Source: Escherichia coli
Lineage (GTDB): Bacteria > Pseudomonadota > Gammaproteobacteria > Enterobacterales > Enterobacteriaceae
NCBI RefSeq assembly: GCF_024223415.1
Contig: NZ_CP100500.1
Direction: 5' to 3' (one strand)
DNA: 64,000 bases
Part shown: piece after piece, positions 1-64,000 of the stretch
Position numbering within the stretch: the first letter of the stretch is position 1
Layout of the letters: every line of letters starts with the position of its first letter
Made by a program: the position numbers and the translations under genes
The notes under the pieces: model-generated
What the model was told of the DNA's origin: nothing
The model's input: only the letters and a program-made list of their open reading frames with translations
The model's database searches: none

Positions 1-12402: not shown

Positions 12403-13125
12403 GTGGCGACACTCTTTATTGCAGATCTTCATCTCTGCGTGGAAGAACCGGCGATCACCGCCGGTTTTCTGCGTTTTTTAGCGGGGGAAGCTCGCAAGGC
12501 CGACGCGCTGTATATTCTTGGCGATCTGTTTGAAGCGTGGATTGGCGACGACGATCCCAACCCACTCCATCGCCAGATGGCGGCGGCGATCAAAGCGGTG
12601 TCCGATTCCGGCGTTCCCTGTTATTTCATTCATGGCAACCGTGATTTTCTGCTCGGCAAACGCTTTGCCCGTGAAAGCGGCATGACGTTATTGCCGGAAG
12701 AAAAGGTGCTCGAACTTTATGGTCGCCGGGTGTTGATTATGCATGGCGACACGCTGTGCACCGATGACGCGGGTTATCAGGCTTTTCGCGCCAAGGTCCA
12801 CAAACCCTGGCTGCAGACGCTATTCCTCGCCCTGCCGTTGTTTGTGCGCAAACGCATTGCCGCGCGAATGCGCGCGAACAGTAAAGAAGCCAACAGCAGT
12901 AAATCGCTGGCGATCATGGACGTTAACCAAAACGCGGTGGTCAGTGCGATGGAAAAACATCAGGTGCAATGGCTGATTCACGGGCATACCCATCGCCCGG
13001 CGGTACATGAACTTATCGCCAACCAGCAACCTGCTTTTCGCGTGGTACTCGGTGCCTGGCATACAGAAGGTTCGATGGTGAAAGTCACGGCGGATGACGT
13101 TGAGCTGATTCATTTTCCGTTTTAA
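12403..13125 (+). CDS. lpxH: UDP-2,3-diacylglucosamine hydrolase
   Basis: 240-aa [14 protein letters not shown]... with calcineurin-like metallophosphatase motifs (GDLFEAW, GNRD). Confidence 0.95.
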
Positions 13126-13242
13126 AAAACCCGCAACTTTGCTGATTTCACAGCCACGCAACCGTTTTCCTTGCTCTCTTTCCGTGCTATTCTCTGTGCC
13201 CTCTAAAGCCGAGAGTTGTGCACCACAGGAGTTTTAAGACGC

Positions 13243-13752
13243 ATGTCTTCCCGCAATAATCCGGCGCGTGTCGCCATCGTGATGGGGTCCAAAAGCGACT
13301 GGGCTACCATGCAGTTCGCCGCCGAAATCTTCGAAATCCTGAATGTCCCGCACCACGTTGAAGTGGTTTCTGCTCACCGCACCCCCGATAAACTGTTCAG
13401 CTTCGCCGAAAGCGCCGAAGAGAACGGTTATCAGGTGATTATTGCGGGCGCAGGCGGCGCAGCGCACCTGCCAGGCATGATTGCTGCCAAAACGCTGGTG
13501 CCAGTGCTGGGCGTGCCAGTACAGAGCGCCGCACTGAGCGGTGTCGATAGCCTCTACTCCATCGTACAAATGCCGCGCGGCATTCCGGTGGGTACGCTGG
13601 CGATTGGTAAAGCTGGCGCGGCAAACGCGGCGTTACTGGCAGCACAAATTCTTGCGACTCATGATAAAGAACTGCACCAGCGTCTGAATGACTGGCGCAA
13701 AGCCCAGACCGACGAAGTGCTGGAAAACCCGGACCCGCGAGGTGCGGCATGA
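13243..13752 (+). CDS. purE: N5-carboxyaminoimidazole ribonucleotide mutase
   Basis: 169-aa product from [20 protein letters not shown]... Confidence 0.95.
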
Positions 13753-14816
13753 AACAGGTTTGCGTCCTCGGTAACGGGCAGTTAGGCCGTATGCTGCGTC
13801 AGGCAGGCGAACCGTTAGGCATTGCTGTCTGGCCAGTCGGGCTGGACGCTGAACCGGCGGCGGTGCCTTTTCAACAAAGCGTGATTACCGCTGAGATCGA
13901 ACGCTGGCCGGAAACCGCATTAACCCGCGAGCTGGCGCGCCATCCGGCCTTTGTGAACCGCGATGTGTTCCCGATTATTGCTGACCGTCTGACTCAGAAG
14001 CAGCTTTTCGATAAGCTCCACCTGCCGACCGCACCGTGGCAGTTACTTGCCGATCGCAGCGAGTGGCCTGCGGTGTTTGATCGTTTAGGTGAGCTGGCGA
14101 TTGTTAAGCGTCGCACTGGTGGCTATGACGGTCGCGGTCAATGGCGTTTACGTGCCGATGAAACCGAACAGTTACCGGCTGAATGCTACGGCGAATGTAT
14201 AGTCGAGCAGGGCATAAACTTCTCTGGTGAAGTGTCGCTGGTTGGCGCGCGCGGCTTTGATGGCAGCACCGTGTTTTATCCGCTGACGCATAACCTGCAT
14301 CAGGACGGTATTTTGCGCACCAGCGTCGCTTTCCCGCAGGCCAATGCACAGCAGCAAGCGCAAGCCGAAGAGATGCTGTCGGCGATTATGCAGGAGCTGG
14401 GCTATGTGGGCGTGATGGCGATGGAGTGTTTTGTCACCCCGCAAGGTCTGCTGATCAACGAACTGGCTCCGCGTGTGCATAACAGCGGTCACTGGACACA
14501 AAACGGTGCCAGCATCAGCCAGTTTGAGCTGCATCTGCGGGCGATTACCGATCTGCCGTTACCGCAACCAGTGGTGAATAATCCGTCGGTGATGATCAAT
14601 CTGATTGGTAGCGATGTGAATTATGACTGGCTGAAACTGCCGCTGGTGAATCTGCACTGGTACGACAAAGAAGTCCGTCCGGGCCGTAAAGTGGGGCATC
14701 TGAATTTGACCGACAGCGACACATCGCGTCTGTCCGCGACGCTGGAAGCCTTAATCCCGCTGCTGCCGCCGGAGTATGCCAGCGGCGTGATGTGGGCACA
14801 GAGTAAGTTCAGTTAA
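13749..14816 (+). CDS. purK: N5-carboxyaminoimidazole ribonucleotide synthase
   Basis: 355-aa ATP-grasp ORF overlapping the purE stop (operon). Confidence 0.95.
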
Positions 14817-14829
14817 CCTGGTGCTCATT

Positions 14830-14925
14830 TGATTGCCGGATGCGGCGTGAACGCCTTATCCGGCCTACACCGCTCCGGTACCCATTGTAGGCCTGATAAG
14901 ACGCGTCAAGCGTCGCATCAGGCAT
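14830..14925. repeat. REP/BIME palindromic units between purK and ybcF
   Basis: GCCGGATGCGGCGTGAACGCCTTATCCGGCCTAC and GTAGGCCTGATAAGACGCGTCAAGCGTCGCATCAGGC, typical REP sequences. Confidence 0.7.
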
Positions 14926-14954
14926 GGTGCACCGATTGCTGGATGCTCTCATCA

Positions 14955-15848
14955 CTACAGCGAAATACAGGTCCCCGCTTCGCCCGCCAGCGTCTCTTCA
15001 ATTCGCGATAACGCCCCAATCCACGCGGGTTTACCACGGCTTCTGACATAACCACTCACCGCCGTTACCTTCGGCCCCATCGAACCATCGGCTTTGGCAA
15101 ATGGCGCTAACTCATCCGGTGTGGCATGGCGAATGGCACGTTGCTGCGGCGTTCCCCAGTTTTCATATACCGCATCAGCATCGGTGAGGATCACCAGTCC
15201 ATCTGCATTAATCTGCTCGGCGAGCAACGCAGCGGCGAGATCTTTATCAATCACCGCTTCACTCCCTGCTCCGTCATCCGTCACAGGCACACCGCCGCCG
15301 CCGCTGCAAATCACCACATGCCCCTCTTTGAGCAACAACTCGATGGCTTCGCTGTCGAGAATTTTACGCGGTTGCGGAGACGCCACCACCCGGCGCAAAT
15401 ATTTACCATCACGTTTCATCTGCCAGCCGTAAGCCGCTTCCAGTGCCTCTTGTTCTTCTGGCTGATAAACCGGACCAATAAATTTCTCTGGCTGCAAAAA
15501 CGCCGGATCATCAGGCGAAACTTCAATGCGCGTCAGCACCGTCGTGACAGGCGGCATCTGCGGCTGTGCGCTCAAACTCTGCGCCAGCATATAGCCAATC
15601 ATCCCCTGACTTTCTGCCACCAGCACATCCAGCGGATACGGTTCTACCTCTTTCCACGCCAGATTCTGCAATGCCAGCAACCCCACCTGCGGCCCGTTGC
15701 CGTGAACAATCGCCAGCCGATAAGAACGGGCCAGGCGCGCCAGCGCGGGTACAGCACTGGCGATATTGCGATATTGATTTTCTGCCGTCAGCGCCTCACC
15801 GCGCTGGAGTAAGGCGTTGCCCCCAAGAGCTACAACCAGTGTTTTCAT
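14955..15848 (-). CDS. ybcF: Carbamate kinase-like protein
   Basis: 297-aa product from [18 protein letters not shown]...; amino-acid kinase family. Confidence 0.85.
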
Positions 15849-16660
15849 GGTTTTCCTTGTAATAATTGTTGGCCAAGCCAAAACCCCAGCAGCGTATCTG
15901 CCCCTGACGTATGCCCCAGCGCCAGCAGCGAATCAATCGCAACAGCGGTACGTTTCGGGCAACTCAGAGCATGAACAAAGTGCAGGAGTGGCGAGGCGAA
16001 ATATCCTTGCGCGGCATAACGTAAATAACTGACGCTCACCGCTGTGGTAACGAGTTGCAGATTGTCGGAACAGGCAAAAAACGGACGACCGGAGCGCGCA
16101 TCTAAAGCGCCATAATACCAGGCCGCCAGCAGCATTCCGCTCAGCGTGTCATCATGACTCGGCGTTAATCCGGGGCCTTTACCCAGCCAGTGCCGCCAGT
16201 CGGTCTTAACGCCATTGAGCGCGGCCTGAAAACAGTGACGAAACTGGCGTAACTCAGCAGGCAGCGGATCGCTTGCCGCCAACGCCAGTGGCCCGAAAAG
16301 CCCGTTTTCCTCCGCGCGTTGCATCCATGCAGCTGCAAGTGGTTGAGGATGCGCAGGCGGCGTAATACGCAGCAAACAATAACGCTGTGGCTGTTTAACC
16401 GTGAAACGCCCGAGGCGAATCCCTTGAGCCACAACCTGTGGTCGTTCATTGCCGCATAATCCACCGCATAACGCATCGAATTGCGCACGGCGAAGCACCC
16501 ATCCTCCGGGGCCGAAACCACTACCCTGACGATGCAGCGTTAACAGTTCGCCGCTTTCCGTCATCAGGTTAATCGCCCGCCGCCACACTCCCGCTAACCG
16601 CCAGGACTGGCGATAATTCGGTGCGCTACTACTGGCAAGCAGAGGATGGATGATCGTCAT
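15845..16660 (-). CDS. ylbF: DUF2877-family protein YlbF
   Basis: 271-aa product from [11 protein letters not shown]...; conserved fdrA-ylbE-ylbF-ybcF cluster. Confidence 0.8.
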
Positions 16661-16670
16661 TGCGCGTTCC

Positions 16671-17930
16671 TCAACCAATCCCCATGCTTTCAGCCAGTGC
16701 TTCCAGCGCCTGTTCAAAACACGCCAGCGGTGCCCGCACGGTGCCTGCGCCAATCTGCCCGATCCCCGCCTCTTTATGGGCGATACCGGTATTGATGAGT
16801 GGCGTAATGCCGGTTTCTACCACGCGACGAATGTCCAGTCCCAGGCACGCGCCCTGAAAATCCCAGCTTGGGATCTGCAACTGCATATTGCGTTCAAGGT
16901 AAATTTCCGCCATCTCTTCAGATACCGCCCTGGCCGCTTCCATGCCACCCGCACCGACAAAGCGCGTTACGCCAGGCGCTGCGATCATTGCCGCACCTCC
17001 GATACCAAAGGTTTCGGTAATCGCGCTATCGCCCATATCCGGGTTCGCCTGCTCCTGCGAGAAGCCGGTGAAAAACAGACCTTGCGGAGTGTTTACAGGC
17101 GCAGTAAACCAGCGTTCGCCCAGCCCGCTTACCCGAATCCCGAACATATTGCCGTTGCGGGTCATTGCCGTGACGATGCTGCCTGCGCGGATCATCGCGC
17201 CAGCATCCATCGCCGCCTTGCAGTAAGCCATCGCGAGGTTGAGGAAGAACTGATCGGTCACGCTGAGGAAATCCATCACTTCCGCGATGTGCTGTTTATC
17301 ATGATCGAGGCGAGCAATTTGTGGGGCCAGCGCACGCATTAACAGTGCTGAGGAAGCAATATTGCGTTGATGGAACTCATCGCCCATCGTAATGCCCTGC
17401 GCCATCATCGCAGTAAGATCGATACCGCGCTCCATGCGCCCCAGCGCCGCGCTTAATACTGGCATTAACACATCGCGCATCCAGCGATGGCGAGTCAGGA
17501 CATCTTCGCCGTAAGCGCCAAAACGCATCACTTTGCCGATACCTTCGTTGAGGTTGCAGTACGCCCGGTTGCCGTCGGTCACGTTCTCGACCACCAGCAT
17601 CGGCATACTGGCAGAAGTAATACCGCCCATTGGCCCGACGGCATTCACATGGTGACAAGGAATGAAGTTCACTTCCCCCAGATCCAGCATCGCCAGTGCC
17701 TGCGCTTCATCTTTCGCCCAGCCTTCAAACAGACATGCGCCCACGCACGCCCCTTTCATTGGCCCGGTCATCTCCTGCCAGCGCATTGGTGGCCCGGCGT
17801 GAAGCAGTGTTTTGCCCTGGTTTAACGCACTGATGAGTGAAGATGCTGGTTTAACATCCAGCCAGTGTGGACGAGCGCGACGAATTTGTTCGATAACCGC
17901 AGCATTGGCTTGCGCCACTGATGTAAACAT
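16671..17930 (-). CDS. ylbE: DUF1116-family protein YlbE (intact here)
   Basis: Single 419-aa ORF with no frameshift. Confidence 0.8.
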
Positions 17931-17939
17931 GGGAACCCC

Positions 17940-19607
17940 TTATTGCAAACGTTCTAATAAACGAGCCAGTTTTTTATTGCCGCCGGCGACTGGCGCCCAT
18001 TGGTAATGCACCACCGGTTTGCTGGCGCTTTGTAGTTCCAGCGCAAAACTGCGTAATCCGATGTTAATCACGGCGACGTTTTCCAGTAATGACGGTGTGT
18101 GTTGCTGTGCGGCAGGCGAGAGCGGATGAATTAACGCTGCCGCCAGCAAGGTGGCTTCCGGTAGCGAACTCACGACCGCAATCCCCGCATCTTCCAGCGT
18201 GGCGATTTGCTGCGAGCGGCATTGCGGGTCACGTTCAGTGCCTGTCACCGTGGCAATGGCATACAGTGGTTGATTGTCTGAACGCGCAGCACAGGCTTTT
18301 TGCCAGGCGCTTACCAGCGAGGCGGCAGGATCGGCGGTCGCACCGAAGCCAATCACGACATCAAGCAGCAGCACACGCACTTGCGGTTTAGCGCCGAGAT
18401 CGGCAATTAACTGGTTGCGTAAGGTTGGGTCGATCATCGGATGGGGACGCCCGACTGTGTAGAAATCATCGCCGAGGTCAATAATCTGGTGACCATCGGC
18501 GTCGAGCATCATGCCGTGATGATGGGCATCATCGGCTTCCACGCCAAGGTGTCCGGCAAGTAATCCCGCCGCTTCGGCAGCCAGCGTACCGCCGGTATAC
18601 AAACCGCAAATAAATCCGCTGCTGGCAGGCGTTATCGCGTTACGTCGCGCCGTAACGCGTGAAAGCAGGCAAGCCAGGCGTGCGGCCTCATCCAGCGAGG
18701 AGGCAAACCAGACATTCTCGTCGCGGGCCACCGCCGGGGTATAACCTAAAAACAGCGCCACCGTCGGTTTGCCGGTTGCTTTCATGGCATTAACAATTTT
18801 CAGACGCACCGCTTCGGCAGGTGGTTTTGAAACAAATGCCAGCACTTCGCTTTTCTCGTCTGCACTGAGCATCTCCAGCGCCGTCAGCGCACTGATGCCG
18901 CCCACTTCACGGCTGAGGTCGCGGCCGCCAAGGCCAATCGCGTGAGTAATTCCCTCCCCTGCCAGCGCAATCTGCGAACACAGCTCCTGAATCCCGGTAC
19001 CGGAAGCGCCAATGACGCCAATATTGCCTTCCGGCATCACGTTAGCAAAAGCCAGCGGCGTGGCGGCAATCATCGACGTACCGCAGTCCGGCCCCATCAC
19101 CAGCAAGCCTTTTTCCCGCGCGCGGGTTTTAAGTTGGATTTCATCTTCCAGCGTGACGTTATCGGAGAACATCATCACGTTGAGGTTGCGATCCAGCGCC
19201 TGATTCGCCAGCTCCGCCGCATACTCGCCAGCCACTGAAATCAGCGCCAGATTGGCATCGGGTAATTTCTGACAGGCACTGTCCCAGCGACGCACCTGCG
19301 TCAACGCCTGGCTGCTGCCTGACCCCTGCGCCAGTTGTTTTAGCGCCTCTTCAAGCTGCTGCATAATCGCCTGCGCGATCCCCGCATCCGCCGCTTCGCT
19401 ACGAATTGCCACGCAAATATCGTTCGGCGTGGCGTTATTAAAATCGTCATGCCAGAAACCTGTGGTATCTAATAACGCTTTATTGGCGGGCGTACCCATC
19501 ATTACGGAAACATCATCAACATTTTCTGATTCGCTGAGTTTTCGTGAAATAATCATTAAACTGACCGAATCCTGAAAACACCCTTTTTTAATAAAGGCGT
19601 GGATCAT
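17940..19607 (-). CDS. fdrA: Acyl-CoA synthetase-like protein FdrA
   Basis: 555-aa ORF; succinyl-CoA synthetase alpha-like CoA-binding fold. Confidence 0.85.
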   Translation of the reverse strand: MIHAFIKKGCFQDSVSLMIISRKLSESENVDDVSVMMGTPANKALLDTTGFWHDDFNNATPNDICVAIRSEAADAGIAQAIMQQLEEALKQLAQGSGSSQALTQVRRWDSACQKLPDANLALISVAGEYAAELANQALDRNLNVMMFSDNVTLEDEIQLKTRAREKGLLVMGPDCGTSMIAATPLAFANVMPEGNIGVIGASGTGIQELCSQIALAGEGITHAIGLGGRDLSREVGGISALTALEMLSADEKSEVLAFVSKPPAEAVRLKIVNAMKATGKPTVALFLGYTPAVARDENVWFASSLDEAARLACLLSRVTARRNAITPASSGFICGLYTGGTLAAEAAGLLAGHLGVEADDAHHHGMMLDADGHQIIDLGDDFYTVGRPHPMIDPTLRNQLIADLGAKPQVRVLLLDVVIGFGATADPAASLVSAWQKACAARSDNQPLYAIATVTGTERDPQCRSQQIATLEDAGIAVVSSLPEATLLAAALIHPLSPAAQQHTPSLLENVAVINIGLRSFALELQSASKPVVHYQWAPVAGGNKKLARLLERLQ

Positions 19608-19923
19608 AACAACTCCTTAAAAATTGCACCCATGGCAATTGCACGAGCAGTGTTAATGTGGCGATTACGGTATCGATGACAACGAGTAAATAAGGTGATG
19701 AATATCACACAGGGATTATTAACAAAAGAATTCAAATAACCGCCAGACTATTACGCGTTATTTTTTAATAAGCATGGTTGTTTTAAAAACCAGGTTAAAA
19801 GCGCGAAGATTATCAAATAAATTCTAACTATATTTTTTTGCCTGTCTGGATCACATAATCCAGATATTTTCCCTGTATGTTAATTGCAGTCATGCTTCAC
19901 ACCGTCGTTAAAAAGGAAGACAG

Positions 19924-20973
19924 ATGAAAATCAGTCGGGAAACACTCCACCAGCTAATTGAGAATAAACTCTGCCAGGCTGGGTTAAAACGTGAGCACGC
20001 TGCAACCGTGGCTGAAGTATTGGTTTACGCCGATGCCAGAGGGATCCACTCTCATGGCGCGGTGCGCGTGGAATACTACGCGGAACGCATTTCAAAAGGC
20101 GGCACCAACCGCGAACCGGAGTTTCGTCTTGAGGAAACCGGGCCGTGCTCGGCAATTTTACATGCCGACAATGCCGCCGGACAGGTCGCGGCGAAAATGG
20201 GTATGGAACATGCCATCAAAACCGCCCAGCAAAATGGCGTTGCGGTGGTCGGTATCAGCCGGATGGGTCACAGCGGCGCAATCTCTTATTTTGTGCAGCA
20301 GGCAGCCCGCGCCGGATTAATTGGCATTTCGATGTGCCAGTCCGATCCAATGGTGGTGCCGTTTGGCGGCGCGGAAATTTACTACGGTACTAACCCACTG
20401 GCCTTTGCCGCGCCGGGAGAAGGCGACGAGATCCTTACCTTTGATATGGCGACTACCGTACAGGCATGGGGAAAAGTGCTCGACGCCCGCTCGCGTAATA
20501 TGTCTATCCCGGATACCTGGGCGGTCGATAAAAACGGTGCACCAACAACCGATCCGTTCGCGGTACATGCTCTGCTCCCCGCAGCCGGGCCGAAAGGGTA
20601 TGGCCTGATGATGATGATTGACGTCCTCTCAGGCGTCTTACTCGGCTTACCGTTCGGGCGACAGGTTAGTTCGATGTATGACGATTTACACGCCGGGCGT
20701 AATTTGGGGCAATTACATGTAGTTATTAACCCGAACTTTTTCTCCTCCAGCGAATTATTCCGTCAACATCTTAGCCAGACCATGCGCGAATTAAATGCCA
20801 TTACCCCCGCGCCCGGTTTTAATCAGGTTTATTATCCCGGACAGGATCAGGATATTAAACAACGCAAAGCCGCCGTCGAAGGCATCGAAATTGTTGATGA
20901 TATTTACCAGTATTTAATTTCCGACGCGCTTTATAACACGTCATACGAAACGAAAAATCCCTTTGCGCAATAA
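19924..20973 (+). CDS. allD: Ureidoglycolate dehydrogenase
   Basis: 349-aa ORF MKISRETLHQLIENKLCQAGL...; first gene of the allDCE operon. Confidence 0.9.
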   Translation: MKISRETLHQLIENKLCQAGLKREHAATVAEVLVYADARGIHSHGAVRVEYYAERISKGGTNREPEFRLEETGPCSAILHADNAAGQVAAKMGMEHAIKTAQQNGVAVVGISRMGHSGAISYFVQQAARAGLIGISMCQSDPMVVPFGGAEIYYGTNPLAFAAPGEGDEILTFDMATTVQAWGKVLDARSRNMSIPDTWAVDKNGAPTTDPFAVHALLPAAGPKGYGLMMMIDVLSGVLLGLPFGRQVSSMYDDLHAGRNLGQLHVVINPNFFSSSELFRQHLSQTMRELNAITPAPGFNQVYYPGQDQDIKQRKAAVEGIEIVDDIYQYLISDALYNTSYETKNPFAQ

Positions 20974-20994
20974 TTATTGAGACAGGACTTTCTT

Positions 20995-22230
20995 ATGATT
21001 ACACATTTTCGTCAAGCCATAGAAGAAGCGCTGCCCTGGCTTTCCTCATTTGGCGCTGACCCAACGGGTGGGATGACCCGTTTACTTTATTCGCCGGAAT
21101 GGCTGGAAACCCAGCAGCAATTTAAAAAAAGAATGGCCGCAAGTGGGCTGGAAACACGTTTCGATGAAGTGGGGAATTTATACGGTCGCCTGAGTGGCAC
21201 CGAATATCCACAGGAAGTGGTTCTGAGCGGTTCGCATATCGATACCGTGGTTAACGGCGGTAACCTCGACGGGCAATTCGGCGCGCTGGCGGCGTGGCTG
21301 GCAATTGACTGGCTGAAAACTCAATACGGCGCACCGCTGCGTACGGTTGAAGTGGTGGCGATGGCGGAAGAAGAAGGCAGCCGCTTCCCGTATGTTTTCT
21401 GGGGCAGTAAAAATATCTTTGGGCTGGCGAATCCTGACGACGTGCGGAATATCTGTGATGCCAAAGGAAATAGTTTTGTCGATGCGATGAAGGCTTGCGG
21501 ATTTACTCTGCCGGACGCCCCGCTAACTCCGCGTCAGGATATTAAAGCCTTTGTCGAACTGCATATCGAACAGGGCTGTGTGCTGGAAAGTAATGGGCAA
21601 TCAATTGGCGTGGTGAATGCAATTGTCGGGCAACGTCGCTATACGGTGACGCTGAACGGCGAATCAAACCATGCAGGCACCACGCCGATGGATTATCGTC
21701 GTGATACGGTTTACGCTTTCAGTCGCATTTGCCATCAGTCGATCGAAAAAGCGAAAAAGATGGGCGACCCGCTGGTGCTGACCTTTGGTAAGGTGGAGCC
21801 GCGCCCGAATACGGTGAATGTGGTGCCGGGTAAAACCACGTTCACCATTGATTGTCGTCATACCGACGCCGCCGTGCTGCGTGATTTCACCCAACAGTTA
21901 GAAAACGACATGCGGGCGATTTGCGATGAAATGGACATTGGTATTGATATCGATTTATGGATGGACGAAGAACCCGTGCCGATGAATAAGGACCTGGTCG
22001 CCACCCTGACAGAATTGTGTGAAAGTGAAAAACTGAATTACCGGGTGATGCACAGTGGTGCCGGGCACGACGCGCAAATTTTCGCGCCTCGCGTGCCGAC
22101 CTGCATGATTTTCATTCCCAGCATCAATGGGATCAGCCATAACCCGGCGGAACGCACCAATATTACCGACCTTGCCGAAGGGGTCAAAACGTTGGCACTC
22201 ATGCTTTATCAACTTGCCTGGCAGAAATAA
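20995..22230 (+). CDS. allC: Allantoate amidohydrolase
   Basis: 411-aa product from MITHFRQAIEEALPW...; M20 peptidase family. Confidence 0.9.
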   Translation: MITHFRQAIEEALPWLSSFGADPTGGMTRLLYSPEWLETQQQFKKRMAASGLETRFDEVGNLYGRLSGTEYPQEVVLSGSHIDTVVNGGNLDGQFGALAAWLAIDWLKTQYGAPLRTVEVVAMAEEEGSRFPYVFWGSKNIFGLANPDDVRNICDAKGNSFVDAMKACGFTLPDAPLTPRQDIKAFVELHIEQGCVLESNGQSIGVVNAIVGQRRYTVTLNGESNHAGTTPMDYRRDTVYAFSRICHQSIEKAKKMGDPLVLTFGKVEPRPNTVNVVPGKTTFTIDCRHTDAAVLRDFTQQLENDMRAICDEMDIGIDIDLWMDEEPVPMNKDLVATLTELCESEKLNYRVMHSGAGHDAQIFAPRVPTCMIFIPSINGISHNPAERTNITDLAEGVKTLALMLYQLAWQK

Positions 22231-22236
22231 GGAGTC

Positions 22237-22249
22237 ATAAATGGGATAT
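22237..22249. repeat. attL core: left copy of the 13-bp direct repeat ATAAATGGGATAT (includes the native allE ATG)
   Basis: Matches ATAAAAGGGATAT at 33890-33902 in 12 of 13 positions; the allE start codon plus 2 codons are followed by foreign sequence. Confidence 0.6.
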
Positions 22250-22322
22250 ATCTATAACTTATTTTCAATAAGGTATTGATTTAATTAAACAACTTACACT
22301 ACAAAAAGTGCCAAAAATCGCA

Positions 22323-22347
22323 AATTAACTACACCATTAACTACACC
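22323..22347. repeat. Tandem AATTAACTACACC / ATTAACTACACC repeats, left arm (candidate integrase arm-type sites)
   Basis: The same 25-bp tandem is present at 33743-33767 next to int; flanking ~60 bp is also similar at both ends. Confidence 0.5.
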
Positions 22348-22639
22348 GTTCGGCGCACTGTATGAAACAACGTGGAACAAATAGGCACAAGAAATATAAA
22401 GGCGGGTAATTTTAAGGGGGCGTTGCTGTCGATACGGGGATCCACATATCGAGATTGATACCTGGCTTTTTTTCCGGTTAACCTTTAATCAGGCTGGTGG
22501 GCTTTACCTGTTCTGTAGGAGTGGTCATTATGACCATTCAGCCAATGACCTTAATCAGAATTTTTCGCTAAAAAATGACGTTGGCCACGTCATCCGGAAA
22601 GCACAAAATCACGTCGATTTTTAATGGATGGTTAAACCG

Positions 22640-23000
22640 TCTTTTTGTCACGGTGTGTCACTGGTTGTCACGCTCTGTCACGATGTCCGGCCTCCTCACA
22701 TTGAGGATTGTGGAAGAATCAATGGGTTAGTCTTACTACCCAAACTACGGGTAGTTTCCGTAGTTTCATGGTCGAGTTGCAGATCTGCAACTCCCCCATC
22801 AACCACAGGCGAATTTCCGCCTTCGGTCATTCCTTAATCATCTGCGTAATCATAATGATTATTCAGCCACCTCAATTTTGAGGTTTGCTTTAAGTTCAGC
22901 GAGTTACCGCGCCGACTTCCTCAAATTGAGGTTTCCGAAAATATCAGTGGGTTAGCGATTAAGCTGACCATTAATTAAACTGCGAAAATTTCGTAGTTTG
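22640..23000. promoter_or_regulatory. Repeat-dense non-coding region; candidate packaging (cos-like) or TerS-binding region
   Basis: Four TGTCAC copies at exact 10-bp spacing (22646-22681); 20-bp perfect palindrome GAGTTGCAGATCTGCAACTC (22774-22793); three CCTCA-N3/4-TGAGG inverted repeats; no convincing ORF. Confidence 0.35.
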
Positions 23001-23087
23001 TGACTGTCTTTCAGGCAGCTTGTTATCAGTCCTCAGATGTGAGGGATGTAGCCAGCGCAATTTTGCGTTATCGGGAATATCAGCAAG

Positions 23088-23369
23088 TTACCGCCGTAAC
23101 CGTTCCGGCTTCTTCCACTGATAAGTGTTTTTCGCGCTCTCCTGATACATCGCCACGCGTCGACGGTATGCCAGCAACTCTAGTACTCTGATTCGTATGT
23201 CGCGCATATCCACGCCGTTAAGCTCAATACCATCACGGCGCATTACATCAGCAACAACACGCACGTAATTTTCGGCGATCACGCTGTCCGGCTGCGTGGC
23301 CTGTTCGTCATGCTGCTGGCTGATTCCGGTAACGCGGCGGATTAATCCCAGTAGTTCGGCTTCTGTCAT
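23088..23369 (-). CDS. Hypothetical protein (island, distal to head module)
   Basis: 93-aa ORF; no recognisable domain; coding status uncertain. Confidence 0.3.
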   Translation of the reverse strand: MTEAELLGLIRRVTGISQQHDEQATQPDSVIAENYVRVVADVMRRDGIELNGVDMRDIRIRVLELLAYRRRVAMYQESAKNTYQWKKPERLRR

Positions 23370-23423
23370 TGTGCCCCCATCGCTCTGATAGTCTGGTGTC
23401 GTCGGGTCCTTCTGGAATTATGG

Positions 23424-23468
23424 CCCGTTACGGGGCGTCGACCTCGCGGTTTTTCGCTATTTATGAGC
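23424..23468. repeat. Inverted repeat, left copy (flanks the Nu1-like gene cassette)
   Basis: Its reverse complement matches 24169-24212 in about 42 of 44 positions, including a perfect 25-bp core CGCGAGGTCGACGCCCCGTAACGGG. Confidence 0.7.
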
Positions 23469-23661
23469 TTTTTTAGAGGGAGGTTGTTGTTTAATTGTTT
23501 GTCATATCCATTTGATAACTAAGTAAAAATAAAGAGCAATACAACAACCTGATAGTGTTTTTTTGATGCTAAAAATAAAAAAATACTAATTGAATCAAAT
23601 AGTTTTAAAAAAATACGTGGTTGTTGTATTGCGTATTTGATGGCGTAACAGAAAGTGATTT

Positions 23662-24102
23662 TTAACTTTGCTGTTCTGTAACGACTGATTGTTCCATGCT
23701 GGCACGGCGAACGCTTACGGCATGACGCCACCCAGCCAGAAAGCCAGCCATTTTATTTCGTGCCTTGCTCACATCTTCCGGTGAATAGCCGTAAATATGC
23801 AAACCTTCATCAAATCGCTGTTCTGTTTCTTCACTGAAATACTCGTCGCGCTCTGACGCAATCAACCTGGCAACCATAATCTTTTCCAGTGCGCTGGTTT
23901 CTCCGTGGTACTCAATAGCATCAAGATGGCTTTTACCCATGCACCAGAATAATGTGTGTCCGATGTGATAACCGCCGGACTTTCCGCGATCCGCATCAAG
24001 ATATGGCATGCCCTGTTTGGTCCATGCGCGAATAGTGGTTCTGTTGACCTTGAAATGTTCTGCTATTTCCTGCTGACTCACAAAACAAGCTTTATCAATC
24101 AT
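23662..24102 (-). CDS. Terminase small subunit, lambda Nu1-like (HTH DNA-packaging protein)
   Basis: 146-aa ORF; N-terminus VSQQEIAEHFKVNRTTIRAWTKQGMPYLDADRGKSGG parallels lambda Nu1 (..IRTIQNWQEQGMPVLRGGGKG..). Confidence 0.7.
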   Translation of the reverse strand: MIDKACFVSQQEIAEHFKVNRTTIRAWTKQGMPYLDADRGKSGGYHIGHTLFWCMGKSHLDAIEYHGETSALEKIMVARLIASERDEYFSEETEQRFDEGLHIYGYSPEDVSKARNKMAGFLAGWRHAVSVRRASMEQSVVTEQQS

Positions 24103-24168
24103 AATGTTACCTTAATCATGCGATTAAATGTTAATCAAGTGGTGGTGGTGTCACCTTCACGGAAAAAC

Positions 24169-24212
24169 GTCATAAATAGCGAAAACGCGCGAGGTCGACG
24201 CCCCGTAACGGG
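24169..24212. repeat. Inverted repeat, right copy (flanks the Nu1-like gene cassette)
   Basis: Partner of 23424-23468 in inverted orientation; the two enclose ~700 bp containing only the Nu1-like gene and an AT-rich tract. Confidence 0.7.
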
Positions 24213-24233
24213 TCCACATGCCGGAAAGGACCC

Positions 24234-24258
24234 GCAAAAAAAGCCGGATTTCTCCGGC
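24234..24258 (-). terminator. Rho-independent terminator after orf137
   Basis: Minus-strand hairpin GCCGGAGAAATCCGGC followed by a T-run; nearly the same terminator recurs at 26509-26532. Confidence 0.5.
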
Positions 24259-24264
24259 CTTGTC

Positions 24265-24678
24265 TCAGATGGTTTTCAGTATGCGATCGATGTCGCCGTC
24301 ATCGCCCTGGTTTGTGCCATCGTATGCCATGCCAGCTGATACGGCTTTCGGGCTGTGCATGTCCATAAAGTTTTCAAAGGCTGAAGTAAGCTCTGGTGCA
24401 ACCTTCGGGCGTTCCTGCTCTATGGTCATGCTAAGGATGCTTTTAGCCGTACCAACATCGATACAAGGCACGTTAGCCATTGCACGTAACAGCGGCTGGT
24501 AGTCGTCAGATTCATGAAGCGCCATAATCGCATCAGCGCGCGGCTTGTCCTGTTCTTCCAGTTTGTTGAGTCGGTGTATGGCCTCGTAGGTTGATAAACC
24601 TCTGTCAGCCATTGCCCGCGCTTCGGCTTTAAATTTACTCGCCAGCGGTAGCTTCATGATACTTTCATTCGTTGCCAT
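24265..24678 (-). CDS. Hypothetical head-module protein (137 aa)
   Basis: ORF directly downstream of the D-like gene in the same operon; acidic C-terminus; no recognisable domain. Confidence 0.5.
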   Translation of the reverse strand: MATNESIMKLPLASKFKAEARAMADRGLSTYEAIHRLNKLEEQDKPRADAIMALHESDDYQPLLRAMANVPCIDVGTAKSILSMTIEQERPKVAPELTSAFENFMDMHSPKAVSAGMAYDGTNQGDDGDIDRILKTI

Positions 24679-24690
24679 CGTTCCCCCTGC

Positions 24691-25026
24691 TTATCGTGCC
24701 AGCGGCTGAACGGATACGCCGGAACCCGCAAAGGCGGCGCATTTTTTCGCATCGGTGTCGACGCTATCAGGCCAGTTAACGGCGGCAATATTGAATATCC
24801 CCGTTTTGTAACACTGTGCTGATTTCTGCTTTGACGTGTCCACGGGGTGCGAAGTCAGATAAACAGCTTTGCCAGATTCCTGACCATCCCACGCCTTAAA
24901 CTCGCCATTGTCTGCCAGCATCAGCGGGGTAAATTCCTGAATAACGCCAGCATCAGCGGCAAAATGTACCAGCGTCGTGGATACCTGCTGGCTGCCTGAA
25001 AATAACTCAATGTATGGAGCGTCCAT
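24691..25026 (-). CDS. Head decoration protein, lambda gpD-like
   Basis: 111-aa ORF with gpD-like motifs (TPLMLAD..AWDG..KTGIF..WP..AAFAGSG) and lambda D size. Confidence 0.75.
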   Translation of the reverse strand: MDAPYIELFSGSQQVSTTLVHFAADAGVIQEFTPLMLADNGEFKAWDGQESGKAVYLTSHPVDTSKQKSAQCYKTGIFNIAAVNWPDSVDTDAKKCAAFAGSGVSVQPLAR

Positions 25027-25037
25027 AGAATCCCCCG

Positions 25038-26093
25038 TTAAGCAATTTTGACGGTAACAAATTTGCGAATATCTGCCGGTACCGGCTGCGGTGCGCTGTG
25101 CGTCTGCACGTACTCAATCGCCGGATCGCCGTCCTCAATCCAGTTTTTCGGGTAGTACATGTTTTGCGTTGCGCCCGTTCTTACCGCTTCCTGATCCATA
25201 ATCGCACCATATGCCACCAGCCCTTTATTGTTGGTGTTACCCAGGACCAGCAAATCAGGCTCAAGGAAATATTTTTCGGTGCCGTCGCTGTCAGTGTATT
25301 TGCCGGAATAGACGATAAGGGCCAGATCACCAAGATAGCCTTTAAAGCTCACCACTTCGCCCAGGTTTTTACAGGCCAGCTCGGCGGCGGATTCTGACCC
25401 ACGGGAAAGATCGTACAGTTCACGGAATTTTTTAAAGCTGCGTAATGTGCGCCATACCTCACCGCCCATAATCATGACGTTGGCGGGGCAACCTGCCTGA
25501 TCAGCATAAAGCTCGATGTCATAGATTGGGTCGTGCATGTCTTTATCCTGCTGGGACCATTTTTTACCACTGGCCTGCTGTATGATGCAGTTTTCCGGTA
25601 TTTTCCAGTCGATTTCATAGCGTTCTATGCCTTCGCCCTCAATGATGTTTTTTCCGGTCGTTACCGCATTCACCGCCAGCCATTCAACACGCGCTTTAAT
25701 GGCGTTTACCTGGCGGCGCATGTTGCCAGTAATCAGGCGCATACGGCGATAGGTTGGGTCGTTAAGCTGTGCCGGATCTTCTCCAGCCATGCGCATGATG
25801 GTCTTTGTTGGATCGATTTCGTGCTTTGGCTTCATGTAGCCTGGTTTAATCGTGCTGGTTTCGTACCCTTTATCGCGCTGGACCTGACTACCCACCATAG
25901 GAGAACAGAACGCAGACATCGTAACCTCTTCAATGTCCAGGGTGTCCAGCATGATGTTTTGGGTGTTGAAGGTCGCCACGTTCGGGAAAAACAGCGTGGT
26001 AAACAGCGGACTAAATTTAAATTCCGAAATATCCCCGCGATTCAGGTACGCGAAAAGCTGGTTAGTTGTAAGTGCCGTTGCTTTGCCTGTCAT
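25038..26093 (-). CDS. Major capsid protein, lambda gpE family
   Basis: 351-aa ORF with many lambda gpE identities (PGYMKPKHE, DPTYRRMRLI, VVSFKGYLGDLALIVYSGKY, VLGNT, YPKNW..GDPA, SAP). Confidence 0.85.
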   Translation of the reverse strand: MTGKATALTTNQLFAYLNRGDISEFKFSPLFTTLFFPNVATFNTQNIMLDTLDIEEVTMSAFCSPMVGSQVQRDKGYETSTIKPGYMKPKHEIDPTKTIMRMAGEDPAQLNDPTYRRMRLITGNMRRQVNAIKARVEWLAVNAVTTGKNIIEGEGIERYEIDWKIPENCIIQQASGKKWSQQDKDMHDPIYDIELYADQAGCPANVMIMGGEVWRTLRSFKKFRELYDLSRGSESAAELACKNLGEVVSFKGYLGDLALIVYSGKYTDSDGTEKYFLEPDLLVLGNTNNKGLVAYGAIMDQEAVRTGATQNMYYPKNWIEDGDPAIEYVQTHSAPQPVPADIRKFVTVKIA

Positions 26094-26299
26094 TATTCAC
26101 CTCCGTGAACCTGATTGATACCCAGCGCCGCACGTAAATAGGTGCGCACCTGCCAGCCTGTTGACGGCTCAACCATCGCCAGCGGATCAAGTCCTGCCGC
26201 AATGCCTGCTTTTACATTCTGCTGGTGGCGTTCCTTGAGCGCCTCCACGATGTCGGGGCTTATGTAGACCGTCACCCCGCCTTTTTTCTCTTCTGCCAT
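26093..26299 (-). CDS. Hypothetical protein translationally coupled to the capsid gene (68 aa)
   Basis: ORF whose stop overlaps the capsid gene start; no recognisable domain. Confidence 0.45.
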   Translation of the reverse strand: MAEEKKGGVTVYISPDIVEALKERHQQNVKAGIAAGLDPLAMVEPSTGWQVRTYLRAALGINQVHGGE

Positions 26300-26508
26300 A
26301 GTCAGAAATTCCTCTTTGACTTAAAAAATCATAACTGGATGTTCATCCAGTCCTGATTATAATCATGATTGCATTTTGTGCAATAATGTTGAGTTGTGTT
26401 GCAAATTATGAAATGATTATCCCGATCATGTGTGTCAGTGCACCATAAAAAACCTCGTATACAAAAGCCCGATAAGCCCCCTGTGACCTTATCGGGCTTT
26501 TTTTAGGC

Positions 26509-26532
26509 GTAAAAAAGCCGGATTGCTCCGGC
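26509..26532 (-). terminator. Rho-independent terminator after the PerC-like gene
   Basis: Minus-strand hairpin GCCGGAGCAATCCGGC followed by a T-run. Confidence 0.5.
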
Positions 26533-26539
26533 TGTGTGC

Positions 26540-26812
26540 TCACTTCTGCGGGTAGTTGCGCCATATTGCTTTGCCAATACCAGCTATCCCCATTTGTTTT
26601 TCAGTGCGATTAACTGACCTTTTCAGAGCGCCTAAATCATCCGGCGGCTCCGGTGGCCTCTGTGCCTTCCGTGAACATTCCAGCCGTCGCATTGCCACCT
26701 GTGCGCGTTCCTTGTCTGTCTCCACCAGCATCATCACTTCACCCCATCGCGCGGCCGCCCTCCGGTAAAATCCTTTCGCCTCCAGTTCCTCCGCTATCCG
26801 GTCATGTACCAT
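26540..26812 (-). CDS. PerC-family transcriptional regulator-like protein
   Basis: ORF 26540..26932; likely start MVHDRIAEELEAKGFYRRAAARWGEVMMLV, resembling PerC-family proteins; assignment from memory of the family. Confidence 0.5.
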   Translation of the reverse strand: MVHDRIAEELEAKGFYRRAAARWGEVMMLVETDKERAQVAMRRLECSRKAQRPPEPPDDLGALKRSVNRTEKQMGIAGIGKAIWRNYPQK

Positions 26813-26822
26813 CGTCACCCCC

Positions 26823-27233
26823 TCAGAACGGAATATCATCACCGTAAGGGTCATCGCCTCCCGCTGGTGGCTGATTACCCTGTGTGCCTGTGGTTTTGCG
26901 TCTGTTCCCGCCAGGACGTGCCGCACGGGCACTGATTACGCTGTCTGCGATGACCTGCCAGCCCTGCCGCGTTTCGCCGTTCTGGCCTGTCCACTGGCTT
27001 ACCTGCATGTTACCCGCCACGCTCACCAGTTCGCCTTTGTGGTGTCTGGCCAGTGCGTCGGCCTGTCTGCCAAACGCCAGGACGGATAACCACATCGTCG
27101 CCGTTCCGTCATCTGCCTGGCTGCATGGCAGGGGAACCGCCATACTCGCCATCGCCATTTGTGTCCCTTTGCTGGTCTGTTTTGTCTGCGGGTCGTCCAC
27201 CAGCCGCCCGTAAGCCGCTATCTGTGCTGTCAT
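26823..27233 (-). CDS. Single-stranded DNA-binding protein (SSB)
   Basis: 136-aa ORF with OB-fold-like N-terminus, Gly/Pro-rich linker and the canonical acidic SSB tail ...GDDIPF. Confidence 0.8.
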   Translation of the reverse strand: MTAQIAAYGRLVDDPQTKQTSKGTQMAMASMAVPLPCSQADDGTATMWLSVLAFGRQADALARHHKGELVSVAGNMQVSQWTGQNGETRQGWQVIADSVISARAARPGGNRRKTTGTQGNQPPAGGDDPYGDDIPF

Positions 27234-27487
27234 GCTGTCTGCTCTCCGGTTTTAACATTGATGGTTGTCACCTGTTCCGCTCCGGCAATCTCCCGCTCTG
27301 TCAGCGTGGCAAAGTTTGCCGCCGTCGTTGTCATGAATGCGCTTATCAGTTCGGGATGTGCTTTCGCGTATCCTTCCCCCGTGTTGCGGTCGATGATTTT
27401 TATCGCCACCCTCAGCCAGTGCTCTGTAAGGTCAATGGCGCGGTTATGTGATTTCTTCTGATTGTTAAATTTTTCTGATGTGTGCAT
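27230..27487 (-). CDS. Hypothetical protein (85 aa) upstream of ssb
   Basis: ORF overlapping the ssb start by 4 nt; no recognisable domain. Confidence 0.45.
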   Translation of the reverse strand: MHTSEKFNNQKKSHNRAIDLTEHWLRVAIKIIDRNTGEGYAKAHPELISAFMTTTAANFATLTEREIAGAEQVTTINVKTGEQTA

Positions 27488-27529
27488 TTTTATTTTTACC
27501 CCCTCGTTTAAAAAGTTTTGAGTTGTGGT

Positions 27530-27770
27530 GCACCTCCTCTACCTCTCTACACAATCATCTTTCAGGTCAGTAATGGCGCGGCTTTCAGCGGGGTAGAGGG
27601 CTTTTTTGGCCCTCTACCCGCCATCTACCACCCCCTCACAAATGCCCTGAATTATGGTAGAGGGTGTAGAGGGCTTTTAAGTACCTTCTACCTGCCATCC
27701 ACCCAATCTATCCACATGAAATATATGTAATTATTTTCTTAAGGTAGAAGGGGTAGAGGGCTTTTGTCTA
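27530..27770. repeat. Iteron array; candidate replication origin of the island
   Basis: At least six copies or variants of GGTAGAGGG(C)TTTT and its complement CCCTCTACC in about 240 bp of non-coding DNA directly 3' of the primase gene. Confidence 0.6.
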
Positions 27771-27773
27771 AAA

Positions 27774-29522
27774 CTATAAAAACGCGTCGCAGTCGTCTGT
27801 TGTTGTCACGTTGGTTTGCGTAAACCCTTTAATCCTGCGCGTTATATATTCATGACCGTAAACTTTCGCCGCTGGCTTCATGGCCTTGCTGAACTCAGCC
27901 ACGTTCAGCGGTTTGCTCCTGCCTGCATACGCCATAAACGCCAGATAGACGCGGTAAAGGCTGTTTCTGGTCGTGTACTTCACTGAATCGCCACCGCCGC
28001 CCATCATCAGGCCACGTGCTTCCTCCAGAAAATTCAGGAACTGGCAAAACTCAATAACCGGATCCGTCTGTTGCTTTATTGCCAGAGCTTCATCACCGTC
28101 TCGCTGTTCAATGAGTAAAGCCCGTGCCTTTTCAGGGTCGGCAAAGTTCGCCAGCAAGCGGCGGATAATGACAGGGATTTCAGCCGCGATCTTTTCCGGT
28201 AGCTCCCTGTCTTTTTCTGCCTCGCTTACGATGTTATCGAACCGGAATATCACCCGACGACGTGACACGCCTCCTGCCCGTTCGGTGAATATCATCGGGT
28301 TATTATTGGTTGCCAGCACAACCGCCCTGATTACCGCCGTGAATCGCTTTTCATATTTCGGGTTGATTTCCACGGGGTCGCCGCCCGTGATTTTCTTGAT
28401 GCCCGTTCCTTCGCCTGTATATTTCGGCTGGTCTGCCAGGACAATAAGCCTACTCCCGACAACCTGCGCACGCCCACCAGCATCATCAAGCGATGTCATC
28501 TCAGCGCTTACCGTGTTCTGTTTCCCTGCCAGAAGGCTGGCTATGTGTGTGAATGTACTTTTACCGCTCCCGCCGTCTCCGGTGGCCTCAATAAACATCT
28601 GCCAGTCGTACCGGTTCGCCATAATCATGTACAGCGCGGCACATATACGCATCATCTTGCGCGGGTCTTTTCCGGCAGCGTGATCAAGCCATTTATGAAA
28701 GTTTGGCGCGTTGTCGCGGATATTCTCACCTGGTACTGGCGGCGTGTACTCAATGCCGTTGTGTGTGGTGATCCAGTTCTCCGGCGTGTGCGGGGAAAAT
28801 TCCCCCGTTTTCAGGTCAAGCGCACCATTGGCGAACGGCAGCAAATCGCCGGACGGCTCGCCCATTGGTTCGGCAATAACTTTTAACGCTTCCACGGCGT
28901 TACTGATTACGCGCTTGCTGAAAGTGGCCCTGTGCTCTGAATAGATCGCCACCATTTCGCGGCTCAGTTCCATTGTGCTGACCGGACACCATACCCCGCC
29001 GCGCCATACGTGAACGATTTCACTTTCCAGATGCACACAAACGCCATCAAATCGACCAGCAAGCATCTGTGCGCGCTCACTGTCTGCCATTTGTGCCAGT
29101 TGCGTATTTTTCTGCTCCGGCATGGTAAGCCCTGCGGCAATATTTTCACGCTCAGCATTCAGATAGCGCCGCCAGTTTTCACACTTCTGACCGTGCATTC
29201 CTTCAGAGTAAAAATTCGCATCCTGAATATCTGCCGCCGCCAGCTTCTGACCAATCTTTTTGGTCTCCACTAAATCCAGTTCTCCGGCCTGGTACAGCCT
29301 TACGCGTTTTTTTCCATCCGGAACAATTTTCAGCGCATCAAGTTCAGCAAGCTGATTTGGCCCAAGCCACACAGGCGGCACATTATCGCCGGATGCGGGA
29401 CCGTCCTTCTCCTGCCACTGTTGTGCATGCGACCAGGCATCACTACCCGCAAAGATAATTACCTCTGTGTCTTTGTGTTTTATTCCGCGTGGCTGTTTTT
29501 TTACGTTCGGTGCCAGTTTCAT
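27774..29522 (-). CDS. Phage/plasmid primase-helicase (P4 alpha family; D5_N plus P-loop NTPase)
   Basis: 582-aa ORF; Walker A GDGGSGKST; architecture and size typical of satellite or PICI Pri-Rep proteins. Confidence 0.85.
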   Translation of the reverse strand: MKLAPNVKKQPRGIKHKDTEVIIFAGSDAWSHAQQWQEKDGPASGDNVPPVWLGPNQLAELDALKIVPDGKKRVRLYQAGELDLVETKKIGQKLAAADIQDANFYSEGMHGQKCENWRRYLNAERENIAAGLTMPEQKNTQLAQMADSERAQMLAGRFDGVCVHLESEIVHVWRGGVWCPVSTMELSREMVAIYSEHRATFSKRVISNAVEALKVIAEPMGEPSGDLLPFANGALDLKTGEFSPHTPENWITTHNGIEYTPPVPGENIRDNAPNFHKWLDHAAGKDPRKMMRICAALYMIMANRYDWQMFIEATGDGGSGKSTFTHIASLLAGKQNTVSAEMTSLDDAGGRAQVVGSRLIVLADQPKYTGEGTGIKKITGGDPVEINPKYEKRFTAVIRAVVLATNNNPMIFTERAGGVSRRRVIFRFDNIVSEAEKDRELPEKIAAEIPVIIRRLLANFADPEKARALLIEQRDGDEALAIKQQTDPVIEFCQFLNFLEEARGLMMGGGGDSVKYTTRNSLYRVYLAFMAYAGRSKPLNVAEFSKAMKPAAKVYGHEYITRRIKGFTQTNVTTTDDCDAFL

Positions 29523-29818
29523 TTTTTACCCCTGAATACGTTAAGCATCTTTTTTATTTCCTGAATATTGGCGCGTGCTTTCTCCCTGCTGGTTGGTTTA
29601 CTGCGGGGCGCTGCCTGTACCAGAGAAAAATCACGCCGGAACTGATAAACAGGCATCACGCAATCATATTCGTAGCCTTCACGGCGGTAAGTGATGCGCC
29701 GTTCCTCCACGCCTTTAATCGTTACCGTGCCGCCGTACTGGTCGCGGTAAATATCGCCGTTCATAAATTCAGGCCGAGCGGGGCCGCTGGCATTAACGCC
29801 AGTATTTTTCATTCCCAT
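29519..29818 (-). CDS. Hypothetical protein (99 aa), translationally coupled to primase
   Basis: Stop overlaps the primase start by 4 nt; basic protein of unknown function. Confidence 0.5.
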   Translation of the reverse strand: MGMKNTGVNASGPARPEFMNGDIYRDQYGGTVTIKGVEERRITYRREGYEYDCVMPVYQFRRDFSLVQAAPRSKPTSREKARANIQEIKKMLNVFRGKK

Positions 29819-29822
29819 ATAA

Positions 29823-30065
29823 TTAAATTCCGTTTGTGTGGTGTTTTAATTCGTCAATTTTTTCTAATGCTTTGTTTATCTTGCTGGTGGAAATATCCAG
29901 CAATTCAGAAATAGCAAATATAAGTCTTGCCGTTGATTCATCTCTTTCGTTGTTTGACAGCAATTGAAACCACACGTTTGTAATTTCAATTGCCGAATTA
30001 TTATAGGTTATTGCACTGTTCATGTATTCCGACACCTCTGCAAGCGAAAGTTTATTATTCTCCAT
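29823..30065 (-). CDS. Hypothetical protein (80 aa), AT-rich accessory gene
   Basis: Locally AT-rich ORF within the minus-strand operon. Confidence 0.4.
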   Translation of the reverse strand: MENNKLSLAEVSEYMNSAITYNNSAIEITNVWFQLLSNNERDESTARLIFAISELLDISTSKINKALEKIDELKHHTNGI

Positions 30066-30246
30066 AACGTTCTACCCTCTCATCAATTAACCACAGTGCA
30101 ACACTTCCTGACAGTCTTGCCAGAAGGCCAGCTAATGCGGATATATCATCATCATTTAATTTATTAGGGTACGCTTCAAGAAGTCTGCAAATAATTTCGG
30201 TTTGGTGGGCGCGTTCAGCGGCTTCGTGTAATGTAATTTCCTTCAT
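30055..30246 (-). CDS. Hypothetical protein (63 aa)
   Basis: ORF overlapping its neighbours by a few nt (operon). Confidence 0.4.
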   Translation of the reverse strand: MKEITLHEAAERAHQTEIICRLLEAYPNKLNDDDISALAGLLARLSGSVALWLIDERVERYGE

Positions 30247-30431
30247 TAATGCACCTCTTTTAATTCATACACTGCTGAAATAATGACTTGTGATAAGCCA
30301 TATTCTGATGATTCGCTTCTCACCGCAGCAATAGCCGTCTGAACATTAACAGCCTTCACATTCTGAGCGATACCAATTGTGTGGCCTAGTGGGTTAACAG
30401 CTCGGGCAAATACACGGAAGGTTTTAAGCAT
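30246..30431 (-). CDS. Hypothetical protein (61 aa)
   Basis: ORF overlapping its neighbours (operon). Confidence 0.4.
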   Translation of the reverse strand: MLKTFRVFARAVNPLGHTIGIAQNVKAVNVQTAIAAVRSESSEYGLSQVIISAVYELKEVH

Positions 30432-30789
30432 GGCGCACCCCCTGAATAACCTGATATCCGCAACTGGTCAGCAATTCGATAAATTCCGGCAGAGTGCCAA
30501 AACAGCAATCAGTGCGTAGCTGTTCGCAGGATACCTCAACGCCGTTTTCGTAATGGCTCACTATGCGCCCGGTAAAATGCGGATCATCATCGTGATGGCA
30601 CGTTGACGGTTTCATCAGCCGCGCGCGTTCCGCCAGTTCCAGCAATGCTTCAACGCTTCCGGCAATTGCACCATCCGGCAGGTGATAATTACTTACTACG
30701 CGTCCATTCTCTACATTGACCAGTAGCTGTCCGGTAAATTTCTCACGAAACTGAACGCGGTTAAGATCGGTAAGTGACAGGTTAATCAT
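30424..30789 (-). CDS. Hypothetical Cys/His-containing protein (about 122 aa)
   Basis: ORF track 30424..30831; ATG at 30789 overlaps the upstream gene stop (ATGATTAA); contains CHHDDDPH...C..CC, a possible metal site. Confidence 0.45.
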   Translation of the reverse strand: MINLSLTDLNRVQFREKFTGQLLVNVENGRVVSNYHLPDGAIAGSVEALLELAERARLMKPSTCHHDDDPHFTGRIVSHYENGVEVSCEQLRTDCCFGTLPEFIELLTSCGYQVIQGVRHA

Positions 30790-30979
30790 GGCACACCTCC
30801 TGACGAATACGGGCGGCGAATACAGCGACACAACCGGACGGGCAACGGTTACGCGCTTCGCGTTCTGTCCAGGCGGTCACGTGGATAATTTGAGATTCTC
30901 CGGCACTCAGTGCCAGAAAACGCCACACAAAGGCGGTTTGTGTGTGCGCAAGGCGTGGGGTATGCTGTGTTCCAGCCAT
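30782..30979 (-). CDS. Small protein resembling P4 Icd-like / Ash-family (host cell-division inhibitor-like)
   Basis: 65-aa ORF MAGTQHTPRLAHTQTAFVWRFLALSAGESQIIHVTAWTEREARNRC...; SD GAGGT 7 nt upstream; first gene of the leftward operon; family assignment tentative. Confidence 0.4.
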   Translation of the reverse strand: MAGTQHTPRLAHTQTAFVWRFLALSAGESQIIHVTAWTEREARNRCPSGCVAVFAARIRQEVCHD

Positions 30980-31069
30980 AATCGTTACCTCAATTAATGG
31001 TTTGGTTAGAAGCCCGTTGGTGTTCATAGCGCCAGCGGGCTTTGTCTTTTCATCGATTACCTCAATAAA

Positions 31070-31151
31070 GGTGTCAGCCACTATACTAGTAACAGGTGTC
31101 AGCCACGTCAATAGTGTTTTTCCATTTTCTTGTGTGTATACTGTCAGCCAC
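31070..31151. promoter_or_regulatory. Three direct repeats of (G)GTGTCAGCCAC in the divergent promoter region (candidate operators)
   Basis: Copies at about 31070-31081, 31095-31106 and 31141-31151, between the leftward icd-like operon and the rightward RHH gene; a TATACT -10-like hexamer abuts copy 3. Confidence 0.5.
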
Positions 31152-31172
31152 CTAATAACAAGGAAATCAGAT

Positions 31173-31352
31173 ATGGCAACGAAAGCAGTTAATGGAAAAT
31201 CCAAAAAACTTGAGGCACGAGTCCCCCATGCAATAGCTGACGCTTTAGAAAATTTAAAGGAAGAAGGCGAAAGCACTGGGCAATTTATCGTTTCGGCACT
31301 TGAAGGCGAGATCAAACGCCGCCAGCGCCGGAAGGCCAAAGAATCAGAATAA
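31173..31352 (+). CDS. Small RHH/Arc-like DNA-binding protein; candidate island repressor
   Basis: 59-aa ORF MATKAVNGKSKKLEARVPHAIADALENLKEEGESTGQFIVSALEGEIKRRQ...; SD AAGGA; transcribed divergently from the replication operon. Confidence 0.55.
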   Translation: MATKAVNGKSKKLEARVPHAIADALENLKEEGESTGQFIVSALEGEIKRRQRRKAKESE

Positions 31353-31400
31353 TCACTATCAGCGCCGTGGTGTGAGGTACTGCGGCGCATTGTTTTAAAG

Positions 31401-31601
31401 GTGATAATTATGAATAACCAAGAACTACAAAATAAAGCATTATCAATTATCATGCGCCAGCGTGAGAAAACCCGCAGGGAAATAAATAAGGCATTAACCC
31501 GCACTGAAAATCTTAAAGTTCCTGATAAGTTCGCCCTTGATCCTTTTGTCGAGAAATACCCTCGGCGCTTAAAAGCAAACAAAAACCGCCCACCTGGCTG
31601 A
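31401..31601 (+). CDS. Hypothetical protein (66 aa) downstream of the RHH gene
   Basis: Short ORF on the same strand as the RHH gene, before a plus-strand terminator. Confidence 0.3.
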   Translation: MIIMNNQELQNKALSIIMRQREKTRREINKALTRTENLKVPDKFALDPFVEKYPRRLKANKNRPPG

Positions 31602-31758
31602 CAATCCACCAGCAAGCCAGGACACTGATCACATTGGCCACCGTGACAGGTGGCCTTTTCTTTGCCCGTTATCCGGCAATTGTGGCGCTTCGCCACACGG
31701 TTGATATAATCCCACTGCTCATATTCATTTTTTGCGCAGTAGGTTAATTGTTCAGAAA

Positions 31759-31787
31759 GGCGGCTCCTTATCGGGGCCGCTTTTTTT
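31759..31787 (+). terminator. Rho-independent terminator ending the rightward RHH transcription unit
   Basis: Hairpin GGCGGCTCC-TTATC-GGGGCCGC followed by TTTTTTT. Confidence 0.45.
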
Positions 31788-31928
31788 ATGTCTGAAAAAC
31801 CGCGATTTTGTTGTTTTTCAGTTTCACAAGGCCGAACGAAGCCCCGCCCCTGTTCGGGCGTATATCCAGTCTTCATGGTTAAATCTCTGTATTAGTGGAT
31901 GGGTGGCGGCTGTGTGCCGCCAGTCTTT

Positions 31929-32117
31929 TTAGTGAACTGCCTCGCAGCTTTCCTTCCATGCCAGAACTTCGGATAAAGACCAGCCAACGGAACGACCGCC
32001 CAGCTTACGCCGTGATGGGAATTGTCCGGCCTTTTCCAGGCGGTAGCGGCATGAGCGGCTAAGCCCTGTTAGCTTTTCGCATTCTTTTTCACGTATAAAC
32101 CGATCAGTGCTTAACAC
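31929..32117 (-). CDS. alpA: AlpA-family phage regulatory protein (excisionase/activator-like)
   Basis: 62-aa ORF ...KLTGLSRSCRYRLEKAGQFPSRRKLGGRSVGWSLSEVLAWKES, the AlpA HTH signature; adjacent to int. Confidence 0.8.
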   Translation of the reverse strand: MLSTDRFIREKECEKLTGLSRSCRYRLEKAGQFPSRRKLGGRSVGWSLSEVLAWKESCEAVH

Positions 32118-32409
32118 TATTGCCCCCTTTCGTTTCTTAAAGAGTTATTTCGTGTTCTATTGCGTTGGTATGTGTCTGATTGTGTCAGGGTGATTCAGAG
32201 TTGGCAAATGTTGGTGGCGGGTATTTTACAGAAACGGGGTTATTTTAATAAAAAACATTTTAATTCAGTATTATGCAAAGGCATAAAATCTCGTTTTATG
32301 CCTTTTTTCTCACTATTTAAAGCGTTATTCGCTAATGTATAAAAAACCAGTTGAGCATTAAAAATCAGCAACTTATAAATCTGTATACTTTTTGGCCTCT
32401 TGTTCGTGG

Positions 32410-32443
32410 TTGTTTCACGTTGTTGCGTATTGTTTCACGTTGT
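32410..32443. repeat. Two direct repeats TTGTTTCACGTTGT between int and alpA
   Basis: Identical 14-mers at about 32410-32423 and 32430-32443 in the int-alpA intergenic region. Confidence 0.4.
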
Positions 32444-32491
32444 ATCTGTGCACTTATCCAGTATGCGCATACTGAAAAAACACGAAAAAAA

Positions 32492-33742
32492 TTATTTTCT
32501 TCTGGTTACTGGTAGCGTGGTTACGTTTTCATGTGCTCCCGCCAGTATCTCCAACCGCTCCACCCACATATCCAGCGCATTGCGTTTCGCATCCAGATAA
32601 CGGGAATGATTATAAACTCGCTGCATTCCTGGCATCTGGTGGCCTGTAAGCTGCTCCACGACGTGAGGATCCACGCCTAAATCGTTCAGCATCGTTGTAA
32701 AGGTGCGCCGGATGTCATGCAGTGACCAGTGAGGGTGTTTAAGCCTCCTGTGCGCTAATCTTCCATACTGCGATACGCTGGCCTCCTGTTTCACTTCCCC
32801 CAGCAATAAGCCCGTGTGCCTGTTCTGCTCCACCAGCTGCGTGACGAACGGCAGTATCGCTTCCGGTATGGGCCGGAATATGGCTACCTTCGTTTTGCTG
32901 TGCTCCTTCGGAACGGTCCATAGCATTTCGGTAAAATCCCACTCCCCGATCTCCGATAGCCTCAGTTCTACTGTCCTGGCTCCGAAGACAATCAGGAGGC
33001 GGATTAGTGCGACGTAGTAAGGGGAAAATATTTTTTTGTCCAGTGCCTGCAATAATTCGCCAAGTTCTTTGTTACTTAAGACACGCTGACTTATATCCGG
33101 TTTTTTCCCAACGTCAGCAACACTCATATCATCAAGAACGTTGCTGATTGCATAGCGCCGCTTCCGGCAGAACTTAAGCGCCTGTTTGCATGTCTGTAGC
33201 AGGAATCCGGCGGAAACAGGGGCTTGCTTTGCCACCCGATCAAAACAGGCCAGCCAGTGCCGTAGCTCGCATTTATCCAGCGGCATAGCACCAATCTGCT
33301 GTATTACGTGATTATTAAGTCGCCTTTTCAGGGCGATATAATCCACGCGGTTTTCCTTTACGTAATACTCAAGCCAGTAGGTAAGCGCATCGCCAACCGT
33401 TACAGGCTTTAACGCTTCCTGTACGGTGTAATTCATCTCATGACGTGGATTTTTCCCCTCAGCCAGCCATGCGCGGCACTGTGCGGCTTTTTCCCTGGCT
33501 GCTTTCAGGCTCAGATCAGGATAATTTCCCAGCTTAATCCGTTCCGGTCGTGCTCCCCTTCCCGTTCCGGCCCTGTAGGTGAAATACCAGGTTAAAAGGC
33601 CGCTGGTTGAATGCCTGACGGTCAGGTTTCCACCGTCATTAAGAAAGACTGTTTTTTGGGCGGGTGTGCCGTTGATTTTCCTTAGCTGTGTATCGCTCAG
33701 TTTGTTAAGTGCTCTGCGCATAATTTTGATTCCGGTCATCAC
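32492..33742 (-). CDS. int: Tyrosine recombinase/integrase (P4-like, DUF4102 N-terminus)
   Basis: 416-aa ORF; N-terminus ...LNDGGNLTVRHSTSG...WYFTYR; C-terminal catalytic region HDIRRTFTT...VYNHSRY; lies at the island edge next to attR. Confidence 0.9.
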   Translation of the reverse strand: MMTGIKIMRRALNKLSDTQLRKINGTPAQKTVFLNDGGNLTVRHSTSGLLTWYFTYRAGTGRGARPERIKLGNYPDLSLKAAREKAAQCRAWLAEGKNPRHEMNYTVQEALKPVTVGDALTYWLEYYVKENRVDYIALKRRLNNHVIQQIGAMPLDKCELRHWLACFDRVAKQAPVSAGFLLQTCKQALKFCRKRRYAISNVLDDMSVADVGKKPDISQRVLSNKELGELLQALDKKIFSPYYVALIRLLIVFGARTVELRLSEIGEWDFTEMLWTVPKEHSKTKVAIFRPIPEAILPFVTQLVEQNRHTGLLLGEVKQEASVSQYGRLAHRRLKHPHWSLHDIRRTFTTMLNDLGVDPHVVEQLTGHQMPGMQRVYNHSRYLDAKRNALDMWVERLEILAGAHENVTTLPVTRRK

Positions 33743-33767
33743 AATTAACTACACCATTAACTACACC
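33743..33767. repeat. Tandem AATTAACTACACC / ATTAACTACACC repeats, right arm (candidate arm-type sites)
   Basis: Identical to 22323-22347; located immediately upstream of the int start. Confidence 0.5.
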
Positions 33768-33889
33768 GATCGTTGCACAAAGGGCTACAACGTGAAACAA
33801 GCTGGAACAAGAAAAATCACAAATTTGTTTATAATCAAAAACATAATGCACAACCTGAAACATTATGAAACGGCAAAAAACACTAATTG

Positions 33890-33902
33890 ATAAAAGGGAT
33901 AT
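33890..33902. repeat. attR core: right copy of the 13-bp direct repeat (ATAAAAGGGATAT)
   Basis: 12 of 13 match to attL; a TAA stop and AAG replace the native ATG start of allE. Confidence 0.6.
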
Positions 33903-34679
33903 TTAAATAACGTCACCGGTTACCGCGATGATTTACTGGCTAACCGTGCGATTGTGAAACACGGTAATTTCGCACTGTTAACACCAGACGGTCTGGTAAA
34001 AAATATTATTCCGGGCTTTGAAAATTGTGACGCGACAATCCTCTCCACGCCAAAGCTGGGTGCCTCTTTTGTTGATTATCTGGTCACACTGCATCAAAAC
34101 GGTGGCAACCAACAGGGCTTCGGTGGCGAAGGCATTGAAACGTTCCTGTATGTGATCTCTGGAAATATCACTGCCAAAGCCGAAGGCAAAACATTTGCCT
34201 TAAGCGAAGGTGGCTATCTTTATTGCCCGCCAGGCTCCTTAATGACGTTTGTTAACGCCCAGGCCGAAGACAGCCAAATCTTTTTATATAAGCGCCGCTA
34301 TGTTCCGGTAGAAGGCCATGCACCGTGGCTGGTTTCTGGCAATGCCAGCGAACTGGAACGCATTCACTATGAAGGTATGGATGATGTGATCCTGCTGGAT
34401 TTTCTGCCCAAAGAGTTAGGTTTTGATATGAACATGCATATCCTCTCTTTTGCACCAGGTGCCAGCCATGGTTATATCGAAACACACGTTCAGGAACACG
34501 GTGCCTATATTCTTTCCGGTCAGGGGGTTTATAACCTCGACAATAACTGGATCCCGGTGAAAAAAGGCGATTACATCTTTATGGGCGCTTATTCTTTACA
34601 GGCTGGTTATGGCGTAGGGCGTGGTGAAGCGTTCAGCTATATTTACTCGAAAGATTGCAACCGCGACGTAGAGATTTAA
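33897..34679 (+). pseudogene. allE: Ureidoglycine aminohydrolase gene truncated at its start codon by island insertion
   Basis: Reading frame GYLNNVTGYRDDLLANRAIVKHGNFALL... resumes at 33897 with no ATG; an in-frame TAA lies 2 codons upstream; first in-frame start is GTG at 33954. Confidence 0.8.
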
Positions 34680-34721
34680 GTCATACCACTCGCCTGATTA
34701 TTTTTAGCTATGTTGGATTTT

Positions 34722-34748
34722 GCCACGGTTTATACCGTGGCTTTTTTT
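34722..34748 (+). terminator. Rho-independent terminator after allE
   Basis: Hairpin GCCACGG-TTTATA-CCGTGGC followed by TTTTTTT; a REP-like palindrome follows. Confidence 0.55.
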
Positions 34749-34906
34749 GTAACATTGCCTGATGCGCTTCGCTTATCAGGCCTACATGATCTCTGCAATA
34801 TATAGAATTTGCGCGATTTTCAGGAAGGATATAGTGCTCATGCAGCATCCGGCATGAGCACTGCGCTCTTATACGAAATAAATCGCATCCGCTTTAAAGG
34901 TAAGGG

Positions 34907-36052
34907 TCAGTTTTTAATTCCCTGACCTATTTTAATGGCGCAGGCAATATTTCGCGCGCTGTTGAAGAGATTGGTTTCACCGCTGGCGAGCACTTCGGCT
35001 AAAGGTGCCAGACGAGGCAAAATGCTGAATACCGCGTCAATGCCGTACTGGTGCACCACTTCCACGCCATCACCCAATACGCCAGCAATCCCAATCACCG
35101 GTACATTAAACTGCTTCGCCACCGACGCAACGCCCAGCGGCGCTTTACCGCCTGCCGTTTGCGAGTCAATGCGCCCTTCCCCGGTGATCACCAGTGCTGC
35201 CCCCTGCACCGCCTGCTCCAGGTTGACCGCACGCAGTACAATCTCAATACCCGGTTTAATATCCGCATTGAGAAATACCGCCGCCGCAATACCCATACCG
35301 CCCGCAGCGCCGCCGCCCGCCATCTGACAGACATTAATTTCAGTTTGCTGTTGTAAAACACGGGCGTAATTTTGCAGCCCCTGTTCCAGCTCTTCGACCA
35401 TCTCCGGCGTTGCCCCTTTTTGCGGGCCAAACACCGCCGCCGCGCCGCGTGCCCCTACCAGCGGGTTATCAACGTCACATGCTACTTCAATATGGCAGTT
35501 CGCCAGACGCGGATCGCATTCATCCATCTCAATGCTTGCCACGCGCGCTAAATTGCCGCCGTTAGCCACCAGCACCTGACCGTCGGCATCAAGGAAACGC
35601 ACACCGAGCGCCTGCGCCATGCCCATACCGCCGTCGACCGTCGCACTGCCGCCAATGCCGAGAATAATATGGCGAATGCCGTTATCCAGCGCATGACGAA
35701 TTAACTCCCCCGTACCAAAACTGGAGGCCAGCAACGGATTACGCTTTTCAGGCGCGACCAGCATCAGGCCACTTGCTGCCGCCATCTCAATCACCGCCGT
35801 TTTCCCGTCGCCGGTAAGGCCATAAAAAGCATTCACTTTTTCGCCCATCGGCCCGCAGACTTCAAGCGTCACGATGTTGCCGCCCGTCGCGGCGACCATC
35901 GCATCCACCGTCCCTTCGCCGCCATCCGCTATCGGCAAACAGATATAGTTCGCATCGGGAAAGAGGGTCGAAAACCCGGCTTTAATTGCCTGACAACATT
36001 TTTCTGCACTTAAGCTCTCTTTAAAAGAGTCTGGCGCAATGACAATCTTCAT
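34907..36052 (-). CDS. glxK: Glycerate 3-kinase
   Basis: 381-aa product from [20 protein letters not shown]... Confidence 0.9.
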
Positions 36053-36073
36053 TATCAATCCTTTTTCAACAAA

Positions 36074-37375
36074 TTATTCGATGCGTTCCCACGGAATAAG
36101 GTTATCCATAAGAACAGCCAGTAAAATCCCGACCAATAAGCCGTTACTGAGCAGAGGACGAAGCGTTAATGGAAGGTCTTGCAGATACACAGGCGGTAAT
36201 GCCATTAAAAATATGCCGACAAATAACGGCAATGCGAGTCGATAAATATTGCGAGCGGTAAACGTTATTTGCTGGCTAAACACCAGCGCGGAAAAGAGTA
36301 AAGGCAGATAAGAAACCAGCATGACCGCACTACTCACGGGTAAAGGGATACTGCAAAACAGTCGCGTGAGTGCAGGAACCAGCGCCACCAGCAGGCAAAT
36401 AACGCTGCCATAAATAAACGAACGCCGCGTGTAATCGCCAGTCTGGGTTAATAAACCAATGGATGAAACAAACGGTGAAAATGGAATTACCGCCAGCGGT
36501 ACGGTTATCAGCGTCATAAATCCGGTCGCCACAAAGCTGCGACGATAACGCGTATTCCCCGCGCCCTGCTGCGGATAAAAAACATCCGTGCCCCGAATCG
36601 CACCGTAGGTATTGCTGATATTCACCAGACCTGTAATCACCGCCGTCAGAATAATCCCCGGAGACAAAGCACCGCCACTGCCGAGCGGGAACCACTGCCA
36701 GTGCAACTCACCGGAGAGCGAATGCGAAGAAGGAAAGCAAAAGTACCACAACAACCAGCCGGTTATGGTGCCGACCAGCAGGCCATAACGGGCAAAACGT
36801 TGCGGCAGGAAAATAATCATCGCCAGTACCAGGCACATCACCGCCACCGAGAGCGCGAACGGCGGTAACTGAATTTTAAAATTCGGGTCGGCTATGCCAA
36901 ACGGCAGCCCGAGCATACCTTTGAAAAAGATAGTGGTCAGCTGCGCGCCCAGCATCAACATAAACAAGACCATCACCGACGGCGTAAATAACCGCGCCAG
37001 GCGATGACCTAATCCGCTAAAACCAATCAACATCGTCAGCACGCCGGAGAGCGCAATCCCCACTGCCAGGCTGGTGGCGATATCGTTGATCGGTGTCCCG
37101 CGCGATGCTTCGCCAAGGGTGATAGTTAGGATGGTTCCCCACCACAGGCCCCCCGGCCCTTCCATAATAGCGCGACGATGGCCACAGAACGCCTGAGCGA
37201 AGCAGGCCAGTGCGGTAGCAAGAAAAGCATATTGCGTGAGCGTAAGCAGGCTACTTTGCGGCAACTGAAAAGCAGAAAGTAGCGTAGGAGGAACCACAAC
37301 CGTGTTGCAAAAAATAAAGAAAAACCACTGAAATCCTGATAACAGGCTTTCGCGGCTGACTGCAAAATTGAACAT
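36074..37375 (-). CDS. ybbY: Nucleobase:cation symporter-like permease YbbY
   Basis: About 433-aa polytopic membrane ORF within the allantoin cluster. Confidence 0.8.
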   Translation of the reverse strand: MFNFAVSRESLLSGFQWFFFIFCNTVVVPPTLLSAFQLPQSSLLTLTQYAFLATALACFAQAFCGHRRAIMEGPGGLWWGTILTITLGEASRGTPINDIATSLAVGIALSGVLTMLIGFSGLGHRLARLFTPSVMVLFMLMLGAQLTTIFFKGMLGLPFGIADPNFKIQLPPFALSVAVMCLVLAMIIFLPQRFARYGLLVGTITGWLLWYFCFPSSHSLSGELHWQWFPLGSGGALSPGIILTAVITGLVNISNTYGAIRGTDVFYPQQGAGNTRYRRSFVATGFMTLITVPLAVIPFSPFVSSIGLLTQTGDYTRRSFIYGSVICLLVALVPALTRLFCSIPLPVSSAVMLVSYLPLLFSALVFSQQITFTARNIYRLALPLFVGIFLMALPPVYLQDLPLTLRPLLSNGLLVGILLAVLMDNLIPWERIE

Positions 37376-37431
37376 AAACACACCTTAACCGGAGAATGCC
37401 CGCCGCAAGGACGGGCATTGCAGGGGCCAGA

Positions 37432-38793
37432 TTACTGCTGATGTTTAAGGATAAATTGACCTTTCGGCGCAACAGGGAAGCCCAGTTCAATGTCGTAAAT
37501 CACATCACCACGTAAGATGGTTTTCGTGATACGCGCGCCAATGGTACGGCCAACATACGGGCTGACTTTGTGGCGATATTCCAGATCGTCATTGGTAAGA
37601 ACATAGCTGCTATTCGGCTGAATGAAGACGAAGTCGGCATCTTTTCCTGGGGCGATACGGCCTTTTTGCTGCAGACCGAAAATATCTGCTGCGTTAGTCG
37701 CCATTAATTTGCCGAACATTGGCAGAGACATTCCGCGTTTCTGTACCGCTTCATCGAACATCACGTCCATACAGTTTTGCAGACCGGCAATACCGCCCCA
37801 TGCTTCCATGATGTTGCCGGCTTTCATTTCCGGAGGGCATGGTGAGTGGTCGGAAACCAGGCAGTCGATTTCACCGTTAAACAGTTTTTCCCACATGCCT
37901 TTCTGGTTTTCCAGATCGCGGATCGGCGGTGAACACTTCGCCAGAGTGCCGATTTCTTCGAACTGATCGGTATCCAGTACAAAGTAATGCGGGCAGGATT
38001 CACAAGTAACATCCTGACCTTCCTGACGTGCACGAGTCACTTCTTCAACGCCTTCCGGGCTGCTGATATGGCAAACGTGCAGACGGCAACCGGCAACTTT
38101 CGCCAGATACAGCACGCGGCGAATCGCTTCCACTTCGGTAAATACCGGACGCGAAGCCACATAGTCATGGGCAGTTACGCGACCTTCACGTTTCGCTTCT
38201 TCGCCCAGTGCGTCACAGATCAGCGCGTTTTCGCAGTGCACCAGCACCGGCTGCCCCAGTTCGCCCAGCTTCTGCGCACCTTTGAAGAACTGCCAGTCGT
38301 TTACATCACGGAAGTCGTTGTCGATACCGCGATCGCCACAGGTCGCAACGAAGCATTTGAAGCCGACAACGCCCACTTCATCCAGCTCATGCAGACGGTC
38401 GATGTTGTAAGACACCAGGCCACCGAGTTGTGCCGCATCGATAGTCAGCTTGCCTTTAGCGGCATCGAACTTCAGTTCAATTGAAGCGCGGTCAACCGTT
38501 GCAGGCAGCTGGTTGAGCGGCATTTCGATCATGGTGGTGATACCACCTTTTGCCGCTGCGCGAGTACCGGTTTCATAACCTTCCCAGTGGCTACGACCCG
38601 GTTCAGAAATATGGGTGTGCGCATCAACCATGCCCGGCGAAACCACCAGACCAGACGCATCCATAACTTCTTTTGCATCGCCCAGATCCTGACCGATAGC
38701 AGCAATTTTGCCGCCTTTAACGGCGATATCTACAACGCGAGCTTCGTTTTCTAAAATAACGGTGCCGTTTTTAATGATTAAATCAAAAGACAT
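37432..38793 (-). CDS. allB: Allantoinase
   Basis: 453-aa [37 protein letters not shown]...; cyclic amidohydrolase with metal-binding HxH. Confidence 0.95.
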
Positions 38794-38852
38794 AACAAAC
38801 TCCTTGTAAAATACAGATTGGTTTTTAACTCAATGTTCAATATCGGGATTAA

Positions 38853-40307
38853 TTAACCTATGGTTTTTTGCTCTCCTGTTTTTTCTGCTGTTGTACGTTT
38901 CTTTAATAAGGCGTAGGCCGCAAAGGCGACGATGACGCCGACAAACCATGAAACACGCGATAACGGTTCCATAAAGGGAATAAACTTACCGCCAAGAGAT
39001 AAAATAACGGCCACCAGAGTTACTGAAAACGCGGTGAGGTTAAAACCGTTATCGTAATATTTATAATCGCCAGGTGCGGTGTACAGTTCATCAAGATTAA
39101 TTTGCCCACGCATCACCACAAAATAATGCGCCATCATGACACCAATTACCGGACCCAGCATTCCGCCGATGATATCGAGGAACAGATAAATACTGTCCTG
39201 ATTTTCCATTAATTTCCACGGGCAGATCAGCAGGCTGATAATACTGGCAATCAGTACGCCGTTTTTATAGGTCAGTTTTGTCGGTGCAATGGCAGCAATC
39301 TAATAACCGGCCGGAATAATATTACCGGTGGCGTTAGTGGAAATGGTCGTCATCAGAATAACCAGTACCGCAAAGAACGAGGCAAACAGGCTGTCCCAAC
39401 GCTGAACAATATCCAGCACGTTCCAGGTGTCAGCGCCGTAGTGAATACTGGCTCCGGCAATAATACATACCCCAGCGACCGCAAACAGAATATAGGCCAC
39501 AACTAAACCCAGCGTTTGCCCCAGCGCTTGCTCACGAAACGAGTGGGCGTTTTGCGTAAAGTCGGATGCGCTCACCGCCGGTGCCGCCCAGACCGCAACT
39601 ACCGCATTAATCACTACCAGGAACAAGAATCCACTGTTTTCTGCTTTCTGAATACCGCTCGGAATGTAGTCAAAGATTGGACCGAGCCCGACCAGCGAAA
39701 TCGCCCAAATCGCCATACCGCCGAAAACGATATAGATGCACGGGTTAAGAATAGCAGTGAATTTATTTAAAACTTTGCCACCGCCAAAACCTATACCAAC
39801 GTTGACCAGCCAGAAGAGTAAGAAAGTAATTAAGCCCGGTAGAGAAAGGCCTAACAGAGTGAAATCACCACCGAGAGTCAAAAATCCCGGCCAGATTTTG
39901 CCAATCAGAATCAAGCAGGCCAGTGACCCCGCGTAACATTGCAGGCCAAACCACATAATGGCAGCAATACCGCCTCTTAATAATCCGGGAAACAGTGCGC
40001 CACGTACGCCGTAAGAAGCACGCAGGATCATGGCAAACGGTACGCCGTATTTACTGCCCGCAGCGCCGTTTAATACCATTACCGCGGCAATGAAAAAGGC
40101 GCTGAGGATAATTGCCAGCATAATACTAAAGGTAGACAAGCCGAGAATAAAAAAGCCGCCGACCATCACATAATTGGGAACGTTATGAACCGAACCCATC
40201 CATAAGGTAAAATAGTTAAATGTTTTCCAGGTCCGCTGGCTTTGCGTTTTCGGCAATAGATCTTCGCTATAGCCGCGTTGCTGGAATAGTTTTCTCTGAT
40301 GTTCCAT
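38853..40307 (-). pseudogene. ybbW: Allantoin permease gene with an in-frame TAG stop (39300-39302)
   Basis: ORFs 39300..40307 (335 aa) and 38853..39209 share one frame; the only interruption is one TAG; 335 + 1 + 30 + 118 codons equals the 484 expected for YbbW/AllW. Confidence 0.75.
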
Positions 40308-40475
40308 AAATCCCTCTTAATTTCACGTATCGAATAACGTTGTTTTAATCTAGCTATGAGGAACAAATAAAATAAAAATATTATTTTTAATACTGAAGCA
40401 ACATCTTTGGCTGCTTTCTTTTTTAATATTGCTGGCCGATTCATTTTCTGATATCGGCCATTTTTATTGCGGGTA

Positions 40476-41354
40476 TCAGGCCAGTTTATGGTTAGCCATT
40501 AATTCCAGCGCCTGCACTAACGCAGAGTGATCCAACTGGCTGCCACCGTTTGCCGCACAGGTATTAAATAGCTCCTGGCAGGTCGCAGTGTTTGGCAGGT
40601 TCAGCGCCAGTGCTTTCGCACTTTGCAGTGCCTGGTTGAGATCTTTCTGGTGCAGCGCAATTTTGAAACCTGGATTAAAGGTGCGTTTAATCATGCGCTC
40701 ACCGTGAACTTCCAGAATACGTGAGGAAGCAAAGCCGCCCATCAGCGCCTGGCGCACGCGTACCGGGTCTGCACCGGCTTTTGAAGCAAACAGCAGAGCT
40801 TCAGAGACCGCTTCAATATTGAGCGCCACAATAATCTGATTTGCCACTTTGCAGGTTTGTCCGTCGCCGTTACCGCCCACAAGGGTGATATTTTTACCGA
40901 GCAGTTCAAATAGCGGTTTAACACGTTCAAATACCGCTTCGTCACCGCCAACCATAATTGACAACGTACCTTCACGCGCGCCGATTTCGCCGCCGGAGAC
41001 TGGCGCATCGAGATAATCACCGCCCAGTTCATTCACCTGACGAGCGAAACGTTTAGTTTCAATCGGGGAAATGGAGCTCATATCAACAATGGTTTTGCCC
41101 TTCAGCGAGGCTTTGGTACAACCATTTTCACCGAACAGAACTTCTTCAACCTGTGGTGTATCCGGCACCATAATAAAAATGATGTCCGATGCTTCCGTTA
41201 CCTGGTGCGCAGTTTCAACACTGACGGCACCCAGTGACAGTAATTCATCAGCAACCGGACCAATGGTTGTGACATGCAGTTGATGACCGGCACGCGCCAG
41301 ATTAATGGCCATCGGTGTACCCATAATGCCTAAGCCAATAAATCCCAGTTTCAT
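40476..41354 (-). CDS. glxR: Tartronate semialdehyde reductase
   Basis: 292-aa ORF MKLGFIGLGIMGTPMAINL...; NAD-binding Rossmann N-terminus. Confidence 0.9.
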   Translation of the reverse strand: MKLGFIGLGIMGTPMAINLARAGHQLHVTTIGPVADELLSLGAVSVETAHQVTEASDIIFIMVPDTPQVEEVLFGENGCTKASLKGKTIVDMSSISPIETKRFARQVNELGGDYLDAPVSGGEIGAREGTLSIMVGGDEAVFERVKPLFELLGKNITLVGGNGDGQTCKVANQIIVALNIEAVSEALLFASKAGADPVRVRQALMGGFASSRILEVHGERMIKRTFNPGFKIALHQKDLNQALQSAKALALNLPNTATCQELFNTCAANGGSQLDHSALVQALELMANHKLA

Positions 41355-41453
41355 AATTAACCTCTTTTAAATTTTGCTTTTCCTGGATTCAGACAACACG
41401 ATCCCCTGCCAACTTAGCGGCCTAAAAAAGCATTGCCTGAATAGCGTTACGTT

Positions 41454-42230
41454 TTAACGGTACGGATCCATCCAGCGTAAACCGGCTTCCGTGGTGGTTT
41501 GGGGTTTATATTCACAACCAACCCAACCGTTGTAGTCAGAATTTTCGATTACCTTAAAGAGATAATCATAATTAATTTCTCCGGTCCCCGGTTCGCCGCG
41601 ATGCGGATTATCGGCAATTTGCAGGTGACCAATTTTATCGGCCCACTGAGTCATGGTGTTGGTTAATTCACCTTCCATCCGCTGCATGTGATAAATGTCA
41701 TACTGAATTTTCAAATTGCAGCAACCAACATCATCAATCAATTTCAGCGCCTGCCGAGTTCCGGTGAGATGGAAACCAGGAATATCAAAATGGTTAATAG
41801 GTTCAATCAGTAATAAAATATCTTCTTTCATCAGCATATTCGCGGCATAACGCAGGTTTTCTACAAGCGTTGCGTGAATCTGTTCACTGCTGAAACCAGC
41901 CGGCGTTTTACCGACCAGACAGTTAATTTTTTTATTACCCAGCGCACGGGCATAACGAATCGCTGCTGCTACGCCATCCCGAAACTCTTCTTCACGACCA
42001 GGAATACAGGCAATACCGCGCTCCCCCGCCGCCCAGTCACCCGCCGGTAAATTGTGCAGCGTATGTTCGAGTTTATTACTCGCCAGCACCTGTTTTAATT
42101 CTTCAATGTCGTAGTCATAAGGAAACATAAATTCAACGCCGCGAAAACCACACTGCGCAGCTTTCTCAAAACGGGCGAGAAAATCATATTCACCAAATAA
42201 CATCGATAAATTAGCAGAGAAACGTAACAT
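41454..42230 (-). CDS. hyi: Hydroxypyruvate isomerase
   Basis: 258-aa TIM-barrel ORF between gcl and glxR. Confidence 0.9.
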   Translation of the reverse strand: MLRFSANLSMLFGEYDFLARFEKAAQCGFRGVEFMFPYDYDIEELKQVLASNKLEHTLHNLPAGDWAAGERGIACIPGREEEFRDGVAAAIRYARALGNKKINCLVGKTPAGFSSEQIHATLVENLRYAANMLMKEDILLLIEPINHFDIPGFHLTGTRQALKLIDDVGCCNLKIQYDIYHMQRMEGELTNTMTQWADKIGHLQIADNPHRGEPGTGEINYDYLFKVIENSDYNGWVGCEYKPQTTTEAGLRWMDPYR

Positions 42231-42242
42231 TATTTATCTCCC

Positions 42243-44024
42243 TTATTCATAGTGCATGAAGCAGGTTTCAGTCGGTGCATCCGCTGCGTTATCGGCGATA
42301 TCTTCAAATTCCATGACGTTATCCAGTTCGCTGCCCATCGAAATATTGGTCACACGCTCGAGAATAACTTCCACGACTACCGGTACCCGATATTGCGCCA
42401 TTAAGGCTTTCGCCTGTTCAAAGGCCGGTGCAATATCTTCCGGTTTGAAGACGCGAATCGCTTTACAACCTAAACCTTCCGCTACTTTTACGTGGTCGAC
42501 GCCGTAACCGTTCACTTCGCTGGAGTTGATATTCTCGAAAGCGAGTTGCACGCAGTAGTCCATGTCAAAGGCGCGTTGTGACTGACGAATCAGGCCGAGA
42601 TAGGCGTTATTCACCAGCACATGGATGTACGGAATGTTGAACTGCGCGCCAACGGCTAACTCTTCAATCAGGAACTGGAAGTCGAAGTCACCGGAAATCG
42701 CCACCACATTGCGTTTCGGATCAGCGGCACAAACCCCTAGCGCCGCCGGAATCGTCCAGCCTAACGGACCAGCCTGACCACAGTTGATCCAGTGGCGGTC
42801 TTTAAAGACATGCAGCATTTGTGCCGCAGCGATTTGTGACAGACCGATGGTGGTAACATAACAAACATCGCGACCAAAGGCTTTGTTCATCTCTTCATAC
42901 ACGCGCTGCGGTTTCACCGGCACGTTGTCGAAGTGGGTTTTGCGCAGCAAAGTGCGTTTGCGCTGCTGGCAGTCGGCGACCCATTCTTTACGACACGGCA
43001 GACGACCCGCTTTTTGCATCTCCTGCGCCACTTCAACCAGCAGTGTCAGCGCCGCTTTAGCATCAGAGACAATGCCGAGATCCGGACACAGCACGCGGCC
43101 AATTTGCGTCGGCTCAATATCGATATGAACGATTTTGCGCCCTTCGGTGTATTTCTCTACCGAACCGGTATGACGGTTAGCAAAACGGTTACCGATACCA
43201 AACACCATGTCGGACGCCAGCAGCGTTGCGTTACCGTAACGATGCGCGGTTTGCAGACCGACCATCCCGGCCATCAGTTCATGATCGTCCGGGATACAGC
43301 CCCAGCCCATCAGTGTTGGGATCACCGGAACGCTGGTCAGTTCAGCAAACTGTTGTAACAGTGCAGCTGCGTCAGCATTGATTACCCCACCCCCGGCAAC
43401 AATCACCGGACGTTCGGCCTGGATTAACATTTCTACAGCTTTTTCGATCTGCATACGGCTGGCAGCAGGTTTGTAGACCGGCAGCGGTTCGTACATGTCA
43501 GGATCAAACTCGATTTCCGCAACCTGAACGTCGAACGGTAAATCCACCAGTACCGGACCCGGACGACCAGAACGCATCAGGTGAAATGCCTGTTGCAGCA
43601 CGCGAGGCACCAGCGCCGCTTCACGAACTGTAACCGCCATTTTGCTGACCGGTTTAGCGATTGCTTCAATATCTACGGCCTGAAAATCTTCTTTATGCAG
43701 ACGGGCGCGCGGTGCCTGGCCGGTAATGCACAGAATAGGAATGGAATCAGCAGAAGCGGAATAGAGCGCGGTGATCATGTCCGTGCCCGCAGGACCGGAA
43801 GTCCCCAGACATACGCCGATATTCCCTGCCGTTGCGCGGGTATAACCTTCCGCCATGTGCGAAGCACCTTCCACATGACGCGCCAGAATGTGACGAATAC
43901 CGCCGTGCTTACGCATCGCTGAGTAGAACGGATTGATTGCAGCTCCCGGAACGCCGAAGGCGGTGGTGATACCTTCTTTCTCCAGCACATACATTGCCGC
44001 GTCAACGGCTCTCATTTTTGCCAT
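42243..44024 (-). CDS. gcl: Glyoxylate carboligase
   Basis: 593-aa product from [34 protein letters not shown]...; ThDP enzyme. Confidence 0.95.
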
Positions 44025-44044
44025 TTTATTCCTACCTCTATTAA

Positions 44045-44061
44045 TTGGAAAAATTTTCCAA
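44045..44061. promoter_or_regulatory. AllR operator-like palindrome in the gcl promoter
   Basis: TTGGAAAAATTTTCCAA perfect inverted repeat just upstream of the gcl start. Confidence 0.6.
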
Positions 44062-44113
44062 CCTTCAAATTTTGTCAAAAAAACCCGCTCCGCAGAGCGG
44101 GATGCGACAGACA

Positions 44114-44929
44114 CTATGGATGTGCTTTCAGTCCCAACGCCGTGCTGATATCGCGGGCGGTGTCTCTGACCAGCTCACCCTGACTGACAAAACGATCTTC
44201 TGTCAGTCTTGATGAAGGCCCGGAGATGGAGATAGCGGCAACAACACTACCGACATCATCGTAAATTGCTGAAGCTATGCAATTCAGACCTACAACATGC
44301 TCTTCTTTATCTACGGTATAGCCCAGTTCACGCGCTTGTTCCAGGTCCTTCAGCAAGGTGAGCATATCCACAAGCGTAGTTGGCGTAAACTGCTGCAAAC
44401 CGGTTTGCAGAATGATGCTCATCAACTCCTCTTCCGCCAGCGGATAAAGCAGCGCTTTGCCCGCACCGGAAGCATGCAGTGGCAGACGACTGCCCAGTGG
44501 CGCACACATCCTGACCATCGATTTACACTCTAACTGACCAATTAATACCGCTTCATTGCCGTTACGGATCGCGACATTGACCGTTTCGCCGGAAAGTAAC
44601 ATCAGGCGGCGCATAAACGGCCCGGCGACGGAGAGGACATCGCGGTTATGGATGTACGCTGCACCGACGTTAAAGACACCTAATCCTATATGCCACCAGC
44701 CTAACTGACTGTCCTGATAGACAAAATCCGCTGCCTGTAAAACCTTCAGCAAGCGAAAGGTCGTGGAGAGCGGCAAATCCAGATTGAGAGAAATATCGCT
44801 AACCGACGAACTTCCCCCACTTTTTTCCAAATATTGCAGAATCGCAATTCCCCGCTCTAACGCCTGTGCGCCCTTCTGTGCCACAGGCTCCGCCTGTCCT
44901 GGCCTGCCGCGCCGTCTAACTTCCGTCAT
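44114..44929 (-). CDS. allR: IclR-family repressor of the allantoin regulon
   Basis: 271-aa ORF with IclR-type HTH and effector domain. Confidence 0.9.
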
Positions 44930-45006
44930 ACCTACGTTAACTCCGACCTACAAGTGAGCATAAACAATGAACAATTAGTTTATCTTATGCAAGTCGGTTG
45001 CAGGCG

Positions 45007-45489
45007 TCACGCAAAACAGAGTTCCTGTTCAGGAATACTTTCAACATCACAGTTGTCACTGCCGCCGCGATCGATGGTCAGAAAATCGGTGACGCGCTGC
45101 CAGGCGAAAAGTGGGTGATGCCAGACGTTACGATGGTAATTCACTCCCTGTTCGCCGTTGGTGATAAACGCCCGCAGCGTTGACAGGTCTGGTTTGTCGT
45201 CGCCTAACGCCACGACCACCACAAACACCTCACCTTTCATCGGGATAAAGGCCTGAGTACCCAGCGGATGACGTTCGAGTTCGTGAATGGTCAGCGGCAG
45301 ATTCGCCGGTTGCGCGCGGTTAATGCTGATAAGCGTACGGTCTTGCTCAAGAATCTCAACCAGCGCCAAATCGTGGTAACGCTCCACCAGGCCATTGTTA
45401 ATATGGAAAAAATCCCGTTGCTGCGTTTCGATTACGTCGCCATAAGCACTAAAGGCTTTCTGACTTAACGGTAATACCTGAAGTTTCAT
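45007..45489 (-). CDS. allA: Ureidoglycolate lyase
   Basis: 160-aa [24 protein letters not shown]... Confidence 0.9.
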
Positions 45490-45594
45490 CTTTTTGTCCT
45501 TGTAACATAATTCCGTTCAACCACCGCCGACCGGTCAGCTTGGTTTCAATAACAGGCAATCTAAAACCTTAAGAGAACAACATCAACACAAAAG

Positions 45595-45611
45595 TTGGAA
45601 TATTTTTCCAA
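45595..45611. promoter_or_regulatory. AllR operator-like palindrome in the allA-allS intergenic region
   Basis: TTGGAATATTTTTCCAA inverted repeat between the divergent allA and allS genes. Confidence 0.6.
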
Positions 45612-45718
45612 AACTAGATTTAGTCCACAAATTGAACAGGGTTATCATGTAAAAATACTGATAAATCAGAGGATAAGAAAATCACGCAACTTGCGGATTT
45701 AAAAGGGGATACCTGAAG

Positions 45719-46645
45719 ATGTTCGATCCAGAAACCTTGCGGACTTTCATTGCGGTTGCTGAAACAGGAAGTTTTTCAAAAGCGGCAGAACGATTATGTA
45801 AAACCACGGCGACGATCAGTTATCGCATTAAACTTCTGGAAGAGAATACCGGAGTAGCGCTGTTTTTCCGCACGACTCGCAGCGTGACGTTGACAGCGGC
45901 TGGCGAGCATCTACTTTCCCAGGCCAGAGACTGGCTGAGCTGGCTGGAAAGTATGCCAAGCGAGCTGCAACAGGTGAATGATGGCGTGGAACGCCAGGTG
46001 AATATTGTCATCAACAACCTGCTCTATAACCCCCAGGCCGTCGCCCAGTTGCTGGCGTGGCTGAATGAGCGTTACCCCTTTACCCAGTTTCACATCTCCC
46101 GACAAATCTATATGGGCGTCTGGGACTCGCTATTGTACGAAGGTTTTTCGCTGGCTATCGGCGTCACGGGAACTGAGGCGCTGGCAAATACCTTTAGTCT
46201 TGATCCCTTAGGATCGGTGCAATGGCGATTTGTCATGGCGGCGGATCATCCGCTGGCGAACGTTGAAGAGCCGCTAACAGAAGCGCAGTTGCGGCGCTTT
46301 CCGGCGGTCAATATTGAAGACAGCGCCCGCACCTTAACCAAACGCGTCGCCTGGCGATTGCCAGGGCAAAAAGAGATTATTGTTCCTGATATGGAAACGA
46401 AAATCGCCGCCCATCTGGCGGGCGTTGGCATTGGTTTTTTGCCAAAATCGCTTTGCCAGTCAATGATCGATAATCAACAACTGGTCAGCCGGGTAATCCC
46501 AACGATGCGCCCTCCTTCGCCATTGAGTCTGGCATGGCGCAAATTTGGCAGCGGCAAAGCGGTAGAAGATATTGTGACCTTGTTTACCCAGCGCAGGCCG
46601 GAAATCAGCGGATTTTTAGAAATTTTCGGCAACCCACGCAGTTAA
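45719..46645 (+). CDS. allS: LysR-family activator of the allDCE operon
   Basis: 308-aa [29 protein letters not shown]... with LysR HTH. Confidence 0.9.
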
Positions 46646-46698
46646 AAATCAAGTTTCCTTGCGCGTTGGCGCGTAAAATAACGCGCAAGCTGATTTGA

Positions 46699-47808
<1,110 letters not shown>

Positions 47809-47887
47809 TGAGGGACGTATTTGTATTAGTCGCGACTTGATCTGACACATGGCCTTGAAAGGTTGAGAGTTACCGGTTTTGATATGA

Positions 47888-48295
47888 GTGTCGAATCCTT
47901 ATCCAAAACAAGAGGTAACTCTCATGCTTCATACTGCCAATCCCGTCATCAAACACAAAGCCGGTTTGCTCAATCTGGCTGAAGAACTCAGCAACGTATC
48001 AAAAGCCTGTAAAATCATGGGCGTTTCGCGTGATACGTTTTATCGTTACCGCGAACTGGTCGCTGAAGGCGGTGTGGATGCGCAGATTAATCGTAGTCGC
48101 CGCGCTCCTAACCTTAAGAACCGTACCGATGAGGCAACTGAACAGGCTGTTGTTGATTACGCCGTCGCTTTCCCGACACATGGTCAGCACCGGGCCAGCA
48201 ACGAGCTGCGTAAACAGGGGGTTTTTATCTCCGACAGTGGTGTCCGTTCTGTCTGGTTACTCCATAACCTTGAGAATCTCAAAAGACGATACTGA
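47888..48295 (+). pseudogene. IS481-family-like transposase N-terminal fragment (HTH only)
   Basis: 135-aa ORF with transposase-type HTH (GVSRDTFYRYRELVAEGGVDAQINRSRRAP...) but no DDE catalytic domain. Confidence 0.5.
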
Positions 48296-48305
48296 ACAAA
48301 TTTTA

Positions 48306-48443
48306 TCAGGTGACGTTCCGTAAAAAGTTGTATGGAGTTCTCGATGCAGTCGGCGCGACTATCAGTACCCCCGCTGAACCCTGGACTATCGGGCCGCCGT
48401 ACTGGGGCATGTCACCCTGGCGTGCCGCTGGTTTTCCGCTAAT
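48306..48443 (-). pseudogene. Orphan Rhs N-terminal (PAAR-region) fragment
   Basis: Minus-strand reading ISGKPAARQGDMPQYGGPIVQGSAG... parallels the rhs start MSGKPAARQGDMTQYGGPIVQGSAG at 53521; ATG replaced by ATT, followed by unrelated sequence. Confidence 0.6.
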
Positions 48444-49039
48444 GGTTTATTTCCTCTTTCTTTCCCGGCAAGAATTTATTTTAATCCGGAAGGATTATTT
48501 ATTTTCAGATAGGGACTCACATTAAACACGTAACATTTTAATTAATGCATGGCTGAATATGTATTACACAATGTCAGATATCGTAAAAGACCAGTGCAAT
48601 TCTATGTAAACTCTCTGACTGTTTATTTTATTTGTTGTTTCAGGGTCGGAACTCACCCTCAATAAACAACTGAATACGAGTAGATATTCATCGTCTGAGC
48701 TATATGGCTTTACACAATAGCCGACATGTCTTTTCTCAGTCAGAAATTTTACTTTTCCTCACTACGAAGTTGACGACTTCGATATGGGATAGACTCTTAA
48801 TTCAAGCAATTACTCTGCACAAGCATCAGGCAATCCAGCTCCAATATTTGTTATAAAATAATGCGTAACATTAATTTCACCAACAAAAAAAAGGTTTACG
48901 CTATCCCCTTGCCCTGGTATTTTACCATATTTACACCACACTTTTTTTGTATCTGGATCATTCTCTGATACGATTTTCGCCACTTGTTCCCTGGCCCTCA
49001 CTGTCAATGTTTTCTTAAACCTACCCCCATCATCATTTG

Positions 49040-49300
49040 TTAGGGAAAAATAAGAAAAAAATAATCATCTTCTACATTTGTGTATATTGATATATCCACC
49101 GCTACGTGCGGAAAAAAATCTGGGAGCCATGTAAAAACTCCATCATTTTCTGGTATTGCCATATAGTTTATGTAATGTTTACTTACAAGAGATTCATCTT
49201 TGTATAAATAAAGATAAGTAATTACGCATAAAACAACAATGATTATAATAGCAAAAATAAATATTATCATCTTTGATAGATTACTTGAGATAGCCAGCAT
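49040..49300 (-). CDS. Small membrane protein; candidate Rhs immunity protein
   Basis: 86-aa ORF with one strong TM helix, AT-rich, directly downstream of and overlapping the rhs 3' end. Confidence 0.4.
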
Positions 49301-52300
49301 CTTGTAAAGCCTTTATCGTTTTTTTATGCTCTGGATTAATATAATCACTACATCTATCTGAGCAATCTGTTGTTGATGGACATGTCAACCCATGGTCATT
49401 TACAGCCAAGTCTTTTTTATTATCTTCAATCATTTCAGAATGGGATAGCTTTACTTTTCTGCCGTACATACCGAACAGATTTAACCCGTAATCTCTAATC
49501 TCTTTTTCATAACCCAGCCCTTTCGCCGATCGGCTAACACCAGCGTCATTTAATTTAGACACTCGACAAAATGCCATACAATGGAAAAATTGATCAGTCC
49601 CACCTAAATTTAATCTCTTCATATCTTCATAAGTATCAGATAATATATCCCATGCTCTTTGATGGTTTAGTTGATCTTTTCTTCTTATTAGCGCTACATC
49701 TGCGGGACTTAACCCTAATGGATCAATACCATTCACCGGATTCAGCGGATACGCATACAGACTCCATCCCCCCTCCAGCCCTATCGGGTCCTGAGTGATA
49801 TACCGCCCCTGCAACGGATCGTAGTACCGGTTCCGGTTGTAGTACAGCCCCGACTCCTTATCATACTGCTGCCCCGGCAGCCGGTACGGCTGGTGCAGGT
49901 GATGCGGGTTCTCCTCATTAAGCTGGTTGCCCCATTCATCATATTCCGCGCTCCACGCCGTATTGCCGTCTTCACTGATAAGCGCCAGCGGCAGGCCCCG
50001 GTAGTCACAGTGATAAAGATGTATTTTTCGCTCAGGCAAATAAACCGGCTCTATCTGTGCCGCCAGCCGCTCCACCGTCAGCCCGCACTGCGCAAGCCAC
50101 TGGCGGCTTTCACTGCTCACGCAGTTTGCCCGGATTTCCCCCTCCAGCCTGTCCAGCAGCCCCACCAGTTCAGCCGGGAACACCACACCGTGGCCGTCTT
50201 CGCTCCCTTCCTGCTGCAGCTTCTCCGCCAGGCTGCGGCACTGCGCTTTCTCCCGTTCACCGTTGTCTGTTTCGATGCGGATGAGCGGCGCGAAGCTCCC
50301 CGGCTGGTATACCGTCTGGATACGCGTGGTGTCGGTCTGTACCGTCGTCAGCCGGTCGCCGTCCCATCCGTACCACGTCACCTCCGGTTTACGCGACAGC
50401 GACATCCATCCCGTCAGGTCACGCTCCCGCCGCCATACCCGTTTCGCCATTCGCCGTCCCAGCGGGTCACAGAGGTAGCGGCTCTCGACCAGTGGCTCGC
50501 CATGCTGTATCCGCGTGTGGAACACCAGGCGGTGCTGGCTGTCGTAGTGATAGTGGTGGGTCCGCTCGTCGTCCGTCCGTATCACACCCGCCGGGATGCG
50601 GTCCGTCTTCTCCGTCAGCCTGCCGTATTCATCGTGGCGGTAGACATAGTGCGCATCCTCCGCGATGCGGTTATCCGGCCACACTGTGAGTGTACTGTCC
50701 GGGTGCAGCTCCGGGTCCGGCAGCCGGTTTCCCGCCGGGTCGGTCGCATACGGGATGCGGATGTCCAGGTCCGGTGCGAGGGTGCGCACGCTCTCCAGCC
50801 TGCCCGTGGCGCTGTAGCCGTATTCCCGCGTCTGCCGGGGGGCGCTGATGCGCACCAGGTCGCCGTTGTCACTCCACCCGTAGTCACGGTCATATACCAG
50901 GCTGTTCAGGTGCTGGCTCTGTAACCGGCCTGCGGGGGTGTATGTGTTGGTCAGTTCATATGCGGCATTACTGCCTGCCATGCTGCCGAAGCTGCGCACC
51001 GTCTCCCGGTGCAGGCGGTCGCGCGTGAACTCCAGCAGCGGCGTCCCGCCCAGCTTCATTCCCGCCAGGTAACCGCTGCCATACGTCAGCCACTCCACCG
51101 GCGGCAGGCTGTCCGGCGTGACGCGGTTTGCCAGCCCCTGTTCGTTGTATGCGTGTTTCGTCTCATGCTGCCACAGCAGTTCCCCCGTCTCCGGGTTCTC
51201 CACCGTCTGGCGTTCGCCGGTCAGGCGGCCCTTATCGTCGTAGCCGTAGTGGGCAGCGACACGGTGGCCTTCACTGAGATGGCTGATGTCTGTCAGCCAG
51301 CCGTGGCCGTCATACTGCCACTGCTCTGCCGGTTCACCGTTTACCGTGCGGTGAGTGATACAGTCCGATTCATCGTAGTACCAGAGGGTGACAAGCCCCT
51401 CATCTTCACTCTGCGTGAGTTTTCCTGTCAGGTCATAATGATAACGCAGCGTCCGCCCGTCAAAGCCGCCCTGCTGTACCAGGCGGTCCAGCGCATCGTA
51501 ACTGAAATCACTGTGGCTGCCGTTCTCGTTAGTCAGACTGATGACACGTCCGGCAACATCGTACTCCATACTGCGCGTCAGCCCGCCCTGCGTGGTGCTG
51601 ACCGCCTTTCCCCACGCATCGTACTGTGTCTCGCTCCGGTTGCCGTCCGGGGTGATAACGGCAGTCAGGTCGCCTGCGGCGTTGTACTCATACCGCGTTT
51701 CATGGCCCTGTGCGTCTTTCACCGAGATTAACCGGCCACGGTTGTCATAGCGGCGGTAAAGGCTGATGCCTTCCTCGCGGTGGACCGCCGTCATCTGGCC
51801 GAAGCGGTCGTATTCATAGCGGGTCTGGTAGCCCGAGCAGTCGGTGAACGCCAGCAACTGACCGTAGCGGCTCCAGGTCATCTGCCGGGTGCTGCCCGTC
51901 GCATCTGTTGTCGTGGCCGGTAATTCACTGTGCGGATTATCATAAGCATGCCGGATGACGTCCCCGCTGCGCGATGTCTCCGATACCAGCCTGCCCGGTT
52001 CATCATATGCCCGGCGGCTCTCCAGCCCGTCCGGGGACACCACCGCCGTCAGCTGGTTCCCGTCGTTATAGTAAAATTTCGTCTCCCGCCCGTCCGGTGT
52101 GGTGATGTCCGTGATATCGCCGGACACCACATTCAGACCGTACTCTGTCCGCCGTCCCGCCGCGTCCGTCTGCGCCGTGAGCCTTCCTGCCGCGTCATAC
52201 CCGCTGTGCGTGACGCTGCCGTCCGCCAGTTCTTTTTTCACCACCCGCTTCAGCCCGGCCCCGCCTTCTGTATGCAGCACCTCACGCCGGTTCAGGCTAT

Positions 52301-53521
52301 CCGTGACGGTGATGCGGTCCTGCTCATACTGGTAGCGGTAACTCAGGCCTGCCGGGTTCAGCTGCTCCACCACCCGCCCGGTATCGTCGTAGCGGTAGCG
52401 CATCTCCGGCCTTCCCGCATAACGGTGCCCCACCATCCGGCCCGGGTGCTGCGCGTCATACGTGAAAGCGCGCACCTGCGTATTGCTGCGGTCATATACC
52501 GCCAGCAGTTCACCGGCTTCCGTATACGTGTACCGCACCAGTGGCGCACCGGGCAGGCTCTCCGGGTATGCCGGATCGTGCATCAGCCACACCGCCGAAA
52601 GGCGGATGCCCCTGTCGGGGCCGTATTCGGTACCGGGCAGTGTGTCGGGGAACGCTGAGGCTGAGAGAGGGCGGGAACGGTCAGAAGAAGATAGCGAAGA
52701 GGTGCGGGCCTCTTCCGCACGCTGCGCCTGCGTGGTCAGCACCAGACGGAACTCCCGCCCGGCACCGTCCGTCACGCCGGTGATTCCCCCGGCCAGGTCA
52801 CCGGCGGCCTCACGCCGGTGATTCCCCCGGCCAGGTCACCGGCGGCCTCACGCCGGTACGTCAGCGTCCGCCCGAAGCGGTCCGCCATCCCGGTAAGCAC
52901 CCGGTACGGCGGCAGCGGCGCTGGCAGTACGTCCTCAGCACCCGGCACCCGCTCAGACCACCCCAGTATCCACCACGGCCCCTGTGCGCTGTTGGTCGCC
53001 AGGTAAAGATGCGGGCTTAACCGGATATCCGGCGGCAGCGACGCCCACAGCCGTGCCAGCGTATGGCCGTCCGGCTGTGCTGCCTTACCACCGCGCACCA
53101 GCCACAGGGACTCGCTGCGGCTGTACACCGCCTCACCCGGCAGCAGCGGCTCAAAGTGAATGCTCCGTCCGCCGTTGTCGTTGAGTACCAGTGCATCATC
53201 GCGTAGCTGTAAGCGGATATCAGAAGGCGCTTTCCAGCCGGGGCCAAAAATCCCCACCGGTGCAGGCGTCTTCGTCCGGTAGCTGCTGTAGGTGCGGGAG
53301 AGAATGAACGGCAGCGGGCCGGGCAGCGCAAGGTCCGTCTCGCCGGGCAGCACCTTCGCCCCCAGCAGCGGATTTACCGGGTTGCCCGAAGTCATCCCGC
53401 CCGGACACACCGAGCACGCCACGCCAGTTGGCGCGCCAATTCTTACACCTGCCGAACCCTGGACAATGGGACCGCCATACTGAGTCATATCTCCCTGACG
53501 CGCCGCTGGTTTTCCGCTCAT
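49281..53521 (-). pseudogene. Rhs family polymorphic toxin gene frameshifted by a 38-bp tandem duplication
   Basis: ORFs 52772..53521 (PAAR-like N-terminus) and 49281..52775 (YD-repeat core, DPIGL, AT-rich C-terminal tip) are split by a perfect tandem duplication at 52772-52847. Confidence 0.85.
52772..52847. repeat. Perfect 38-bp tandem duplication inside rhs
   Basis: TCACGCCGGTGATTCCCCCGGCCAGGTCACCGGCGGCC occurs twice in tandem (52772-52809, 52810-52847), bounded by the 10-bp microhomology TCACGCCGGT. Confidence 0.85.
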
Positions 53522-53949
53522 ATAAAGTGCCCTTTTAGTTATTGTTCATATCCCTGTGTTAGTAACAAAAAAATAAAATGACACACAAGACCAGCTAATG
53601 TATTTATATATTTTTCACATAAACTTATTTGTTCTCAATCAACAACAACTGTTATTACAGGTCACTTTCAATATTTTATTAAACTAAAATTTTTAGCACA
53701 GATGAATTCATCATCAACAAATTCACTATATGGATAATATCCATTCAACGCATATGATTTATGATTTTATTAGTCTGAGTTATTTTTGTAGGGCTATATT
53801 TAAAATTATTAAACTCCACCGATTCAGATTAATATCAGCAATAGAAAGATAGGAAATCACCAATTCAATAACATCATCAATGAAACATATTGTAGAATTA
53901 ATTTAAACAAGGCGTTCCATTCAACCAGAACGCCCCTTATTTACTCTCA

Positions 53950-56364
53950 TCACCCCGCAAACTGCCTGAACAGCGCCTTACCCTTAACCAGTCGCGCACC
54001 CAGCCAGCCGCCGAAAAGCGACAGCAGCAGCGCACCGCTGCACGGCAGAACAATCCACAATCGCCAGTCTGGCTCCCACGGAAAATCAAACACTTTCGCC
54101 TGCAACACTGCCAGCGCCGTTTCCGCACCAATTGCGGCCACCAGGCCGGAAACAAACCCAAGCATGGCGAACTCACACCACAACGTGGTACGCAGCAGTT
54201 TTTTCCCCGCACCGAGTGTGCGCCACACCACCAGCTCCTGATGACGCTGACGCATTCCCACCTGCACCTGTGCCAGCAACAGCAACATACCGCAGGCGGT
54301 GACCAGCACTACCATCACTTCCAGCGCCCGACTTACCTGCTCCAGCACCTGGCCGACCTGTTTTAAAATCGCGCCAATGTCTAACAGGCTAATGGTCGGG
54401 AACTGGCGGTTGAGTTGCGTCAACATGCCGTTGCCATTCTCCCAGCGGAAACTGGTAAGCCAGCTCTGCGGTTGCCCGTCTAATGCCCCTTCAGGGAAAA
54501 TAAAATAGAAATTAGGCCGCAGACTTTCCCAGTCCACTTTGCGCAGGCTGGTCACTTTAGCACGGAACTCCTGGGTATCGCCCATAAAAGTCACGGTATC
54601 ACCGAGGGCAACGTTTAAGCGTTTCGCCAGCCCCTCTTCCATCGACACTTCATCGGCTTTTGGCGGCCAGTTACCGGCGACAATCGGATTATGATCGGGC
54701 CGCGTATTTTGCCAGGTAAGATTGAGTTCGCGATTGAGCGCCTCATCTTCATTGCCTTCTGTCGGCTTGCCGTTAATCGCCGTCAGTCTCGCCCGCACCA
54801 CCGGATAAAACGATTCCGGGACTATCTGATGTTCCGCGAGGAACGCTTTTAGCGGTGCTACCTGTTCTGTGGCGATGTTGATTAAAAAGTAGTTCGGGCT
54901 TTCTGGAGGTAGCTGCTGCTGCCAGCGGTCGAGCAGATCGCCACGCAACACCAGCAGCAGTGCCAGCAGCATAAAGGAGAGCGAAAATGCCGAAAGCTGG
55001 CTTAACGTTGACCACGGCTGACGTAACAGGCGGCTAACCGCCAGGCGCAGAGGCAGCGATTTCAGCGTCATGCGGCGAAGTACATTCAGCAGCATCCAGC
55101 CCAGCACACCGCACAGCAAAGCCAGTACTACCGCGCCCGCCAGCACCGCCCAAAGCAGCATGCTGCCACCCATTAATCCGACGAGCAGCAGCACAACCAC
55201 CACACTGACAATCGGCAGATAAAACTTCAGCGGCCAGACGTTCGCAACCACATCATTACGTAATACGCGTAAAGGCTGCGTTGCCAGCAACAAGCGGTAT
55301 GGTCGTAGCCCCACCAGCAGCGAGATGACTGTCATGGTGCCAAGCGCCCACAGCCACGGCCAGAGGCTGGCAGGCGGTAGTGCAGCAGGCAGAACGGGCT
55401 TGAGCAGCACCATCAACACGTTTTCGAACAACAGGCCTATCGCCCCACCGGTAACGGCTGAAAGCGCCAGCACCATCAACCACTGACCGACGATTAGCTT
55501 ACGCAGTTGCGCACGCCCTGCCCCCAGCGTTTTGAGGATCGCCACCAGATCGTAGCGACTGCGACAGTAATGATTCATCGCTACCGCCACTGCTGCCACT
55601 GCCAGCAGCAAGGTCAGAAGCGCCGAAAGCAGCAGGAACTGTTGCGAGCGTTCCATCGATCGCCCCAGCGCGCCTTCGTCCTGTTCCAGACCGTACCAGC
55701 GTTGTTCGGGTTTAAGCTGAGGTAACAACCATTTCTCATAGCCGTCGAGTTGGTTCTCGTTGCCGCCGAATTTATAGCGCCAGTTGACCCGACTCCCCGG
55801 CTGCACGGCTCCGGTTTTATCGACATCCGCCAGATTCATCATCAGACGCGGAGCCATCTGGAAGGGGTTAAAACCGGAATCCGGTTCCTGAATCACTTCT
55901 CCGGCAATCCGCAAAGTGGCATCGCCCACGTCAATGGTGTCGCCCGTTTTCAGGTTAAGCAGTGCCATCAGGCGTGGGGCCAGCAATACGCTGCCCGCCT
56001 GCGGTTTCAGGCCAGGGGGATTGGTTTGCAGATCGCCATACATCGGGTAGATATCATCCACCGCTTTGACGTTCGCCAGCTGCGGTGTGTCGCCTGCAAA
56101 TGTCATGGTGGCGAAAGTCAGCTGCTTGCCGACTTTCAGGCCGCGCTTTTGCGCTTCCTCCAGCCATGCTTGCGGCACTTCGCGCGAACTGCGCAACGCC
56201 CGATCGCCCGCCATAAACTCCCGGCTTTGTTGGCTTAAGCCCTTCTCCATGCGATCGCTGATATTGCCCAGCGCCAGCACGCAGGCCACCGCCAGGCTTA
56301 GCGCCAGCCAGACAATTAATAGCGACGGCGAACGCCATTCGCGCCAGAACCAACGTGCAATCAT
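53950..56364 (-). CDS. ybbP: ABC transporter permease YbbP (FtsX-like)
   Basis: 804-aa polytopic membrane ORF overlapping the ybbA stop. Confidence 0.9.
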   Translation of the reverse strand: MIARWFWREWRSPSLLIVWLALSLAVACVLALGNISDRMEKGLSQQSREFMAGDRALRSSREVPQAWLEEAQKRGLKVGKQLTFATMTFAGDTPQLANVKAVDDIYPMYGDLQTNPPGLKPQAGSVLLAPRLMALLNLKTGDTIDVGDATLRIAGEVIQEPDSGFNPFQMAPRLMMNLADVDKTGAVQPGSRVNWRYKFGGNENQLDGYEKWLLPQLKPEQRWYGLEQDEGALGRSMERSQQFLLLSALLTLLLAVAAVAVAMNHYCRSRYDLVAILKTLGAGRAQLRKLIVGQWLMVLALSAVTGGAIGLLFENVLMVLLKPVLPAALPPASLWPWLWALGTMTVISLLVGLRPYRLLLATQPLRVLRNDVVANVWPLKFYLPIVSVVVVLLLVGLMGGSMLLWAVLAGAVVLALLCGVLGWMLLNVLRRMTLKSLPLRLAVSRLLRQPWSTLSQLSAFSLSFMLLALLLVLRGDLLDRWQQQLPPESPNYFLINIATEQVAPLKAFLAEHQIVPESFYPVVRARLTAINGKPTEGNEDEALNRELNLTWQNTRPDHNPIVAGNWPPKADEVSMEEGLAKRLNVALGDTVTFMGDTQEFRAKVTSLRKVDWESLRPNFYFIFPEGALDGQPQSWLTSFRWENGNGMLTQLNRQFPTISLLDIGAILKQVGQVLEQVSRALEVMVVLVTACGMLLLLAQVQVGMRQRHQELVVWRTLGAGKKLLRTTLWCEFAMLGFVSGLVAAIGAETALAVLQAKVFDFPWEPDWRLWIVLPCSGALLLSLFGGWLGARLVKGKALFRQFAG

Positions 56365-57047
56365 GCTTCCTCCTGCAACTGCCCGTTCACCAGCCGTAAG
56401 CAGCGGTCGCAGCGTGCCGCCAGTTGCAGGTCGTGGGTCACCATAATCAACGTGGTGCCATGTTCACGGTTGAGGGAAAACAGCAGGTCGGCAATTTTAT
56501 CGCCGGTCTGGCGGTCAAGGTTGCCGGTGGGTTCGTCGGCAAACAGCACATCAGGTCGACCGTTAAAGGCTCGTGCCAGCGCCACTCGTTGCTGTTCACC
56601 GCCGGAAAGCTGTGCCGGAAGATGATCCAGACGTTTACCCAGCCCTAACTGTTCGAGCAACGCTTTCGCTCCGTTACGACTTTCCGCGCTACTCTCACCG
56701 CGCAGCAGCGCCGGAAGCTCGACGTTTTCCAGCGCGTTAAGGGTAGGAATTAACATAAATGACTGAAAAACAAAGCCGACGTGCTTCGCGCGCAACTTTG
56801 CCCGCGCTTCTTCGTCCATATTATGTAGCGGTTGTCCCACCAAACTCACTTCGCCACTGCTGCCGTCATCCAGCCCGGCGAGGATCGCCAGCAAGGTTGA
56901 CTTACCCGATCCCGACTCGCCCACCAGCGCGATGGTCTCGCCGCGTTTGACAACCAACTCAACTCCGGTGAGGATGGAGAGTTCATGCTCCCCCTGACCG
57001 ACGGACTTCTTAAGATGATGAACTTCAACAATGTTTTCCGCTGGCAT
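56361..57047 (-). CDS. ybbA: ABC transporter ATP-binding protein YbbA
   Basis: 228-aa ORF with Walker A GESGSGKST, ABC signature LSGGEQQR and Walker B. Confidence 0.9.
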   Translation of the reverse strand: MPAENIVEVHHLKKSVGQGEHELSILTGVELVVKRGETIALVGESGSGKSTLLAILAGLDDGSSGEVSLVGQPLHNMDEEARAKLRAKHVGFVFQSFMLIPTLNALENVELPALLRGESSAESRNGAKALLEQLGLGKRLDHLPAQLSGGEQQRVALARAFNGRPDVLFADEPTGNLDRQTGDKIADLLFSLNREHGTTLIMVTHDLQLAARCDRCLRLVNGQLQEEA

Positions 57048-57641
57048 TTGCCCTTCCTGTTCCTGGTCCTGTTAACCTTCCGTGCCGCCGCAGCGGACAC
57101 GTTATTGATTCTGGGTGATAGCCTGAGCGCCGGGTATCGAATGTCTGCCAGCGCGGCCTGGCCTGCCTTGTTGAATGATAAGTGGCAGAGTAAAACGTCG
57201 GTAGTTAATGCCAGCATCAGCGGCGACACCTCGCAACAAGGGCTGGCGCGCCTTCCGGCTCTGCTGAAACAGCATCAGCCGCGCTGGGTGCTGGTTGAAC
57301 TGGGCGGCAATGACGGTTTGCGTGGTTTTCAGCCACAGCAAACCGAGCAAACGCTGCGCCAGATTTTGCAGGATGTCAAAGCCGCCAACGCTGAACCATT
57401 GTTAATGCAAATACGTCTGCCTGCAAACTATGGCCGCCGTTATAATGAAGCCTTTAGCGCCATTTACCCCAAACTCGCCAAAGAGTTTGATGTTCCGCTG
57501 CTGCCCTTTTTTATGGAAGAGGTCTACCTCAAGCCACAATGGATGCAGGATGACGGTATTCATCCCAACCGCGACGCCCAGCCGTTTATTGCCGACTGGA
57601 TGGCGAAGCAGTTGCAGCCTTTAGTAAATCATGACTCATAA
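57015..57641 (+). CDS. tesA: Acyl-CoA thioesterase I / lysophospholipase L1 (SGNH hydrolase)
   Basis: 208-aa product from MMNFNNVFRWHLPFLFLVLL... with GDSLSAG motif. Confidence 0.9.
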   Translation: MMNFNNVFRWHLPFLFLVLLTFRAAAADTLLILGDSLSAGYRMSASAAWPALLNDKWQSKTSVVNASISGDTSQQGLARLPALLKQHQPRWVLVELGGNDGLRGFQPQQTEQTLRQILQDVKAANAEPLLMQIRLPANYGRRYNEAFSAIYPKLAKEFDVPLLPFFMEEVYLKPQWMQDDGIHPNRDAQPFIADWMAKQLQPLVNHDS

Positions 57642-58440
57642 AGCAACGGAGATCCTGACAGGTAAAGTTATGCAAAAATCGGTCTTAATTACCGGATGTT
57701 CCAGTGGAATTGGCCTGGAAAGCGCGCTCGAATTAAAACGCCAGGGTTTTCATGTGCTGGCAGGTTGCCGGAAACCGGATGATGTTGAGCGCATGAACAG
57801 CATGGGATTTACCGGCGTGTTGATCGATCTGGATTCACCAGAAAGTGTTGATCGCGCAGCCGACGAGGTGATCGCCCTGACCGATAATTGTCTGTATGGG
57901 ATCTTTAACAATGCCGGATTCGGCATGTATGGCCCCCTTTCCACCATCAGCCGTGCGCAGATGGAACAGCAGTTTTCCGCCAACTTTTTCGGCGCACACC
58001 AGCTCACCATGCGCCTGTTACCCGCGATGTTACCGCACGGTGAAGGGCGTATTGTGATGACATCATCGGTGATGGGATTAATCTCCACGCCGGGTCGTGG
58101 CGCTTACGCGGCCAGTAAATATGCGCTGGAGGCGTGGTCAGACGCGCTGCGCATGGAGCTACGCCACAGCGGAATTAAAGTCAGCCTGATCGAACCCGGT
58201 CCCATTCGTACTCGCTTCACCGACAACGTCAACCAGACGCAAAGTGATAAACCAGTCGAAAATCCCGGCATCGCCGCCCGCTTTACGTTGGGACCGGAAG
58301 CGGTGGTGGACAAAGTACGCCATGCTTTTATTAGCGAGAAGCCGAAGATGCGCTATCCGGTAACGCTGGTGACCTGGGCAGTAATGGTGCTTAAGCGCCT
58401 GCTGCCGGGGCGCGTGATGGACAAAATATTGCAGGGGTGA
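57631..58440 (+). CDS. ybbO: Short-chain dehydrogenase/reductase YbbO
   Basis: 269-aa ORF with TGCSSGIG Rossmann motif and YAASK catalytic motif. Confidence 0.85.
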   Translation: MTHKATEILTGKVMQKSVLITGCSSGIGLESALELKRQGFHVLAGCRKPDDVERMNSMGFTGVLIDLDSPESVDRAADEVIALTDNCLYGIFNNAGFGMYGPLSTISRAQMEQQFSANFFGAHQLTMRLLPAMLPHGEGRIVMTSSVMGLISTPGRGAYAASKYALEAWSDALRMELRHSGIKVSLIEPGPIRTRFTDNVNQTQSDKPVENPGIAARFTLGPEAVVDKVRHAFISEKPKMRYPVTLVTWAVMVLKRLLPGRVMDKILQG

Positions 58441-58458
58441 GTTGAAGCGCGCGCTTAA

Positions 58459-59355
<897 letters not shown>

Positions 59356-59417
59356 TATTCCGTTGATCGGCACATGAACCACAACGCCGGATGCGATGCT
59401 GCGCATCCGGCATCGCA

Positions 59418-60197
59418 TCATTTCTTCTTCAATTGCGTCACCACCAACTGGTGGCGCGAATTATAAAACTTACGATAGGTTAAATAGCAGGCAATAATGG
59501 TCGACAAGCTGGCGGTTGAGAGCAGCATAAAAGTCACCATAATCTGATATTTAATCGCCTTCACCGGATCAATCCCGGCAAATATCAGCCCGGACATCAT
59601 TCCTGGTAAACTCACTAAGCCAACCGTTTTTGCTGAATCGACCGTCGGAATTAAAGCCGCGCGAATACTGTCGCGAATCAATATCGCTGAAGCCTGCTTC
59701 GGCGTCGCGCCAAGACTCAGTTTCTCCTGAATCTGTTGCTGTTCGCTAATGACCCGTTGCCCTAAATTGTTGTAACACAACCCCACCGCTACCATGGCGT
59801 TACCGGCAATCATCCCGGCGATAGGGATCACCTGCATCGGGATAAATTCAATCGACCCTGAGAGAATCAGCACCGCCAGGGTAATTCCCGCCCCGACCGT
59901 AATGGCAATAAACGATGAGATAAAAGCTTTAGCAATATATTTACTGCGTTTTTGCGCGTTCCACGCCGCATTAAAGCAGATAAATAACACCATCAATAAT
60001 GTCAGGCTGGCATCATCCACGCTGAAAATATACTTCAGCACATAGCCGACAATAATCAGCTGAATTATCGCTCGCCCGACGCTCCAGAGAATATCTTTCT
60101 CCAGCGCCAGTTTTTCTTTATGGCTAATTAAGATTGCCACCACCACCAGCATTAATGCCAGTGCTAATGATTCGTTAGTAATATTATGCGAGTTCAT
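59418..60197 (-). CDS. fetB: Iron export ABC transporter permease FetB
   Basis: About 259-aa polytopic membrane ORF downstream of fetA. Confidence 0.85.
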   Translation of the reverse strand: MNSHNITNESLALALMLVVVAILISHKEKLALEKDILWSVGRAIIQLIIVGYVLKYIFSVDDASLTLLMVLFICFNAAWNAQKRSKYIAKAFISSFIAITVGAGITLAVLILSGSIEFIPMQVIPIAGMIAGNAMVAVGLCYNNLGQRVISEQQQIQEKLSLGATPKQASAILIRDSIRAALIPTVDSAKTVGLVSLPGMMSGLIFAGIDPVKAIKYQIMVTFMLLSTASLSTIIACYLTYRKFYNSRHQLVVTQLKKK

Positions 60198-60861
60198 AGC
60201 GTGCTTCCTGCATTTCTCCGGCATGCGGTTGCAGTGTAATCACTTTATCCGCATGATTAATTTCGTCTTTATCGTGTGTCACCCACAGCACGGCAATATT
60301 TTGCTCGCGCACATAACGATGGATCATCTCATTAACGTTATGTTTATTACTTTCATCCAGCGCACTGGTGATTTCATCCAGCAATAAAACCTTCGGCATA
60401 AATTGCAGGTTACGAATCAGTGAGATGCGTTGTTTTTCACCACCAGATAGCTCGGCGATATTTTTCGTCAAAATGCTGTCCGGCAAGGCGAAGCGTTCGA
60501 GAAAATCGAGAAAAATGGCTGGGTCAGGCTGCCGGTTACGGATCTGCCAGGGAAAGATCAGATTATCGTATACCGTATCGCCAAACAGCGTCGGTGTCTG
60601 GGCGCAGTAAGAGACTTGTTGGCGGTAGATTTCTGGCTTTAGTGTGCTGACATCCTCACCTTCAAACAGTAACGTTCCGCTGGTTGGGCTGATCAATGAA
60701 GCAACTATTTTTAGCAACGTACTTTTGCCACAACCAGAAGGACCGGTAATTAACTTAAATTCGCCAGCACGCAGCGAAAAATTGATGTTATTAAGAATCT
60801 TCGCATCACCCGCCAGATATCCTACGTTTTGTAGCTGAAGCAAAGGACTATTTTCCTGCAT
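60184..60861 (-). CDS. fetA: Iron export ABC transporter ATP-binding protein FetA
   Basis: 225-aa ORF with Walker A GPSGCGKST and ABC signature LSGGEKQR. Confidence 0.9.
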   Translation of the reverse strand: MQENSPLLQLQNVGYLAGDAKILNNINFSLRAGEFKLITGPSGCGKSTLLKIVASLISPTSGTLLFEGEDVSTLKPEIYRQQVSYCAQTPTLFGDTVYDNLIFPWQIRNRQPDPAIFLDFLERFALPDSILTKNIAELSGGEKQRISLIRNLQFMPKVLLLDEITSALDESNKHNVNEMIHRYVREQNIAVLWVTHDKDEINHADKVITLQPHAGEMQEARYELA

Positions 60862-61006
60862 CGCTGTTCCCTTTTTCTGATTTTTACTAAAAACAGTTTA
60901 TCCTTCGCAGGAATAAGGGGGAACTCTCTTTCAGTAATCAGGTATAATTTGTTTAATCAAGCAGCAATTTTGCTGATTATGGACGGTACAACAGGAGGTT
61001 TTTCCG

Positions 61007-61924
61007 ATGCTTATCTTTATCCCGATTCTCATTTTTGTCGCGCTGGTCATTGTCGGCGCGGGCGTCAAAATCGTGCCGCAGGGCTATCAATGGACGGTAG
61101 AACGTTTTGGTCGCTATACCAAAACGTTACAGCCGGGGCTCAGTCTGGTGGTGCCGTTTATGGATCGCATTGGTCGCAAGATCAATATGATGGAGCAAGT
61201 GCTCGATATCCCTTCCCAGGAAGTTATCTCGAAAGATAACGCCAACGTTACCATCGACGCCGTGTGCTTTATTCAGGTGATTGATGCGCCGCGCGCGGCT
61301 TATGAAGTCAGCAATCTGGAGCTGGCGATCATCAACCTGACCATGACTAACATCCGTACCGTGCTGGGTTCAATGGAACTTGACGAAATGCTCTCTCAGC
61401 GCGACAGCATCAACTCACGCCTGCTGCGTATTGTCGATGAAGCCACTAACCCGTGGGGGATTAAAGTCACCCGTATTGAAATTCGCGACGTGCGCCCACC
61501 GGCAGAGCTTATCTCTTCAATGAACGCGCAGATGAAAGCGGAACGTACCAAACGTGCTTACATTCTTGAAGCGGAAGGGATCCGTCAGGCGGAAATCCTC
61601 AAAGCCGAAGGTGAAAAACAGTCGCAAATCCTGAAAGCGGAAGGCGAACGTCAGTCGGCGTTTTTACAGGCTGAAGCGCGTGAACGTTCCGCTGAAGCAG
61701 AAGCCCGCGCCACCAAAATGGTGTCTGAAGCCATCGCCTCCGGTGATATTCAGGCGGTGAACTACTTCGTAGCGCAGAAATACACCGAAGCGTTACAGCA
61801 GATCGGTTCGTCCAGTAACAGCAAAGTGGTGATGATGCCATTAGAGGCCAGCAGCCTGATGGGGTCGATTGCCGGGATTGCCGAGCTGGTGAAAGACAGC
61901 GCCAACAAGCGGACTCAGCCATGA
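61007..61924 (+). CDS. qmcA: Stomatin/prohibitin-family membrane protease modulator QmcA
   Basis: 305-aa ORF with N-terminal TM helix and SPFH domain. Confidence 0.9.
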
Positions 61925-62379
61925 TGGAGTTAATGGTCGTTCATCCACATATTTTCTGGCTCAGTCTCGGCGGTTTGCTGCTGGCAGCCGAGATGCTGGG
62001 CGGAAATGGTTATTTGTTGTGGAGCGGCGTGGCAGCGGTGATTACCGGCCTGGTGGTCTGGCTGGTGCCGCTGGGTTGGGAGTGGCAAGGGGTGATGTTT
62101 GCCATCCTGACGCTGCTCGCCGCCTGGCTGTGGTGGAAATGGTTGTCGCGGCGGGTGCGCGAACAAAAGCACAGCGACAGTCATTTAAACCAGCGCGGGC
62201 AGCAGCTGATTGGCCGACGTTTTGTGCTGGAATCTCCGCTGGTCAACGGGCGCGGTCATATGCGCGTCGGTGACAGTTCATGGCCTGTCAGCGCCAGCGA
62301 GGATCTCGGCGCAGGTACGCATGTTGAAGTCATTGCGATAGAAGGGATAACGCTGATCATCCGTGCGGTCATCGCCTGA
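61921..62379 (+). CDS. ybbJ: NfeD-like membrane protein YbbJ
   Basis: 152-aa ORF overlapping the qmcA stop; N-terminal TM helices plus C-terminal OB-like domain. Confidence 0.85.
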
Positions 62380-62462
62380 TGCGACGCTGACGCGTCTTAT
62401 CATGCCTACAAAATATGCCCGAATCGTAGGCCAGATAAGGCGCTTGCGCCGCATCCGGCATA
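62380..62462. repeat. REP palindromic units downstream of ybbJ
   Basis: ...GCGACGCTGACGCGTCTTATCATGCCTAC... and GTAGGCCAGATAAGGCGCTTGCGCCGCATCCGGCA. Confidence 0.6.
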
Positions 62463-62481
62463 TAGCCGAGTAGAGGCAAAA

Positions 62482-62844
62482 TTACTCTTCCCTGCCTTTA
62501 CCCATACTTTTTTGGTCTTCATCCGGATAGTGTTTTTTTAGATATTCCAGGACGTTTTTATTGACCTTGTGTTGGGTATACACCCACCCTTTCCAGTAAT
62601 CAGGCTGGTCCAGGTAAACTTCTGGCGGAATGGTGAAATCAGAAAGCGTTAACCATTCGGCTAACAGATCGGGGTTTCGTTTCTGTATCAACTGCAACAG
62701 CATAATCAGCGACATGGCAGAGGCAGGAGCCGTACTATCGCCGCTTAAATACTTCCACACTGTCGACCGGTTCGAACGAAAAAGGATCGGTAGCAATGCC
62801 CGGTCCAGATTCATTTCATTAAAAATCTTCTCAAATTCATTCAT
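62482..62844 (-). CDS. Hypothetical protein (120 aa), not recognised
   Basis: ORF MNEFEKIFNEMNLDRALLPILFRSN... occupying the position where cueR would be in K-12, but not CueR-like. Confidence 0.45.
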   Translation of the reverse strand: MNEFEKIFNEMNLDRALLPILFRSNRSTVWKYLSGDSTAPASAMSLIMLLQLIQKRNPDLLAEWLTLSDFTIPPEVYLDQPDYWKGWVYTQHKVNKNVLEYLKKHYPDEDQKSMGKGREE

Positions 62845-63210
62845 TTAAATTTTCCTGCCTGGCGTAAACCTCTTAAAAATTGAGATTTATCAAAGAAACG
62901 CATTTTAGCACACATCAGGAACCGCTTCACGTTTAGTCCAGAAACAGAATTTATTTCGCTTATCAAAACAAGTCTTTACTCTTTTTTACATTGAAAGAGC
63001 ACGAAATGTTTTCCTTTTTTATTTATAAAAGAAACAATTTTTGTTTCTTATTGGTGGTGTTTACGCTTACACCAAACAAAAATGCGCTTTACATCACATA
63101 AATGGCGGCGTAGATTTCGATCAAATTGCAACGCAGTTTATTTCTTAAAACAATATTATTTGTTTCTTATAGAAACATTAATACGACTTATTTTGAACAA
63201 GAGAAAATGA

Positions 63211-64000
63211 ATGAAAACTGTAAACGTAGCTTTACTGGCACTCATAATTTCAGCAACATCCAGCCCTGTTGTTTTAGCTGGTGATACCATTGAAGCAGCG
63301 GCAACAGAGCTTTCAGCCATTAACTCTGGCATGTCGCAATCGGAGATTGAGCAGAAGATTACCCGCTTTTTAGAACGCACAGACAACAGCCCCGCTGCGT
63401 ATACCTATTTGACTGAACATCACTACATCCCTTCTGAAACACCTGATACCACTCAGACTCCCACTGTCCAGACAGATCCTGACGCAGGACAAAAAACCGT
63501 TGCCGCTACAGGTGATGTACAGACAACTGCCCGTTATCAGAGCATGATCAACGCCCGACAGTCTGCGGTAACTGACGCCCAGCAAACGCAAATTACAGAG
63601 CAACAGGCGCAGATCGTAGCCACACAAAAAACGCTCGCCGCGACTGGAGATACGCAAAATACCGCGCATTATCAGGAGATGATTAATGCCAGACTGGCGG
63701 CTCAAAATGAGGCTAATCAGCGCACCGCCACTGAACAAGGGCAGAAAATGAATGCGCTGACAACCGATGTGGCAGCACAACAGCAAAATGAAAGGACTCA
63801 ATACGATAAACAAATGCAAAGTCTGGCGCAGGAGTCTGCCCAGGCACATGAACAAATTGACAGCCTGTCACAAGACGTAACCCAAACGCACCAACAGTTA
63901 ACCAACACCCAAAAACGGGTTGCAGATAACAGCCAGCAAATTAACACGCTCAATAACCATTTCAGTTCGCTAAAAAACGAAGTTGATGACAATCGTAAAG
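63211..64000 (+). CDS. Secreted Gln/Thr-rich repeat (coiled-coil-like) protein, 5' partial (runs off window end)
   Basis: Open frame from ATG 63211 to the window end, absent from the ORF track because it has no stop; signal peptide MKTVNVALLALIISATSSPVVLAGD; internal repeats ATGD(V/T)Q(T/N)TA(R/H)YQ(S/E)MINAR. Confidence 0.5.
   Translation, partial: MKTVNVALLALIISATSSPVVLAGDTIEAAATELSAINSGMSQSEIEQKITRFLERTDNSPAAYTYLTEHHYIPSETPDTTQTPTVQTDPDAGQKTVAATGDVQTTARYQSMINARQSAVTDAQQTQITEQQAQIVATQKTLAATGDTQNTAHYQEMINARLAAQNEANQRTATEQGQKMNALTTDVAAQQQNERTQYDKQMQSLAQESAQAHEQIDSLSQDVTQTHQQLTNTQKRVADNSQQINTLNNHFSSLKNEVDDNRK

Follow-up and report, generated by a model that had tools for sequence, protein, structure and literature searches.

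Two adjoining remnants, of an IS481-family transposase gene and of the start of an rhs gene, at the edge of the RhsD island of Escherichia coli

Results

The mnmH-side edge of the RhsD island

We analyzed a 64-kb stretch of an E. coli chromosome (the window). Its gene order is glxR-hyi-gcl-allR-allA on the minus strand, allS and mnmH on the plus strand, the remnants described here, rhs on the minus strand, and ybbP. A sequence-only reading had reported two remnants next to rhs at 47888-48443, and both are present at essentially those positions: an open reading frame at 47888..48295 and a match to the 5' end of rhs that runs from 48443 to 48347. The remnant of the insertion sequence (IS) is larger than the reported interval, as its left inverted repeat begins at 47822 and a second piece lies at 48289-48348. 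The features of this region are:

47822..47847, plus strand: left terminal inverted repeat (IRL), TGTATTAGTCGCGACTTGATCTGACA; intact, and aligns with the left end of the full-length copies in KP63 and plasmid pCEA224S
47859..47929, plus strand: leader hairpin, whose arm AAGGTTGAGAGTTACC pairs with GGTAACTCTCATGCTT; found as an inverted repeat and by RNA folding
47924..48295, plus strand: ylbG, a truncated transposase frame of 123 codons plus TGA that contains the helix-turn-helix (HTH) part only; from the open reading frame, RefSeq, and profiles
48280..48294, plus strand: junction of a 472-bp internal deletion, with the break between 48288 and 48289; from two BLAST pieces, one ending at IS position 504 and the other starting at 968, with a 472-nt offset
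48289..48348, plus strand: post-catalytic (rve_3) leftover of 60 nt, which reads ..LNKFYQVTFRKKLYGVLDA.. in another frame
48347..48443, minus strand: orphan rhs 5' fragment, codons 1-32 (ISGKPAARQGDMPQYGGPIVQGSAGVLIVAPT), with 79% identity to the start of the resident rhs; a pseudo-CDS in RefSeq
48450..48459, minus strand: Shine-Dalgarno-like AAAGAGGAAA, 6 nt upstream of the ATT codon of the rhs fragment; read from the sequence and assigned to the truncated rhs gene

In UTI89, which has the empty site, homology to the window is interrupted after 47815 and starts again at 53940. Because mnmH and ybbP are just 58 bp apart in UTI89, everything between these positions is an RhsD island of ~6.1 kb (~47816-53939 in the window) that is absent from strains such as UTI89. 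Judging from this alignment, ylbG and the rhs 5' fragment are the edge of the island on the mnmH side. ATCC 8739 has neither the empty site nor an Rhs island between mnmH and ybbP: instead, it has an unrelated insert of ~0.7 kb that is annotated with a dinQ-like type I toxin gene (7411-8114 of its compared stretch). Insertions thus appear to recur at this spot.

The remnant adjoins mnmH, with at least 80% coverage, in 2,902 of 5,406 E. coli genomes. In most of the remaining genomes, homology ends right after mnmH, and about 2,500 E. coli genomes lack the remnant altogether. The junctions are identical in every island-bearing genome that we examined. The remnant region (47809-48560) is 100% identical in the K-12 derivatives DH1, DH5alpha, and J53 and in many other strains, while across the wider rhs region the nearest strains are SCU-316 and KV7 (99.9%).

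Near-identical copies of the remnants (99.8-100%) are also found in four records that are labelled as plasmids (NZ_CP069916.1, a 19-kb record from Klebsiella oxytoca; NZ_CP137697.1; NZ_OL790696.1; and CP099174.1), and the contig CASFSC010000074.1 of an "Alistipes" metagenome-assembled genome contains the remnant locus with 99.2% identity across the contig. Mislabelling of chromosomes, misassembly, or contamination during binning most likely accounts for these records.

An Rfam search of 47800-49300 gave no match, and scans of 47700-49400 for promoters and terminators found no more of them than in shuffled sequences. The Rfam matches elsewhere in the window are unrelated and are all on the minus strand (STnc480 at 34686-34752, ES036/CssrF at 34778-34820, and a tRNA at 1540-1613). 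Upstream of the rhs fragment is an AT-rich spacer. KN12-1 has an 85% identical copy of part of this spacer (48492-48674) at an RhsE-type locus (5001-5185 of its compared stretch), where it is flanked by a hypothetical gene and by ydcC, an ISAs1/H-repeat gene, with vgrG adjacent. This implies that RhsD and RhsE elements have downstream components in common.

An IS481-family element without its catalytic core and right end

The left inverted repeat starts 13 nt past the stop codon of mnmH (47806-47808). The right ends of the full-length copies in KP63 and pCEA224S bear the inverted counterpart of this repeat, which is TGTATTAGCTCAGACCTGATCTGACAG when reverse-complemented. We searched both strands of the 64-kb window for a second inverted repeat, with up to 3 mismatches allowed, and the left repeat is the only copy. 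There is thus no second IS end in the window that would make the island a composite transposon, and the boundary of the island on the ybbP side has no repeat either. Elsewhere, MRSN346647 has an exact 36-nt copy of 47822-47857 (6001-6036 of its compared stretch). This unannotated copy, located between intS and yfdG of a prophage, may be a solo IS end; it is in an unrelated region and is uninformative about the rhs locus.

Just past the left repeat, the leader can form a hairpin: the predicted fold of 47850-47935 has a free energy of -25.7 kcal/mol (z = -3.3 relative to shuffled sequences). The hairpin is conserved in the full-length IS copies and is predicted to bury the ribosome binding site and the ATG of the transposase frame. 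As in IS elements generally, such a hairpin would limit translation.

From the left repeat up to the internal break (47822-48288), the nucleotide identity of the remnant is 95.5% with the copy in pCEA224S and 94.2% with that in KP63. The 472 bp that are missing after the break include the DDE/rve catalytic core, and their loss shifts the frame and creates the TGA at 48293. The same 472-bp difference is seen in comparisons to plasmid copies, where a 527-bp query spans 999 bp. In the undeleted element, this breakpoint is flanked by a pair of imperfect direct repeats, CAAAAAACGTCTGAA and CATAAAACAATCCTGAA. In one ENA contig, 8 nt at the deletion junction (AGACGATA) are apparently absent, which puts the two IS pieces in frame and gives a 197-aa protein whose reading frame continues through the antisense of the rhs fragment. 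Either a sequencing error or a rare allele could explain this variant.

The 60-nt leftover beyond the break aligns to positions ~977-1036 of the IS in pCEA224S (..ILNEFYQVTFRKKLYGDLDT..) with ~83% identity and corresponds to the post-catalytic segment ..LNEFYQVTFRKKLYG.. of the IS. The 3' end of the IS, namely its last ~185 bp and the right inverted repeat, is gone. With no catalytic domain and only one end, the remnant can neither encode an active transposase nor be mobilised. The leftover is more diverged from all of the available IS copies than the N-terminal piece is (~83% versus 95.5% identity; Fisher's exact test on the BLAST pieces, p ~9e-5). Possible reasons are an origin in a different IS481 copy or a true junction between IS and rhs that is a few bases earlier.

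ylbG encodes an HTH domain and belongs to decaying IS copies

The reading frame as called mechanically (47888..48295, plus strand) starts with GTG and encodes 135 amino acids. The ATG at 47924, which lies behind AGAGGT and gives 123 amino acids, is the likelier start. RefSeq annotates 47924..48289 as [quoted passage not shown] Both pieces (ylbG and a partial hypothetical protein) likewise carry pseudogene labels in the RefSeq records of DH1, KV7, and other strains.

The sequence-only reading described this frame as an IS481-type transposase HTH fragment without a catalytic domain, and profile searches bear this out. The 47888..48295 frame matches HTH_29 (E = 2.3e-20) as well as HTH_28, HTH_23, and HTH_32 from Pfam, which amounts to a complete winged HTH, and the Pfam search found no rve domain. 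The assignment to the IS481 family rests on the NCBIfam transposase profile NF033577: ylbG covers positions 2-112 of the 284 positions and scores 89.9 bits, which is below the cut-off of 224 bits. Translation of the full-length relative from pCEA224S gives 287.9 bits against the same profile and contains the rve and rve_3 domains.

These full-length relatives have been annotated as "IS481 family transposase." They are elements of ~1.2 kb (1,222 bp) with two inverted repeats and a transposase frame of 346 codons, and they are located in E. coli chromosomes (KP63 and SCU-176) and in plasmids (pCEA224S, where the frame has one internal stop). Related IS481 copies are also found on plasmids of E. 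coli, E. albertii, and Klebsiella. Had ylbG been a full-length, conserved regulator in other strains, its description as a transposase fragment would have been wrong; its relatives turned out to be these IS elements. We also considered a short conserved regulator and rejected it, as the 120 best protein matches are fragments of 115-216 amino acids from decaying IS copies and do not form a distinct regulator family.

An rhs 5' end with its own ribosome binding site

On the minus strand, 48443->48347 aligns to the 5' end of the resident rhs (53521->53425) without gaps, with 77 of 97 positions identical (79%; local E = 9e-22). The translation of the fragment is ISGKPAARQGDMPQYGGPIVQGSAGVLIVAPT, as compared to MSGKPAARQGDMTQYGGPIVQGSAGVRIGAPT for the resident rhs. 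The matches of ylbG and of the rhs fragment are not due to chance. The sequence-only reading was correct that this is a diverged copy of the rhs start with ATT in place of ATG. Its estimate of ~35 codons was slightly too long, as the fragment has 32 codons plus 1 nt. The ATT (48443-48441) aligns to the ATG of the resident gene, is invariant in 7 of 7 strains compared, and is not a usable start. RefSeq annotates a pseudogene fragment at 48348..48443 on the minus strand.

With just 32 codons remaining, the fragment has a weak match to PAAR_motif (23 bits, with a cut-off of 27). Homology to rhs stops at 48347, where the IS remnant begins, and there is no YD-repeat core, core-end motif, or C-terminal toxin tip. 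The fragment and the end of the IS leftover share 2 nt (CA): the two remnants are directly joined, and the IS pieces and the rhs fragment leave no unassigned DNA between them.

The region upstream of the fragment is unrelated to that of the resident rhs, and in the best matches to other rhs genes, the similarity reaches no more than about 16-20 nt upstream of the start codon. With its own ribosome binding site and an upstream region unlike the resident gene's, the fragment is the beginning of another rhs gene. A distant BLAST search of 48347-48810 against 5,426 E. coli genomes returned copies of the same locus (at least 95% identity) and otherwise just unrelated rhs starts at 75-87%, with the closest E. 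coli rhs relatives at 82-87%; there was no intact ortholog. An exact-pattern scan from the ribosome binding site to the start codon, with ATG, ATA, or ATT allowed, across 100,044 species-representative genomes gave one contig, which is the same E. coli locus binned in the "Alistipes" genome.

We take this fragment to be ylbI of K-12, which is presumably the entry that EcoGene and EcoCyc curate as an Rhs-family fragment. The order in K-12 is ybbD and then ylbI, and genomic SELEX identified an in-vitro RpoD promoter upstream of ylbI (PMC3946193). This fits with a leftover rhs promoter and does not demonstrate a function.

The resident rhs and its tip

The resident rhs of the window contains a perfect 38-bp tandem duplication (two copies of TCACGCCGGTGATTCCCCCGGCCAGGTCACCGGCGGCC at 52772-52847, minus strand) that shifts the frame and splits the gene into reading frames of 249 amino acids (52772-53521) and 1164 amino acids (49281-52775). 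KV7, which is the closest strain, and K-12 DH1 have a single copy of the 38 bp and an intact rhs. After the rhs tip comes a gene of the YbbD family (48810-49300, minus strand; NCBIfam PRK14710), presumably the immunity gene. It is split into reading frames of 86 and 65 amino acids by a 1-nt deletion near 49062, as in K-12, while KV7 and YL3 encode an intact protein of 163 amino acids.

We compared 49281-49967 of the window to DH1 (8473-13871 of its compared stretch). In the window, the rhs core is fused directly to the tip that K-12 has as its displaced orphan, ylbH, and K-12 carries 1,160 bp more than the window, comprising its own RhsD tip and ybbC. The stretch shared for the tip exchange is at about 49738-49958 of the window. 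This difference in the tip between the window and K-12 is a live polymorphism of C-terminal tip displacement.

Discussion

Do the remnants have a function?

We think it very likely that these are two adjoining pseudogene remnants at the edge of the RhsD island, that they decayed by deletions, and that they have no function today. One point against this is that the window and most of the sampled strains retain an uninterrupted 123-codon frame of ylbG with a good Shine-Dalgarno sequence, so that a small HTH protein could be expressed. We compared 46714-48810 of the window to DH1 and five other strains. Across the seven strains, ylbG has 4 nonsynonymous changes and 1 synonymous change, and 2 of the 7 have a 1-nt deletion that RefSeq flags as a frameshift; the resulting form of 132 amino acids is on at least 1,000 contigs. 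Between ylbG and a full IS copy, a manual count from the alignment and translations gave 11 nonsynonymous and 3 synonymous differences. The edge of the island (47816-48810) differs between strains by 0.2-1.1% per site, as compared to 3.0-7.4% at third codon positions of mnmH, which suggests that the RhsD island arrived recently or spread horizontally in E. coli. Because the low divergence is shared with the flanking non-coding DNA, the conservation of ylbG reflects a young island rather than constraint. There is no sign of selection on ylbG, and the low divergence within the species (0.2-1.1% per site) gives a test for selection little power.

A domesticated YlbG might be a repressor that acts at IS481-type inverted repeats or a regulator of the neighboring rhs region, and truncated transposases of other IS families do inhibit transposition. 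The intact frame with its ribosome binding site and complete winged HTH is what such a protein would look like, the same reading frame is present in thousands of genomes, and the IS481 copies on E. coli, E. albertii, and Klebsiella plasmids would offer a possible target. Some submitters have labelled the protein a "DNA-binding transcriptional regulator" (PMC5422975). RefSeq, however, treats ylbG as a pseudogene, and the common frameshifted alleles, the mostly nonsynonymous changes, the predicted leader hairpin that occludes the ribosome binding site and the ATG, and the ~2,500 E. coli genomes that do without the gene all speak against domestication. So does the equally high conservation of the flanking non-coding DNA. 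On the laboratory side, the intergenic region between ybbD and ylbG, in which the rhs fragment lies, routinely serves as an integration site in K-12, with no reported phenotype. We conclude that domestication is very unlikely, and the specific proposal that YlbG is a retained and translated IS481-derived HTH protein, damping the transposition of its plasmid-borne relatives or acting on rhs, strikes us as even harder to credit. If true, it would amount to a minor example of a domesticated transposase concealed by its annotation as a pseudogene.

Where did the rhs fragment come from?

The sequence-only reading took the remnants as marks of past recombination or tip displacement at the rhs locus. 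They are indeed scars of rearrangement at this locus, but we doubt strongly that tip displacement at the resident rhs produced the fragment; of the explanations that we considered, this seems to us about the least credible. Tip displacement does occur here, as shown by the extra tip and ybbC in K-12 and by the core-attached tip in the window that corresponds to the K-12 orphan ylbH, and the fragment is downstream of rhs in the same orientation. Yet C-terminal displacement leaves fragments of the 3' end of the core with toxin tips downstream of rhs and not 5' starts (Jackson et al. 2009, PMC2935791), and this fragment consists of codons 1-32. It also has its own ribosome binding site and a different upstream region, is just 79% identical to the resident gene, and ends at the interior of an IS.

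Instead, we propose that a second rhs gene once followed the resident pair of rhs and immunity gene and read towards the IS481 copy. The head of the fragment points towards the IS, and it is the interior of the IS, not its terminus, that meets codon 33 of rhs (with 0-2 nt of overlap). A simple insertion of the IS would have joined rhs to an IS terminus, so an illegitimate deletion is the simplest history. A single such deletion, not mediated by the transposase, would have removed the body of the second rhs gene together with the right end of the IS. The change of ATG to ATT and the internal deletion in the IS would be further decay; the IS lost the 472 bp that include the DDE core by deletion between the two short imperfect direct repeats. 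As the same junctions are in every island-bearing genome that we examined, all of these events would have preceded the spread of the island in E. coli. Both this sequence of events and the former presence of a complete second rhs gene are inferred, and none of the genomes that we searched contains an intermediate state of the second rhs and IS locus. The excess divergence of the 60-nt leftover is not accounted for by a single simple deletion in one element and counts against this history.

The remnants might also have been fused already in a donor and been carried in passively with the end of the RhsD island, rather than decaying within E. coli. This concerns the place of the events and not the identity of the remnants, so it is compatible with our main explanation, and we consider it a reasonable possibility with somewhat less than an even chance of being correct. 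The uniform junctions and the lack of an intermediate would be expected from a donor origin. Relative to third codon positions of mnmH, the divergence of the island is lower by a factor of 5-15, which fits with a recent arrival or horizontal spread, and the closest rhs relatives of the fragment in E. coli are just 82-87% identical to it. On the other hand, the scan of species representatives led back to the same E. coli locus and gave no donor, and elements of this IS family are common within Escherichia, which makes formation in situ just as plausible.

Comparison with known systems

The remnants were already known as annotated pseudogenes and are probably inert. What we add is that the left end of the IS is the boundary of the island, that the element lost its catalytic core in a 472-bp deletion and retains a 60-nt post-catalytic survivor, and that the interior of the IS is joined to rhs at codon 33. 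We also correct the interpretation of the rhs piece, which would be the head of a lost second rhs gene and not a displaced tip. This adds a small detail to the picture of how Rhs islands form and decay.

In K-12, the RhsD element ends with rhsD-ybbC-ylbH-ybbD-ylbI-ylbG-mnmH, where ylbG is b0502. The remnants in the window are no different from those in K-12 (DH1, DH5alpha, and J53), and RefSeq places ylbG and the partial pseudogene identically. The differences are elsewhere at the locus: the window's strain, which resembles SCU-316 and KV7, lacks the RhsD tip and ybbC of K-12 and has its private 38-bp duplication in rhs.

As compared to full IS481 copies, for whose close relatives submitters have used the label ISSod13, the left repeat, the leader hairpin, and the first 122 codons of the remnant are 94-96% identical, but with the catalytic core (in the 472-bp deletion), the final ~185 bp, and the right repeat all missing, the remnant is no longer an IS. 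The full-length copies from E. coli that we inspected are themselves pseudogenes, with an internal stop or a frameshift.

Like the displaced orphans at rhs loci, the rhs fragment is a non-functional piece of rhs that lies downstream of a full rhs in the same orientation. Those orphans, such as ylbH in K-12, are 3' ends with the end of the core, a toxin tip, and an immunity gene, and recombination can reactivate them (PMC2935791). In contrast, the fragment that we describe is a 32-codon 5' end that has neither a tip nor an immunity gene and offers no homology to the core through which it could recombine.

Follow-up and report, generated by a model that had tools for sequence, protein, structure and literature searches.

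The toxin tip studied here is a member of prok-SAA, a family within the Lipocone superfamily that was defined computationally in 2025 by Burroughs, Nicastro and Aravind in eLife (PMC12419801); the tip of EHEC RhsD (z0651) had been reported as SAA-like in 2020 (PMC7216683). The lipid-carrier target of prok-SAA is a prediction, and the immunity proteins of Lipocone toxins are predicted to be membrane or periplasmic proteins (PMC12419801). The same superfamily holds TelC/TipC of Streptococcus intermedius. Among Lipocone toxins, an enzymatic characterisation exists for TelC only: the toxin cleaves lipid II, doing so outside the cytoplasm, and is countered by an immunity protein that works outside the cell (PMC12419801). 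BteO, the nearest solved bacterial relative of our tip, kills by engaging OmpA, a protein that is also bound by mammalian serum amyloid A (SAA).

We analysed a window of 64,000 nucleotides of Escherichia coli DNA (GCF_024223415.1, NZ_CP100500.1; the term denotes the whole stretch) and its rhs locus. Our main reading, to which we give a probability of roughly three in four, is that the 3' end of the rhsD locus carries a prok-SAA Rhs tip with YbbD as its immunity protein, that the toxin probably acts in the periplasm by cleaving the head group of a lipid carrier, and that the insertion found in K-12 is newer. As a genomic feature the module is ordinary and occurs in about half of the complete E. 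coli genomes (at least 80% of the region is held by 2729 of 5426). The tip itself had already been described, as SAA-like in EHEC in 2020 and as part of a family in 2025, so the finding is real but largely known; what is gained is one picture that joins prok-SAA with the K-12 pseudogenes ylbH and ybbD and with the RhsD tip of O157.

The rhs gene lies on the minus strand and is interrupted about 3 kb upstream of the tip. A 38-bp perfect tandem duplication (52772..52847; copies 52772-52809 and 52810-52847, 100% identical in a repeat search) splits it by a frameshift into a 249-aa ORF (52772..53521), which is the N-terminal part with a PAAR-like start followed by DUF6531, and a 1164-aa ORF (49281-52775). 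The duplication is edged by a 10-bp microhomology, ACCGGCGTGA. When 5426 complete E. coli genomes were searched, the best 15 records listed held a single copy of the duplicated stretch, with both halves of the query mapping to 103 nt; the duplication is private to the rhs of the window. No uninterrupted rhs reading frame is present in the window, and this copy is a pseudogene of the Rhs/YD-repeat family. The intact orthologue in SCU-316 is annotated as one CDS of 1400 aa plus a CDS of 163 aa, and the window core is 99.95% identical to this 'RHS element core protein'. The first 420 aa of the SCU-316 Rhs matched DUF6531 (E=1.9e-18), RHS_repeat (E=7.6e-6) and, weakly, PAAR_motif (E=0.084).

The YD-repeat core (49791..52775, minus strand, GC 63%) runs up to a DPIGL boundary, whose codons start at 49790 and which is followed, 17 residues further on, by a DPLGL at 49724, at the end of the core; the 27 residues of the core/tip junction (49710..49790, minus strand) include a run of six G (G6, 49768-49773). 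The tip extends over 142 aa, from SPADVAL to GYLK (49284..49709, minus strand; stop codon 49281-49283), or 147 residues from the start of DPLGL to the Rhs C-terminus, in agreement with the length of about 150 residues given in the initial annotation of this DNA; the 13-residue segment quoted there is present in it. That annotation had also described a shift from GC-rich to AT-rich sequence after the core, and we measured 62.9% GC in the core vs 37.0% in the tip (49284-49724), with 32.8% in the region 48810-49300. The YD-repeat core, the PAAR-like/DUF6531 N-terminus, the DPxGL end, the downstream immunity gene and this change in base composition are traits of an Rhs polymorphic toxin. The proposal that a variable toxin tip ends the Rhs protein, with an immunity gene behind it, was upheld. 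Beyond the immunity gene lie a ylbI-type Rhs N-terminus remnant, a pseudogene in the decayed tail of the Rhs element (48348..48443, minus strand; annotated at the orthologous position in SCU-316 and K-12, with support from the K-12 sequence), and ylbG, a truncated helix-turn-helix (transposase-like) gene (47924..48289, plus strand, within ORF 47888-48295; annotated in SCU-316, K-12 and O157), which forms the boundary of the Rhs element beside mnmH/selU. A promoter and terminator scan of 48200-49900 gave results at chance level.

Two small ORFs had been proposed after the tip, a single-TM ORF at 49040-49300 (86 aa) and a second one at 48810-49007 (65 aa); both exist on the minus strand, as does the strongly hydrophobic segment of the former (19 residues, mean Kyte-Doolittle 3.37), but they are not separate genes. 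Both are parts of one 163-aa membrane-anchored immunity gene, ybbD (Pfam YbbD_head, PF26610), split by a slip from T8 to T7 (49055..49061, minus strand), where a 1-nt deletion marks the difference from SCU-316 at 49055. The 5' half (49040..49300, minus strand) was delimited by its ORF, the NF011297/NF011298 matches, alignment with SCU-316 and K-12, and hydropathy, and contains the N-terminal TM anchor and part of the YbbD_head region; an overlap of 20 nt joins its start to the end of rhs. The 3' half, read in the original frame, covers 48810..49054 (minus strand), its last part being the 65-aa ORF. Repaired ybbD matched NCBIfam NF011298 over residues 1-163 (E=3e-114), a full-length match that neither window ORF reached because of the T7 frameshift: the 86-aa ORF matched NF011297 (E=4.7e-58) and residues 1-85 of NF011298, and the 65-aa ORF positions 99-163 (E=6e-42). 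That there are instead two independent genes, a single-TM immunity gene and an unrelated ORF in a module foreign to K-12, we regard as scarcely credible. Both ORFs are indeed there, and NCBI has the separate 86-aa model NF011297; against this, with one added T the two become a 163-aa ORF, for which many genomes have an annotation (an intact CDS of 492 nt in SCU-316, O121, STEC1590, strain 4 and NT1F34), homologues at 49–71% identity retain a frame of 163–164 aa across the junction, the 65-aa ORF corresponds to a defined C-terminal part of NF011298, and K-12 ybbD has the same sequence.

A YbbD_head gene was also found directly downstream of the tips of other loci (L005, L008, L015/L016 and L018), and its pairing with prok-SAA Rhs tips persists at tip identities of 36–50%. 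NCBIfam names the immunity protein as 'hypothetical' only; the NCBIfam scan also gave a weak match to NF007301. A relationship of YbbD to YbfC, the immunity-like protein of the K-12 rhsC locus, was rejected (E=6.7). Close YbbD relatives conserve two cysteines in the soluble part (C123 and C161), and no cysteine is conserved across the divergent YbbD_head proteins. The AlphaFold2 model of YbbD, built from six sequences, was of low confidence (pLDDT 64.7), and a fold search with it gave no significant match, the best being at E=0.043 and TM up to 0.28 (DcrB, Tsi3).

The shortened run is the commoner allele. Among the 2303 genomes with the region, the T7 context was found in 1712 vs 539 with T8 (exact matches to a short query), and T7 is common to the window, K-12 and O157:H7. 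A second run in ybbD, T8 at 48885-48892, is T7 in O157:H7. The G run of the junction varies as well: G6 is G7 in another haplotype, which frameshifts rhs, is present in E2855, YZLc4-1 and 2010C_5028, whose annotations mark rhs as frameshifted, and is carried in its exact form by 412 genomes (again an exact-match count with a short query). Inactivation at homopolymer runs has recurred in the immunity gene and, for one haplotype, at the toxin junction. In the window, toxin and immunity gene are both disabled, and neither full-length product is encoded. Some strains, e.g. O157:H7, have an apparently intact toxin and a broken immunity gene; an intact toxin beside a doubly frameshifted ybbD is unexpected if the toxin is active and full-length immunity indispensable.

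An alternative is that T7 ybbD is still alive, either because the 86-aa anchored fragment protects, or because a -1 slip of ribosome or RNA polymerase on U UUU UUU restores some full-length protein, as a programmed or phase-variable switch. The reading frame at the run, TA[T TTT TTT] CTT, has the exact X XXY YYZ phase, and a simulated -1 slip gave back every residue of the 163-aa protein; T7 predominates over T8 and was seen in both arrangements of the genes and on two or more sequence backgrounds, an intact toxin is kept beside it in O157:H7, and the 86-aa product would keep the anchor and most of the best-conserved stretch of the family. We nevertheless consider this alternative unlikely. 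The fold of the sequence downstream of the T run gave z=+0.41, i.e. no stimulatory RNA structure; the second frameshift in the 3' half of O157:H7 ybbD means that a slip at the first run would not rescue the protein; and in the YbbD model (pLDDT 64.7) the break interrupts the second strand of the folded part. In most T7 genomes, moreover, the toxin is an unexpressed orphan, so that simple decay at a slippage-prone run explains the T7 frequency, and homopolymer lengths in assemblies can be sequencing errors.

The toxin domain had been called unrecognised in the initial annotation, which does not hold: the tip is a prok-SAA domain of the Lipocone superfamily, a bacterial homologue of animal SAA. 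It matched Pfam SAA (E=6.7e-4), and a profile of 112 bacterial homologues matched human SAA1 (E=1.1e-17). This profile was rebuilt from bacterial sequences only, since an earlier alignment had contained human SAA1 and was partly circular. A single-sequence search of the PDB sequences with the tip gave a weak SAA match (E=0.31), and the NCBIfam and PADLOC scans of the tip gave none. An exhaustive HMM search recovered 161 tip homologues and with them the wider family, whereas a word-indexed protein search had reached the close enterobacterial relatives only; one sequence in the published prok-SAA family file, HAU8267270.1, is 57% identical to the tip. The domain ends at most 25 aa from the C-terminus in 137 of the 143 homologues that were rescored locally. 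The AlphaFold2 model of the tip (pLDDT 96.6) has six helices (2-33, 39-51, 56-78, 90-108, 116-123 and 129-137), and its top seven Foldseek matches in the PDB are SAA structures (probability 1.0, TM 0.67–0.74). Domain and structure searches did not lead to an already characterised Rhs toxin paired with some other known immunity protein; the matches were to SAA and prok-SAA.

Seven residues are invariant among the 112 homologues (D39, H43, E70, D96, D100, N104 and G107) and another five are nearly so (C44, C48, D73, C116 and C120), and all of them are kept in the window tip. The tip is soluble, with a maximum 19-mer hydropathy of 0.55. At the position of the sNxxGR motif it reads V-N104-D-H-G107-L, so that the Asn and Gly are kept and the Arg is replaced by Leu; the family has I, L or R there.

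The comparison with K-12 places the module in a different light from the one first proposed. The arrangement is indeed unlike that of K-12, and the region is shorter, as had been noted: rhsD-ybbC-ylbH-ybbD in K-12 is about 1197 bp longer over the same stretch (2798 vs 1601 nt), and no ybbC sequence was found in the window, which lacks the rhsD-CT/ybbC module. The further step to a swapped toxin/immunity module fails: the K-12 ylbH pseudogene has a product 100% identical to the tip, the small ORFs correspond to K-12 ybbD, T7 frameshift included, and it is K-12 that has the added module. K-12 holds an extra rhsD-CT/ybbC module inserted upstream of ylbH/ybbD, and the window shows the arrangement without the insertion; K-12 ylbH and ybbD are orphan pseudogenes displaced by the newer module. 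The initial annotation had overlooked the 1-nt deletion in ybbD, the 38-bp duplication in rhs, and the presence of the same tip and ORFs in K-12. In a sample of 60 evenly spaced records out of the 3618 matching, from which the proportions of the arrangements are taken, about 13–15 were window-like and 28 K-12-like; there are about 2650 loci in all.

How the pair would work in strains with an intact locus can be sketched from its relatives. Once freed from the Rhs shell, the tip would reach the periplasm of adjacent cells through a T6SS, with the PAAR-like N-terminus as the means of delivery. T6SS delivery is put forward as a proposal, because no T6SS gene was found adjoining the rhs locus, the PAAR match is weak (E=0.084) and K-12 is not known to have a T6SS. 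The twin CX3C motifs (C44/C48 and C116/C120) point to stapling by disulfides and, taken with the membrane-anchored immunity protein, suggest that the toxin acts outside the cytoplasm. There, the His/Glu/Asp site of the tip would most likely split off the phosphate-linked head group of a lipid carrier, e.g. lipid II, by analogy with TelC, and YbbD would block the tip on the periplasmic side of the inner membrane. A periplasm-acting toxin, be it a lipid-carrier head-group esterase or an OmpA binder, is likely on these analogies. Among the observations that may count against the mechanism are that the Arg of the SAW-clade motif sNxxGR appears as Leu in the sequence of the tip, and that the YbbD model is poor, its fold matches falling short of significance.

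The second of these activities is at the centre of another explanation, that the tip is a non-enzymatic toxin which binds the peptidoglycan-binding C-terminal domain of periplasmic OmpA-family proteins and disturbs the envelope, with YbbD as a decoy or blocker. BteO is toxic in the periplasm only and binds OmpA-C-like domains (PMC12541434), its toxicity-abolishing mutants (R143/H144, H167/E168, D187 and D191) follow the same xH...xE...Dx3D pattern as F42/H43, K69/E70, D96 and D100 of the tip, an equivalence by pattern only, and mammalian SAA binds E. coli OmpA (cited in PMC12419801). On the other hand, the sequence profile did not detect BteO at E values up to 10, an OmpA-C-like fold was not seen in the (poor) YbbD model, and the absolute invariance of His, Glu, Asp and Asn in 112 divergent homologues is more typical of a catalytic site. 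We judge OmpA binding doubtful, with the odds well against it, and head-group cleavage remains our preferred activity.

A role for EHEC RhsD in the animal host was suggested from its structural similarity to human SAA1 (PMC7216683), and an SAA-like tip could in principle mimic SAA in inflammation or chemotaxis, or aggregate, instead of attacking bacteria. Such a target is very improbable for the tip: a tightly linked, overlapping gene for a membrane-anchored partner, conserved over divergent tips, is what marks an antibacterial toxin/immunity pair, most of the family consists of C-terminal tips of polymorphic toxins, and commensal and laboratory E. coli commonly carry the module. A tip/YbbD pair of this kind in the best-studied bacterium offers a convenient route to the function of SAA-fold proteins. 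Tentatively, and with a rather low chance of being right, the commonest Rhs tip of E. coli (ylbH in K-12, RhsD in O157) might be a working bacterial SAA with the full His/Glu/Asp/Asn site common to animal SAA. Were this tip to act via OmpA, to cleave lipid-carrier head groups in the periplasm, or both, this genetically tractable pair would reveal the ancestral biochemical activity of SAA, and the 'non-enzymatic' site of BteO could be a Lipocone active site.

Set against the known systems, the window is closest to other E. coli. K-12 ylbH/ybbD and EHEC EDL933 RhsD (z0651)/RhsDI (z0654) occupy the same chromosomal site, flanked by ybbP on one side and ylbG/mnmH on the other. In K-12 the tip is orphaned behind the rhsD-CT/ybbC insertion of about 1.2 kb, whereas in the window it is on the main rhs gene. 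The O157:H7 tip is one substitution away from that of the window and the T7 of ybbD is common to both; O157:H7 has an intact rhs and a doubly frameshifted ybbD, while the rhs of the window is broken by the 38-bp duplication. With the prok-SAA domains of the SAW clade (PMC12419801) the tip shares a four-helix core and a short fifth helix, as well as the His of H2, the Glu of H3, the Asp/Asn of H4, the polar residue at the end of H3 and the helix-capping Gly (H43, E70, D100 and D73 in the tip), and these domains also serve as Rhs toxin tips. The partner is different: YbbD_head here, and a four-cysteine Imm-SAA or a BamE-like immunity protein for prok-SAA (PMC12419801). YbbD was considered as an Imm-SAA (an alpha-helix and four beta-strands, with four absolutely conserved cysteines) and rejected, since it lacks the cysteines, the comparison being with the published description. 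We found no mention of ylbH, YbbD or Escherichia in 37 supplementary files of PMC12419801.

TelC, which a Gram-positive bacterium delivers through a T7SS, belongs to another clade (ClaspCone-CapCone-TelC, the tip being of the SAW clade); it was absent among the fold matches listed for the tip. BteO/BtiO of Bacteroides fragilis (PNAS 2025, PMC12541434; PDB 9UU0) differs in that BteO, a stand-alone effector, carries an N-terminal TM helix of its own and is not an Rhs tip; sequence similarity between BteO and the tip is undetectable, and their structures are similar. BteO was reported to be non-enzymatic and OmpA-binding, and BtiO mimics the C-terminal domain of OmpA, a fold not seen in the poor model of YbbD. 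Finally, animal SAA (SAA1, SAA3; PDB 4IP8, 6PXZ and 4Q5G) is a secreted host protein without an Rhs carrier or an immunity partner, and lacks the twin CX3C cysteines and the Asp at position 73 of the tip, yet it shares with the tip the motifs M..N.GxDkyFH, RE and DsxxDxxaNxxG.

The long Rhs ORF of the window (49281-52775, minus strand) ends within the feature under study (48810-49750, minus strand), in a chromosomal region that is reversed relative to the K-12 order ybbP-rhsD-...-ylbG-selU-allS-allA-allR-gcl. DPIGL (codon start 49790, minus strand) marks the end of the Rhs core, and a DPLGL string follows 17 residues later (49724, minus strand). GC content was 62.9% in the core, 37.0% in the C-terminal tip and 32.8% in two small ORFs on the minus strand, one of 86 aa with a strongly hydrophobic segment at its start (49040-49300) and one of 65 aa (48810-49007). 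The AT-rich tip and the two ORFs, at exactly those positions, were as the initial annotation had described them. A ylbI-type Rhs N-terminus remnant (48348-48443, minus strand) adjoins a truncated, HTH/transposase-like ylbG (47924-48289, plus strand), and the pair forms a decayed Rhs-element tail beside mnmH.

The tip is a member of the prok-SAA family (bacterial serum amyloid A, SAA) of the Lipocone superfamily. The tip sequence gave a weak match to Pfam SAA (E=6.7e-4) and, in a single-sequence PDB search, to SAA at E=0.31 with a striking common string, AWD...Y.DM+..N..G.D++FH. When 1.84 billion representative proteins were searched exhaustively with an HMM, 161 homologues were recovered, and in 137 out of 143 that were locally rescored the domain lay at most 25 residues from the C-terminus, as would be expected of toxin tips. 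In an alignment of 112 domains H43, E70 and D100 (tip numbering) were invariant and D39, D96, N104, G107, C44, C48, D73, C116 and C120 nearly so; human SAA1 in the alignment shares the H, the E, D96, D100, N104 and G107. A profile that had SAA1 in its own alignment is not independent evidence, and we rely instead on a bacterial-only profile, which matched human SAA1 with E=1.1e-17 (PDB-sized database). The AlphaFold2 model of the tip (pLDDT 96.6, pTM 0.89) has helices at 2-33, 39-51, 56-78, 90-108 and 116-123, plus 129-137. With Foldseek, SAA1 and SAA3 accounted for all of the top seven PDB matches (probability about 1.0, TM 0.67-0.74), while the eighth had a probability of 0.12.

Members of the prok-SAA family are defined by a four-helix cone to which a fifth helix is added, together with a His/Glu/Asp site and the motif sNxxGR; they occur as tips of polymorphic toxins, Rhs proteins included (PMC12419801). 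Its family file lists HAU8267270.1 (PMC12419801), whose sequence is that of a Kluyvera homologue from our search, P0021, which shares 57% identity with the tip of the window. Independently, a computational survey of EHEC EDL933 had described a resemblance of the RhsD (z0651) C-terminus to human SAA1 (TM 0.623) and PF00277 matches in seven PAAR-Rhs proteins of O157, and had proposed z0654 as the candidate immunity gene for EHEC RhsD (PMC7216683). The domain, which the initial annotation called unrecognised, had thus been recognised previously, by computation only.

The two small ORFs are the halves of one gene, ybbD. The nearest complete genome, SCU-316, aligns to 47800-50000 with a single 1-nt gap, and over 48810-49300 it is annotated with one CDS of 492 nt (163 aa, WP_000879783.1). 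The sole difference in that interval is a run of eight T (T8) in SCU-316 vs seven (T7) in the window, at 49055-49061. Repaired YbbD matched the whole length of NCBIfam NF011298 (E=3e-114), and the window ORFs cover positions 1-85 and 99-163 of that family. YbbD homologues of 49-71% identity have 163-164 aa, with conservation unbroken over the junction (YFFSYF, then a well-conserved C-terminal half). Because of these homologues and the full-length match, T8 is, as judged from the alignments, the functional state and T7 a frameshift; T7 is also found in the K-12 ybbD pseudogene and in O157:H7. In the AlphaFold2 model of YbbD (pLDDT 64.7) the T7 frameshift interrupts the second strand, at about residue 82, ahead of most of the folded part, and a fold search from this model gave no significant match.

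YbbD carries a precomputed assignment to PF26610 (YbbD_head), and we found members of this family directly 3' of tips at several levels of divergence. In one compared locus (L005, tip 82% identical to that of the window) the partner is a YbbD homologue of 49% identity, and in another (L008) one of 71%, both with the same 20-nt overlap. Tips of 50% identity (L015/L016) and 36% identity (L018) are paired with YbbD_head proteins of 173 aa and 151 aa, respectively. All of these proteins have a hydrophobic N-terminal anchor and, after it, a motif resembling (W)LPDFFP. This recurrent position is the basis on which YbbD is considered the putative immunity protein of prok-SAA Rhs tips. The candidate immunity gene that had been noted downstream of the tip is therefore retained, and the second, separate ORF is not, both ORFs being one broken gene.

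Related loci showed much stronger conservation of the tip than of its immunity partner (82% vs 49% in L005, 1-1000; partner 71% in L008, 1-994). At L015/L016 (CP029992.1, 1800-5700) the prok-SAA tip and its YbbD_head partner belong to an orphan Rhs fragment of 380 aa, which stands in an array with other tip and immunity remnants (Ntox16, TseH, Imm58). The four-cysteine immunity domain Imm-SAA (PMC12419801) was also considered for YbbD and was ruled out, with only two conserved cysteines in close relatives and none across the YbbD_head family.

Both genes are disabled in the window, which encodes no full-length toxin and no full-length immunity protein. In rhs, 38 bp are perfectly duplicated in tandem (52772-52809 and 52810-52847), with the 10-bp microhomology ACCGGCGTGA at the bounds; the duplication shifts the frame and leaves an N-terminal ORF of 249 aa and the remaining 1164 aa. 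When 5426 complete genomes were searched with a duplication-spanning query, both halves of the query mapped to one 103-nt stretch in all 15 of the best records listed; since these carry a single copy, the duplication is apparently confined to this strain. Another homopolymer, a G6 run (49768-49773), lies at the DPIGLEGGW core/tip junction; in the G7 haplotype, present in about 412-429 genomes, rhs is frameshifted and the tip becomes a separate ORF of 151 aa (WP_001013164.1). Finally, the 3' half of ybbD contains a second T8 run (48885-48892), which is T7 in O157:H7 H2495 (L004, ~3700).

O157:H7 H2495 combines an intact Rhs protein with this tip (1398 aa) and a ybbD that is doubly frameshifted (T7 and the second T8-to-T7 slip), and this apparently intact toxin beside a broken ybbD is the one observation outside simple toxin/immunity logic. 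The toxin may not be expressed or delivered in O157:H7, or the producer may need no immunity, provided that the toxin has no effect inside the cytoplasm and that sibling cells do not attack one another. It is also possible that the 86-aa YbbD fragment alone is protective, or that low-level recoding at the T7 run gives some full-length YbbD. For such recoding, the phase of the T7 run fits the X XXY YYZ pattern perfectly, and a simulated -1 slip yields exactly the 163-aa YbbD, but no stimulatory RNA structure was found downstream of it, and the second frameshift in O157 counts against a programmed slip.

We searched the 5426 complete E. coli genomes with 67/68-nt queries and found the ybbD T-run region in 2303 of them; the exact T7 context was the majority allele (1712 genomes vs 539 with exact T8), though some run-length calls may be assembly errors. 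In the window-like arrangement, T8 was found in SCU-316, O121, STEC1590 and YZLc4-1, and T7 in the window, O157:H7, E2855 and 2010C_5028. In the K-12-like arrangement, T8 was found in strain 4 and NT1F34 and T7 in K-12. With both alleles in both arrangements, the T run has slipped, or been swapped by recombination, more than once. In NT1F34 (L020, 1801-2999) the orphan ybbD is intact (T8), and the main rhsD has an internal stop.

The K-12 order is rhsD, ybbC, the pseudogenes ylbH, ybbD and ylbI, and then ylbG. The last 236 Rhs residues of the window were 98% identical to the ylbH translation, with all residues after DPIGL identical, and K-12 ybbD aligned with the two small ORFs. The module on the main rhs gene of the window is thus, by alignment, the one that K-12 retains as a displaced orphan. 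The initial annotation was right that the locus differs from K-12, as ybbC is absent from the window and the K-12 locus is about 1.2 kb longer (rhsD-CT, ybbC and a repeated core piece); the swapped module that it proposed is not borne out. A C-terminal displacement model for rhs evolution was reportedly put forward by Jackson et al. 2009, and the difference between the window and K-12 fits such a model. Among 60 evenly spaced rows out of 3618 matching records, about 13-15 were window-like (O157:H7, O121 and O111 among them) and 28 K-12-like, and at least 80% of 47800-50000 was present in 2729 of the 5426 complete E. coli genomes searched. The arrangement of the window is common, not unusual.

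The tip, with its domain family, conserved polar site and pairing with a membrane-anchored partner demonstrated, is soluble in character by hydropathy. A T6SS would deliver it through the PAAR-like/DUF6531 N-terminus of the Rhs protein; the PAAR match of this N-terminus was weak (E=0.084), and no T6SS genes were found adjoining the rhs locus. Twin CX3C motifs in helices 2 and 5 look like disulfide staples. These motifs, the anchored immunity protein and a published prediction that Lipocone toxins in general have membrane or periplasmic immunity proteins (PMC12419801) suggest that the tip would act in the periplasm. On the model of TelC, a toxin that cleaves lipid II (PMC12419801), it would there attack a phosphate-linked head group of a lipid.

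The feature is real and was accurately noted, yet it is ordinary and largely described already; its remaining interest lies in a toxin family homologous to serum amyloid A that is known so far by computation only. Widespread at the rhsD locus, this module of prok-SAA toxin and YbbD immunity is the one that K-12 has as ylbH/ybbD and EHEC as RhsD.

Follow-up and report, generated by a model that had tools for sequence, protein, structure and literature searches.

Very probable recent inactivation of an rhs gene at the Escherichia coli rhsD locus by slippage between 10-bp direct repeats

A 64,000-nucleotide stretch of Escherichia coli DNA (contig NZ_CP100500.1 of assembly GCF_024223415.1; here called the window) contains an rhs polymorphic-toxin gene that is read as two open reading frames (ORFs), which meet at a short tandem duplication. 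The question raised by this locus is whether the break represents a recent and accidental inactivation, one position of a reversible switch, a gene that still works in two pieces, or an artefact of assembly or sequencing. Analysis of the window with Tandem Repeats Finder (TRF) identified a perfect tandem array at positions 52772 to 52857, with a period of 38 bp, 2.3 copies, 100% matches and 0 indels. On the plus strand, the array is ordered as TCACGCCGGT followed by 28 nt, a second TCACGCCGGT followed by 28 nt, and a final TCACGCCGGT. The final repeat, together with those that open the two unit copies (52772 to 52781 and 52810 to 52819), constitutes the substrate for slippage. While the 10-bp repeat by itself is ordinary, the array also contains a 48-nt exact self-match at offset 38, which cannot arise by chance. 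Of the 18 gapped pairs of direct repeats (10 nt or longer, spacings of 10 to 60) in the window, no other is expanded.

Since 38 is not a multiple of 3, the duplication shifts the reading frame (+2) at codon 237, and a stop codon is reached 13 codons further on, giving a product of 249 aa. In silico deletion of positions 52810 to 52847 resulted in a single ORF of 1400 aa, with 0 amino acid differences from the KV7 protein WP_089518330.1. An earlier note on this DNA had claimed that a perfect 38-bp tandem duplication frameshifts the rhs gene and that removal of one copy restores a continuous frame; the TRF matches, the broken ORFs and the identity of the restored product to the KV7 protein confirm both claims.

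The surrounding genes place the break at the E. coli rhsD locus: ybbA and ybbP (53950 to 57047) lie upstream of rhs, and a ylbG remnant, mnmH, allS, allA, allR and gcl lie downstream. The locus shares with the clade I RhsD locus the ybbP-rhs-ylbG-mnmH order, the core, a variable tip delimited by DPLGL and a small downstream ORF, whereas its toxin tip differs from that of K-12 RhsD. No vgrG or T6SS genes are adjacent to the gene, whose upstream neighbor is ybbP; a vgrG precedes only the other rhs paralog, at yncH. The coordinates of the features are collected in Table 1. The toxin tip (142 aa) is without a confident Pfam family and gave only a weak match, to serum amyloid A (PF00277; E = 0.002). 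PF03527 sits just upstream of the tip, and homology of the window with the draft assembly L001, described below, stops at position 49710. From its position, the ORF overlapping the 3' end of rhs is a putative cognate immunity gene. In KV7, a helix-turn-helix pseudogene remnant of ylbG is annotated downstream of rhs, and its counterpart in the window is a 135-aa ORF at positions 47888 to 48295.

Table 1. Features of the disrupted rhs gene and of the 38-bp array (window positions, plus-strand numbering)
Feature	Position	Strand	Remarks
Disrupted clade I rhs gene, ybbP (rhsD) locus	49281..53521	-	Whole gene
ORF1, 249-aa N-terminal Rhs fragment	52772..53521	-	Marginal PAAR-like head, DUF6531 plug (residues 46-123), ~110 shell residues, 13-aa out-of-frame tail
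ORF2, 1164-aa remainder	49281..52775	-	YD-repeat shell, RHS core with DPLGL, C-terminal toxin
Variable C-terminal toxin tip	49281..49709	-	Residues 1259-1400 of the restored protein, beyond the RHS core
163-aa ORF, YbbD/PRK14710 family	48809..49300	-	Overlaps the rhs 3' end; KV7 annotation mapped; NCBIfam NF011298, 379 bits
38-bp unit, copy 1	52772..52809	-	10-bp repeat (52772-52781) and 28-bp spacer; TRF, sequence
38-bp unit, copy 2	52810..52847	-	Identical to copy 1; removal of either copy restores the gene
Third 10-bp repeat, TCACGCCGGT (coding strand ACCGGCGTGA)	52848..52857	-	TRF, sequence
9-bp inverted repeat inside the unit	52775..52806	.	CGCCGGTGA (52775-52783) and TCACCGGCG (52798-52806), recurring at +38; centroid hairpin

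To place the break within the protein, the restored product was compared with domain models and solved structures. It matched NF041261 (RHS element core protein) with 2721 bits over residues 1 to 1258, the curated cut-off being 2000 bits; ORF1 alone scored 515 bits, below this cut-off, as expected of a fragment. YD repeats (TIGR01643) were found in 6 stretches, and the Rhs-associated core was recognized at residues 1181 to 1258 (TIGR03696, 81.5 bits; PF03527, E = 1.4e-15). Near the N terminus, Pfam identified DUF6531 (E = 2.5e-18) and a marginal PAAR_motif match at residues 3 to 20 (E = 0.11). RHS repeats were detected by Pfam from about residue 320, and a weak first RHS repeat, at residues 209 to 243, spans the break. 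The best solved relative was Tse5 of Pseudomonas aeruginosa (PDB 8cp6; E = 9e-120), the cage chain of which starts at the position aligned to query residue 48. In Tse5, a PAAR-like fragment (residues 1 to 47), which is described as indispensable for secretion, is cleaved off between K47 and P48; the N-terminal plug, DUF6531, occupies residues 48 to 124 and precedes the barrel (PMC10684867). The E. coli protein resembles this T6SS Rhs effector in its short, putative PAAR-like head, DUF6531 plug, YD barrel and aspartyl-protease C-terminal plug; unlike Tse5, it carries a different toxin, has no adjacent vgrG at its locus and shows only a marginal PAAR match.

The earlier note had located the break between the PAAR-like N terminus and the YD core, which these alignments correct. 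The break, after residue 236, is predicted to fall inside the barrel, in the first part of the shell; the DUF6531 plug ends about 110 residues before it, and no natural processing site coincides with it. Because it lies inside the barrel and not at the natural cut, toxin delivery would probably be lost. The truncated product would comprise the head, the DUF6531 plug and only the first part of the shell; what remains of the shell, together with the toxin, would lack a proper start of its own. Judging from Rhs effectors of known structure, a cage broken here would not be loadable on the type VI secretion spike, and the gene would effectively be a pseudogene.

We then compared the locus with 5426 complete E. 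coli genomes from RefSeq, a set that lies apart from the window's own genome. The rhs segment was present in about 3520 of these genomes, in a total of about 5760 copies. In KV7 and about 3500 genomes, the single-copy form is found, in which one ACCGGCGTGA, 28 nt and a second ACCGGCGTGA follow each other. The nearest complete genome is KV7; leaving the 38 bp aside, 12 kb of its sequence show just 3 mismatches and one gap relative to the window. Five records (KV7, SCU-316, O78 strain 3, GPEC1446 and NCTC10444) have flanks that are 100% identical, and each is single-copy, since only 293 bp are spanned by the 331-bp query. A comparison of isolates of the same lineage had been suggested as a check in the earlier note, which offered a recent inactivation or an on/off event as alternatives; the single-copy state of KV7, which is otherwise so close, and of every record with identical flanks supports the former. 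Near-identical strains are intact, which in evolutionary terms dates the lesion to no more than days to decades ago.

Duplications of the same unit were identified with a 44-nt query (17 + 10 + 17) unique to the junction of copy 1 and copy 2, of which a single-copy genome matches at most 27 nt. The junction was present in 2 of the 5426 genomes, UTME-12 and VL40, in both cases in the ybbP-linked rhs gene, and both lesions are annotated by the NCBI pipeline as frameshifted pseudogenes. In each strain, both copies of the unit carry the strain's own allele (CTGGCCGGGGAAATC in UTME-12 and CTGACCGGGGAAATC in VL40, versus CTGGCCGGGGGAATC in the window), and the UTME-12 and VL40 alleles are present as 100% identical single copies in many other genomes. 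Because each carrier duplicated its own allele, and these alleles exist as single copies elsewhere, the sequences indicate that the duplication arose at least three times independently. Only one or two copies of the unit were seen among the genomes, with no longer arrays.

Searches for the protein products gave a similarly sparse distribution. The exact 249-aa product of ORF1 was found in one other assembly, GCA_900482235.1 (L001), and no record was found of the exact 1164-aa product of ORF2. The truncated product of the VL40 type, in which ORF1 stops 7 codons earlier than in the window, is also encoded in GCA_016855365.1, with a single contig on record. Among 5.8 billion proteins, searched with a query that had the frameshift tail at its end, there were only 9 short candidates, none with the 38-bp tail, a result that is uninformative for counts of events. 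Clusters of truncated products at 90% consisted mostly of contig-end rhs fragments from draft assemblies (1192 to 2626 members), from which no count was obtainable. Short ORFs with the ending ...DLAGKSPA or ...GDWPGKSPA were encountered in other complete E. coli genomes (P0001 and P0002); they apparently stem from other small frameshifts near the G-run in the 38-bp unit (a site equivalent to window positions ~52785 to 52795), due to either mutation or long-read homopolymer error.

The reciprocal event was identified with a 44-nt query composed of the left flank, one 10-bp repeat and the right flank. This 38-bp deletion junction was present in five genomes: BE311, F41, K99S and EC24.26, which share one allele, and 88-3493, which has a different core allele. 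Each of the five deletions affects the vgrG-linked rhs paralog, located at yncH-ydcD, and the annotation in every case is "frameshifted." Aligned with one another, the three forms differ cleanly by whole units (0, 1 or 2) and share their end points. Strain B41, which was picked up in the clusters of truncated products, encodes the BE311-type product as well (EIJ05428.1), and therefore this deletion behaves as a lineage marker. Duplications were seen only in the ybbP-linked gene (three alleles) and deletions only in the vgrG-linked paralog (two alleles), a split that, given five events, may be due to chance.

As a control, we considered another gapped 10-nt repeat of the same gene, GCCGGGCAGC, located in the rhs 5' region (window positions 53318 to 53351, with copies starting at 53318 and 53342) and with a period of 24. 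Its duplication junction was present in no genome, and an in-frame 24-bp deletion was present in two complete genomes, JNE141411 and HUM3355 (NZ_AP027256.1 and NZ_CP093317.1). The idea of a uniquely hot site was rejected, since the control repeat likewise shows slip deletions in these two genomes. Slippage at gapped repeats thus occurs generally, if at low frequency, in these G+C-rich genes, and the 38-bp site is unexceptional. We also considered the 9-bp inverted repeat inside the unit, which may aid misalignment and is statistically not distinctive. The single-copy sequence folds no better than shuffled sequence (z = -1.1 and -1.6), and the hairpin as an explanation of a slippage hotspot was dropped for this reason. 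The duplicated form folds far more strongly than its shuffles (z = -4.5).

Slipped misalignment is classical in E. coli, and we consider it very probable that slippage between the two 10-bp repeats duplicated the 38-bp unit, truncated the protein at 249 aa and inactivated the effector, in one lineage and very recently. During replication, the nascent strand would misalign between the pre-existing direct repeats, which lie 28 bp apart (ACCGGCGTGA on the coding strand), and the misaligned strand would copy the unit twice, so that the frame would be lost after codon 236. Slippage of the same kind could also remove the extra copy again. The slipped-strand signature proposed in the earlier note is supported at each step that the genomes record: besides the duplication itself, we observed the ancestral substrate with its repeats 28 bp apart in relatives, the reciprocal deletion, recurrence on three independent allele backgrounds and exact restoration of the frame. 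The physical mechanism would then be slippage, as judged from these products.

Slip indels at gapped short direct repeats in G+C-rich DNA have been described in Sodalis (Clayton et al. 2016; PMC4948707). The events in rhs resemble them in having a short repeat with a spacer, in the gain or loss of exactly one unit, in the G+C-rich context, in the presence of both products at one site and in the frameshift that follows when the unit is not a multiple of 3, and we found no substantive difference. In literature searches, we found no report of slippage at this E. coli rhs site. Clade I Rhs pseudogenes have already been recorded across E. coli strains (Jackson et al. 2009; PMC2935791); the lesion in the window is a specific 38-bp duplication and involves neither tip displacement nor IS insertion.

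Could the second copy be absent from the true genome, having been introduced by assembly or sequencing? Multicopy rhs genes do break or confuse assemblies, and contig-end rhs fragments number in the thousands. Nevertheless, the 10-bp repeat of a single-copy sequence is not long enough to produce a cycle in the assembly graph, and the flanks match the ybbP-linked paralog exactly, whereas the other KV7 paralog differs there by 7 to 15 positions per 250 bp. Equivalent duplications and deletions also occur in independent complete genomes, and the identical duplication is present in the L001 assembly, with 0 differences over 7.5 kb. L001 has complications of its own, joining as it does two paralogs. 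Its contig (UDHK01000008.1, positions 7500 to 12750) begins as the ybbP-linked rhs gene with the same 38-bp duplication and, from about 1.5 kb into the gene, is 100% identical to the vgrG-linked paralog, including the 3' core, the tip, a 132-aa ORF and the group II intron ltrA; the switch point lies within a stretch that is identical between the paralogs. The two rhs paralogs of KV7 are direct repeats 1.1 Mb apart, and a real crossover between them would therefore delete 1.1 Mb. The most probable reading is that this draft contig is a chimera formed across the rhs repeat; the alternative is rhs-rhs gene conversion. We rejected L001 as an independent strain, since its downstream half is the other paralog, and count it only as a second assembly, which may derive from the same isolate or from a nearly identical one. 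On this evidence, an assembly artefact is unlikely, and we give very little credence to a genome that is in truth single-copy.

A different possibility is phase variation, in which gain and loss of the second copy would be frequent enough to be useful and would turn the toxin off and on. Short tandem duplications are indeed unstable and are lost by RecA-independent slippage, deletion between 101-bp tandem repeats being readily measured (PMC7145654). In addition, the duplication recurred at least three times, and the stronger fold of the duplicated form might favor its loss. As in simple-sequence-repeat contingency loci, copy number shifts the frame, reversibly in principle. Unlike those loci, however, the site holds a long unit just once or twice and has no hypermutable tract. 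True contingency loci commonly show both states. Here, the off state is very rare, being present in only 2 of the 5426 complete genomes (~0.04%, against ~5760 copies of the segment), and all five relatives with 100% identical flanks are single-copy; a junction query made degenerate for the three alleles gave 0 matches in metagenome contigs, and each exact truncated product is on one contig on record. The same repeats also yield irreversible deletions, the similar behavior of the control repeat points to generic mutation and no dedicated device, and no case of reversion from duplication to single copy could be inferred from the genomes compared. Phase variation at this site is accordingly improbable. 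The same low standing applies to a low-frequency slip switch built on the gapped repeat (10 bp/28 bp) that clade I rhs genes of E. coli conserve in their 5' part, in which duplication would silence a costly toxin and precise loss would re-arm it, making such rhs "pseudogenes" recoverable weapons. Frequent reversion would allow a toxin gene to be set aside and regained at little cost, but the data give no such indication.

It is also conceivable that the split gene still works, with translation re-initiating on ORF2 and the two polypeptides assembling into a functional Rhs protein. The earliest possible start of ORF2 is a GTG that overlaps the TGA stop of ORF1 (GTGA; window positions 52772 to 52775), and a G-rich GGGGGA lies 9 nt upstream of this GTG; some ORF2 product could be made in this way, which speaks against a full loss. 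Moreover, natural Rhs effectors are cut into fragments that remain associated (PMC10684867). The natural cut, however, is at about residue 47 and not 236, the break lies in the barrel within the weak first RHS repeat, and ORF1 acquires a foreign tail of 13 aa. In VL40, the ORF1 stop lies 7 codons earlier, which argues that the overlap is accidental, and the annotation pipeline calls such alleles pseudogenes. We therefore regard a working split gene as highly improbable, and the duplication is best described as a sporadic, lineage-private inactivation by slippage, an ordinary kind of mutation.

For this genome, the consequence is that the rhs copy should be annotated as a pseudogene that arose by textbook slippage, which matters little beyond annotation. 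No paper describing the lesion site was found, whereas the type of lesion and the existence of Rhs pseudogenes were known; the recurrence in both directions is mildly notable. In E. coli rhs, this gapped repeat has slipped independently several times and in both directions, and another repeat in the gene has slipped too. Because such slips recur independently, some of the recurrent "frameshifted" rhs annotations reflect real biology and not sequencing error.

Elsewhere in the window, we observed an island of ~11.4 kb (positions 22323 to 33768) with an exact 26-nt direct repeat, AATTAACTACACCATTAACTACACCG, on either side. The best matches for window positions 20000 to 44000 do not include KV7, the genome closest to the window at rhs. 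The island encodes an integrase (32492 to 33742), a repressor-like gene, a DNA primase (27774 to 29522) and a major head protein (25038 to 26093), and it resembles a capsid-forming phage satellite (PICI/P4-like) located in the gcl/all region.

Follow-up and report, generated by a model that had tools for sequence, protein, structure and literature searches.

Which genes lie next to ybbJ at the place where Escherichia coli K-12 has cueR, and what do they encode? We addressed this in a window of 64,000 nt (the whole stretch of DNA that was analysed) from E. coli GCF_024223415.1, contig NZ_CP100500.1. The original prediction concerned positions 62482-64000 and described an unrecognised locus with a 120-aa protein and a secreted Gln/Thr-rich repeat protein. 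The full locus was read in the relative L001, which is identical to the window over 62380-64000 (1621 nt shared). We consider it highly probable that this locus is the OI-29 cassette, in which a helix-turn-helix (HTH) gene faces an exported trimeric autotransporter gene that has been published as GmrA.

Identity and boundaries of the locus

Judged by its sequence, the locus is O-island 29 (OI-29) / S-loop 43 of EHEC O157:H7, which is already known and is not a discovery. The Sakai strain carries the same genes in the same order at the same ybbJ-cueR site (z0640, z0639 and z0638, equal to ECs_0549, ECs_0548 and ECs_0546), and the island DNA shows 98.9% identity to O157:H7 over 2456 bp. A single residue separates the adhesin/GmrA proteins of L001 and Sakai, while the 120-aa protein is 96% identical to its orthologue and differs in the last residues. 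The ybbJ-cueR interval is 2634 bp in Sakai and 2558 bp here, and the excess in Sakai consists of extra REP units at the ybbJ end. In the literature, OI-29 measures 2,643 bp and comprises z0638, z0639 and z0640, and its genes have been deleted one by one (PMC5826968). The island has been catalogued since 2001, and roughly one in four complete E. coli genomes carries it (1416/5426).

In K-12, ybbJ and cueR meet stop codon to stop codon with 0 bp between, whereas the two stops are 2558 bp apart in L001. The original prediction was correct that K-12 has cueR directly after ybbJ, but cueR is not replaced here; it is kept and displaced 2.56 kb further on, and the boundary check that had been proposed places the insert exactly between the two stop codons. 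The part in the window is the ybbJ-proximal 60% of OI-29, an accessory cassette between the convergent ybbJ and cueR stops. On the left side, the island meets K-12-like sequence at about 62352, within the last 28 nt of ybbJ, which contain 13 mismatches to K-12 compared with 0-3 per 100 nt further upstream. The cassette consists of four genes, encoding the 120-aa HTH protein (z0640), the 338-aa autotransporter (z0639), a 140-aa lipoprotein (z0638) and a 67-aa membrane protein. Its main features in the window are as follows.

62340-62500, no strand: REP/BIME-type palindromic units at the ybbJ-side island edge, from sub-threshold matches to naRNA4 (REP-derived)
62482-62844, minus strand: gene of the 120-aa protein, orthologue of z0640 / ECs_0549, with an ATG start
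62845-63210, no strand: divergent regulatory region of 366 bp with 30.6% G+C, between z0640 and z0639
63211-64000, plus strand: YadA-family trimeric autotransporter gene (z0639 / ECs_0548 = gmrA), first 263 of 338 codons, from the translation and L001

The sub-threshold naRNA4 matches lie at L001 8961-9027 and 9050-9121 (window 62340-62406 and 62429-62500), and the Rfam scan of the island gave nothing beyond them. The gene arrangement that had been described from the window agrees with these features. The minus-strand ORF of 120 aa is present, and the AT-rich, promoter-like gap of about 350 bp corresponds to the 366-bp region that is common to z0640, transcribed leftward, and z0639, transcribed rightward. 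The plus-strand gene runs off the window, being open from the ATG at 63211 to 64000, and it was missing from the ORF list because the frame has no stop inside the window.

The autotransporter gene z0639

The complete ORF of z0639 is located at L001 9832-10848 and encodes 338 aa. It had been suggested that a stop just past the window might leave a short, non-conserved ORF, but the frame runs for 75 more codons and contains a YadA anchor. Within the window, the following parts of the product were distinguished.

63211-63279, plus strand: signal peptide, from rule-based inspection
63484-63603 and 63619-63738, plus strand: two 40-residue repeats, from self-alignment

The putative signal peptide (MKTVNVALLALIISATSSPVVLA, followed by GD) has one Lys, a hydrophobic core with a mean Kyte-Doolittle value of 1.6 and V-x-A at -3/-1, and equivalent signal peptides are present in 6/6 homologues from other taxa. 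The rule-based inspection agrees with the signal peptide proposed originally, and the product is predicted to be exported. The passenger consists of a small N-terminal region, the two repeats and a heptad coiled-coil stalk. Its residues 25-264 contain 15.4% Gln, 14.2% Thr and 12.5% Ala. The repeats (residues 92-131 against 137-176) align with a BLOSUM62 score of 117, compared with 45.7 +/- 7.5 and a maximum of 79 for shuffles, and residues 180-265 show a hydrophobic period of 3.5 residues (power 75, shuffle maximum 39 +/- 9.5). The repeated coiled-coil-like modules that had been noticed from the sequence are thus confirmed.

The membrane anchor comprises residues of about 265-338, beyond the window. 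PF03895 (YadA_anchor) matches residues 279-338 with 45 bits against a gathering cut-off of 22.7, and in phmmer comparisons the C-terminal 95 residues aligned with the solved anchors of AtaA (1.3e-7), Hia (6e-6) and YadA (8e-3). The end of the stalk aligns with the barrel-entering helices of Hia and AtaA, and the protein terminates in GVGYSF, with Phe as the final residue. Homologues of 293-583 aa keep the signal peptide and the anchor, whereas the passenger length varies; in a search with the passenger only, all matches of about 270 aa or longer bear PF03895. The description as a secreted Gln/Thr-rich repeat protein holds in that the product is predicted to be exported and is rich in both residues, but the repeats belong to an autotransporter passenger and not to a free secreted protein.

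The passenger family occurs only in Escherichia and close relatives and is without a Pfam domain; a search of the passenger against Pfam gave no head, neck, Hep_Hag, HIM or stalk-repeat domain and no ligand-binding module. For the motif (R/H)YQxMINA(R/K), which is specific to the family, and for the N-terminal 70 residues, no counterpart is known. In tblastn searches of plasmids and phages, similarity was limited to the stalk end and anchor (C-terminal 29-57%, 30-60% identity), and neither Saa, Eib nor any other named protein came up as a close relative. Public databases all call the product an adhesin or a YadA family protein, and ECs0548 was entered as a 'Saa-like protein' by Ogura 2007. The protein is acidic, with a pI of 4.7 and a net charge of about -15.

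By every sequence test applied, z0639 is a short headless trimeric autotransporter of type Vc and is classed as an exported outer-membrane protein. Deletion of OI-29 left adherence to HeLa and Caco-2 cells unchanged (PMC5826968). This null result and the missing head domain weigh on the word 'adhesin', and not on membership among the autotransporters.

The 120-aa protein z0640

In the model, residues of about 1-65 of the 120-aa protein form a predicted Xre/Cro-type, five-helix, lambda-repressor-like HTH domain. The invariant residues of the family cluster in L18-G35, which is the helix-turn-helix, and the C-terminal half (55 residues) is helical and has no match. The AlphaFold2 model was obtained with a pLDDT of 91.6 from 19 sequences that included seven distant homologues, with some close ones dropped. 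A first model, built from 15 close homologues, had a poor pLDDT (63) and was set aside. Among the best structural matches are the HTH domains of two antitoxins, HigA2 and MqsA.

In sequence comparisons, z0640 matched no HTH family significantly. Pfam and NCBIfam contained no above-threshold match, the Pfam MqsA_antitoxin family reaching 13.5 bits against 30, with a weak match in 10/15 family members (best E 0.007). With hhalign against E. coli MqsA, the expected HTH region was aligned, but not significantly (E 0.025, probability 1.9%), and a profile search against PDB sequences gave chance matches only. The family is tiny and unannotated, with 19 clusters among 1.84 billion representatives in an exhaustive search. 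Deletion of z0640 produced no motility phenotype (PMC5826968). We infer that z0640 is the regulator of the locus.

The intergenic regulatory region

The region between the two divergent genes differs in composition from the window as a whole, which has 50.8% G+C. Its candidate regulatory elements are as follows.

62902-62912, minus strand: extended -10-like element TGTGCTAAAAT for the 120-aa gene, in a conserved block, with a putative promoter role
63029-63049, no strand: perfect 9-3-9 palindrome AAGAAACAA-TTT-TTGTTTCTT, a candidate operator, read from the sequence
63088-63116, plus strand: predicted sigma-70-like promoter of the adhesin gene, TTTACA, 17 nt, TAGATT, from a consensus scan (L001 9709-9737)
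63161-63177, no strand: 7-3-7 palindrome TGTTTCT-TAT-AGAAACA within the 5' leader and 34-50 nt ahead of the start codon, read from the sequence

Six AGAAAC/GTTTCT motifs are present (62894, 62940, 63030, 63043, 63162 and 63171), whereas 0.24-0.31 copies are expected; six were reached by none of 2000 mononucleotide and none of 1000 Markov-1 shuffles. AGAAAC is also the commonest 6-mer across six HTH/autotransporter intergenic regions and is enriched in 5/6 of them (P<=0.002 each), and it is missing upstream of an Enterobacter autotransporter-lipoprotein pair without the HTH gene. Five of six diverse loci keep a copy at -39 to -41 relative to the start codon of the adhesin gene. The length of the region (367-379 bp) and its sequence blocks are kept in three other lineages.

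On the z0640 side, the block TGTG.TAAAAT..GTTTCTT is kept in all six aligned intergenic regions (columns 322-344), and the predicted transcription start of z0640 coincides with the AGAAAC motif at 62894-62899. On the other side, the predicted adhesin promoter sits in the best-conserved alignment block (columns 103-137), in which GCTTTACA and GGCGTA are invariant. Overall, the generic scan for promoters and terminators performed no better than shuffles, and this one promoter was retained because it coincides with the conserved block. The palindrome at 63029-63049 lies about 40 bp upstream of the -35 element of this promoter, within direct repeat D1 and inverted repeats I2 and I7. With an HTH protein from a tiny, uncharacterised family and a conserved candidate operator motif, the locus offers a putative regulatory circuit that can be directly tested.

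Conservation of the gene module

The divergent pairing of the HTH gene with a YadA_anchor gene was found in six genomic contexts, namely E. coli, Pseudocitrobacter (at another insertion site), a pseudogenised copy in Symbiopectobacterium, two metagenome contexts and one further assembly. The YadA_anchor gene is the only constant neighbour of the HTH gene, with a spacing of about 370 bp in 5/6 contexts, and no toxin-like ORF adjoined the HTH gene in any context examined. In E. coli, Pseudocitrobacter, L013 and Enterobacter asburiae, the autotransporter gene is followed by the lipoprotein gene (z0638, 140 aa); the lipoprotein has no Pfam family and showed only weak TraV and XAC1346 matches. The 67-aa protein is a single-pass membrane protein encoded in a frame that overlaps the last part of the lipoprotein gene. 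The four-gene module recurs in several Enterobacterales and at different sites, which suggests a portable adhesin cassette that carries dedicated accessory factors.

Published function of GmrA

The arms used for gmrA deletion map to window 63172-63210 and L001 10849-10886, directly flanking the z0639 ORF. Of the two primers used for cloning, one (ATGAAAACTGTAAACGTAGCTTTA) equals the first 24 nt of this ORF, and the other is the reverse complement of its last codons, which end in GGCGTGGGATATTCGTTC. On these matches, the published 'gmrA' (Yang et al. 2018) is the same 338-aa ORF. In that study, purified His6-GmrA shifted a fliA promoter fragment, ChIP of GmrA-3xFLAG enriched the fliA promoter 7.75-fold, deletion of gmrA lowered the fliA, fliC and motA transcripts and flagellation, and a gmrA plasmid raised motility, K-12 included (PMC5826968).

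We found no DNA-binding domain in z0639 with Pfam or NCBIfam, YadA_anchor being the sole above-threshold match. DNA-related names appeared only among coiled-coil matches far below threshold, namely SMC (23 bits against 567), Rad50, SbcC and DndD. Our literature search found no papers linking GmrA to autotransporters and none that mention the RefSeq accession. The protein used in EMSA had a His tag ahead of the signal peptide, and that used in ChIP had 3xFLAG after the C-terminal Phe. An N-terminal tag is expected to block Sec export, and a C-terminal tag to block insertion of the barrel by BAM. Because of this, EMSA and ChIP both probably examined mislocalised protein. In addition, the complementing gmrA clone spans the entire intergenic region, repeated motifs included.

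We consider the reported motility effect to be real as a phenotype. It is unlikely that native z0639 is a cytoplasmic DNA-binding factor behind this effect. The conflict between the published DNA-binding role and the sequence is the most notable result of this study: a protein that reviews place among the EHEC "regulatory proteins" is, by every sequence criterion, an exported trimeric autotransporter, and the DNA-binding claim needs re-examination.

Proposed mechanism and alternative explanations

In the explanation that we prefer, by analogy with the YadA family, Sec would export the 338-aa precursor, with cleavage near Ala23. A 12-stranded barrel would then be assembled via BAM from three C-terminal sheets of four strands each, and the Gln/Thr-rich coiled coil would be threaded outward as a short surface fibre without a head. 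Accessory roles in the envelope are proposed for the lipoprotein and the small membrane protein. The HTH protein would bind the AGAAAC palindromes and control its own promoter as well as the adhesin promoter and leader; control of its own promoter is proposed because an AGAAAC motif lies on the predicted start site.

The published reading, that 338-aa GmrA natively acts as a cytoplasmic activator binding the fliA promoter directly, draws on EMSA with competition, ChIP-qPCR, fliA epistasis, complementation and phenotypes in eight strains, and on a DNA-binding domain predicted by CDD according to its authors (PMC5826968). Pfam and NCBIfam, however, contain no matching DNA-binding family, and the conserved Sec signal peptide, the above-threshold anchor and the acidity of the protein all stand against it. 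Considering also the tags that are expected to mislocalise the protein and the intergenic motifs on the complementing clone, we regard this reading as improbable. It is slightly less probable still that publication and sequence are both right. In that case, an autotransporter precursor, a fragment or an untranslocated pool would be the cytoplasmic activator of the fliA promoter, or, as a weaker version, the surface protein would raise fliA via envelope-to-flagellar signalling, with the z0640 HTH as the DNA-binding protein of the island. If a dual role were true, this would be the first autotransporter doubling as a transcription factor, and production of an outer-membrane fibre would be coupled directly to flagellar synthesis.

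For the 120-aa protein, the structural matches to the HTH domains of HigA2 and MqsA and the weak MqsA_antitoxin match could suggest an antitoxin, or else a general repressor of the island that has nothing to do with the adhesin. Xre-type HTH domains are common to many unrelated regulators, though, and the missing toxin-like ORF and the constant divergent YadA_anchor gene both argue against this reading, which we consider very unlikely. As for a previously unrecognised locus with a novel free secreted repeat protein, the narrow distribution of the passenger and its lack of a Pfam domain would suit such a protein. The full-length ORF refutes it, with the anchor following in the 75 codons beyond the window, and OI-29 has had annotations since the O157 genomes and has been the subject of experiments, so that we give this reading almost no chance. 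We therefore retain the OI-29 cassette with a divergent HTH gene and an exported autotransporter gene as the preferred reading.

Comparison with known systems

Like YadA, Hia and AtaA, z0639 has a signal peptide, a coiled-coil stalk that leads into a four-strand anchor and an aromatic C-terminal residue. On the other hand, it differs from YadA in having no YadA head or neck Pfam domain. NadA of Neisseria resembles z0639 in layout, the z0639 passenger having about 240 residues that are mostly coiled coil. Saa and Eib of E. coli can be grouped with z0639 as short trimeric autotransporters, the sequences compared being the anchors of AtaA, Hia and YadA.

The modelled HTH domain of the 120-aa protein falls in the Xre/Cro-type class of HigA2, the C-terminal domain of MqsA, Aca2 and the controller (C) proteins of restriction-modification systems. 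Compared with known Xre/Cro regulators, the protein is distinguished by the lack of a significant sequence match and by its extra helical half of 55 residues.

In SadB-SadA of Salmonella and AtaA-TpgA of Acinetobacter, a trimeric autotransporter and a small envelope accessory protein are encoded in one operon. In terms of gene layout, the locus resembles these systems, as the z0638 lipoprotein is co-encoded with the autotransporter and the two are conserved together across genera. Unlike in those systems, the lipoprotein gene here lies downstream of the autotransporter and is followed by the gene of the 67-aa membrane protein.

Identity and insertion site of the island

The locus that follows ybbJ in the window, which the original prediction had considered unrecognised, is the known accessory island OI-29 of EHEC O157:H7. 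The same genes occupy the same place in O157:H7 Sakai, where they are annotated as ECs_0549, ECs_0548 ('adhesin') and ECs_0546 ('lipoprotein'), and the island DNA is 98.9% identical in O157:H7. Ogura et al. 2007 included ECs0548 (S-loop 43) in their list of genes for adhesion, under the name 'Saa-like protein' (PMC2323221), and Yang et al. 2018 described OI-29 as 2,643 bp comprising z0638, z0639 and z0640, each of which they deleted (PMC5826968). Of 5426 complete E. coli genomes, 1416 carry the island, as a single chromosomal copy in every case. In the window it is preceded by cnoX, fetB, fetA, qmcA and ybbJ, and it contains the divergent pair and AT-rich promoter-like region that had been predicted:

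ybbJ-side edge of the island: REP-type units
62482-62844, minus strand: 120-aa ORF (z0640)
Directly beyond the 120-aa ORF: intergenic region, 366 bp, 30.6% G+C (whole window 50.8%)
ATG at 63211, plus strand, no stop by 64000: autotransporter ORF (z0639)

Several complete genomes are 100% identical to window 62380-64000. One of them, strain SCU-316 (locus L001), has 3 differences from the window over 10,621 aligned positions and was used to read beyond 64000. There, the plus-strand ORF ends at 338 aa with a YadA anchor, and beyond it lie a 140-aa lipoprotein gene, a 67-codon ORF and cueR, in that order. The pair had been expected to stand where K-12 has cueR. The site is indeed the one at which the ybbJ and cueR stop codons abut in K-12, but cueR is displaced by the island, not replaced, and in L001 2558 bp separate the two stop codons.

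The last 28 nt of ybbJ (window 62352-62379) show 13 mismatches against K-12, compared with 0-3 per 100 nt upstream, placing the left junction inside this segment; the YbbJ C-terminus reads LIIRAVIA in the window and LHIRAVSS in K-12. On the other side, the 3' half of cueR (L001 11565-11742) is unusually divergent, with 17 mismatches in ~180 nt, whereas the remaining flank differs from K-12 by ~1%. Therefore, the island's recombination boundaries fall within ybbJ on one side and within cueR on the other.

At one other E. coli locus (L016 1-1326), the position of the window strain's REP units, directly beside the 120-aa gene at its 3' end, is occupied by IS1397 (IS3-family); REP sequences are targets of IS1397. 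Beyond cueR, L001 (11963-19621) encodes a type I secretion system together with a giant adhesin of SiiEA/BapA type, resembling O157 ECs_0540-0544. FDAARGOS_1261 has OI-29 with only a remnant of this second island (L017 4761-4858), and the two islands are therefore inherited independently.

Autotransporter encoded by z0639

The plus-strand product, described in the original prediction as a secreted repeat protein, belongs to the YadA family of trimeric autotransporters. The features from which it had been recognised were all recovered: a typical N-terminal signal peptide, a Gln/Thr/Ala-rich composition, a significant internal repeat of 40 residues (92-131 aligned with 137-176; score 117, shuffles 45.7 +/- 7.5) and a heptad period over residues 180-265. 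In Pfam, only the YadA anchor (residues 279-338; 45 bits, cut-off 22.7) scored above threshold, and the last 95 residues align with the AtaA, Hia and YadA anchors of known structure. Because head and neck modules were not detected, we consider the protein, from its sequence, to be a probable short, 'headless', mostly coiled-coil member of the trimeric autotransporters. In public databases it is named throughout as an adhesin or a YadA family protein.

Homologues in other Enterobacterales measure 293-583 aa. In all six that we translated, the signal peptide, the anchor and the stalk end (…RV..N..Q…LN.NFS.LK..VD.N..EA.AG) are retained, and the passengers vary in length and modules. In a passenger-only search, every match of at least about 270 aa carried the anchor domain, and the likeness of plasmid and phage YadA-like proteins was limited to the stalk end and anchor. 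Both repeats contain the motif (R/H)YQxMINA(R/K):

63520-63558, plus strand: first copy, residues 104-116
63655-63693, plus strand: second copy, residues 149-161

The motif is retained in Pseudocitrobacter and metagenome homologues (RYQGMINARH, HIQGMLHAKQ), and is a marker of this autotransporter family.

E. coli itself also has a 477-aa allele. The RefSeq entry for this long allele (L017 2212-3645; also L016 3334-4383) is a 349-aa 'YadA-like family protein', and the open frame with signal peptide extends for 477 aa from 2212. The annotated start is probably wrong, and the product is probably ~471 aa, starting at the Met of MNTVKLSLLAVVVA. The additional 130 residues in its passenger are similar to part of a metagenome homologue (L009).

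HTH protein and candidate operator

The 120-aa protein matched no family in Pfam or NCBIfam. It belongs to a very small family, for which a word search gave 21 clusters and an exhaustive search of 1.84 billion representatives gave 19. Ten of 15 members matched MqsA weakly in its HTH part, and hhalign aligned the same region with MqsA without significance. The AlphaFold2 model built with distant homologues added to the input is confident (pLDDT 91.6). The family-invariant residues L18, P19, I20, L21, R23, N25, R26, S27, K31, Y32, L33 and G35 fall within the helix-turn-helix. On this model, z0640 is predicted to be an Xre-type HTH protein.

The HTH-autotransporter intergenic distance is 367-379 bp across four lineages. 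In the window, the region contains the following elements, of which the two promoter-like blocks are conserved in aligned intergenic regions:

62912-62902: extended -10 TGTGCTAAAAT, promoter-like block of the HTH gene
63029-63049: perfect 9-3-9 palindrome formed by AGAAAC/GTTTCT
63088-63116: TTTACA-17-TAGATT, promoter-like block of the adhesin gene
63161-63177: 7-3-7 palindrome formed by AGAAAC/GTTTCT

These 366 bp contain six copies of AGAAAC/GTTTCT, where 0.24-0.31 would be expected; the whole 64 kb has 28. Across the intergenic regions of six diverse HTH-autotransporter pairs it is the commonest 6-mer, with enrichment in five. Its placement is also conserved, both at -39 to -41 relative to the start codon of the adhesin gene and on the start site predicted for the HTH gene. 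We infer that the 120-aa protein may bind these candidate sites and would thereby control both promoters.

Conservation of the module

A YadA-anchor gene stands opposite every homologue of the 120-aa protein whose context was looked up:

Context 1: E. coli, between ybbJ and cueR
Context 2: three Pseudocitrobacter-type loci, between qmcA and fetA
Context 3: metagenome contig with adjoining chemoreceptor genes
Context 4: Symbiopectobacterium, autotransporter and lipoprotein pseudogenes
Contexts 5-6: two more distant, HTH proteins 45-48% identical

The loci of context 2 (L004 2797-5336, L005 2719-5336, L006 2469-5336) carry the same four-gene module as E. coli, consisting of a 111-aa HTH protein (assigned to Pseudocitrobacter by NCBI), a YadA-anchor protein of 363-473 aa, a lipoprotein and a 67-68-aa membrane protein. 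Their site lies two genes from the E. coli one, and no mobility genes flank the module at either. The module decays in some lineages: in Symbiopectobacterium (L007 3520-5330) the autotransporter is cut off before the anchor at 174 aa, the lipoprotein is split in two ORFs and the HTH gene is intact, and in L005 (2925-3458) the lipoprotein gene is frameshifted. In Enterobacter asburiae (L010 3960-5471), genes for a YadA-anchor protein of 293 aa and, after it, a homologue of the OI-29 lipoprotein (40% identity) stand among unrelated sugar-utilisation genes, without the HTH gene; the 767 bp upstream of this pair contain no AGAAAC motif.

Published function of GmrA

The supplementary primer table of Yang et al. 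settles that z0639/gmrA is the autotransporter ORF. One deletion arm is window 63172-63210, directly 5' of the ATG, and the other is the 38 nt directly 3' of the stop codon in L001; the cloning primers cover the first 24 nt (MKTVNVAL) and the last codons (…GVGYSF). The z0640 primer maps adjoining the 120-aa ORF and, by inspection of the sequence, the z0638 primers flank the lipoprotein gene. As published, GmrA is a transcription factor acting on fliA: its deletion lowered motility, fliA/fliC/motA transcripts and flagellation, His6-GmrA gel-shifted a fliA promoter fragment, ChIP enrichment was 7.75-fold, and a motility increase was also reported in K-12 (PMC5826968).

This function is difficult to reconcile with the sequence. 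No DNA-binding domain was found in GmrA, DNA-related names (SMC, Rad50, SbcC, DndD) appeared only as far-sub-threshold coiled-coil matches, and the protein is acidic (pI 4.7). Furthermore, the His tag preceded the signal peptide in the EMSA protein, and 3xFLAG followed the terminal Phe in the ChIP protein. Considering Sec and BAM recognition, tags at these positions should prevent normal export or insertion. On the other hand, the motility phenotype, especially the increase in K-12, is the main evidence against a purely structural role. The complementing clone starts at ~62892 (primer AAAGAAACGCATTTTAGCAC) and thus also includes window 62892-63210, so that the intergenic region with all six AGAAAC motifs is carried on a multicopy plasmid, which may have confounded the complementation and K-12 experiments. 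Our literature search found no paper connecting GmrA with autotransporters.

Significance and accessory genes

Beyond existing annotation, this study provides a documented clash between sequence and published GmrA function, a fold assignment for z0640, and a conserved module with a candidate operator, with greater relevance for work on EHEC regulation or type V secretion than for discovery.

The lipoprotein has a lipobox (LLAG|CSS), two more conserved cysteines and a conserved C-terminal domain, and its gene lies downstream of the autotransporter in E. coli, Pseudocitrobacter, the L013 locus and Enterobacter (40-70% identity). The 67-codon ORF, mentioned neither in older OI-29 annotations nor in the account of Yang et al. 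(PMC5826968), ends 3 nt short of the cueR stop codon on the opposite strand. The 67-aa membrane protein that it encodes has a conserved counterpart in Pseudocitrobacter and a weakly conserved one at a single metagenome locus. The two genes overlap by 4 nt (ATGA; L001 10933-11555), which suggests translational coupling. By analogy with SadB and TpgA, the lipoprotein and the membrane protein may have a role in biogenesis or anchoring.
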